From UHGV virus genome UHGV-1750711: a stretch of 22,473 nt of DNA. One strand, given 5' to 3'. Made by a program: the position numbers and the translations under genes. Positions within the stretch are counted from its first letter, which is position 1. Every line of letters starts with the position of its first letter. Source of the stretch: a virus. Below the pieces are notes generated by a model. The model was not told where the DNA came from, ran no database searches, and was given only the letters and a program-made list of their open reading frames with translations. Positions 1 through 22,473 of this stretch are shown piece by piece.

Positions 1-54
1 GAGAAATCCCTCGCCACCTCTGATGTGTCAGGCATCCTCAACGCACCCGTACTT

Positions 55-78
55 ACCCGCTTCGGCGGGTTTTTTGTT
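55..78 (+). terminator. Rho-independent terminator (ACCCGC-TTCG-GCGGGT hairpin plus T-run)
   Basis: Perfect 6-bp stem ACCCGC/GCGGGT with a TTCG tetraloop at 55-70, followed by TTTTTGTTGT. Probably ends a gene whose 3' end lies at the window start. Confidence 0.7.
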
Positions 79-123
79 GTGGTGGATAAATTAGCTTTTT
101 GTGTACTCTTTTAGCCGTAAGTC

Positions 124-151
124 TTGAGGGACTGACTGTTGTAAATAGAAT
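124..151 (+). promoter_or_regulatory. Putative sigma70 promoter for the 86-aa ORF (-35 TTGAGG, 16-bp spacer, -10 TAGAAT)
   Basis: Hexamers read by eye at 124-129 and 146-151, downstream of the terminator and about 80 nt upstream of the ATG at 232. No other support. Confidence 0.25.
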
Positions 152-231
152 CGTGTTTGCTTAGTTAGCGCGCAGGGAGAAGAGGGATGGACCCTTCAGG
201 GGAACGCTATTAATCTGGAAAATTTCTGTTT

Positions 232-492
232 ATGGATTTCAAGAAGTTGCGCAAAATTTTTAATAAAGATGGTCTCTATGCTGTGCGCGTTGAAAATGGG
301 GAAATTATTAGTTGTTACTGCATTCATTGCTCACGGGCTTTGCAACAGCCTAGTGGGGCTATGTTAATATATCTCTTGAATGGGCATGTGACGGACGGAT
401 TTATGTTGCGTGAAGATGAATTTGTCACATCATTACGGACATTAAAAGAAATTGGATTAAAAGCTGGCTTTTCTGCTTTTGAAGACGATTGA
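232..492 (+). CDS. Hypothetical small protein (86 aa) with a C-x-C-x2-C motif; candidate moron
   Basis: ORF 232-492 sits between a terminator and the nin-type genes. Contains SCYCIHC. Weak RBS; no family recognised. Confidence 0.45.
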   Translation: MDFKKLRKIFNKDGLYAVRVENGEIISCYCIHCSRALQQPSGAMLIYLLNGHVTDGFMLREDEFVTSLRTLKEIGLKAGFSAFEDD

Positions 493-558
493 ACTCATCT
501 ACAATTCAGCGCAGGGTTGACCCCCTGCTGAGTAACACCGTGCCACCGGAGAAAGCCG

Positions 559-1158
559 ATGGCACATATACAACTGATCAAACATACCTCTTCTGGATTA
601 CTGCTCCCGGCAACATCGGAGAGTTGCGAATTCTTGCATCAAATAAAAATAGGTGAGTGGATACACGCTGATTTTAAGCGCGTTCGTAACTACGCATTTC
701 ACAAGCGTTTTTTCAAACTCCTGCAACTCGGATTCGATTACTGGACTCCTGTCGGTGGGGCGATCACCTCTCGTGAACGAAAACTTGTGTCCGGTTTCGT
801 TGATTATCTGTGTGACTCGGTCGGCCGGGAACATACGCCAGCCCTGAGTGATGCCGCAGAACAATATCTGAATACCATTGCGATACGCAGAACCTGTGAT
901 ACGGCATTGCTAAAGTCATTTGATGCTTTCCGTGAATGGGTAACTATTGAGGCCGGATTTTACACCGAGCATTTTTATCCGGACGGTAGCCGTGGACGCA
1001 GGGCAAGATCTATCGCGTTTGCGAACATGGACGATACCGAGTTTCAGCAGGTTTATAAATCCGTACTGAATGTGCTTTGGAACTGGATCCTGTTCCGTAA
1101 ATTTTCCTCTCCGGAACAAGTCGAAAATGTTGCTGCGCAGCTGCTGGAGTTTGCGTAA
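559..1158 (+). CDS. Conserved lambdoid nin-region protein (DUF1367-like, tentative)
   Basis: 199-aa ORF whose stop overlaps the next start (TAATG at 1156-1160). Placement upstream of the Q-like gene fits a nin region; family assignment is from memory. Confidence 0.7.
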   Translation: MAHIQLIKHTSSGLLLPATSESCEFLHQIKIGEWIHADFKRVRNYAFHKRFFKLLQLGFDYWTPVGGAITSRERKLVSGFVDYLCDSVGREHTPALSDAAEQYLNTIAIRRTCDTALLKSFDAFREWVTIEAGFYTEHFYPDGSRGRRARSIAFANMDDTEFQQVYKSVLNVLWNWILFRKFSSPEQVENVAAQLLEFA

Positions 1159-1448
1159 TGGTGGATTTACGTAAAGCGGCTAAAGGCCAGATGTGCCAGA
1201 TCAGAATCCCTGGCTACTGCAATCACAATCCCGAAACCTCTGTGCTGGCGCATTACAGGCTGGCGGGGACGTGCGGAACAGCGACAAAACCACACGATAT
1301 GCAGGCAGCGATTGCCTATAGCTCATGCCACGATTTAATCGACGGGCGGGTAAAAACCAGCGATTACACCAAAGAAGAATTACGCCTGATGCATGCAGAA
1401 GGTGTTTTTCGCACACAAGAAATCTGGAGAAAGGAAGGTTATTTATGA
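1158..1448 (+). CDS. YbcO-like nin-region protein (DUF1364, putative nuclease)
   Basis: 96-aa ORF with the Cys/His-rich pattern (CQIRIPGYCNHNPE ... SSCHDLIDGR) that I recall from E. coli DLP12 YbcO. Coupled to both neighbours by overlapping stop/start. Confidence 0.7.
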   Translation: MVDLRKAAKGQMCQIRIPGYCNHNPETSVLAHYRLAGTCGTATKPHDMQAAIAYSSCHDLIDGRVKTSDYTKEELRLMHAEGVFRTQEIWRKEGYL

Positions 1449-1987
1449 TTTACCCAACAAATACAGGCAAAAGCGGGGAACACCTTCGTCTCACCACGCT
1501 GGAAAGTGTCTGGATTCAGGGAAAACTGCGCATGTGGGGGCGCTGGTCGTATATTGGCGGCGGTAAGACGGGAAATATGTTTAACCAGTTGCTGGCATCC
1601 AAAAAATTGACGAAAACAGCCGTCAATGAAGCCCTGCGCAGGATGAAAAAAGCGGGAATAGAGAAACCTGAGCTGGAAGCGTTTTTGCGAGAGATGATCA
1701 ATGGCAAGCAAAAGACCTGGCTGGCGCATTGTACTGATGCAGAGGCGTTATGTATTGATAGAGTCATAAGTGAGGTGCTGGCAAAACACCCAGGATTGAT
1801 TTGTATCCTCCGGCAACGATATGAAGGGAGGGGGATGACTAAGCGTAAAATGGCTGAATTGCTGAATGATGCACATCCTGAGTGGTGTTTTAGCACATGC
1901 GAAAAGCGAATTGCTAATTGGTTAGCCGTTGCTGAATATGCCCTGTATATTCCCATGCGAGAATCATTTGCTCAAAAAATAGCTTGA
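1445..1987 (+). CDS. Late-gene antitermination protein Q (Q-like family with WGxW motif)
   Basis: ATG at 1445 overlaps the upstream stop (ATGA). The 180-aa product contains LRMWGRWSY, which resembles the WGAW motif of QuuD-type Q proteins. Sits immediately upstream of a terminator, promoter-like region, tRNAs and the lysis genes. The 1325 start in the ORF track is rejected as an overlap artefact. Confidence 0.7.
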   Translation: MIYPTNTGKSGEHLRLTTLESVWIQGKLRMWGRWSYIGGGKTGNMFNQLLASKKLTKTAVNEALRRMKKAGIEKPELEAFLREMINGKQKTWLAHCTDAEALCIDRVISEVLAKHPGLICILRQRYEGRGMTKRKMAELLNDAHPEWCFSTCEKRIANWLAVAEYALYIPMRESFAQKIA

Positions 1988-2071
1988 TTTTTTACGCATA
2001 AATTGCTTCAATTCCGGTATGTTTCGCAAAGCTGTATCGCGAGGCGAACCAAGCGCATGAACTTTACCAGA

Positions 2072-2098
2072 ACCCGCCATTGAGCGGGTTTTGTTGTT
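2072..2098 (+). terminator. Hairpin plus T-rich tract just downstream of Q (terminator or part of a qut/pause region)
   Basis: ACCCGC (2072-2077), loop CATTGA, GCGGGT (2084-2089), then TTTTGTTGTTT. Confidence 0.5.
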
Positions 2099-2129
2099 TC
2101 TGGGGGGCATTTCGTTAAATGAAGCTGTG

Positions 2130-2175
2130 TTGTGCGCAATTAGCTAATAACACGAATCGTGAATGTATATAATGC
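2130..2175 (+). promoter_or_regulatory. Putative late promoter (pR'-like) region with -10 TATAAT at 2168-2173
   Basis: Consensus TATAAT at 2168-2173 preceded by TG-rich sequence; no clean -35. Location between Q and the tRNA/lysis genes matches where lambdoid phages place pR'. Confidence 0.3.
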
Positions 2176-2320
2176 GCTTGTTCCTTCGATGGTGTATTCG
2201 AATAACGGATTACTGAATACAGCTATCCCATTAAGGGAACACCGCCATCTGCTCATCGGGAAGAGCCGACCATCATTTAAGTGGTAGGTGTGAGATTCGA
2301 TACCTCGGTGGCGGTTCTGT

Positions 2321-2396
<76 letters not shown>

Positions 2397-2399
2397 TAT

Positions 2400-2474
<75 letters not shown>

Positions 2475-2749
2475 GCATTTGAAATAAGCCTTATTGTATT
2501 GCAGCACTGGCGTATTTTTATTACGTGGGAGCAGGTTGTTTCGAAAAAGCATTCTGTTCTCTGGCTATGATTTGAGGCCAGGTGTAGCCTCAGTGCTGAT
2601 TTTTTTACGGCAGCAGAATGGTGCATTATCGGTGGAGATTTTGTATTTCCTGGCAGGGCCGGTGATGTGCCATCCCGATGTTGTAAACATCGCTAAAAAT
2701 GACATTGAGATTAATCATATACTAAGCAAAACCTGGAAATACATCCTTT

Positions 2750-2775
2750 ACCGCCTCCACCGGGCGGTTTTTTTT
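2750..2775 (+). terminator. Strong rho-independent terminator (tR'-like) ending the short late-leader/tRNA transcript
   Basis: ACCGCC (2750-2755), loop TCCACCG, GGCGGT (2763-2768), followed by eight T residues. Confidence 0.7.
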
Positions 2776-3160
2776 ATTCTGAACCCTAAAAAAAGAAACA
2801 CGGACACTGATAATGCCCGTGTGGCAATGCCATGTAAGTTAGCGATGAATATGGCGCAAAAAAAGCGCGGCCGTCGGATTAACGCCGCGGGACAAAGTCC
2901 ATGAAGAATCATAAGTATTGGCCCCCTTCTGGGGACATGTTCATACTACTAAGCTTCAGAAGTGGTTTAAATCATCAAATTAACCTTAATTTTCGATAAG
3001 TCTTATTTCATTTCTTTGCGCCACATCTGGCGCGCATCAAATAACGCCACGCAAAGGGCATCTGCGGATGCCGGTGCTTTTGACGGGGTGTTTTTTACGG
3101 GCCGCTGGTGGCCATTTTTTGTTTCCATTACACAGCGCCCGCATCTGCGAGGTGGGGGTT

Positions 3161-3376
3161 ATGAAATCCATGGATAAGTTAACAACGGGTGTCGCCTATG
3201 GCACCTCCGCAGGCAGTGCTGGCTACTGGTTTTTACAGTTGCTCGATAGAGTAACTCCGTCACAGTGGGCTGCAATCGGTGTGCTGGGTAGTCTGGTTTT
3301 TGGCCTGCTGACGTACCTGACAAACCTTTATTTCAAGATTAAAGAAGATAAGCGCAAGGCTGCGAGAGGTGAATAA
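3161..3376 (+). CDS. Class II holin/pinholin, phage 21 S21-like, with MKSM dual start
   Basis: Product [71 protein letters not shown] (71 aa) is near-identical to phage 21 S21 as I recall it. Two predicted TM segments. Stop overlaps the endolysin start. The upstream extension from 3068 is rejected. Confidence 0.9.
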
Positions 3377-3873
3377 TGCCTCCATCATTACGAAAAGCCG
3401 TTGCTGCTGCTATTGGTGGCGGAGCAATTGCTATAGCATCAGTGTTAATCACTGGCCCAAGTGGTAACGATGGTCTGGAAGGTGTCAGCTACATACCATA
3501 CAAAGATATTGTTGGTGTATGGACTGTATGTCACGGGCATACAGGAAAAGACATCATGCTCGGTAAAACGTATACCAAAGCAGAATGCAAAGCACTCTTG
3601 AATAAAGACCTTGCCACTGTCGCCAGACAAATTAACCCGTACATCGAAGTCGATATACCGGAAACAACGCGCGGCGCTCTTTACTCATTCGTTTACAACG
3701 TGGGTGCTGGCAATTTCAGAACATCGACGCTTCTTCGCAAAATAAACCAGGGCGATATCAAAGGCGCATGTGATCAGCTACGTCGCTGGACATATGCTGG
3801 CGGTAAGCAATGGAAAGGTCTCATGACTCGTCGTGAGATTGAGCGTGAAATCTGTTTGTGGGGTCAGCAATGA
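3376..3873 (+). CDS. SAR endolysin (lysozyme with N-terminal signal-anchor-release domain, R21-like)
   Basis: 165 aa. N-terminal Gly/Ala-rich weakly hydrophobic segment ([20 protein letters not shown]) followed by a lysozyme-like domain. Directly follows the pinholin and overlaps the Rz start (ATGA). Confidence 0.9.
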
Positions 3874-4172
3874 ACAGAGTAACCGCGATTATCTCCGCTC
3901 TGGTTATCTGCATCATCGTCTGCCTGTCATGGGCTGTTAATCATTACCGTGATAACGCCATTACCTACAAAGCCCAGCGCGACAAAAATGCCAGAGAACT
4001 GAAGCTGGCGAACGCGGCAATTACTGACATGCAGATGCGCCAGCGTGATGTTGCTGCACTGGATGAAAAATACACGAAGGAGTTAGCTAATGCGAAAGCT
4101 GAAAATGATGCTCTGCGTGATGATGTTGCCGCTGGTCGTCGTCGGTTGCACATCCGCCTCCGGCGTGGATAA
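3870..4172 (+). pseudogene. Rz: Rz (i-spanin) N-terminal part, truncated by a frameshifting deletion (rzpR-like)
   Basis: [21 protein letters not shown]... matches lambda Rz through ...AAGRRRLHI, then diverges and stops (RLRRG*). The Rz C-terminal homology ([27 protein letters not shown]...) continues in the +1 frame. Confidence 0.7.
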
Positions 4173-4299
4173 TGCAGCCTCCCCCCGACTGGCAGACACC
4201 GCTGAACGGGATTATTTCACCCTCCGGGAACGACTGGTAATGATGCAGGCCCAACTTGAAGGTGCTCAGCAATACATAACCGAACAGTGTTTAAAGTAA
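4090..4299 (+). pseudogene. Rz1: Chimeric ORF: Rz1 (o-spanin) signal peptide and lipobox fused in frame to the Rz C-terminal coiled-coil segment
   Basis: Starts [22 protein letters not shown] (Rz1 lipoprotein signal, RBS AAGGAG 9 nt upstream), then reads [21 protein letters not shown]...EQCLK, which is Rz C-terminal sequence. The Rz1 C-terminus (PPPDWQTPLNGIISPS) lies in a third frame at 4178-4240. Consistent with a ~35-nt deletion near 4155. Confidence 0.6.
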
Positions 4300-4436
4300 A
4301 ATCTTAACTACAATATGATTCATTTTGATGATTGTTTCATAAGGAACAGTGAAGTAAGATCTAAGAGGAGTTAAATTTTATACAGTATAATCATAATATT
4401 GCAGCAAGGTGGTTATAATTGAAAGAATATTTAGAT

Positions 4437-5894
4437 ATGAATACATCTCATGTAAGAGTTGTTACTCATATGTGTGGGTTTCTGGTTTGGCTCTATAGTC
4501 TTTCAATGTTGCCACCAATGGTTGTAGCATTGTTTTATAAAGAAAAAAGCCTGTTCGTTTTCTTTATAACTTTCGTTATGTTTTTTTGCATTGGTGGCGG
4601 AGCGTGGTATACAACTAAGAAATCTGGCATTCAATTACGTACCCGTGATGGGTTTATTATAATTGTAATGTTTTGGATTTTGTTTTCTGTTATTAGTGCA
4701 TTCCCTTTATGGATTGACTCAGAACTTAATTTAACGTTCATTGATGCTCTGTTTGAAGGGGTTTCTGGAATAACAACAACAGGAGCAACTGTAATTGATG
4801 ATGTTAGTTCATTACCTCGGGCATATTTGTACTATCGGTCACAGTTAAATTTTATAGGTGGTTTAGGAGTTATTGTTCTGGCGGTTGCTGTATTGCCATT
4901 ATTGGGTATTGGTGGTGCAAAGCTTTATCAGTCAGAAATGCCGGGGCCATTTAAGGATGACAAACTCACTCCCCGCCTGGCCGATACGTCACGGACACTG
5001 TGGATAACTTATTCTTTATTAGGTATTGCTTGTATTGTCTGTTATAGACTTGCAGGAATGCCTTTGTTTGATGCTATTTGTCACGGGATTTCCACAGTTT
5101 CGCTTGGTGGTTTCTCAACTCATAGCGAGAGTATCGGATATTTTAATAACTATTTGGTTGAGCTGGTGGCTGGTTCTTTTTCCCTGCTATCGGCTTTCAA
5201 CTTCACTCTTTGGTATATTGTTATTAGCAGGAAAACGATAAAACCTTTAATCAGAGATATTGAACTTCGTTTCTTTCTGTTAATAGCCTTAGGGGTGATC
5301 ATTGTTACCTCTTTCCAGGTCTGGCATATAGGTATGTATGACTTGCATGGAAGTTTTATTCATTCGTTTTTTCTTGCCAGCTCCATGCTCACTGATAATG
5401 GTTTAGCTACGCAGGATTATGCAAACTGGCCCACGCACACGATAGTGTTTTTGCTGTCGTCAAGTTTCTTTGGGGGATGTATAGGTTCAACTTGTGGTGG
5501 AATTAAGTCACTTCGATTTCTTATACTTTTCAAACAAAGCAAACACGAGATAAATCAGCTTTCTCATCCCAGAGCGTTGTTGAGTGTAAATGTAGGAGGG
5601 AAGATAGTTACAGATCGTGTAATGAGGTCTGTATGGAGTTTCTTTTTTCTTTATACTCTCTTCACGGTGTTTTTTATACTGGTGTTAAATGGTATGGGAT
5701 ATGATTTTCTTACATCATTTGCAACAGTGGCTGCATGTATTAATAATATGGGATTAGGTTTTGGGGCTACTGCATCGTCATTCGGAGTGCTTAATGACAT
5801 TGCAAAATATTTAATGTGCATAGCTATGATTCTTGGTCGCCTTGAAATTTATCCTGTTATTATATTGTTTTCAGGTTTTTTTTGGCGCTCCTAA
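4437..5894 (+). CDS. trkG: TrkG/TrkH-family K+ uptake transporter membrane subunit (prophage-borne moron)
   Basis: 485 aa starting MNTSHVRVVTHMCGFLVWLY. Multi-pass membrane protein with repeated selectivity-filter-like GxG motifs (SGITTTGATV, VSLGGFST, IGSTCGGI). Markedly AT-rich against its flanks. Matches E. coli Rac-prophage TrkG as I recall it; the ORF-track start at 4419 is a TTG and is rejected in favour of the ATG at 4437. Confidence 0.9.
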   Translation: MNTSHVRVVTHMCGFLVWLYSLSMLPPMVVALFYKEKSLFVFFITFVMFFCIGGGAWYTTKKSGIQLRTRDGFIIIVMFWILFSVISAFPLWIDSELNLTFIDALFEGVSGITTTGATVIDDVSSLPRAYLYYRSQLNFIGGLGVIVLAVAVLPLLGIGGAKLYQSEMPGPFKDDKLTPRLADTSRTLWITYSLLGIACIVCYRLAGMPLFDAICHGISTVSLGGFSTHSESIGYFNNYLVELVAGSFSLLSAFNFTLWYIVISRKTIKPLIRDIELRFFLLIALGVIIVTSFQVWHIGMYDLHGSFIHSFFLASSMLTDNGLATQDYANWPTHTIVFLLSSSFFGGCIGSTCGGIKSLRFLILFKQSKHEINQLSHPRALLSVNVGGKIVTDRVMRSVWSFFFLYTLFTVFFILVLNGMGYDFLTSFATVAACINNMGLGFGATASSFGVLNDIAKYLMCIAMILGRLEIYPVIILFSGFFWRS

Positions 5895-6030
5895 TATATG
5901 GCTGATTTATAATTGTGAGTTTAATATTATATTGACTCACTCATTGATCCAATACCTAACTTTACCAGCAACACCTCCGCCCCAGTAGCACTGGCTGCTG
6001 GGGTGCGTTTTATTCATAAAGCAAGGCTGT

Positions 6031-6819
6031 ATGAGCGAGAAATTAAAGATAGTCTATCGCCCATTACAAGAATTGTCACCGTATGCGCACAACGCCAGGA
6101 CGCACAGTACTGAGCAGGTGGCACAACTGGTAGAAAGTATTAAGCAATTCGGCTGGACTAATCCGGTGCTGATTGACGAAAAGGGCGAAATTATTGCGGG
6201 TCACGGTCGTGTTATGGCGGCTGAAATGCTCAAAATGGATTCTGTTCCGGTCATTGTTCTGTCTGGCCTGACGGATGAGCAGAAAAAGGCGTACCGCCTG
6301 GCAGATAATCGCCTACCGATGAATGCTGGCTGGGATGAAGATCTGTTGCGGATGGAGCTGTCGGACCTAATCAATGCTGATTTTGATGTCTCCCTGACAG
6401 GCTTCGGCCCGACAGAAATTGATGAACTGTTGACGGATGTTTTGCCCGGTACAGGAAATAAGGAGGAGCCGTATACGACGAAAATTGATACGCCTGTTTA
6501 TGAGCCGTCGGGCGGTAAACCGGATATCAGTGAACTGTATGACGATACGAAAACTCAGGAGCTGATCAGCCGGATACGTTCGGCGTCCCTTGATCCTGAT
6601 ATTGAGAAATTCCTCCTGTGTGCGGCAGAACGTCACACGGTGTTTAATTTCAGCAGAATTGCGGACTATTACGCTCATGCCCCCGCTGAAATTCAGTGCC
6701 TTTTCGAGGAGTCGGCGCTGGTGATCATTGATTATCAGCAGGCTATTGAAAATGGATTTGTCCGAATGACGCAGCGCATGGTGGCGATCATGCATAGCGG
6801 GGAGGAGGAATATGTGTGA
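6031..6819 (+). CDS. ParB/Srx-fold N-terminal domain protein (ParB-like nuclease domain protein)
   Basis: 262 aa. N-terminus has ParB-N-like motifs (PLQELSPYAHNARTH ... IIAGHGRVMAA ... KAYRLADNRL). Stop overlaps the downstream start. Confidence 0.75.
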   Translation: MSEKLKIVYRPLQELSPYAHNARTHSTEQVAQLVESIKQFGWTNPVLIDEKGEIIAGHGRVMAAEMLKMDSVPVIVLSGLTDEQKKAYRLADNRLPMNAGWDEDLLRMELSDLINADFDVSLTGFGPTEIDELLTDVLPGTGNKEEPYTTKIDTPVYEPSGGKPDISELYDDTKTQELISRIRSASLDPDIEKFLLCAAERHTVFNFSRIADYYAHAPAEIQCLFEESALVIIDYQQAIENGFVRMTQRMVAIMHSGEEEYV

Positions 6820-7744
6820 TGATTTTTGCGCCTTTATTCTGACTCACGGGCGACCGGACAAAGTTCTGACTTACCGGACGTTGCGTCGTGCTGGCTATAC
6901 CGGGAAAATTTTTATCGTTGTTGATGATGAAGATAAGACACGGCATCAGTACATGGCTGAATTTGGTGAACAGGTGCTGGTATTTTCCAAAGCCGATATT
7001 GCCAGTCGTTTTGACGAAGCCGATAATTTTGGTGACCACCGCTCAATTTTTTACGCCCGTAATGCCTGTTTCGACCTGGCAAAACTGGTCGGGTGTAAAT
7101 ACTTCATTCAGCTCGATGATGATTATCACGAGTTCCAGTTTCGGGTGGATCGCAACTATGACCAGGCCTATTTCCCGATAAGGAAACTGGATGCGATCCT
7201 TTCTGAAATGCTGGCGTATTACGAATCAATACCCGCGCTTTCCATCGCTATGTCGCAGGGCGGGGATTTTCTTGGTGACAATGGCGGCCATGCTTCGTGG
7301 GTGAAACGCAAGGCAATGAACAGCTTTATCTGTTCGGTTGATCGACCGTTCTCATTCATGGGGCGCATTAACGAGGATGTGAATACGTACACGAATCTCG
7401 GTCGCCGTGGTGAATTGTTTATGACGATCGGTGCTGTCCAGTTAGGGCAGAAACAGACGCAGAAAAACAGCGGCGGAATGACCGAGCTGTATCTGGATTC
7501 CGGGACCTACGTTAAAAGTTTTTATTCCGTCATGTATGCGCCGTCGTGCGTAAAAATCTCACTGATGGGCGCCAGCCATAAACGCATTCACCATCAGGTC
7601 ACCTGGAACAACGCTGCAGTAAAAATCCTTCACGAAAAATACAGGAAGAAGACACCCTGCATATTAATGGGGGTGACAAATGATTCCGTATTCGAAAGTC
7701 GAGTCTCTGGCAGCGTGCCGGATGACTGCACAACAAATCGCTGA
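6812..7744 (+). CDS. Putative GT-A-fold nucleotide-sugar glycosyltransferase-like protein (DXD motif); function unknown
   Basis: Strong RBS GGAGGAGGA before the ATG at 6812. Motif order typical of GT-A folds: AFILTHGRP, IFIVVDDED, FIQLDDDYHEF. No TM segments, so not GtrB-like. The last ~20 codons overlap the next ORF in another frame, so the true 3' end is uncertain. Confidence 0.6.
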   Translation: MCDDFCAFILTHGRPDKVLTYRTLRRAGYTGKIFIVVDDEDKTRHQYMAEFGEQVLVFSKADIASRFDEADNFGDHRSIFYARNACFDLAKLVGCKYFIQLDDDYHEFQFRVDRNYDQAYFPIRKLDAILSEMLAYYESIPALSIAMSQGGDFLGDNGGHASWVKRKAMNSFICSVDRPFSFMGRINEDVNTYTNLGRRGELFMTIGAVQLGQKQTQKNSGGMTELYLDSGTYVKSFYSVMYAPSCVKISLMGASHKRIHHQVTWNNAAVKILHEKYRKKTPCILMGVTNDSVFESRVSGSVPDDCTTNR

Positions 7745-7931
7745 CGTTCTGGATGTTGATCTGAACCGACTGAAAGAAAATCGGGAAGCAATGACAAATT
7801 TTTACGCGTCCATCCGTAAGGGCAGAGCGAAAGGTGAAGCCGAGCTACGGGCGGCATTGTTTAAGCTTGCCAGAAAAGGGGATGCCTTTGCCCTGCGCGA
7901 ACTACTCAGGGTGGATAAAAATCAGGACTAA
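7680..7931 (+). CDS. Hypothetical small protein (83 aa) immediately upstream of the terminase small subunit
   Basis: ORF with SD-like GGGGGTGA before the ATG at 7680. Overlaps the preceding gene by 65 nt. An alternative start at ATG 7722 is possible. Confidence 0.45.
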   Translation: MIPYSKVESLAACRMTAQQIADVLDVDLNRLKENREAMTNFYASIRKGRAKGEAELRAALFKLARKGDAFALRELLRVDKNQD

Positions 7932-7934
7932 CTG

Positions 7935-9029
7935 ATGAGCAGACCGGACTGGGGGGCGTTGCAGCAGGAGTATATTGCTGAATACACCCGCTCCGGTATA
8001 TCTCCGGTGGCATGGTGTGAAGCAAGGGGACTGAATTACGCAACAGCCCGTCGTTACATCAAAAAACCTCCGAAAAATGCGCAGACAGAAATGCGCAAAA
8101 CTGCGCAAAAAAGTGCGCAGAAAAAATCTGCGCAGACTGCACAAAAGCGGAACGGAAAATCTCAGGAAAAAAAGCCAGTATCCGATGCGTACCTGAATGA
8201 GGGCGATGCGGAAGAAATTTCGTTCTGTCCCGATGAATTCGGCGTTTCTGACCAGCAGGCGAAATTCGCAATGCTGGTTGCCCAGGGGAAAAAACTCGTT
8301 GAGGCATATCGCCTGGCAGGATACGAGTCAGAGGGGAATGCGGCCTACGTAACCGCCAGCCAGCTCCTAAGAAATCCTAAGGTTTTTCGTGCTATCAGCT
8401 ACTTCCGCAATCAGTACCAGAAACGCTATACCGCAGACCTGGATTTACTGGTGAGTCAGTTGATGGCCATTGTCCAGGCCGACCCCAATCAGTTGGCACA
8501 ATTTCGCCGTGTTAACTGCCGTTATTGCTGGGGCGAGAATCATCACTACCAGTGGCGCGATATAGCAGAATTCGATAAGGCAGCGGCGCAGGCCTCCAGA
8601 GATGGCAAACCCGAGCCGGAATATGGTGGCCTTGGCTTTGTTGATAACGCCATACCCAATCCGGACTGCCCGAAGTGCTGCGGTGAGGGAACGGGGCAGC
8701 TTTATATGGCTGATACCACTCTGCTTGATGGGGAAGCGCGGCAATTATATGCAGGGGCAAAGCTCGGAAAATTTGGTGTTGAGATCCTGCTGGAGGATAA
8801 GGCTGCCGCCCGGCGTGAATTGTTGCGTTTGCTTGCTGCTGGTGGGGCTTTATGTGCAGATAAGCGGCTACAGGAACTGGAAATTGAACGGCGCAGAATG
8901 GAAAACCAGAAGCTGCGCAAAGAGATCGAAACGGTGGAAGATAATGAACATCCCCAGCCTGTGGCGATCAATATTAATGTGGTTGATGCCAGAGTAAGGA
9001 GTGATGAAGATGATCTCTCCGACGCTTAA
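7935..9029 (+). CDS. Terminase small subunit (N-terminal HTH, basic repeat linker, C-terminal Cys4 zinc-ribbon-like motif)
   Basis: 364 aa. Contains the recognisable TerS segment LVAQGKKLVEAYRLAGY...NAAYVTASQLLRNPKV and C-x2-C...C-x2-C (CRYC ... CPKCC). Lies immediately upstream of the large subunit. Confidence 0.75.
   Translation: MSRPDWGALQQEYIAEYTRSGISPVAWCEARGLNYATARRYIKKPPKNAQTEMRKTAQKSAQKKSAQTAQKRNGKSQEKKPVSDAYLNEGDAEEISFCPDEFGVSDQQAKFAMLVAQGKKLVEAYRLAGYESEGNAAYVTASQLLRNPKVFRAISYFRNQYQKRYTADLDLLVSQLMAIVQADPNQLAQFRRVNCRYCWGENHHYQWRDIAEFDKAAAQASRDGKPEPEYGGLGFVDNAIPNPDCPKCCGEGTGQLYMADTTLLDGEARQLYAGAKLGKFGVEILLEDKAAARRELLRLLAAGGALCADKRLQELEIERRRMENQKLRKEIETVEDNEHPQPVAININVVDARVRSDEDDLSDA
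8077..8146 (+). repeat. Imperfect tandem TGCGCA-R-AAA repeats within terS (encode the basic KSAQK/TAQK linker)
   Basis: TGCGCA recurs at roughly 8079, 8092, 8102, 8114 and 8129 with 10-15 nt spacing. Confidence 0.6.
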
Positions 9030-10311
9030 TGTGCCTCAGGCGCGATTTCTTTCAATGCCCCATAAATTTAAAGCCTATATTGCTGGTTTTGGCTCGGGCA
9101 AAACATGGGTTGGGTGTGGCGGCATATGCAAGGGGATTTGGGAGCATCCAGGTATAAATCAGGGATATTTTGCGCCAACGTATCCCCAAATTCGCGATAT
9201 TTTTTACCCTACAGTGGAAGAAGTTGCTGCTGACTGGGGATTGAACGTAAAAATTAATGAGGGAAATAAAGAGGTTCACTTTTATTACGGACGCCAGTAT
9301 CGGGGAACCACTATCTGCAGATCGATGGAGAAGCCACAAACGATCGTCGGTTTCAAAATTGGTAATGCGTTGGTGGATGAACTGGACATTTTGCCGAAGG
9401 AAAAAGCCAGAACGGCGTGGCGCAAGATAATTGCGCGTATGCGTTATAAGATTGATGGACTTCGCAACGGTATTGACGTTACAACCACGCCGGAAGGATT
9501 CAAATTTGTCTACGAGCAGTTTGTTAAAGCCGTGCGTGAAAAAACAGAGCTGGCCTCACTGTATGGTCTGGTGCAGGCATCTACTTTCGATAATGAAAAG
9601 AACCTGCCAGCAGATTACATTCCTTCGCTTCTTGAATCATACCCTCCAGAGCTGATTAAAGCCTATCTGCGAGGACAGTTTACTAACCTGACAAGTGGTA
9701 CTGTTTACCATCAGTTTGACCGGAAACTGAATAATTGCGAAGAAGTGGAGCAGCCAGGGGAGTCGATTTATATTGGGATGGATTTTAACGTTGGAAAGAT
9801 GGCGGGAATCGTCCATGTGCTGCGTTTGGGGCTTCCATGTGCGGTAACTGAAATCATCAATGCCTACGATACGCCGGATATGATCCGCATCATTAAAGAA
9901 CGCTTCTGGCTGTATGATGGGAATGATTACCGGAAAGTGAGGGAAATTTATATTTATCCAGATGCTTCCGGGGATTCCAGAAAATCAAGTAACGCAAGTA
10001 CGACGGATATAGCCCAGCTTAAGCAGGCTGGTTTTAACGTTGTGGTGAACAGCTCGAACCCGCCAGTAAAAGATCGCGTTAACTCAATGAATGCAATGTT
10101 CTGCAATGCCAATGGTGAGCGTCGCTATAAAGTTAATGTGAAGCGTTGCCCGTTATATGCCGAATCTCTGGAGCAACAGGTCTGGGATGAGAAGGGGGAG
10201 CCTGATAAAAAATCTGGCAATGATCACCCGAATGATGCCGGAGGTTATTTCATCGTTAAGCAATTCCCTATTGTCAAACCGACCGGAAGAGTCACATCAC
10301 TTCGGATTTAA
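9010..10311 (+). CDS. Terminase large subunit (ATPase/nuclease)
   Basis: Walker-A-like AGFGSGKT near the N-terminus. The ATG at 9010 is preferred because AAGGAG sits 8 nt upstream; the ORF track begins at a GTG at 9001. Confidence 0.85.
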   Translation: MISPTLNVPQARFLSMPHKFKAYIAGFGSGKTWVGCGGICKGIWEHPGINQGYFAPTYPQIRDIFYPTVEEVAADWGLNVKINEGNKEVHFYYGRQYRGTTICRSMEKPQTIVGFKIGNALVDELDILPKEKARTAWRKIIARMRYKIDGLRNGIDVTTTPEGFKFVYEQFVKAVREKTELASLYGLVQASTFDNEKNLPADYIPSLLESYPPELIKAYLRGQFTNLTSGTVYHQFDRKLNNCEEVEQPGESIYIGMDFNVGKMAGIVHVLRLGLPCAVTEIINAYDTPDMIRIIKERFWLYDGNDYRKVREIYIYPDASGDSRKSSNASTTDIAQLKQAGFNVVVNSSNPPVKDRVNSMNAMFCNANGERRYKVNVKRCPLYAESLEQQVWDEKGEPDKKSGNDHPNDAGGYFIVKQFPIVKPTGRVTSLRI

Positions 10312-10313
10312 TT

Positions 10314-11720
10314 ATGGCTGATATATCAACACCCAACCTCGACTATAACGATATGCTGGAGGCGTGGGATATTAACGACGCACTGATGGGCGGTACGCTT
10401 GAAATGCGCAGGCAGGGGGAAAATTATCTCCCAAAATGGCCTAACGAAGATGAAGACGCTTATAAAAAACGCCTGTCTGTGGCTACGCTACTTCCTGTGT
10501 ATGAAGAAAGCATTAAGCAAAATATTGGACGCATATTTGCAGAGCCGACAGTATTGAGTGAGGAAACGCCGGAAAAAATCAGGGAATATGCAGAAAATAT
10601 CGACATGGAGGGGAGCCGACTGGATGTGTGGGCGCAGCAATTTTTCAGCCTCGCATTTCAGTATGGTGTGGCACATGCGCTGGTGGACTATCCACGAACG
10701 GATATGAAGGAGATCCGGACAAAAGCCGATGAAAATGCGGCTGGTGGTCGCCCATACGTTACGATGCTGAATCCACGCCAGGTTATTGGATGGAAATCGA
10801 AAGTTGAAAAAGGGAAAGTTGTTCTTACTGATTTGCGTATAAAAGAGGTCATCATTGTTGATGGTGATGATTTCGGGCAGAAGAAGGTGGAGCAGATCCG
10901 CCATATTATGCCCCGTTGCGTTGAAATTTATCGACGCAGCGAAGGTACTAATGGCGAATCTGTCTGGACGCTTCACGAGTCATGGAATACCAGCCGTGAT
11001 GATATTCCTCTGGTAACACTGTATACGAAGAAAACAGGGTTTATGCGTGGTACACCGCCATTGCTTAATCTTGGCTTGCTGAATATCAAGCACTGGCAAA
11101 GCCAGAGCGAGCAGGACAATATTCTTCATGTTGCCCGCGTCCCATTGCTGGTGGCCTACGGGCTGGACAGGAATGAAGAACTGACGGTTGGTGCATCCAC
11201 CGCTACGATTTTTGAGGACAGAACAAAAAATGGCCTCGAATATGTTGAACATAGTGGGGCAGCGATAGAATCTGGCGAAACATCACTGGAGAAGCTGGAA
11301 AATCAAATGCGTCATGCCGGCGCTAAACTTCTGCGGGCTGAAAATACATCCACCAAATCTGTTGATCAGACTAATGAAGAGCGGATGCAGGAAAACTCGC
11401 CGCTTTATACAATGGCGAACTCCCTCGAAGATGCCCTCGATAATATTCTCCAGATAATGGCGGAATGGATCGGAGAGAGTTGCGGCGGCAATGTGGATGT
11501 GCGCACTGAACTGGATGTATCTGCCCAGGTGTTTGACTCATCCTCCGCGCTGGCTGTTCAGTCATTGCGTCAGGGCGGTGATATACGTCAGATTGATGCG
11601 GTTCGGGTGTTGCAGGCGTTGAAATTTATCGATCAGGATTCCCGTCCAGAGGAAGTGATCGATGAATTAAAAAATCAGAGTGTAATGCTGATGGAAATCA
11701 ATGATGCAAACCGTGAATGA
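10314..11720 (+). CDS. Portal protein
   Basis: 468-aa ORF immediately after terL and before the head morphogenesis gene. Assigned mainly by conserved gene order. Confidence 0.7.
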   Translation: MADISTPNLDYNDMLEAWDINDALMGGTLEMRRQGENYLPKWPNEDEDAYKKRLSVATLLPVYEESIKQNIGRIFAEPTVLSEETPEKIREYAENIDMEGSRLDVWAQQFFSLAFQYGVAHALVDYPRTDMKEIRTKADENAAGGRPYVTMLNPRQVIGWKSKVEKGKVVLTDLRIKEVIIVDGDDFGQKKVEQIRHIMPRCVEIYRRSEGTNGESVWTLHESWNTSRDDIPLVTLYTKKTGFMRGTPPLLNLGLLNIKHWQSQSEQDNILHVARVPLLVAYGLDRNEELTVGASTATIFEDRTKNGLEYVEHSGAAIESGETSLEKLENQMRHAGAKLLRAENTSTKSVDQTNEERMQENSPLYTMANSLEDALDNILQIMAEWIGESCGGNVDVRTELDVSAQVFDSSSALAVQSLRQGGDIRQIDAVRVLQALKFIDQDSRPEEVIDELKNQSVMLMEINDANRE

Positions 11721-12816
11721 ACGGCTGCGTGATGAATCAATTGCTCATGCAGTCTGGATATCTCGCTATAGCACTGGTGTGGCTGCCAGAATGGTGAAAA
11801 CACTGAATGTCAGCGATGCGGAGCTTACATCTCGCCTGTTGGTGGCACTGGACAGCCTCGATCCAAGTAGTTTCACCGTTACGCGCCTGGAGTCACTTCT
11901 GGCGAGTGTCAGAGAGGTTAACCGCGCTGCTATTAACAGCATGTTTACCAGTCTCTCCGGAGAGCTGAACGAGCTGGCAGTTTATGAGGCTGGTTATCAG
12001 TTAAGTCTGTTTGATTCTCTGCTACCTGATTTTGTTGCTGATGTTCATCCTCTGGTTGGTATCTCACCTGATGCACTTTATGCTGCTGCAATGGCGCGAC
12101 CATTCCAGGGACGACTGCTCAGTGAGTGGGCCTCAGATCTTGAGGCGGATCGGCTCAGACGCATAACAAATACGGTGCGTCAGGGTTTTTTGTTGGGGGA
12201 TACCAATGAGCAGATCGCAAGAAAAATTCGGGGACATGTCAGTAAGGGATTTCAGGATGGTGCATTGCAGATGAGTCGGGCTAATGCGGCCAGCATTGCA
12301 AAAACAGCGGTTGGACATCTTGCTGCTACTGCCCGTGAGAGTTTTGCCAGCGCGAATAATGATTTGATTAAGGGTAAGCAATGGTTATCAACGCTTGATA
12401 ATCGTACTACGCCACAATGTCGAATCAGGGATCGCCTCAAATATACGCTGGATAATAAACCTGTAGGTCACAGCGTGCCTTATTTACAGGGGCCGGGGAA
12501 AATTCATTTCTGCTGTCGCTCAACGGAAACGTTCATTCTGAAATCAGCGAAGGAACTGGGTATTGATGTTCGTGATATTTCCCCGGCTGAGCGGGCCAGC
12601 ATGGATGGCGTGGTGGCCGGAGATACAACCTACAGGGAATGGTTTTTGCGCCAGCCTTACACCAGACAAAAAAAGATTGTGGGGGAAACCCGGGCAAAGC
12701 TGATTCGGGATGGCGGTATGTCGCCAGATGAATTTTACACCGATAAAGGCGAATGGCTGACACTGAAGCAACTCCGAGAGCGTGATGCACAGGCATTCAG
12801 AAAAGCAGGGATTTAA
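11701..12816 (+). CDS. Head morphogenesis / minor capsid protein (Mu F / SPP1 gp7-like)
   Basis: 371-aa ORF following the portal gene; start overlaps the portal stop. Assigned by position and general resemblance. Confidence 0.6.
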   Translation: MMQTVNERLRDESIAHAVWISRYSTGVAARMVKTLNVSDAELTSRLLVALDSLDPSSFTVTRLESLLASVREVNRAAINSMFTSLSGELNELAVYEAGYQLSLFDSLLPDFVADVHPLVGISPDALYAAAMARPFQGRLLSEWASDLEADRLRRITNTVRQGFLLGDTNEQIARKIRGHVSKGFQDGALQMSRANAASIAKTAVGHLAATARESFASANNDLIKGKQWLSTLDNRTTPQCRIRDRLKYTLDNKPVGHSVPYLQGPGKIHFCCRSTETFILKSAKELGIDVRDISPAERASMDGVVAGDTTYREWFLRQPYTRQKKIVGETRAKLIRDGGMSPDEFYTDKGEWLTLKQLRERDAQAFRKAGI

Positions 12817-12836
12817 ATAAATCCTTTATTACAACA

Positions 12837-12862
12837 GGCTACCTTCGGGTGGCCTTTTTTAT
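12837..12862 (+). terminator. Intrinsic terminator/attenuator between head morphogenesis and scaffold genes
   Basis: GGCTACC-TTCG-GGTGGCC hairpin (7 bp with one G-U pair, TTCG tetraloop) followed by TTTTTTATT. Confidence 0.55.
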
Positions 12863-12920
12863 TGCTGCGATCCGGATGGTGAGCAGCGCAACTGTCGGAA
12901 GACTTAAACCAGGTACTAAT

Positions 12921-13685
12921 ATGAAACTGAAAACGGTCGAGATTAACGGAAAACAATACGCAGAAATTGATACTGCTGGCCTGCCAGTCTATGTGCACGA
13001 CGATGGTAAAGAAATCGGCTTCGATGCACCGCTGGCGACAAAAAAAATTACAGAGCTTAATGGCGAGGCAAAAAATCATCGCCTGGCTAAAGAAGCTGCA
13101 GAGGAAAAACTGGCTAAGTTTGCCGCTATCGAAGACCCGAAGAAGGCGATTGAGGCACTGGAAATGCTGTCAAAAATCGACCAGAAAAAGCTGATCGGTG
13201 CGGGACAGGTTGACCAGGTTAAGGCAGAAATTACGAAAAATTTTCAGCAGCAATTAGATGAAGAAAAGCAACGCTCTCAGATGCTGGAGACGCAGCTTTA
13301 CGATTCTATGATTGGCGGTAGTTTTGCGGGTTCAAAATATATTGCCGATAAAATTGCGATCCCGGCAGATTTATTACAAGCCCGCTTCGGGCAGGCATTC
13401 AAAGTGGAAGAAGGGAAGATCGTTGCTTATGACGCTTCCGGCAACAAAATTTATTCCCGCGCGAAGCCTGGCGAACTGGCGCAGTTTGATGAGGCGCTGG
13501 AGTTCCTCGTCGAAAATTACCCTCAGAAAGACTACATCCTGAAAGCCAGTGGCAACAATGGCGGCGGCTCCCGTCCGACACAGCATGATATTGGTCAGAA
13601 AACGATGAAACGCTCTGCTTTTGATGCACTGGATGTTGCAGGTAAGCAAAACGCATTGAAAGACGGTATCACAATTGTTGATTAA
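12921..13685 (+). CDS. Scaffolding protein
   Basis: 254-aa acidic, Lys/Glu/Ala-rich, coiled-coil-like protein (EAAEEKLAKFAAIEDPKKAIEALEMLSKIDQKK) immediately upstream of the capsid gene. ATG at 12921; the upstream extension in the ORF track spans the terminator and is rejected. Confidence 0.65.
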   Translation: MKLKTVEINGKQYAEIDTAGLPVYVHDDGKEIGFDAPLATKKITELNGEAKNHRLAKEAAEEKLAKFAAIEDPKKAIEALEMLSKIDQKKLIGAGQVDQVKAEITKNFQQQLDEEKQRSQMLETQLYDSMIGGSFAGSKYIADKIAIPADLLQARFGQAFKVEEGKIVAYDASGNKIYSRAKPGELAQFDEALEFLVENYPQKDYILKASGNNGGGSRPTQHDIGQKTMKRSAFDALDVAGKQNALKDGITIVD

Positions 13686-13783
13686 CACATTTGTCAGCTT
13701 CCGGATGGGAGCTGGTGTCAGGGCTGGATAGCTCATTACTCCATCTATTCACAATTACGCAAATTTTTAAGGAATATTTAATT

Positions 13784-14923
13784 ATGGCTGGAAATACCCT
13801 GACCGGGTTGATCCCGACTATTTACACCGCCCTGGATGTTGTATCCCGTGAGCAGGTAGGTTTTATCCCTGCGGTAGCAAAAAACGCAAAAGCTGACGCC
13901 GCAGCAAAAGATCAGACGGTAACCGCGTCAGTTGCGCCTGAGGCGAAAACCGAAGATATCGTACCGGGGCCGTCAGCTCCGAATACCGGTGATCAAAATA
14001 TTGGCACTGTTGATGTAAAAATTACTAAATCCAAAATGGCGCCGGTTAAATGGAATGGTGAAGAACAACTGGCTCTTGGCCCTTCAGGGACTTACAACAC
14101 CATTCTGGCTGATCAGTTCAAGCAGGCTTTTCGCGCCCTTGCAAACGAGGTTGAGGCTGATCTTGGTGCGTTGTATTTCGGTGCTTCCCGCGCCGTGGGA
14201 ACCGCAGGGACAACGCCGTTTGGTGTTAAAGATGATCTTTCTGATGCTGCTCTGGCTCGTCAGGTTCTGGAGGATAACGGCGCACCGACAACAGATCTGC
14301 AGATGGTGCTTGGTTCCACTGCCATTGCTAATTTGCGCGGAAAACAGTCTGTATTGTTTAAAGTGAATGAATCCGGCACTGAACAGCTACTGCGTGAGGG
14401 CGTGTTGGGGCGTCTGGAGGGATTCAATATTCACAGTTCGGCAGGTGTAAAACGAGCGCCAAAGGTTGCTGCAACAGGTTATCTCGTGAATGGCGAGAAA
14501 AAAGAAGGCGATGTTCTTATTTCCATTGATACTGGTTCGGGGAGTATTTCTGCAGGTCAGATTGTTACGTTCGCTGGCGATCCGAATCAGTATGTTGTGG
14601 CAGCAGCGACCAGCAATCTGATTACTCTTGCAGCGCCGGGACTGCGTCAGGATCTGGCCGATGATACTGCAATCACAGTTGTTGGCTCTTTTACTGCAAA
14701 TATGGCGTTTGATCGCAACGCGTTTCTGCTGGCATCCCGTACTCCGGCAATGCCGGAAGGTGGCGATAATGCTGATGATGTAATGAATGTTACGGACCCG
14801 ATTTCAGGGATTACGTTCCAGATTGCACTGTATCGTCAGTATCGCCAGGTGCGCTATGAAGTTGGACTGGCATGGGGTGTTTCGTCAGTGAAACCGGCAC
14901 ATGGTTGTCTGATTCTTGGTTAA
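13784..14923 (+). CDS. Major capsid protein
   Basis: 379 aa from the ATG at 13784 with RBS AAGGA. Follows the scaffold and is followed by a strong terminator, as expected for a highly expressed coat gene. Confidence 0.8.
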   Translation: MAGNTLTGLIPTIYTALDVVSREQVGFIPAVAKNAKADAAAKDQTVTASVAPEAKTEDIVPGPSAPNTGDQNIGTVDVKITKSKMAPVKWNGEEQLALGPSGTYNTILADQFKQAFRALANEVEADLGALYFGASRAVGTAGTTPFGVKDDLSDAALARQVLEDNGAPTTDLQMVLGSTAIANLRGKQSVLFKVNESGTEQLLREGVLGRLEGFNIHSSAGVKRAPKVAATGYLVNGEKKEGDVLISIDTGSGSISAGQIVTFAGDPNQYVVAAATSNLITLAAPGLRQDLADDTAITVVGSFTANMAFDRNAFLLASRTPAMPEGGDNADDVMNVTDPISGITFQIALYRQYRQVRYEVGLAWGVSSVKPAHGCLILG

Positions 14924-14929
14924 ACATCC

Positions 14930-14955
14930 AAATGGGGCTTCGGCCCCATTTTTAA
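14930..14955 (+). terminator. Strong intrinsic terminator/attenuator after the capsid gene
   Basis: AAATGGGGC-TTCG-GCCCCATTT perfect hairpin with tetraloop, followed by a T-run. Confidence 0.7.
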
Positions 14956-14965
14956 TGGAGGGTAT

Positions 14966-15190
14966 ATGGCCGGATTAACTAAAGAGCAAAGAGCACAGCG
15001 TGAAGCCGCGCAAAAAAATGCAGTGGTGGAGCAAAATGTGGAGCAAATTCAGGAGCCACAAAAAACGCAAATTGAGTTAGTGGTTATGGTGACCGATTAT
15101 CAGATGTTTCCCGGCGCACCAACTATCGCTAATGTTCATCCTGATGAAGTTGACAACTGGAAGGCTCTGGGCTGGAAAACTCAGGAGTAA
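14966..15190 (+). CDS. Hypothetical small head-associated protein (74 aa)
   Basis: RBS GGAGGG upstream of the ATG. Position between capsid and connector genes. Confidence 0.55.
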   Translation: MAGLTKEQRAQREAAQKNAVVEQNVEQIQEPQKTQIELVVMVTDYQMFPGAPTIANVHPDEVDNWKALGWKTQE

Positions 15191-15193
15191 CAC

Positions 15194-15589
15194 ATGATCA
15201 CTTACGTGACCTGTGATGACGTTGATAATGCGTTTGGGAACGCCTGGACGAGTGAGAACGCTAAAAATAAAGCTGTTTTAATGGCTAATGCCTGGCTTAA
15301 TGGCTTCAGCCTGAAAATTAACCCATCCCGTATTCCGGAAGAGGTAAAACTTGCGGGAGCATATGCAGCCAGAATTGCCTCTGTCGGTAAGTTGTTTCAG
15401 CAGAAAAATGATTCAGGCGTTATTATCAGTAAAGCCGTGTCGGCTGACGGGGTCAGTGTATCGAAATCATTTGCTGAATTGCCAGCAAACAGCACTGCAT
15501 TGCTTGAACCCGATTTACAGCTTGCGATAGCACTGCTGAAACCGTACGGACTTAGTCGCTCACAAGTCAGGGTTGTGAGGGGGGGATGA
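15194..15589 (+). CDS. Head-tail connector/adaptor protein (gp6-like, putative)
   Basis: 131-aa ORF with RBS AGGAG. Function assigned from position in the morphogenesis module. Confidence 0.55.
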   Translation: MITYVTCDDVDNAFGNAWTSENAKNKAVLMANAWLNGFSLKINPSRIPEEVKLAGAYAARIASVGKLFQQKNDSGVIISKAVSADGVSVSKSFAELPANSTALLEPDLQLAIALLKPYGLSRSQVRVVRGG

Positions 15590-15972
15590 TGGGGGTTCGT
15601 GAAGAGATTCAGTCAGAGGTTGCCGCTGCTTTTGATGAGGATTTAGCAGACGTCGTGAGTGATTTTTCTGGTTCTTACGTTACGTACCGGAACTGGGATC
15701 CTGTGACTGAAACTGGCGGTGAATCCACAGCAACCTATACCGGGCGAGGCGTGTTGACGCGTTATAAGCTGGGCAGAATTGATGGGATTAATATTTTGCA
15801 TGGTGACCTTAAATTAACTGCTCTGGTATGCGAGGTTACGGATAAACCCGCTGTCGGTCATATTATTGAGATTTATGATTCTGTATCAAGGCAGTTGCAA
15901 CGATACGAGGTAATTACAGCGAGTGTAGATCCTTCCGCATCAGTTTACTCAATCCAGTTAAGGAGAGCGTAA
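15586..15972 (+). CDS. Head closure / head-tail joining protein (putative)
   Basis: 128-aa ORF, ATGA-coupled to the upstream gene. Function by position. Confidence 0.55.
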   Translation: MMGVREEIQSEVAAAFDEDLADVVSDFSGSYVTYRNWDPVTETGGESTATYTGRGVLTRYKLGRIDGINILHGDLKLTALVCEVTDKPAVGHIIEIYDSVSRQLQRYEVITASVDPSASVYSIQLRRA

Positions 15973-16353
15973 ATGGCAAAGGCATGGGATATCGAACCGT
16001 CAATATTTGCCGGGATGATTGAGGAAGATGTGGGGCTGAAAATTCGCTACATCGCTATTCAGATTCTTACTGCTATTGATATTGCTGCTCCGGTTGATAC
16101 CGGGCGTTTCAGAAATAACAACATGGTGTCGTTACAGTATCCCGATTTTGGTATATCTGATAACGTGGATCCGAACGGTACGATTGCGGTTCAGCGTGGG
16201 ATCGGAGTTATTTCGAAAGCTGCAAATTACGGAATTATTTATATCCAGAATAACCTTCCTTATGCAGAGGCTCTTGAAAACGGTCATTCACAACAAGCGC
16301 CAACTGGCGTGTATGCCAACGCTTTTAATGGTGTTTTACAGGCTTACAAATGA
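15973..16353 (+). CDS. Tail completion protein (HK97 gp10-like, putative)
   Basis: 126-aa ORF with RBS AAGGAG. Function by position. Confidence 0.55.
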   Translation: MAKAWDIEPSIFAGMIEEDVGLKIRYIAIQILTAIDIAAPVDTGRFRNNNMVSLQYPDFGISDNVDPNGTIAVQRGIGVISKAANYGIIYIQNNLPYAEALENGHSQQAPTGVYANAFNGVLQAYK

Positions 16354-16742
16354 CGTTTACTGAAATCAGAAATACGGTCATTTCCAGAATGACGGCACAG
16401 ACGGTTATTGATGGAAAAGACGTATTGTATCCGAACGGGCCAACGTTCGATCCTTCCGGTAAGTTAATCTGGGCGCGTTTAAGTAATATTCCCGGGCAGG
16501 CTGGAGTTAATGAAATTGGCGCGGGGCCGGTTGTTTATCGCACGGGGATAATCATTATTCAGTTATTTGTCCCCGCAGGTTCTGGTTCAAAACTCATTAC
16601 TGAGACAGCCGATAAATTGCGGGAACTGTTTGAGTTTCAGGATGACGATCGTCTCAGTTACCAGGTTGTTTCCTCAATAGCCGTTGGCGAAAAGAATGGC
16701 TGGTTCCAGCTTAATCTTCAAATTCCATATCGCGCGCTCTAG
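16350..16742 (+). CDS. Tail terminator / tail tube-associated protein (putative)
   Basis: 130-aa ORF, ATGA-coupled, immediately upstream of the major tail gene. Confidence 0.55.
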   Translation: MTFTEIRNTVISRMTAQTVIDGKDVLYPNGPTFDPSGKLIWARLSNIPGQAGVNEIGAGPVVYRTGIIIIQLFVPAGSGSKLITETADKLRELFEFQDDDRLSYQVVSSIAVGEKNGWFQLNLQIPYRAL

Positions 16743-16768
16743 CGCAATTAATGACATAGGAGGCTCCT

Positions 16769-17719
16769 GTGAGTTCAGGTGCAAAGGTTATCTCGGCATT
16801 TATCCGGGAGACGGTTGCAGGCACTACGCCAGCAAGTGGTGACTGGAGTTTATTAAAACGCACAAGCTGGGGAGTAAAACCCACCCAGAATAAAAGCGAA
16901 AATAATGAGATTGGTGGCTCCCGGATGGCTCAGGGGGCGACGCCTGGCACTGTGGATGTCGGCGGTGATGTTGGTACCAAATTTCGCTGGGGTCAACATG
17001 ATGATTTTCTTGCATCCTGTTTCGGCGCGGAATGGTCAGGCGATTCTCTGACAATGGGGAATGAGCGAATAACATTTTCTCTGGCGACCTATGCGTCCGA
17101 TGTCGGAATTGCCTCTGTCGTCAGAGGAGCGCAGGTTGGCTCATGGAAAATGCAGATCCCTAACGACGGCGATATTACAGCGACCGTAACCTTTGCCGGA
17201 CTGGACTGGGAATCAAAGGCCGATGATACGAATTTTATCAAAGGCGAACCTGTGGATAGTGCAGGAAAGCTACGTTATTCGTTTAAGGAGGTTTCAGCAG
17301 TAAGCCTGAATGGTGTTGCCGGAGGTAACGGTTTTTGTATCGACAGTTTTGATATTCAGTTCGATAACAAACTCCAGACACAGCGTTGTATCGGGACTGG
17401 CTCGCCTTATGCAGGAGCAAATATTCCGACTACTTTTACACCGTCCGGTACGGTGACGCTTTCATGGTCTAAAGCCGCGTGGGAAATCTGGAGTAAAACA
17501 CTGACTGGAGAAACAGTTCCGTTCAGCTTCACGCTTTCGAATGGAGAGGGGGCATACACTTTCAGTTTCCCGAAGGTTCAGGTGTCAGGTGAATGGCCTG
17601 ATGGGGGTAATACCGACATTATCCAGGTTCAATTGAGCATTACCGCAGCAGATGAAGCACCTACGATAACCAGAAAAAAAAGCCTCCCCGGCTGCCGTGA
17701 TCGCAAAAGCCAGTGCTGA
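16769..17719 (+). CDS. Major tail (tube) protein
   Basis: GTG start with RBS TAGGAGG 5 nt upstream; 316 aa. Precedes the G/GT chaperone pair. The 3' end contains an A8 homopolymer, so the C-terminus is uncertain. Confidence 0.75.
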   Translation: MSSGAKVISAFIRETVAGTTPASGDWSLLKRTSWGVKPTQNKSENNEIGGSRMAQGATPGTVDVGGDVGTKFRWGQHDDFLASCFGAEWSGDSLTMGNERITFSLATYASDVGIASVVRGAQVGSWKMQIPNDGDITATVTFAGLDWESKADDTNFIKGEPVDSAGKLRYSFKEVSAVSLNGVAGGNGFCIDSFDIQFDNKLQTQRCIGTGSPYAGANIPTTFTPSGTVTLSWSKAAWEIWSKTLTGETVPFSFTLSNGEGAYTFSFPKVQVSGEWPDGGNTDIIQVQLSITAADEAPTITRKKSLPGCRDRKSQC

Positions 17720-17780
17720 GGCGATTAGTTGATTTTCCGTTATTCCTCCTGTGGTACTGCCCTACAGGGGGACGCATTGA

Positions 17781-18242
17781 ATGAGGTTATGGATGTTTAT
17801 TCTTAATCAGAAAATTATCATTGGTGGAGAACGCTGGTTTACGCCAATGAAGGACTTAAAACCTGTAGACGGGTTAAAACTGTTGGTGGCAAGCAGCGAT
17901 AACGATCAGTATCGCTCCCGTAATGCATTAATCCGTCGCCACATTGAGAAAATGGATGCCAGTTTGCACGTCGGAACGAAGGAGTTTGATATTTCAAAGG
18001 TTTCCGAGGTGGATTCTGTTGATGATTTACTCATTGATAATGCCGCTCGTTATCTGCTGAAAGACTGGAAAGGGGTTGGTGAACTGGTTAATGGTGTTGA
18101 GGTTGCACTGGAATATACGGCAGAACGAGGGATCGCGCTGCTTAAGCAGAATCCAGAGTTGTACTGGCAGATCCTTGCAGAAGCAGCCAGCATCGCCCAG
18201 GGTAAAGAGCAGCAGAAGCAGGATACGATAAAAAAGCCATAG
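17781..18242 (+). CDS. Tail assembly chaperone G
   Basis: 153-aa ORF between the major tail and tape measure genes. Ends ...DTIKKP* with a slippery heptamer just before the stop. Confidence 0.7.
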   Translation: MRLWMFILNQKIIIGGERWFTPMKDLKPVDGLKLLVASSDNDQYRSRNALIRRHIEKMDASLHVGTKEFDISKVSEVDSVDDLLIDNAARYLLKDWKGVGELVNGVEVALEYTAERGIALLKQNPELYWQILAEAASIAQGKEQQKQDTIKKP

Positions 18243-18550
18243 CTGCCCAGCGGTGGTTATCGGAGTTCGGGGGAGAAAGGGGGGAAAAGGCAAGATGGAA
18301 GCGAGAAAAACTCAGGTTGCCACCGATACCGGAACCAGAAATAGACCCGGTGCTTAAGGAGTTGTTGTACGCCTATTCGGTAATATCCCGTGCCCGACGT
18401 TATGCTGGAATGGCTGGGGTGCCTTTGCCTTTATCTCTGACAGAGATAAATGAATATTTAGCCACTCATCCGGTATTGATTGAGCGCGATGAATTTGAAG
18501 CAGTGATCTTTGCACTGGATGACCAGTATTTTCAGGAGCAGTGTGTGTAG
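17781..18550 (+). CDS. Tail assembly chaperone GT fusion made by -1 programmed ribosomal frameshift
   Basis: The -1 frame is open from the slippery site through 18550 (stop TAG at 18548-18550). This is the arrangement conserved between major tail and tape measure genes in siphophages. Confidence 0.6.
18230..18236 (+). other. Slippery heptanucleotide A-AAA-AAG (programmed -1 frameshift site)
   Basis: The zero-frame codons ATA-AAA-AAG contain the classic X-XXY-YYZ heptamer, 4 nt before the G stop codon. Confidence 0.65.
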
Positions 18551-18672
18551 TTGTTAATTACGTACACTCTGTTACAGAGATGTGATGGTGTCTTTAATTA
18601 AATCGATGATGCTCCTGGAGAAAAGCATTGCGTGGCCTCGTAATCGCTATATCTACTATTATGTCGCCTGAA

Positions 18673-18700
18673 ACCCACTTCGCGGTGGGTTTTTTGTTGT
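18673..18700 (+). terminator. Hairpin plus T-run immediately upstream of the tape-measure RBS (terminator/attenuator)
   Basis: ACCCAC-TTCGCG-GTGGGT followed by TTTTTGTTGT. Same motif family as the hairpins at 55 and 2072. Confidence 0.55.
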
Positions 18701-18715
18701 CAGGAGTTTTAATAA

Positions 18716-21700
18716 ATGGCAGAGCAAACCTCGCGTCTCGCAATAATTATTGATAGCACTGGAGCAAAAAATAATGCTGACAATCTGACCTCCTCATTAG
18801 TCAAAATGACGCAGGCCGGGGAAACTGCTGCAAATAGCGCAGGGAAAGTGACTAAGGCAACAGAAGATGAGAAGAACGCGCTCGCAAAATTAAAAGCAGC
18901 TATTGATCCAGTTGGTGCCGCAATTGATACTGTCGGTCGACGCTATTCTGAATTAAAGAAATTTTTCGATAAAGGGCTTATTGATAAAGAAGAATATGAA
19001 TTTCTTGTCCGTAAACTTAATGAAACCACAGAGGAATTGAGCGGGGTTGCGCAAGCGCAGAGAGAAGCCGAGAAGGCCGGAAAACTTGCTGCCGCCCAGC
19101 AGGAAGCGCAGGCTCAGGCCTTTCAAAGAATGCTGGACAAGATCGACCCTCTGGCTGCGGCGCTAAGAAATCTTGAACAACAGCAGGATGAACTTAATGC
19201 TGCGTTTGCATCCGGGAAAATAAATGGTTCTCAGTTTGAGAATTATAGCCGAAAAATACAGGAAACACGGCGAGAGCTTACCGGAGAGGCTCAGGCAGAG
19301 CGAGAAGCAGCAAAAGCGCATGATGAACAGGTTGCTGCTTTGCAACGTCTGATTGCTCAACTTGACCCTGTCGGAACTGCTTTTAATCGTCTGGTAGAAC
19401 AACAGAAACAGCTCAATGAAGCAAAAGCTAAGGGGATGCTCTCTCCTGAAATGTATGAGGAACTTTCTGGAAAACTTCGTGCTATGCGGAGTGAGCTTGA
19501 GGTTACTCAATCTCAATTAAGCAAAACCGGAATGTCGGCAAAACAAACGGCTTTTGCTATGCGCATGTTGCCTGCACAAATGACGGATATTGTTGTTGGG
19601 TTGTCCACTGGTCAGTCGCCTTTTATGGTGTTAATGCAGCAGGGCGGCCAGCTAAAAGATATGTTCGGTGGGATTGGCCCGGCGATCAAAGGTGTTGGTT
19701 CTTATGTGCTGGGATTAATTAATCCTTTTACCCTGGCCGCAGCAGCCGTTGGCGTCTTAGGGCTGGCTTACTATAAAGGCTCTCAGGAGCAGGACGAATT
19801 TAATAAATCTCTTATTCTTACCGGAAATCAGTTGGGGACAACCAGCGGGCAATTGGCCGATATAGCTCAACGTGCCGGGAATGCGGCTGATTCGACAACT
19901 GGCGCTGCGGCGGCAGTATTAAACCAGCTTGTGCGTTCGGGAAAGGTAGCGAGCAGTTCGCTGGAGCAAGTGACGACAGCGATAGTAAAAACGAGCGAAG
20001 TAACAGGAATATCAACCGAACAACTGGTTAATGACTTCAATGAAATTGCAAAGGATCCTGTCAGTGCCATATCAAAACTTAATGATCAGTACCATTTTCT
20101 GACAATTGCGACTTATAACCAGATTAAGGCGCTACAGGATGAAGGGAACCAGCAGGAGGCCGCCCGCATTGCGACAGAAGCATACTCATCCTCAATGATC
20201 CAGCGCACCAACCAGATTAAAGAAAATCTTGGTTATCTTGAGACTGCATGGAAAGCTGTCGCAGACTCCGCAAAATGGGCATGGGATTCCATGCTGGATA
20301 TTGGCCGTGAGGCCTCCCTTGATCAAAAAATCTCAGATGTTCTCCGTCAAATTGATGAAATAGAAAAAAATACCCGACCCGGAGTTTTCGGGTTAGGTGG
20401 CATTGGAGATGGCGGAGCTCAAAATAAAAGGCTGGCACGATTAAAGCAGCAATTGGGCGCACTTCAAGCAGAAAAAATTGCTCAGGACGTACTAAATTCA
20501 TCAATAAACGATTACAACAAGCGACAACAGGAAGGAATTGAACTCAGACAGAGAGCAGATGCCTTTTCAAAACAATATCAGACCCGGGAGCAGCAGAGAG
20601 CTAGTGAACTTGCAAAACTGGAAAAGCTAAAGAGTCAGTATTCAAAGGAAGAATATAATAATCTTATCGCTCAAATAAATGAGCGTTATAAAGATCCAAA
20701 GCAACCAAAGGCGAAAGGTTATTCGGATGATGCTGCCCAACGAATGATTGATCATCTGAATCAACAGAATGCGTTACTAAGTTCACAAACTGAATTAACC
20801 GTTAAATTAAGTTCCACTGAACAGGAACTGGTTAAGTGGCGTCAGCAGATTGCCAACCTGGAGTCACGACCGTCATCGAAATTAACCCAGGATCAGAAAT
20901 CGCTTCTCTTACACCGGGAAGAAATAACCGCGTTGATGGAGAAAAATGTTGCGATTGAAAAAAATAACAGGCTAATCAAGGAATCCGCCGAAATAGCTGC
21001 ATGGCGTGATTCATTGCAGGCTTCGATTGATAATCGTCAACAGGGGTATGATATTCAGATTGCTGGTTATGGGGTTGGCGATAAAAATCAGCAACGCCAG
21101 CAGGAATTACTGCGGATTGAACGTGAATATAACAATCAGCGTCTGCAACTTGAACGTGACTATGCAGATAAATCCCGTGGGATGTCAAATCATGTTTTTC
21201 AGGAGAAAATGCAGGCTCTGAATGATGCTCTGGAACGAGAAAAAGACATTGTCAGACAGAAAAACGAGCAGCTCGATATTCAGGCAGGAGACTGGGTTAG
21301 TGGTGCCTCCCAGGGATTCAATAACTGGCTGGATGACACTAAGGATATCAGTGAGCAGATAAAATCAACCACGACTCAGATGTTTGATGGAATGACCGAT
21401 GCGCTGGGTGATTTTGTCACGACAGGCAAGGCAAATTTTCGTTCTTTCGCTACTTCCGTGATTTCGGATCTTAGTCGAATAGCATTAAAGGCTTCAATTA
21501 CTGGGATTTTCGACAGCATTAGTAACAGTTCTTCTGGGGGGATTTTAGGAACTATCGGGAGTGCTATTAGTAAATTTATTCCGAATGCAAAGGGCGGTGT
21601 TTATGAGTCTCCGTCATTGAACATGTATTCGAACGGTATTTATGATTCCCCGCAATTTTTTGCTTTTGCAAAAGGGGCTGGTGTTTTTGGTGAGGCTGGT

Positions 21701-21949
21701 CCGGAAGCCATTATGCCATTAACACGAACTTCCGATGGTTCTCTTGGTGTCAGAGCTATTAATAGTAAAAGTGGTAATGGAGGCGGAGATATTACCTATG
21801 CCCCTGTATACCAAATCACTATTCAAAATGACGGCCAGAATGGAGAGATTGGCCCTCAGGCAATAAAAGCACTTATGGGGATGGTTGATCAGCGGGTGCA
21901 GGGCAATCTGTTAAATATGCGACGTGATGGGGGAATGTTAAGTGGCTAA
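18716..21949 (+). CDS. Tail tape measure protein
   Basis: 1077 aa. Coiled-coil-rich N-terminus with three tandem ~75-aa repeats, a hydrophobic Gly-rich central segment, and a C-terminal region. RBS CAGGAG. Lies between GT and tail protein M. Confidence 0.9.
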
Positions 21950-22280
21950 TACGGAAGAATTTCACTGGTTACCAGAGGATGGAATGAAAACAGAAAATAA
22001 ACCATCGATAAAAACTGTAAGATTTGGCGATGGTTATGAGCAACGAAGTCCAAATGGACTTAATCATTCTCTGCGCGTTTTCACCTGTGATTTCAAAGTT
22101 GAGGCGAATGAACGTGATTCATTTGAAAAATTTTTAGCCCGGCATGAAGGCTATAAATCTTTTTTTTGGCGCCCGCCGGGTATTAACAGAAAAATCAGAG
22201 TGGTGTGTCGAACGTGGTCAGCGACAGAACATATCACCTATACCGATTTTTCGTGTCAGTTTGACGAAGTGGTGATCTGA
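21942..22280 (+). CDS. M: Minor tail protein M (lambda gpM-like)
   Basis: 112 aa. [16 protein letters not shown]...SFFWRPP...FDEVVI parallels lambda gpM (VRFGDGYSQRAPAGLN...FEQVVN) as I recall it. Confidence 0.85.
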
Positions 22281-22473
22281 TGCAGGACATACAACAGGAA
22301 ACACTGAATGAATGCACCCGTGCGGAGCAGTCGGCCAGCGTGGTGCTCTGGGAAATCGACCTGACAGAGGTCGGTGGAGAACGTTATTTTTTCTGTAATG
22401 AGCAGAACGAAAAAGGTGAGCCGGTCACCTGGCAGGGGCGACAGTATCAGGCGTATCCCATTCAGGGGACGGG
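22280..22473 (+). CDS. L: Minor tail protein L (lambda gpL-like), 5' partial, runs off the window end
   Basis: Translation [63 protein letters not shown] is nearly identical to the lambda gpL N-terminus as I recall it. ATGA-coupled to M. Confidence 0.9.
   Translation, partial: MQDIQQETLNECTRAEQSASVVLWEIDLTEVGGERYFFCNEQNEKGEPVTWQGRQYQAYPIQGT

Follow-up and report, generated by a model that had tools for sequence, protein, structure and literature searches.

A 35-nt deletion across the embedded Rz/Rz1 genes of a trkG-carrying, Rac-type Escherichia coli prophage and its predicted effect on both spanin subunits

The window analyzed here (the whole 22,473-nt stretch of DNA, UHGV virus genome UHGV-1750711) carries a lysis cassette in which the genes for both spanin subunits, Rz and Rz1, are broken by one 35-nt gap. 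The locus very likely represents a 35-bp deletion, recent and private, that shifts the frames of the embedded Rz/Rz1 genes (rzpD/rzoD-type) of a Rac-type, trkG-carrying lambdoid E. coli prophage, recovered in a human-gut metagenome assembly. Since Rz1 lies inside Rz in the +1 frame, a single deletion can inactivate both spanin subunits, and the locus should be a double spanin null when judged by the genetics of lambda. We infer that the lesion is ordinary neutral prophage decay in well-known genes rather than a new kind of lysis protein.

Results

The plus strand of the window from 3161 to 4299 was identified as a phage 21-type lysis cassette consisting of a pinholin gene, an endolysin gene and the Rz/Rz1 region (3870-4299), and the corresponding features are presented in Table 1. 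The pinholin matched PF04971 over its full length (Pfam, E 4.8e-35), and at the DNA level it shows 100% identity to the gene annotated as essD in E. coli 13P484A. The endolysin matched PF00959 over its full length (Pfam, E 2.8e-45) and the solved structures 4zpu (RrrD) and 3hde over all 165 residues (E ~1e-111), and direct reading of its translation revealed an N-terminal Gly/Ala-rich, SAR-like segment together with E35, D44 and T50. An S21-family class II holin is thus followed by a SAR lysozyme with the E-D-T triad, and the initial annotation, which had described both proteins as looking intact, was right on this point. The window shares with phage 21-type cassettes the gene order, a full-length match to the P21 holin family and an R21/RrrD-type endolysin, a likeness that rests on the Pfam and PDB matches of the pinholin and endolysin; it differs from them in its broken spanin step and in the trkG cargo gene that follows the cassette.

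Table 1 Features of the lysis region in the window.
Feature	Position	Strand	Description
Pinholin gene (essD / phage 21 S-type)	3161..3376	+	71 aa, dual-start MKSM, intact
SAR-type endolysin gene (rrrD / R21-like)	3376..3873	+	165 aa, intact
Truncated i-spanin gene Rz'	3870..4172	+	100 aa; Rz residues 1-95 (TMD, CC1, start of linker), then 5 out-of-frame codons and a stop
Chimeric ORF	4090..4299	+	69 aa; Rz1 residues 1-22 fused to Rz residues 108-154
Deletion junction	4153..4154	.	exactly 35 nt missing: CAAAGCAGTCTGTCAGTCAGTGCGTGAAGCCACCA; from alignments
Stranded Rz1 C-terminal remnant	4172..4240	+	22-codon ORF MQPPPDWQTPLNGIISPSGNDW plus stop, third frame; from translation and comparison with the 61-aa RzoD of 13P484A
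trkG (K+ transporter), cargo gene	4437..5894	+	ORF; outside the lesion; marks the Rac-type prophage lysis region

The trkG gene is annotated at the same place in E. coli 13P484A, H2, w264, PSJ-07 and K-12 Rac, and a PF02386 match was found in the trkG copy of an ENA scaffold described below. An AT-rich spacer (4300-4436) separates the Rz stop from trkG, which resembles foreign cargo placed directly after the lysis cassette, as in K-12 Rac. Upstream, two prophage-borne tRNA genes, tRNA-Thr(tgt) at 2321-2396 (+) and tRNA-Gly(tcc) at 2400-2474 (+), lie between the Q-like antiterminator region (a DUF1133 gene) and the lysis cassette, and both are annotated in all relatives too.

Along its entire length, the window shares 99.98-100% identity with prophages of E. 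coli isolated from river water, salad, a pig and a human vaginal sample, from which it differs only by one to three SNPs, by IS elements in the isolates and by the 35-nt gap. The spanin locus of these relatives encodes a 154-aa Rz (annotated as "lysis protein", WP_021520059.1) and a 61-aa RzoD (WP_001228696.1), which match PF03245 at positions 1-125 and PF06085 at positions 1-40 of 41, respectively (Pfam). At the protein level, lambda Rz is 93% identical to this intact Rz.

The initial annotation had proposed a deletion of about 35 nt in this region, and alignment to 13P484A, H2, lambda and K-12 Rac fixed it at exactly 35 nt, between positions 4153 and 4154. In the Rz/Rz1-region alignment with 13P484A and H2, this single gap is the sole difference, and the missing segment CAAAGCAGTCTGTCAGTCAGTGCGTGAAGCCACCA is present and invariant in lambda, K-12 Rac and H2. 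When 5,426 complete E. coli genomes were searched by megablast, many matches of 100% identity were obtained, all of them split into two pieces and spanning 486 nt against 451 nt of the query. The deletion removes Rz codons 96-107 (KAVCQSVREATT, C99 included) and Rz1 codons 23-33, which comprise C29 and the start of the proline-rich region, and it shifts the frame of both genes. As for its origin, no direct repeats were found at the deletion endpoints, which share only 1 nt of microhomology, and slippage between repeats is thus unsupported. Folding of a 91-nt stretch of the intact allele as single-stranded DNA revealed no unusual hairpin across the deleted segment when compared with shuffled sequences (z = -0.42), and a structure-mediated deletion is likewise unsupported. 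The mutational route of the deletion is explained neither by repeats nor by DNA structure.

The first product of the disrupted locus, Rz', opens at ATG 3870, reads MNRV...AAGRRRLHI and then RLRRG, and ends at a TAA stop (4170-4172), in agreement with the earlier description of a lambda-like Rz frame that continues up to RRRLHI and then terminates after 5 unrelated codons. Rz' covers only positions 1-67 of the 126 in the PF03245 model (Pfam), and alignment with the intact 154-aa Rz and with lambda Rz confirmed that residues 96-154 are absent. The N-terminal hydrophobic segment expected of an i-spanin with type II inner-membrane topology (residues ~4-24) is retained and identical to that of intact Rz. 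The complete periplasmic domain of an i-spanin, made up of CC1, linker, CC2 and a C-terminal segment for contact with the o-spanin, is lacking, as Rz' ends after residue 95 and five foreign codons.

The second product is the fusion of the Rz1 signal peptide to the Rz C-terminus that had been predicted at the outset. Its Rz1 part contributes the start codon, an AAGGAG ribosome-binding site, the signal peptide and the VVGC lipobox (residues 17-20), while its Rz part contributes the end of the linker, CC2 and the C-terminal domain and matches PF03245 at positions 78-125 (Pfam). No match to PF06085, the Rz1 family, was detected by Pfam in the chimera or in any window ORF tested. The o-spanin signal peptide and lipobox are unchanged, with native residues at +2 and +3 (Thr, Ser), and lipidation of the Cys is predicted. 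The o-spanin mature domain (the proline-rich region, the C-terminal domain and the C29 disulfide) is missing, since codons 23-33 are deleted and the remainder is out of frame. Given the retained strong ribosome-binding site and valid lipobox, the chimera is probably made as a protein and, by analogy with lambda Rz1, is probably sent to the outer membrane as a lipoprotein with a mature length of 50 residues that carries CC2. An annotation pipeline would report a 100-aa "lysis protein" at this locus and overlook the 69-aa chimera.

The lost C-terminus of Rz1 is stranded in the third frame, as the initial annotation had noted for 4178-4240, a stretch that reads PPPDWQTPLNGIISPSGNDW followed by a stop; the ORF actually opens at ATG 4172. 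In native Rz1 this ATG encodes Met40; here it overlaps the stop codon of Rz' (TAATG, 4170-4174), a configuration that resembles a site of termination and reinitiation but arose by accident through the deletion. The 22-codon ORF could conceivably be translated by coupling to the Rz' stop, and it has neither a signal peptide nor an export signal. At the DNA level, the embedded layout is still recognizable and its position is right; after the deletion, the ORF that opens at the Rz1 start runs beyond the premature Rz stop, so that it is no longer embedded.

The rarity of the junction was assessed with several queries. A junction 51-mer with fewer than 28 nt on either side, which can seed a megablast match only across the junction, had no match in the 5,426 complete E. 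coli genomes, and neither had a junction 60-mer in a small-word blastn search of the same genomes (E <= 1e-6). The exact junction 30-mer occurred zero times in GTDB species genomes, IMG/VR and JGI metagenome contigs. The full rrrD-Rz-trkG arrangement was found in ~698 genomes. When 60 evenly spaced genomes were taken down the whole ranking of a query running from rrrD into trkG, none contained the deletion junction, and every match crossing it, K-12 included, was ~35 nt longer than the query there, with an extra indel of its own in two rows.

The 100-aa, ATG-start Rz' was recorded on one contig only, a 23,232-bp human-gut metagenome scaffold in ENA (ERZ28666384, ZELL14-1_SAMEA2466917 scaffold_712). 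This scaffold is identical to window positions 76-10172, with the junction included among the 10,097 shared positions, and the window begins 75 nt before its first base, which makes the two separate records, possibly derived from the same reads. Exact-sequence look-ups of the 69-aa chimera and of a 104-aa, GTG-start form of Rz' returned no record. A protein search for full-length relatives of the chimera yielded many matches of 78-81 aa, which are different frame switches and none of which has the junction of the window. Most of these are lambda-identical singletons on ~3.5-kb ENA contigs, and a small number, with 1-nt shifts, are from E. coli genomes. Among proteins P0001-P0120 of this search, dozens are Rz1::Rz frame-switch singletons whose termini are exactly those of lambda and whose points of frame switching all differ. 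In our opinion, the lambda-identical singletons are probably indel errors in long-read contigs of a lambda control fragment, and Rz1::Rz chimeras in public protein sets are often artefacts. Given that the relatives are otherwise 99.98-100% identical and differ only by a few SNPs, IS elements and the gap, the deletion appears to be very recent and private.

Discussion

The consequence of the deletion can be predicted from lambda, in which the domains of Rz have been assigned to residues 1-24 (TMD), 27-87 (CC1), 89-120 (linker L2) and 121-150 (CC2), followed by the C-terminal domain (Cahill et al., G3 2017, PMC5295617). In the saturation mutagenesis of that study, Rz nonsense alleles across the periplasmic domain were lysis-defective, engineered stops at codons 151 and 152 were also defective and only R153 was dispensable, while the end of CC2 was implicated in Rz1 binding (PMC5295617). 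Nonsense alleles of Rz1, an outer-membrane lipoprotein, were defective up to W46, and its proline-rich region is mutationally essential; Rz is proteolysed when Rz1 is absent, and a defect in either subunit results in spherical cells bounded by the outer membrane (PMC5295617). Since Rz' lacks CC2 and the Rz1-binding end, and no product has the Rz1 periplasmic domain behind a signal peptide, a double spanin null is predicted for the window.

According to this prediction, the inner-membrane subunit would be left without CC2 and without the Rz1-binding C-terminal domain, while the outer-membrane lipoprotein would keep its signal peptide, its lipobox and two further residues before reading into the Rz frame, with its proline-rich and C-terminal domains lost. 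No bridge from the inner to the outer membrane would then be formed, and the last step of lysis, disruption of the outer membrane, would be lost. Upon induction, the pinholin and the SAR endolysin would still be expected to kill the cell and degrade its wall, and under any condition that stabilizes the outer membrane, the process would stop short of release, at the stage of spherical cells that are osmotically fragile. Where this prophage is scored as lysis-competent, its spanin step should be marked as defective. The locus is a clean example of how the embedded Rz/Rz1 architecture leaves both subunits vulnerable to one small indel.

Other explanations of the locus were weighed against the deletion. 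An assembly or sequencing artefact, in which the strain has an intact Rz/Rz1 pair and the gap arose during library preparation or during metagenome assembly or scaffolding, is suggested by the facts that the allele is known only from metagenome-derived assembled sequence (the window and one ENA scaffold) and that the junction is absent from all isolate genomes searched. Moreover, E. coli genomes usually contain several Rz paralogues (median 2 places per genome), a kind of repeat well known for causing problems in assembly, and indel errors do create Rz1::Rz chimeras in public contigs. We nevertheless consider an artefact unlikely. The window, which has no Ns, and the scaffold are different records that agree at every shared position including the junction; a k-mer graph would presumably need junction-spanning reads to join two endpoints that share a single nucleotide; and because both flanks perfectly match one and the same relative, the junction is not a chimera of paralogues. 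Even less credible, with hardly any chance of being correct, is that some distinct phage lineage natively has this arrangement as its intact form, and no evidence was found in favor of this reading, which the initial annotation had named as a refuting case. The 35 nt are present in all phage and prophage relatives retrieved, and in the alignments to lambda and to the closest phage-collection records (deposited as phages, e.g. vB_EcoS-606R9), where a related phage with the same arrangement could have been found, all span the extra ~35 nt. The window is also 100% identical to prophages with an intact pair, and the C-terminal remnant of Rz1 persists without any change in another frame, as would be anticipated if the lesion is very recent.

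It could also be supposed that the two products form a working or neo-functional pair. They might act as a split i-spanin, with an inner-membrane CC1 and a lipid-anchored outer-membrane CC2 zippering like SNAREs, or as a decoy, with the outer-membrane-tethered Rz C-terminal domain binding the Rz1 of co-resident lambdoid phages. The Rz1 start, AAGGAG, signal peptide, VVGC and Thr/Ser at +2/+3 are all unchanged, so the chimera should be made, and by analogy with lambda Rz1 it should be lipidated and directed to the outer membrane; most E. coli genomes have more than one Rz/Rz1 locus. The chimera also carries CC2 and the C-terminal segment assigned to Rz1 binding in lambda, and the published fusion model invokes a conformational change in the coiled-coil domains (PMC5295617). 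We regard such a pair as highly improbable: the allele is a singleton that shows neither spread nor conservation, Rz is not stable in the absence of Rz1, and even combined, the two fragments fall short of the length of the intact Rz-Rz1 complex, which itself only roughly equals the ~25-nm periplasm (PMC5295617). A more specific version, in which Rz 1-95 and the lipobox-anchored Rz 108-154 pair in trans as an accidental split i-spanin after wall degradation and either still drive outer-membrane disruption, with no proline-rich domain of Rz1 involved, or act through the outer-membrane decoy to poison co-resident lambdoid spanins, is more improbable still. If true, a split or decoy spanin would put the membrane-fusion model of spanin action to a natural test, and the chimera could be a ready-made construct for asking whether an outer-membrane-tethered CC2 is active, though nothing suggests that it is.

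Of the two alternatives offered in the initial annotation, the decaying lysis cassette is thus favored: the closest relatives have the intact pair, the junction was found nowhere else in the collections scanned, and lambda genetics predicts a double loss. Nothing supports the other, an active lipoprotein-anchored coiled-coil chimera. The features of a private loss-of-function allele were found in the window, namely a frame broken relative to otherwise identical orthologues, a rare allele and a lost Rz1 tail that is still recognizable out of frame. With its pinholin and endolysin intact, the prophage would still kill its host upon induction, and spanin loss alone would give the host no obvious protection; neutral decay is therefore favored over selected domestication.

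Sister prophages have private lesions of their own, which fits neutral decay. In 13P484A an IS1 lies upstream of the tRNA genes (near window positions ~2021-2029), in w264 an IS3 lies inside the small terminase gene terS (near ~8668-8674), and in PSJ-07 the large terminase gene terL has an internal stop. Near-identical copies of a Rac-type prophage in different E. coli strains thus each gather their own inactivating lesion. For KFu024, STS73-1-E and OZ501612, an IS3 transposase is listed over the same match span, probably the same terS insertion. The window has no IS elements at ~2021-2029 and ~8668-8674, where 100%-identical relatives have them. In the tail-tube ORF of the window (16769-17719, +), a 1-nt indel at an A-run close to the 3' end (~17673-17681) alters the last ~14 residues when compared with the intact 320-aa gene of PSJ-07. 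This indel is common to the window and w264, where the gene is annotated as "frameshifted", and could be a second prophage defect or a tolerated C-terminal variant. The remaining morphogenesis genes of the window look largely intact, and the prophage is not obviously dead. Independent events in the same genes were also seen in E. coli records, with in-frame internal Rz deletions in three (P0108, P0114 and P0119) and Rz1-to-Rz frame switches in two (P0008, and P0021 at a C-run). For biology at large the lesion carries little weight and is nothing new in kind.

The intact systems to which the locus belongs are lambda Rz/Rz1, rzpD/rzoD of DLP12 and the intact Rac-type alleles, which consist of the same genes in the same position after holin and endolysin and in the same +1 embedded layout; the Rac-type alleles show 100% nucleotide identity to the window outside the gap. 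Compared with the lambda and Rac-type pair, the window misses 35 nt, its Rz has no residues 96-154, its Rz1 has nothing after residue 22, and a hybrid lipoprotein::Rz-C-terminus ORF has been created. The rzpR pseudogene of K-12 Rac, to which the cassette had been likened at first, is comparable in part. It belongs to the same prophage family, lies immediately upstream of trkG, is near-identical over the shared part and is likewise a decayed spanin locus. However, in K-12 Rac the holin gene, the endolysin gene and the 5' portion of Rz are gone, while the 35 nt and an intact 61-aa rzoR remain. The window still has all three of these lost elements in intact form, and both of its spanin genes are destroyed by a deletion in their interior. 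The lesion types differ, and taken literally as the same lesion, the likeness was rejected.

Like u-spanins such as phage T1 gp11, the chimera has a lipoprotein signal at its N-terminus, including the lipobox Cys. By definition, a u-spanin has a transmembrane segment at its C-terminus that anchors it in the inner membrane (PMC5295617), and no hydrophobic window was found beyond residue ~26 of the chimera, which was therefore rejected as a u-spanin for want of a C-terminal TMD.

The window carries the morphogenesis block that lies between ynaK and ydaY, which is missing from K-12 in its entirety. On DNA identical to 6031-7744, RefSeq lists only a 258-nt "ynaK pseudogene" and a hypothetical protein. 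In the window, a 262-aa ORF with a ParB_N domain (ynaK-like; 6031-6819, +) is located upstream of the terminase genes, and it is followed, just upstream of them, by a 310-aa ORF (6812-7744, +) with a match to PF20691, "TAGT".

Follow-up and report, generated by a model that had tools for sequence, protein, structure and literature searches.

Morons of lambdoid phages adjoin the lysis genes, an example being lambda bor, which lies just 3' of Rz. The features that trkG would share with such lambda-type morons are a benefit to the host, a deviant base composition, a position flanked by Rz/Rz1 on one side and the packaging end of the late region on the other, and expression from the repressed prophage. 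Unlike bor-type morons, trkG points in the direction of the late operon, is much larger, and encodes a transporter subunit that needs the host proteins TrkA and SapD; moreover, the hairpin found downstream of trkG is part of the phage backbone and lies outside the inserted unit.

At the protein level, TrkH of V. parahaemolyticus (PDB 3PJZ; TrkH-TrkA complex 4J9U) and TrkH of E. coli belong to the same family as TrkG and have the same architecture, with four pore loops that bear conserved glycine motifs. The TrkG clade is separate from TrkH and is spread across Enterobacterales. TrkG requires Na+ and carries Na+ as well, whereas TrkH does neither (PMC9898762). In E. coli K-12, TrkG mediates Na+-dependent K+ uptake that depends on TrkA and SapD, and the low GC content of K-12 trkG, its location in the Rac prophage, and its partial repression by H-NS have been published (PMC9898762, in which earlier trkG work by Schlosser et al., 1991 is cited).

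The window analysed here is the whole 22,473-nucleotide stretch of UHGV virus genome UHGV-1750711, and its relevant features are collected in Table 1. It very probably contains an intact trkG cassette of a Rac-type prophage, that is, a captured TrkH-family K+ transporter subunit carried as foreign cargo with its own leader.

Table 1. Features of the trkG region and its flanks (positions in the window).
Feature	Coordinates	Strand	Details
Holin (EssD / P21 holin S type), first lysis gene	3161..3376	+	Pfam Phage_holin_2_1 E=1.2e-34; PGAP essD in identical genomes
Endolysin (lysozyme RrrD type)	3376..3873	+	Pfam Phage_lysozyme E=2.8e-45; PGAP rrrD
Rz/Rz1 spanin genes, disrupted	3870..4299	+	35-bp deletion at 4153/4154
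AT-rich leader, travels with trkG	4300..4436	+	137 bp, 25.5% GC
Leader elements	4386-4391; 4406-4412; 4416-4418; 4419-4421		candidate -10 TATAAT; SD AAGGTGG; TAA stop; TTG
trkG CDS	4437..5894	+	485 aa from ATG 4437; 491 aa from TTG 4419
AT-rich trailer, only in trkG-bearing prophages	5895..5961	+	GC 0.26-0.35; homology limits
Terminator-like hairpin and T-run	5978..6014 (hairpin 5978-6005)	+	terminator scan; 12-bp stem, 4-nt loop
ParB-like gene (ParB/Srx N-terminal domain), full length	6031..6819	+	Pfam ParB_N; phrog_620 E=3e-90
TAGT-family glycosyltransferase-like gene, paired with ParB-like gene	6812..7744	+	PF20691 TAGT E=3.4e-36; phrog_842 E=2.9e-102
Terminase small (7935-9029) and large (9001-10311) subunits, start of packaging module	7935..10311	+	Pfam Terminase_2, Terminase_6N/6C; PGAP in relatives

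Identity and integrity of the cargo gene

The gene is entered in the open reading frame list as 4419..5894 with a TTG start and 491 residues, and translation from 4437 to 5894 encounters no internal stop. Its product matches the Pfam TrkH family (PF02386) with E=1e-143 and 479.9 bits (cut-off 27), the match spanning residues 40-483 of the 485-residue protein and positions 3-500 of the 502-position profile; this full-length match and the uninterrupted frame bear out the first-pass annotation, in which the gene was called a complete member of the TrkH/TrkG family. All four pore-loop motifs are present (TTTGA at 113, SLGGF at 222, TDNGL at 319, and NNMGLG at 436), in columns that are invariant or near-invariant in an alignment of 20 TrkG-clade members. 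Residues 7-485 align to residues 4-485 of the TrkH chains in the PDB (4J9U_A, 3PJZ_A; E about 5e-121), and the PHROG 1916 profile, which has a length of 491 positions, is aligned at 7-491.

Protein identity is 99% to the E. coli TrkG cluster and only about 41% to enterobacterial TrkH. The DNA is 99.5% identical to that of K-12 trkG (b1363), and over 485 residues only four substitutions separate the two proteins (window versus K-12: I48M, S330N, L341S, C458Y), which agrees with the earlier proposal that this is the gene known from the K-12 Rac prophage. The window residues at 330, 341, and 458 are those of other aligned family members, and position 48 is variable among them. These alignments identify the cargo gene as the trkG known from Rac, a member of the TrkG clade rather than of TrkH. 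Its placement between lysis and packaging genes likewise stands: it follows holin, lysozyme, Rz, and Rz1 (3161-4299) and precedes the ParB-like, TAGT, and small and large terminase genes (6031-10311).

Comparison with the K-12 Rac prophage

Positions 3890-6284 and 17891-19650 of the window match K-12 Rac at 95.5-99.5% identity with the order kept; within the first block K-12 matches 4154-6284 at 99.5%, and homology then resumes at 17891. The deletion of 11.6 kb in K-12 Rac corresponds to window positions 6285-17890, which hold packaging, head, and tail genes. The two prophages have the same trkG gene, leader, left neighbour (the Rz/Rz1 remnant), and right neighbour (ynaK, of which the ParB-like gene is the complete form and the first backbone gene past the cargo), and they are collinear from Rz/Rz1 through trkG and ynaK to ydaY and the tape-measure gene. 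Unlike the window, K-12 Rac is without the rest of ynaK and without the TAGT, terminase, portal, capsid, connector, and tube genes; it is also without holin and lysozyme, homology to the window beginning only at 3890, inside Rz. In genomes identical to the window, Rac early genes lie upstream (recE-racC-kilR-sieB in 13P484A and sieB-ydaF in w264). By this homology the prophage is identified as a Rac-type lambdoid prophage that retains the 11.6 kb lost from K-12. Among 5426 complete E. coli genomes, 1553 have trkG and 682 contain 80% or more of the window; trkG in an undeleted Rac prophage is ordinary and is already annotated in hundreds of complete genomes.

The prophage of the window has lesions of its own. 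Alignment with K-12 Rac and strain 13P484A reveals a 35-bp deletion in the spanin genes that belongs to the window and not to K-12. It truncates Rz, which stops after 100 aa (3870-4172), and creates a second ORF (4090-4299) that begins at ATG 4090 with the signal peptide and lipobox of Rz1 and runs on in frame into the C-terminus of Rz. The Pfam Phage_lysis model is accordingly split, with its positions 1-67 matched by one of these ORFs and 78-125 by the other. As counted with a junction-only query, the deletion junction occurs in none of the 5426 complete E. coli genomes; it is also missing from 80 IMG/VR loci. In the tail-tube gene an additional A in an A-run shifts the 3' frame and replaces the last 16 residues, and PGAP labels this gene 'frameshifted' in the identical genomes. 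The morphogenesis module, which had been described as apparently intact, does keep its packaging, head, and tail genes, but with the tail-tube frameshift and the spanin deletion its intactness was overstated. Searching the full length of the window for known RNA elements with Rfam gave two tRNAs and nothing else.

Base composition

The trkG coding sequence has a GC content of 0.381, compared to 0.473 for the window excluding 4300-5990. The 358 other windows of 1458 bp have a mean of 0.473, a standard deviation of 0.018, and a minimum of 0.425, which places trkG about 5 standard deviations under the mean and lower than every one of them. In a finer profile, GC drops from 0.47 to 0.30 at ∼4260-4300, is 0.255 in the leader, and returns to 0.49 at ∼5940-6020. 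Codon usage is shifted in the same direction: ATA and TTA each occur at 33 per 1000 codons in trkG versus 9.7 and 11.6, respectively, in the rest, and CTG accounts for 18% of Leu codons as opposed to 38% elsewhere. Both the sliding-window and the codon-usage analyses are therefore in accord with the lower GC than neighbouring genes noted in the first-pass annotation, and trkG is compositionally foreign.

In 75 of 80 species-representative loci the GC content of the trkG-clade gene is within 0.05 of that of its flanks, with GC3 values up to 0.79; the exceptions include three Escherichia loci and Pectobacterium, where trkG is 0.083-0.101 below its flanks. Because the genes of 75 loci match their flanks, a low GC content is not inherent in the TrkG protein. 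The gene was very probably captured from an enterobacterial chromosome.

Leader and start codon

In alignments the leader is identical to that of K-12, and it is conserved together with trkG in E. albertii, including ACAGTATAATCA. Exact TATAAT hexamers occur at 4386-4391 and 4414-4419, as had been pointed out previously, but two copies in so AT-rich a leader barely exceed the chance level (20,000 shuffles gave a mean of 0.34; P=0.045). For neither hexamer was a recognisable -35 or an exact extended -10 found in the leader, and neither is called by the promoter scan because a recognisable -35 is missing; the scan yields no excess of sites, with 7 observed versus 8.6 expected in shuffled sequence. 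The second hexamer reads TA-TAA-T, in which TAA is an in-frame stop and the last T opens TTG 4419, located 6 nt 3' of the SD. It is probably no -10 box, since it overlaps the stop and the ancestral TTG start, and a -10 at this place would leave the SD out of the mRNA. Thus, while both hexamers are present, 4414-4419 probably serves as the spacing that separates the SD from the TTG codon.

At the position equivalent to 4419 the start codon is TTG or GTG in 38 of 82 related loci, and in 32 of those 38 the codon equivalent to ATG 4437 is not a start. Judged from these relatives, TTG 4419 is the ancestral start codon, and translation can probably start there, besides or in place of the annotated ATG 4437. 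In published experiments, a lux reporter is driven by a K-12 fragment that corresponds to about 3960-4436 and stops short of the ATG, and trkG is de-repressed in hns and hns stpA mutants (PMC9898762).

The probable insertion slot

Four relatives (L097, L148, L156, and L164) lack trkG and have the same ParB/TAGT/terminase backbone, the slot being taken up by different lysis genes and an unrelated small ORF. These empty-slot relatives were found only by a protein-guided scan of IMG/VR, and their left side, the lysis cassette, differs from that of the window. Homology to them resumes at 5962 in three of the four and at 6008 in one. The trailer is bounded accordingly, homology to chromosomal and E. 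albertii trkG stopping at 5898 and the shared backbone beginning at 5962. The hairpin (fold energy -23.5 kcal/mol, z=-3.4) and its T-run are kept at the equivalent site in all four relatives without trkG and are therefore phage backbone 5' of the ParB-like gene and not cargo. An empty site represented by a chimeric query of the Rz end and the ParB-like start was found joined in 0 of 5426 E. coli genomes; high-identity matches in a distant DNA search of the phage collection with the ParB/TAGT segment were confined to trkG-bearing records; and no word of 7 nt or longer that might serve as an insertion signature is shared between 4241-4340 and 5881-6030. It is nonetheless very probable that trkG is cargo and that the place it occupies, 3' of the lysis cassette and 5' of the ParB-like and terminase genes, is a variable slot.

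Relatives, persistence, and spread

The closest relatives outside E. coli, in E. fergusonii (79%) and Pectobacterium (76%), are both chromosomal in non-phage neighbourhoods, and the best relative outside Escherichia is only 77% identical. Chromosomal genes of the clade, present in E. fergusonii, Citrobacter, Pectobacterium, Enterobacter, Serratia, and Xenorhabdus, have the same length and 61-79% protein identity, and have an SD and a TTG or GVG start where the window has 4419. In most species their GC content equals that of the flanks, unlike the window; no queried Rac-type phage protein is encoded within 10 kb of them, and their DNA homology to the window is limited to 4414-5898. In E. albertii, all that is left between copD/yebY and rsmF/yebT is the leader with trkG and a 43-nt piece of Rz. 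Of the 75 near-full-length copies among the IMG/VR loci, 70 are intact ORFs.

The trkG cassette is also found in 15 plasmids at 99.8% identity, on IS26-associated fragments; the conjugative plasmids that bear it are from Klebsiella, Enterobacter, and Citrobacter, and the one plasmid examined is IncA. Every 'phage' record with trkG is a predicted prophage and none is a sequenced virion. Ten ON470xxx 'phages' considered as packaged trkG phage were rejected as PHASTER predictions from draft genomes, and SPF_0923 was rejected as a trkG virion on finding that it contains the flanking chromosomal genes sitABCD-uspF-ompN. The suggestion that the gene could be mobilised is thus supported in that it has moved on IS26-associated fragments of conjugative plasmids, but not as regards movement as a phage, for which the records are predicted prophages.

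Alternative explanations

The low GC content might in principle arise from the composition of a hydrophobic protein or from local mutational bias, with no horizontal acquisition of trkG, and TrkG is indeed rich in Phe, Ile, and Leu, which have AT-rich codons. However, GC3, which is mostly independent of the protein, is 0.325 in trkG versus about 0.47 in neighbouring genes, and orthologues with 62-72% identical proteins reach GC3 of 0.6-0.79 in GC-rich hosts. The non-coding leader and trailer are low in GC as well, and relatives with the same backbone are without trkG, so that this origin of the low GC is hardly credible. A functional decay of the gene deserves only slightly more weight: trkG here would be a non-functional remnant, as the spanin and tail-tube lesions around it and the existence of frameshifted copies elsewhere (5 of 75 near-full-length copies in IMG/VR loci, as well as the copy on plasmid pABWA45_1) might suggest. 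In the window, however, the ORF is complete with every pore-loop motif, its four substitutions are the only ones relative to a functional K-12 TrkG and in three cases match family members, and several genomes have an annotated protein of identical sequence, WP_001741602.1. That trkG is such a remnant is accordingly regarded as very unlikely.

It is also improbable, if somewhat less so, that trkG is a late-operon passenger lacking its own promoter, which Q-antiterminated polymerase would transcribe once the prophage is induced and not before, and which would be useless to the lysogen. Its orientation with and position directly 3' of the lysis genes, the Q-like gene at 1325-1987, and the failure of the scan to call a canonical sigma-70 promoter in the leader would all be expected of a passenger. 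Yet K-12 is without the Q-holin-lysozyme region of the window and its trkG is expressed and functional, and the K-12 fragment that drives lux ends before the ATG (PMC9898762) and has a leader identical to that of the window. The reading of trkG as an intact, captured cassette with its own leader is thus strongly preferred.

Proposed function and implications

In a lysogen, transcription of trkG would start at a promoter in the roughly 475 bp that precede the gene, with 4386-4391 as the most plausible -10, and this transcription would be partly repressed by H-NS/StpA, by analogy with K-12, in which the leader is identical. With host TrkA and SapD, whose genes are located outside the window, the product is predicted to mediate Na+-dependent uptake of K+ (and Na+), again as in K-12. 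During lytic growth trkG may also be read within the Q-antiterminated late transcript. The gene would benefit the host and not the virion, and such a benefit would explain both its intact survival in decaying prophages (K-12, E. albertii) and its capture by plasmids. We tentatively raise the possibility, on balance a doubtful one, that the cassette is self-sufficient and positively selected, outlives the phage in K-12 and E. albertii, and is spreading between genera via IS26-associated prophage fragments in conjugative plasmids, with a product that may comprise 491 residues from TTG 4419. More speculatively still, expression of a K+ importer from the late operon might also help the phage in lytic growth.

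That trkG is AT-rich foreign cargo in the Rac prophage is already known: published accounts of a foreign, low-GC, H-NS-modulated trkG in Rac go back to 1991, and its functional characterisation dates from 2022. Possible gains for annotation are the upstream TTG as a start codon and the interpretation of the '-10' at 4414-4419 as an SD-to-start spacer. The value of the locus is modest and lies in its being a clean worked example of prophage domestication, in which a useful transporter is kept while the surrounding phage erodes differently in each lineage, and the cassette is later captured by plasmids.

Identity and base composition of trkG

The trkG product matches the Pfam TrkH family (PF02386) over nearly its full length (E = 1e-143) and the solved TrkH structures 3PJZ and 4J9U (E about 5e-121), and PHROGs contains a TrkG family, phrog_1916. 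All four pore-loop motifs (TTTGA, SLGGF, TDNGL, and NNMGLG) are found, and their columns show little or no variation when 20 clade members are aligned. The first-pass annotation described a complete, AT-rich transporter gene of lower GC than its neighbors, and both parts of that description hold: no stop codon falls within 4437–5894, and the GC content of the coding sequence is 38.1% (32.5% at third codon positions, GC3), with 25.5% in the leader directly 5' of it (4300–4436) and 47.3% in the remaining window. In 358 other windows of 1458 bp, GC is never lower than 42.5% (mean 47.3%, standard deviation 1.8%). At fine scale GC begins to fall where Rz ends (stop codon at about 4300) and rises again at about 5940–6020. 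Codon choice follows the shift, with ATA and TTA increased and CTG and GGC decreased, so that the sliding-window GC and codon usage proposed as checks both deviate from the rest of the window. A second compositional outlier is a small ORF at 232–492 (86 aa, 38.3% GC, phrog_340, function unknown) upstream of a NinB-like gene.

The low GC is not due to the protein sequence, because genes of the trkG clade have GC within 0.05 of their flanks in 75 of 80 species-representative loci, with GC3 reaching 0.79. Among the exceptions are the three Escherichia loci and that of Pectobacterium, AT-rich outliers whose GC is 0.083–0.101 lower than that of their flanks. TrkG-type proteins are widespread across Enterobacterales at 61–79% identity. 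The nearest relatives outside E. coli, in E. fergusonii (adjoining porin genes) and Pectobacterium (after ychF), occupy chromosomal neighborhoods without phage genes, indicating that Rac trkG was captured from a family of chromosomal paralogues in enterobacteria. The best match outside Escherichia is 77% identical, too distant to point to a donor.

Features in and around the trkG region of the window
Feature	Position	Strand	Remarks
tRNA-Thr(TGT)	2321–2396		phage-borne, between Q-like gene and lysis cassette
tRNA-Gly(TCC)	2400–2474		phage-borne, between Q-like gene and lysis cassette
35-bp deletion in Rz/Rz1 overlap	4153/4154 (within 3870–4299)	+	Rz truncated, Rz1 fused
trkG, longer ORF	4419–5894	+	TTG start, 491 aa
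trkG coding sequence	4437–5894	+	conventional ATG, 485 residues, uninterrupted translation
AT-rich trailer	5899–5961	+	between end of trkG homology and shared backbone
Hairpin and T-run	5978–6014	+	-23.5 kcal/mol, z = -3.4
ParB-like and TAGT-like genes, overlapping	6031–7744	+	full-length, ParB/Srx N-domain; TAGT-family glycosyltransferase-like, Pfam PF20691
Tail-tube gene	16769–17719		one extra A in A-run near 17690

Comparison with K-12 Rac and other E. coli genomes

The rzpR/rzoR-trkG-ynaK segment of the Rac prophage of K-12 MG1655 corresponds to 4154–6284 at 99.5% identity and the match picks up again from 17891, indicating that K-12 Rac has the same arrangement minus an 11.6-kb deletion. 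Missing from K-12 are the rest of the ParB-like gene, of which ynaK is a truncated remnant, the TAGT-like glycosyltransferase, TerS, TerL, portal, head-morphogenesis and scaffold-like genes, a P22-type capsid gene, connector genes, and the tail-tube gene. The ParB-like and TAGT-like genes lie directly upstream of the terminase genes and may be a DNA-modification or packaging-associated pair; the latter also belongs to phrog_842, named 'beta-glucosyl-HMC-alpha-glucosyltransferase'. The two TrkG proteins differ at four residues (I48M, S330N, L341S, and C458Y); in the family alignment other members share the window residue at 330, 341, and 458. Position 48 varies.

The segment 4200–6100 is present in 1553 of 5426 complete E. 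coli genomes, at 99% identity or more in 1517 of 1557 matching records, and is annotated there as trkG, with a lysis protein on one side and ynaK on the other. Of complete E. coli genomes, 682 contain 80% or more of the window, and the representative genome of E. ruysiae has it as well. PGAP annotation already covers all genes of this undeleted, trkG-bearing form; the gene, its location, and its composition anomaly are already known and routinely annotated. The first-pass finding is real and correctly identified, and requires correction only in detail, namely in how the second hexamer is read, which unit the terminator belongs to, and how intact the prophage is.

Expression and translation start

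K-12 trkG (38% GC, within Rac) encodes a protein that mediates Na+-dependent K+ uptake as well as Na+ uptake; its mRNA increases in hns and hns stpA mutants, the wild-type gene is not fully silenced, and a promoter-lux fusion is active (PMC9898762). The lux fragment, as defined by the supplement primers, is equivalent to roughly 3960–4436 of the window and ends directly before the ATG (PMC9898762). A promoter therefore lies within this interval in K-12 and, the leader being identical, should do so here as well.

Both TATAAT hexamers reported earlier, 4386–4391 and 4414–4419, are exact matches, although two in a leader of 25% GC are only marginally above chance (P = 0.045) and a promoter scan called neither. 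The first is kept in E. albertii, inside ACAGTATAATCA, and is a candidate -10 element whose use would keep the Shine-Dalgarno sequence (SD) in the mRNA. The second reads TA-TAA-T, in which TAA is the in-frame stop bounding the ORF and the last T opens TTG-4419. An SD, AAGGTGG (from 4406), lies 6 nt upstream of this TTG. The equivalent codon is TTG (28) or GTG (10) in 38 of 82 related loci, in 32 of which the ATG-equivalent codon is a non-start; an ATG equivalent to that at 4437 occurs only in the four Escherichia loci. The PHROG profile has 491 positions, matching the length in amino acids of many clade relatives. On these grounds we read the second hexamer as the spacer between the SD and an ancestral TTG start codon. 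Either 4419 or 4437, or both, may serve as the translation start, and the protein may therefore have 491 residues.

Boundaries of the trkG unit

No exact empty site was found, since none of the 5426 complete E. coli genomes joins Rz directly to the ParB-like gene. Of 78 IMG/VR loci whose upstream sequence sufficed for a judgment in a protein-guided scan, 74 carry trkG and four lack it. In the latter, homology to the window restarts at 5962 (three) or 6008 (one), and the slot is filled by another lysis set together with a small unrelated ORF, suggesting that the position left of the ParB-like gene is a variable cargo slot, or hot spot. In trkG-less relatives (locus L097, 5530–5877 of that locus), an uncharacterized ORF of ~100 aa precedes the ParB-like gene, with a different endolysin and spanin set.

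DNA homology of the chromosomal E. fergusonii trkG to the window is limited to 4414–5898, and that of E. albertii to 4257–5898, comprising the final 43 nt of Rz, the leader, and trkG. Together with the resumption points at 5962 and 6008, these limits point to about 4300–5898 as the unit that travels with trkG. The strong downstream hairpin has a counterpart in trkG-less relatives, and is therefore a backbone element rather than a terminator brought in with trkG.

Integrity of the prophage

The morphogenesis module had been called apparently intact. Every packaging, head, and tail ORF in the window is open. Two lesions are nevertheless present. The extra A in the tail-tube gene replaces its last 16 residues relative to an intact relative (strain PSJ-07), and PGAP labels the gene 'frameshifted' in window-identical genomes. 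Alongside this, the 35-bp deletion ends Rz after 100 aa and joins the signal peptide and lipobox of Rz1, in frame, to the C-terminus of Rz. Its junction occurs in none of the 5426 complete E. coli genomes and none of 80 IMG/VR loci, so that the deletion is a mutation private to this sequence or else an error of assembly. Damage in close relatives includes IS3 in TerS, IS1, IS30, and a frameshifted sieB, and TerL of strain PSJ-07 has an internal stop. The window is without tail tip, immunity, replication, and integration genes. Eleven trkG-bearing 'phage' records were considered as virions and rejected, none being a sequenced virion; phage-mediated transfer of trkG is accordingly regarded as a possibility only.

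In relatives, directly past the tail-fiber end of this prophage, lies the sitABCD iron/manganese transporter operon (locus L168, 46070 onward; locus L170, 28143–31592, followed by uspF and ompN), which may be a second transporter cargo or a neighboring island.

Spread and retention of trkG

The segment 4300–5960 occurs at 99.8% identity on 15 plasmid records (NZ_CP022155.1, NZ_CP055012.1, and 13 others), 12 of them predicted conjugative, with hosts including E. coli, Citrobacter freundii, Klebsiella quasipneumoniae, K. michiganensis, Enterobacter kobei, and E. roggenkampii. Both pABWA45_1 and a Klebsiella IncA plasmid hold trkG in the same prophage fragment, much reduced by deletion (int-xis, a few early genes, an rrrD remnant, Rz, trkG, a ynaK remnant, and tfa). 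IS26 borders the fragment at either end in pABWA45_1; in the Klebsiella plasmid it borders the one side observed. The trkG cassette has thus moved by a non-phage route, as an IS26-associated fragment on plasmids. Also on the fragment are three chromosomal-looking genes, namely dps and genes for an ArsR-family regulator and an oxidoreductase.

In E. albertii NBRC 107761 (9837–11480 of its locus), trkG (92% amino acid identity, 38% GC) and its leader lie between copD/yebY on one side and an NleF-like effector gene, a phosphatase gene, rsmF, and yebT on the other. Together with the 43 nt of Rz, trkG and its leader look to be essentially the sole remnant, between core genes, of a prophage that has eroded almost completely. 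The plasmid copies, the E. albertii remnant, and the intact ORFs in 70 of 75 near-full-length trkG copies from IMG/VR loci would fit long-term retention of a host-useful gene.

What the first reader, a model, noticed from the sequence alone, without database searches (positions are those of the whole stretch)
6031..7744. ParB/Srx-like protein coupled to a GT-A-like (DXD) protein between the lysis and packaging modules: candidate DNA-modification or anti-defence module
Two overlapping genes (stop and start overlap at 6812-6819, strong RBS) sit in the moron hotspot between lysis genes and terS. The first has ParB-N/Srx-fold motifs (GHGRVMAA and others). The second shows the beta-strand/acidic pattern of GT-A nucleotide-sugar transferases (IFIVVDDED, FIQLDDDYHEF), has no TM helices, and has no methyltransferase motifs. 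A soluble glycosyltransferase-like enzyme paired with a ParB-fold NTP-binding or nuclease domain next to the packaging genes would fit a phage DNA modification or counter-defence function. I cannot place either protein in a characterised system from memory.
Basis: partly seen in the sequence, partly recalled or inferred. Interest (0 to 1): 0.75.

Follow-up and report, generated by a model that had tools for sequence, protein, structure and literature searches.

The report
Phage sugar-transferase with ParB-like partner
Two overlapping genes at the head of the DNA-packaging block of an E. coli Rac-type prophage encode a sugar-transferring enzyme and its obligatory ParB-like partner; the pair recurs in phages of many bacterial phyla and in an archaeal virus, probably puts sugars on phage DNA, and does so without the enzyme that normally makes the attachment point, so its target is unknown.

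Summary
Window 6031-6819 encodes a ParB/Srx protein (YnaK) and 6812-7744 a GT-A glycosyltransferase of Pfam family TAGT (PF20691, 126 bits). The genes overlap by 8 nt behind a strong ribosome-binding site.

The window is an intact Rac-type prophage. K-12 lacks window 6285-17890, and so lacks the enzyme.

The pair is not a moron. In 47 of 47 informative loci from many phyla, and in four phage genomes including an archaeal virus, a YnaK-type gene abuts the TAGT gene, usually just upstream of terminase genes of several unrelated families.

The strongly conserved part of YnaK is an unannotated acidic C-terminal domain (residues 148-245). All 80 viral loci carrying it also carry TAGT. A 191-kb Vibrio phage keeps this domain alone.

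YnaK's N-terminal module is the one fused to phage DNA methyltransferases. UDP-glucose 4-epimerase and other donor-synthesis genes are inserted beside the pair in some loci.

I saw no TET/JBP oxygenase.

Best reading (confidence about 0.5): partner-dependent glycosylation of phage DNA late in infection, on an unknown acceptor. This matches the "ParB-terminase locus" prediction of Iyer et al. 2013, and no experimental test turned up in the library searched. I rate it a new variant of a known kind.

The parts
6031..6819 (+). ynaK-type gene: 262-aa partner protein, ParB/Srx N-terminal module plus a TAGT-specific C-terminal domain
   Evidence: PF02195 at 29.3 bits; phrog_620 at 3e-90. Foldseek matches to Noc/ParB/PadC/KorB at E about 1e-6. 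A YnaK-type gene lies immediately upstream of TAGT in 47 of 47 informative loci.
6031..6453 (+). Residues 1-141: ParB/Srx nucleotide-binding-type module, the same module that is fused to phage DNA methyltransferases
   Evidence: phrog_498 'DNA methyltransferase' at 3.7e-51. PADLOC MTase_II N-terminus at 1e-38. tblastn hits in 496 phage records, many annotated as adenine methyltransferases. Box I N21/R23; box II GHGR in place of GERR; box III D92-N93. The box II arginine is not conserved across the family.
6472..6765 (+). Residues 148-245: unannotated, acidic, strongly conserved C-terminal domain, the TAGT-specific partner domain
   Evidence: Invariant residues Y148, P155, Y157, L195, R201, H202, A211, Y214, S228, L230, D234, A238, G242. 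No Pfam or PDB sequence match. 1192 representatives in the 50%-identity library. 80 of 80 viral loci with this domain also carry TAGT. It occurs alone, without ParB_N, beside TAGT in Vibrio phage pv27. Median pI 4.4.
6799..6819 (+). Translational-coupling junction: SD GGGGAGGAGGA (6799-6809), TAGT start ATG 6812-6814, ynaK stop TGA 6817-6819
   Evidence: Read directly from the sequence. The same stop/start overlap or abutment is seen in nearly all related loci.
6812..7744 (+). GT-A glycosyltransferase of the TAGT family (PF20691). The conserved core is residues 1 to about 283 (6812-7660); 7661-7744 is a lineage-specific read-through tail
5978..6005 (+). Terminator-like hairpin (12-bp stem, T-rich tail) between trkG and ynaK (context)
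   Evidence: It sets the trkG moron apart from the late packaging block.
7680..7931 (+). Small ORF (83 aa here; RefSeq starts it at 7722) with similarity to part of a small terminase subunit; first gene after the pair (context)
   Evidence: phrog_309 at 2.5e-22. Annotated as hypothetical in RefSeq. An 85-aa ORF occupies the same position in Pantoea and Serratia loci.
7935..10311 (+). terS (7935-9029) and terL (9001-10311): the packaging genes that the pair precedes (context)
   Evidence: Terminase_2 at 1.7e-9; Terminase_6N at 3.7e-33 and Terminase_6C at 3.4e-10.

Best explanation
The two genes encode a two-component glycosyltransferase, presumably expressed late with the packaging genes it precedes.

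The 283-residue core of the second protein is a GT-A, DxD-type enzyme of the TAGT family. It takes a sugar from a nucleotide-sugar, most likely a UDP-hexose.

The first protein, YnaK, is its obligate partner. YnaK's acidic, strongly conserved C-terminal domain (residues 148-245) is inferred to bind the basic enzyme, and to activate it or complete its acceptor site. YnaK's N-terminal ParB/Srx module is the module that phages fuse to DNA methyltransferases. It is inferred to bring the enzyme to double-stranded phage DNA around the time of packaging, much as a ParB-like protein is needed for a phage thymine dioxygenase to act on dsDNA.

The proposed outcome is sugar-modified virion DNA that resists host nucleases at the next infection.

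Shown here: the folds, the family membership, the catalytic motif, the obligate and reciprocal gene linkage, the position beside the packaging genes, purifying selection, and donor-synthesis genes inserted in some loci.

Inferred: physical contact between the two proteins, DNA as the acceptor, and a protective role.

Unknown: the acceptor atom. No hydroxymethyl-pyrimidine-forming enzyme was seen with the pair.

For: 2. Real sugar transfer. In other loci, GalE equivalogs (416 and 303 bits against a cut-off of 262), a sugar-1-phosphate nucleotidyltransferase, and a histidine-phosphatase/cytidylyltransferase fusion are inserted inside or next to the pair.

3. Obligate partner. A YnaK-type gene abuts TAGT in 47 of 47 informative loci from one-genome-per-species contigs and in 4 of 4 phage genomes. 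All 80 viral loci with the C-terminal domain carry TAGT downstream. Vibrio phage pv27 has the C-terminal domain alone beside TAGT. TAGT is basic (median pI 8.6) and the partner acidic (4.6).

4. DNA link. YnaK residues 1-141 match the N-terminal module of phage DNA methyltransferases. The pair precedes terminases of at least four Pfam families, in cos and pac types, in siphoviruses and a myovirus, and in bacterial and archaeal hosts. DNA is the obvious constant among these phages. In pv27 the pair sits among primase, exonuclease and helicase genes.

5. Known TAGT members act on DNA-borne hydroxyls (PMC13390438). A phage ParB-like protein activates a DNA dioxygenase specifically on dsDNA (PMC13229309). 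ParB-terminase loci have been predicted to modify DNA at packaging (PMC4738411, PMC8256090).
Against: No acceptor-generating enzyme was found. There is no TET/JBP within 10 kb in any Pfam-labelled context returned by four look-ups. None appears in the top-25 family lists for 411 flanking ORFs, and none among the larger unknown ORFs of the complete 31.8-kb phage c5. Canonical DNA has no free hydroxyl on its bases.

The partner is strongly acidic and lacks a recognisable helix-turn-helix DNA-binding domain. Its box II arginine is lost in several family members.

The eukaryotic TAGT relative GREB1 glycosylates a protein (PMC7968844).

No biochemical or genetic data exist for any member of this pair.
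Confidence: 0.5

Rival explanations
1. The acceptor is a protein, not DNA. The enzyme O-glycosylates its own partner, for example the invariant Tyr148 or Tyr157 in the predicted disordered linker in a glycogenin-like manner, or it glycosylates another phage or host protein. ParB localisation would then only place the reaction near the DNA or the packaging machinery.
For: GREB1, the eukaryotic TAGT relative, O-GlcNAcylates ER-alpha (PMC7968844). The motif Y-x6-P-x-Y is invariant and lies in a segment with pLDDT below 50. No DNA acceptor-forming enzyme is present. Glycogenin is among the structural neighbours, though only as a generic GT-A fold.
Against: Terminase, portal and capsid families differ between carriers, so no phage structural or packaging protein is a constant candidate acceptor. 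Only the partner itself is constant. The donor-sugar diversification seen here (GalE, nucleotidyltransferases) is more typical of arms-race surfaces such as DNA than of a regulatory protein mark. The N-terminal module is shared with DNA methyltransferases.
Confidence: 0.2
2. This is ordinary hydroxymethyl-pyrimidine glycosylation. The acceptor (5hmC or 5hmU) is made by an enzyme encoded elsewhere in the phage, or by a divergent oxygenase or radical enzyme not recognised here.
For: All characterised phage and kinetoplastid TAGT relatives act on hydroxymethyl-pyrimidine or on a sugar attached to it (PMC13390438; Pfam family name). A radical-SAM gene lies directly beside TAGT in three anaerobe-associated loci and could be an oxygen-independent acceptor-forming enzyme. 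Weak single TET/JBP hits could be hidden below the top-25 lists.
Against: The complete 31.8-kb c5 and 38-kb phi jlb1 genomes have no such gene annotated. None of the larger unknown c5 ORFs tested hits any Pfam family. The 22-kb window has none. No TET_JBP appears in any Pfam-labelled context returned by the four look-ups. The radical-SAM gene is absent from most loci, including this window.
Confidence: 0.12
3. The enzyme acts on a small molecule, either a nucleotide bound by the ParB/Srx domain or a host immune signalling nucleotide. The pair would then be a counter-defence or nucleotide-pool device rather than a DNA modifier.
For: The ParB/Srx fold binds NTPs. Residues equivalent to CTP-contacting R23, R60 and N93 are present in the E. 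coli protein. The pair is widely mobile among phages.
Against: The nucleotide-binding residues are not conserved across the family, and the ParB module is absent altogether in Vibrio phage pv27. Nothing here points to a signalling-nucleotide link. PADLOC returns only the methyltransferase-type N-terminal match.
Confidence: 0.08
4. The two genes are functionally separate. ParB is a packaging accessory or nuclease that helps the terminase recognise or cut DNA, and the glycosyltransferase is a lysogenic-conversion enzyme acting on the cell envelope.
For: ParB-like 'nuclease' genes often sit beside terminase genes (annotations). Prophage glycosyltransferases that alter O-antigen are well known (established knowledge of Gtr systems).
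Against: The linkage is reciprocal and near-absolute, with overlapping reading frames, across Gram-negative, Gram-positive and archaeal hosts whose envelopes have nothing in common. The conserved part of the partner is the C-terminal domain, not the ParB domain. The pair also occurs away from terminase genes. No GtrA- or GtrC-like genes are adjacent.
Confidence: 0.05

Closest known systems
ParB-terminase ('ParB-Tls') DNA-modification loci of phages and prophages, predicted computationally by Iyer, Zhang, Burroughs and Aravind, NAR 2013 (as cited in PMC4738411 and PMC8256090)
   Same: A ParB-family gene, a DNA-modifying-type enzyme gene and the terminase genes lie in one block. TAGT is one of the enzyme families named in that work. 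The proposed role is modification of phage DNA in connection with packaging.
   Different: I could not read the 2013 paper here, so I cannot say whether the oxygenase-free ParB-TAGT form, the conserved C-terminal domain or its stand-alone version were described. No experimental test of this form turned up in the library searched.
ParB-dependent thymine dioxygenases (5mYOX) of phages (O'Toole et al., PNAS 2026, PMC13229309)
   Same: A ParB-like protein with a nucleotide-binding-type domain and a C-terminal domain, and no obvious DNA-binding domain, is encoded beside a post-replicative DNA-modifying enzyme. It is needed for that enzyme to act on dsDNA. Pairs are cognate-specific, and the nucleotide-binding residues are dispensable there and poorly conserved here.
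   Different: The partner enzyme here is a glycosyltransferase, not a dioxygenase, and no 5mYOX is present. I could not test whether the two C-terminal domains are homologous because no sequences were available.
Characterised TAGT-family DNA glycosyltransferases: the T2/T6 beta-glucosyl-HMC alpha-glucosyltransferase and the TET-associated glycosyltransferases of phages (PMC13390438, PMC8256090, bioRxiv 10.1101/2023.12.21.572611)
   Same: The same Pfam family (PF20691), a GT-A fold and a nucleotide-sugar donor.
   Different: Those enzymes work on 5-hydroxymethyl-pyrimidine, or on a glucose already attached to it. That acceptor is supplied by a hydroxymethylase or a TET/JBP oxygenase, and no ParB partner has been reported for them. 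The T6 enzyme scores only 35.8 bits on PF20691 against 125.6 bits here, and shows no profile alignment to this clade. The PHROG label 'beta-glucosyl-HMC-alpha-glucosyltransferase' carried by this clade is therefore an over-transfer.
Phage DNA methyltransferases with an N-terminal ParB-like domain
   Same: The first 141 residues of YnaK are homologous to their N-terminal module at 30-53% identity. Several of the sampled hits sit at or near a genome end or around 12-13 kb; I did not check their neighbouring genes.
   Different: In those proteins the module is covalently fused to the enzyme. Here it is fused to a small adaptor domain and the enzyme is a separate, translationally coupled protein.
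GREB1, the animal TAGT-domain protein (PMC7968844)
   Same: A TAGT-type glycosyltransferase domain. RefSeq names the E. coli protein 'GREB1-related'.
   Different: GREB1 is a large cytoplasmic protein that O-GlcNAcylates a transcription factor. It has no ParB partner and no viral context.

Membership tests
TAGT, TET-associated glycosyltransferase (Pfam PF20691) | Sequence match to the family profile above its gathering score | tested here: met
   125.6 bits against a cut-off of 27.5, E 3.4e-36, residues 8-222. The best BFVD structural neighbours are TAGT proteins, TM 0.72-0.79.
TAGT, TET-associated glycosyltransferase (Pfam PF20691) | GT-A fold with an acidic DxD metal/nucleotide-sugar motif | tested here: met
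TAGT, TET-associated glycosyltransferase (Pfam PF20691) | Genomic association with a TET/JBP (5mYOX) oxygenase or another hydroxymethyl-pyrimidine source | tested here: not met
   None in the window. None in any Pfam-labelled context from four look-ups. None in the top-25 lists for 411 flanking ORFs. None in complete phage c5. Weak single hits below the list cut-off cannot be excluded.
TAGT, TET-associated glycosyltransferase (Pfam PF20691) | Glycosylation of a DNA-borne hydroxyl group | not testable with these tools
   Needs nucleoside mass spectrometry or an enzyme assay.
ParB/Srx superfamily (PF02195 ParB_N) | Profile match and ParB/Srx fold of the N-terminal domain | tested here: met
   29.3 bits against a cut-off of 26.3. 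A family profile hits Spo0J, Noc and ParB chains at 3e-10 to 6e-8. Foldseek E about 1e-6 to Noc, ParB, PadC and KorB.
Chromosome/plasmid-partition ParB (CTP-dependent clamp) | Intact CTP-binding boxes (box II GERRxRA arginine patch, box III ENxxR) | tested here: inconclusive
   Box II is GHGR in E. coli: the catalytic Glu is replaced by His and only one Arg remains. That Arg is replaced in several family members. N21, R23 and N93 are retained in the window protein.
Chromosome/plasmid-partition ParB (CTP-dependent clamp) | Helix-turn-helix parS-binding domain, C-terminal dimerisation domain, and a ParA partner | tested here: not met
   No HTH family hit. The C-terminal half is a different, family-specific domain. 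No ParA gene lies nearby. The protein is acidic, pI 4.6.
ParB-terminase DNA-modification locus (Iyer et al. 2013, as cited in PMC4738411) | A ParB-family gene and a DNA-modification-type enzyme gene adjacent to the phage terminase genes | tested here: met
   The window order is ynaK, TAGT, small ORF, terS, terL. The same order recurs with Terminase_6, Terminase_3, GpA and TerL_ATPase families.
ParB-dependent 5mYOX system (PMC13229309) | A cognate 5-methylpyrimidine dioxygenase partner | tested here: not met
   No dioxygenase found. The partner is a glycosyltransferase.
T2/T6 beta-glucosyl-HMC alpha-glucosyltransferase (the label carried by phrog_842) | Close sequence relationship to the T6 enzyme, and a phage that makes hydroxymethylcytosine (dCMP hydroxymethylase, alpha-glucosyltransferase) | tested here: not met
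   hhalign of the clade profile against T6 ggt gives probability 0.2. No T-even phage appears among the tblastn hits. No gp42-like or alpha-gt gene is present here, whereas both flank ggt in T6.
Gtr-type serotype-converting prophage glycosyltransferases | Membrane-associated GtrB with GtrA flippase and GtrC genes, next to the integrase | tested here: not met
   The neighbours are trkG and terminase genes. There are no GtrA- or GtrC-like genes. No formal transmembrane prediction was run.

The most novel reading that the evidence does not exclude
The TAGT enzyme together with the YnaK C-terminal domain is a self-sufficient two-subunit enzyme that puts a hexose on DNA at a position other than a hydroxymethyl-pyrimidine. 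That could be an exocyclic amine or another site on a canonical or host-methylated base. It would be a previously undescribed DNA modification, carried by prophages detected in about 30% of complete E. coli genomes (near-full-length in about 16%) and by phages of many phyla and of haloarchaea. In some anaerobe phages a linked radical-SAM enzyme might extend the chemistry.
Probability: 0.25. Interest if true: 0.9.

Novelty: new variant of a known kind. Interest (0 to 1): 0.6.

Why it matters
Phage DNA glycosylation is a classic counter-defence. It is also the target of type IV restriction enzymes. Every characterised case starts from a hydroxymethylated or hydroxylated pyrimidine.

A published survey found that about 65% of phage contigs carrying related glycosyltransferases lack any such starting enzyme nearby, and left them unexplained. 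This pair is a large, sharply defined subset of that group. It comes with a specific partner domain, a fixed gene arrangement and, in some loci, dedicated sugar-donor genes. It is present in an organism where it can be tested at once.

K-12 has lost the enzyme through an 11.6-kb deletion, which gives a clean background. ATCC 8739 and about 870 other complete genomes hold a near-full-length copy of this region.

If the target is DNA, the result would be either a new modification chemistry or a hidden source of acceptor bases. It would also extend the emerging idea that ParB-fold proteins are activators of DNA-modifying enzymes from dioxygenases to glycosyltransferases. If the target is a protein, this would be a new kind of phage protein glycosylation tied to DNA packaging.

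Tried and rejected
- **Iyer et al. 2013 (NAR gkt573)** is not held in the library. I used only what later papers say about it.
- **Literature searches** for ynaK, ydaY and for ParB with glycosyltransferase and terminase gave no functional study.
- **My recollection that K-12 ydaY is the glycosyltransferase remnant was wrong.** K-12 has a deletion of window 6285-17890. Its ynaK is the first 85 codons or so, and ydaY reads across the junction.
- **Sequence searches of solved structures** gave nothing for TAGT (best E 0.55) and nothing for the C-terminal domain.
- **AF2 modelled the C-terminal domain and the linker poorly** (pLDDT 30-78). I drew no fold conclusion for it.
- **A direct TET/JBP screen of all flanking ORFs was not possible.** The family tool shows only the 25 commonest families per batch, and I had no seed sequences. 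The supplements of the two PNAS papers are not held, and the file titles of the preprint's tables did not suggest sequences, so I did not open them.
- **Regular-expression hunts for C5-methyltransferase motifs failed**. One was identified by Pfam instead.
- **No fusion proteins joining the C-terminal domain to a full TAGT** appeared among the 150 best representatives.
- **End-capping of DNA was considered and set aside.** The pair occurs in cos phages, which in lambda-type phages (established knowledge) reseal their cohesive ends by ligation after injection, as well as with headful-type terminase families.
- **No parS-like repeat stood out** around the pair.
- **A defence-system role was set aside.** PADLOC gave only the methyltransferase-type N-terminal match.
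Full report
**What is in the window.**
ORF 6031-6819 (262 aa) and ORF 6812-7744 (310 aa) lie on the + strand and overlap by 8 nt. The first gene's stop TGA is at 6817-6819 and the second gene's ATG is at 6812-6814. GGGGAGGAGGA sits at 6799-6809.

The surrounding order is:
- lysis genes (3068-4299)
- trkG (about 4419-5894)
- a terminator-like hairpin (5978-6005)
- the pair
- a small ORF (7680/7722-7931)
- terS (7935-9029)
- terL (9001-10311)
- head and tail genes

The stretch 5900-7950 is 100% identical to several E. coli chromosomes. It is found in 1610 of 5426 complete E. coli genomes, 867 of them with at least 80% coverage. There the first gene is annotated ynaK and the second 'hypothetical' or 'GREB1-related protein'.

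This is the intact form of the Rac prophage family. In K-12 MG1655 the sequence matches up to window 6284 and resumes at 17891. K-12 therefore keeps only the first 85 codons or so of ynaK and has lost the glycosyltransferase, the terminase genes and the head genes.

**The two proteins.**
Protein 2 matches Pfam PF20691, TET-associated glycosyltransferase, at 3.4e-36, and phrog_842 at 2.9e-102.

An alignment from E. coli to Lactobacillus, Nocardia and Haloarcula viruses (38-48% identity to the window protein) keeps these motifs invariant:
- DDD 102-104
- N187 and D189 (E188 nearly invariant)
- TQ 216-217
- G222 and T224 of the GGMT motif
- KSFY 235-238
- R258, H260 and H261

dN/dS against 94-96%-identical alleles is 0.06-0.07. 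Residues 284-310 are a read-through tail that is absent in close relatives.

Protein 1 passes the ParB_N threshold. Its first 140 residues or so model like the CTP-binding domains of Noc, ParB, PadC and KorB. Box II is GHGR instead of GERR.

Those 141 residues are also the N-terminal module of many phage DNA methyltransferases: phrog_498 at 3.7e-51, PADLOC MTase_II at 1e-38, and 496 phage records by tblastn.

**The pair is an obligate unit, and the key part of the partner is a new domain.**
I scanned one genome per species with the TAGT alignment. This returned 51 loci from Proteobacteria, Chlorobi, Desulfobacterota, Bacteroidota, Firmicutes, Negativicutes, Actinobacteria, Verrucomicrobia, Kiritimatiellae and others.

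In all 47 loci that have an intact 5' end of TAGT and some upstream DNA, a YnaK-type ORF ends at or overlaps the TAGT start. The same holds in phages c5, phi jlb1, NTR1 and the haloarchaeal virus HHTV-2.

Across these partners the ParB domain is only loosely conserved, and the box II arginine is lost in several. Residues 148-245 are far better conserved, with invariant Y148, P155, Y157, L195, R201, H202, A211, Y214, S228, L230, D234, A238 and G242.

This C-terminal domain has no Pfam family and no relative among solved structures. It has 1192 representatives in the 50%-identity library, nearly all of them 250-310-aa proteins with the domain at the C-terminus.

I then searched viral contigs with the C-terminal domain alone. 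All 80 returned loci carry TAGT downstream, 70 abutting and 10 with a single gene inserted between.

In the 191-kb Vibrio phage pv27 the gene before TAGT encodes only this domain (139 aa, hhalign probability 100%). There the pair sits among primase, exonuclease and helicase genes.

TAGT is basic (median pI 8.6) and the partner acidic (median 4.6; C-terminal domain 4.4).

I infer that the C-terminal domain is the enzyme's obligatory subunit and that the ParB module is an added targeting part.

**Context.**
Within three genes downstream of the pair I found large terminase subunits of at least four Pfam families:
- Terminase_6N, 16 ORFs
- Terminase_3, 11 ORFs
- GpA, 6 ORFs
- TerL_ATPase, 2 ORFs
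- T7-type, 3 ORFs

Portals of several families also occur there. The carriers include cos phages: c5 has an annotated cos site 80 nt before the pair, and other loci have HNH-associated HK97-type blocks. They also include headful-type terminases and a myovirus.

Genes for sugar-donor synthesis are inserted in or next to the pair in independent lineages:
- A GalE equivalog lies after TAGT in L143/L144.
- GalE plus a mannose-1-phosphate-guanylyltransferase-like gene lie before ParB in a Virgibacillus plasmid (L099).
- A histidine-phosphatase/cytidylyltransferase fusion lies between ParB and TAGT in eight viral contigs.
- A roughly 320-aa radical-SAM protein lies beside TAGT in three loci, two of which are from the gut anaerobes Phascolarctobacterium and Bacteroides.

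They argue for a working nucleotide-sugar transferase whose donor varies between phages.

**What is missing.**
No TET/JBP dioxygenase was seen in any of these places:
- any Pfam-labelled neighbourhood (plus or minus 10 kb) returned by four look-ups
- the 25 commonest families among 411 flanking ORFs
- the window itself
- the larger unknown ORFs of the complete 31.8-kb phage c5

The batch lists hide rare weak hits, so single exceptions are possible.

The T6 enzyme that gives phrog_842 its label is only a weak TAGT member (35.8 bits) and does not align to this clade's profile. In T6 it sits next to dCMP hydroxymethylase, which has no counterpart here. The label 'beta-glucosyl-HMC-alpha-glucosyltransferase' on these genes is therefore an over-transfer.

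**How it most likely works.**
The enzyme uses a UDP-hexose. The partner's C-terminal domain binds the enzyme and activates it or completes it. The ParB module holds the complex on replicated phage DNA late in infection. The DNA that gets packaged carries sugars.

Three arguments point to DNA:
- The module is shared with DNA methyltransferases.
- The pair lies beside packaging genes, or beside replication genes in pv27.
- DNA is the obvious substrate common to carriers that differ in host domain, virion type and terminase family.

The nearest experimental precedent is the phage thymine dioxygenase that needs its ParB-like protein only on dsDNA (PMC13229309). The nearest prediction is the 'ParB-terminase locus' idea of Iyer et al. 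2013 (via PMC4738411 and PMC8256090).

The weak point is the acceptor. Canonical bases have no hydroxyl group. The partner is acidic and has no recognisable DNA-binding domain. The animal relative GREB1 glycosylates a protein (PMC7968844).

I put DNA glycosylation at about 0.5. The rivals are a protein acceptor (including self-glycosylation of the partner at the invariant tyrosines) at 0.2, an unrecognised hydroxymethyl-pyrimidine source at about 0.12, a small-molecule acceptor at about 0.08, and two unrelated functions at 0.05.

**Novelty and verdict.**
The enzyme family, the ParB association and the packaging-linked DNA-modification hypothesis are already in the literature as predictions. 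A 2023 survey explicitly left glycosyltransferases without a neighbouring oxygenase or hydroxymethylase unexplained (bioRxiv 10.1101/2023.12.21.572611).

New here are:
- the near-absolute and reciprocal linkage
- the conserved partner domain and its stand-alone form
- the donor-gene insertions
- the apparent absence of an acceptor-forming enzyme
- the fact that K-12 lacks the system while many E. coli strains have it intact

I class it as a new variant of a known kind. Interest is moderate to high because a simple experiment in E. coli could reveal either a new DNA modification or a new type of phage protein glycosylation.

Noticed in passing
window 4419-6005: trkG (potassium transporter, PF02386 at 1e-143) sits between the lysis genes and the packaging block. 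It is followed by a strong terminator-like hairpin at 5978-6005 (12-bp stem). This looks like a classic moron insertion.
   Followed up: partly
window 6285-17890 versus K-12 MG1655 (L147): K-12 Rac carries an 11.6-kb deletion with these end points. K-12 'ynaK' (87 aa) is only the N-terminal fragment of the ParB-like gene. 'ydaY' is an ORF that starts inside the ynaK remnant and runs across the deletion junction, not a glycosyltransferase remnant.
   Followed up: yes
window 7661-7744: The last 27 codons or so of the glycosyltransferase gene are a read-through tail that overlaps the next ORF. Alleles 94-95% identical have a stop after '...TPC' at residue 283.
   Followed up: yes
window 8078-8140 (inside terS): Five copies of GCGCA(G/A)A lie 10-14 nt apart, and they also form short hairpins on the minus strand. 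This may be a pac or TerS-binding repeat, or simply the coding of a repetitive AQK-rich segment.
   Followed up: no
window 3858-4299: The Rz spanin gene looks frameshifted. One ORF runs 3858-4172, and an Rz1-like lipoprotein ORF in another frame runs 4090-4299. A related genome (L001) has a single 465-nt gene there. K-12 annotates rzpR as a pseudogene.
   Followed up: partly
window 2321-2474: tRNA-Thr(TGT) and tRNA-Gly(TCC) lie upstream of the lysis genes.
   Followed up: no
L228 5459-5878 (Vibrio phage pv27): A 139-aa protein consists only of the YnaK C-terminal domain and lies directly before TAGT in a replication-gene block of a 191-kb phage. About 26 of the 150 best library representatives of the domain are also shorter than 200 aa; some of these may be fragments.
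   Followed up: partly
L148 936-1904; L124 8840-9799; L136 384-1349: A radical-SAM protein of about 320 aa from one family (CxxxCxxC motif, weak SPASM/twitch signal) is inserted between ParB and TAGT in one locus and directly after TAGT in two. Two of the three loci are from the gut anaerobes Phascolarctobacterium and Bacteroides. It could be an oxygen-independent acceptor-forming or sugar-modifying enzyme.
   Followed up: partly
L152 3320-4315 and seven similar loci; L167 2572-4254: A histidine-phosphatase plus cytidylyltransferase-like fusion gene is inserted between ParB and TAGT. In L167 it appears to be fused in frame to the ParB gene (560-aa ORF).
   Followed up: partly
L143 3418-4380; L099 5581-7244: UDP-glucose 4-epimerase (GalE equivalog, above the NCBIfam cut-off) lies directly beside the pair in two unrelated loci. 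In the Virgibacillus plasmid pCBA3643-01 it is accompanied by a mannose-1-phosphate-guanylyltransferase-like gene.
   Followed up: yes
L118 2964-4631 (and L110, L111, L112, L114): A C5-cytosine DNA methyltransferase lies about 5 kb upstream of the pair in a group of Kiritimatiellae- and Bacteroidota-type prophages. RusA and other genes separate it from the pair, and no oxygenase lies between.
   Followed up: partly
L141 17837-20316: Four consecutive GT2-type glycosyltransferase genes follow the capsid gene in a metagenomic phage that also has the ParB-TAGT pair. This may be virion glycosylation.
   Followed up: no
phrog_842 and RefSeq phage records (for example NC_019449, NC_024206, NC_021340): Members of this clade are labelled 'beta-glucosyl-HMC-alpha-glucosyltransferase' although their phages encode no hydroxymethylcytosine pathway. 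This is a probable annotation over-transfer.
   Followed up: yes
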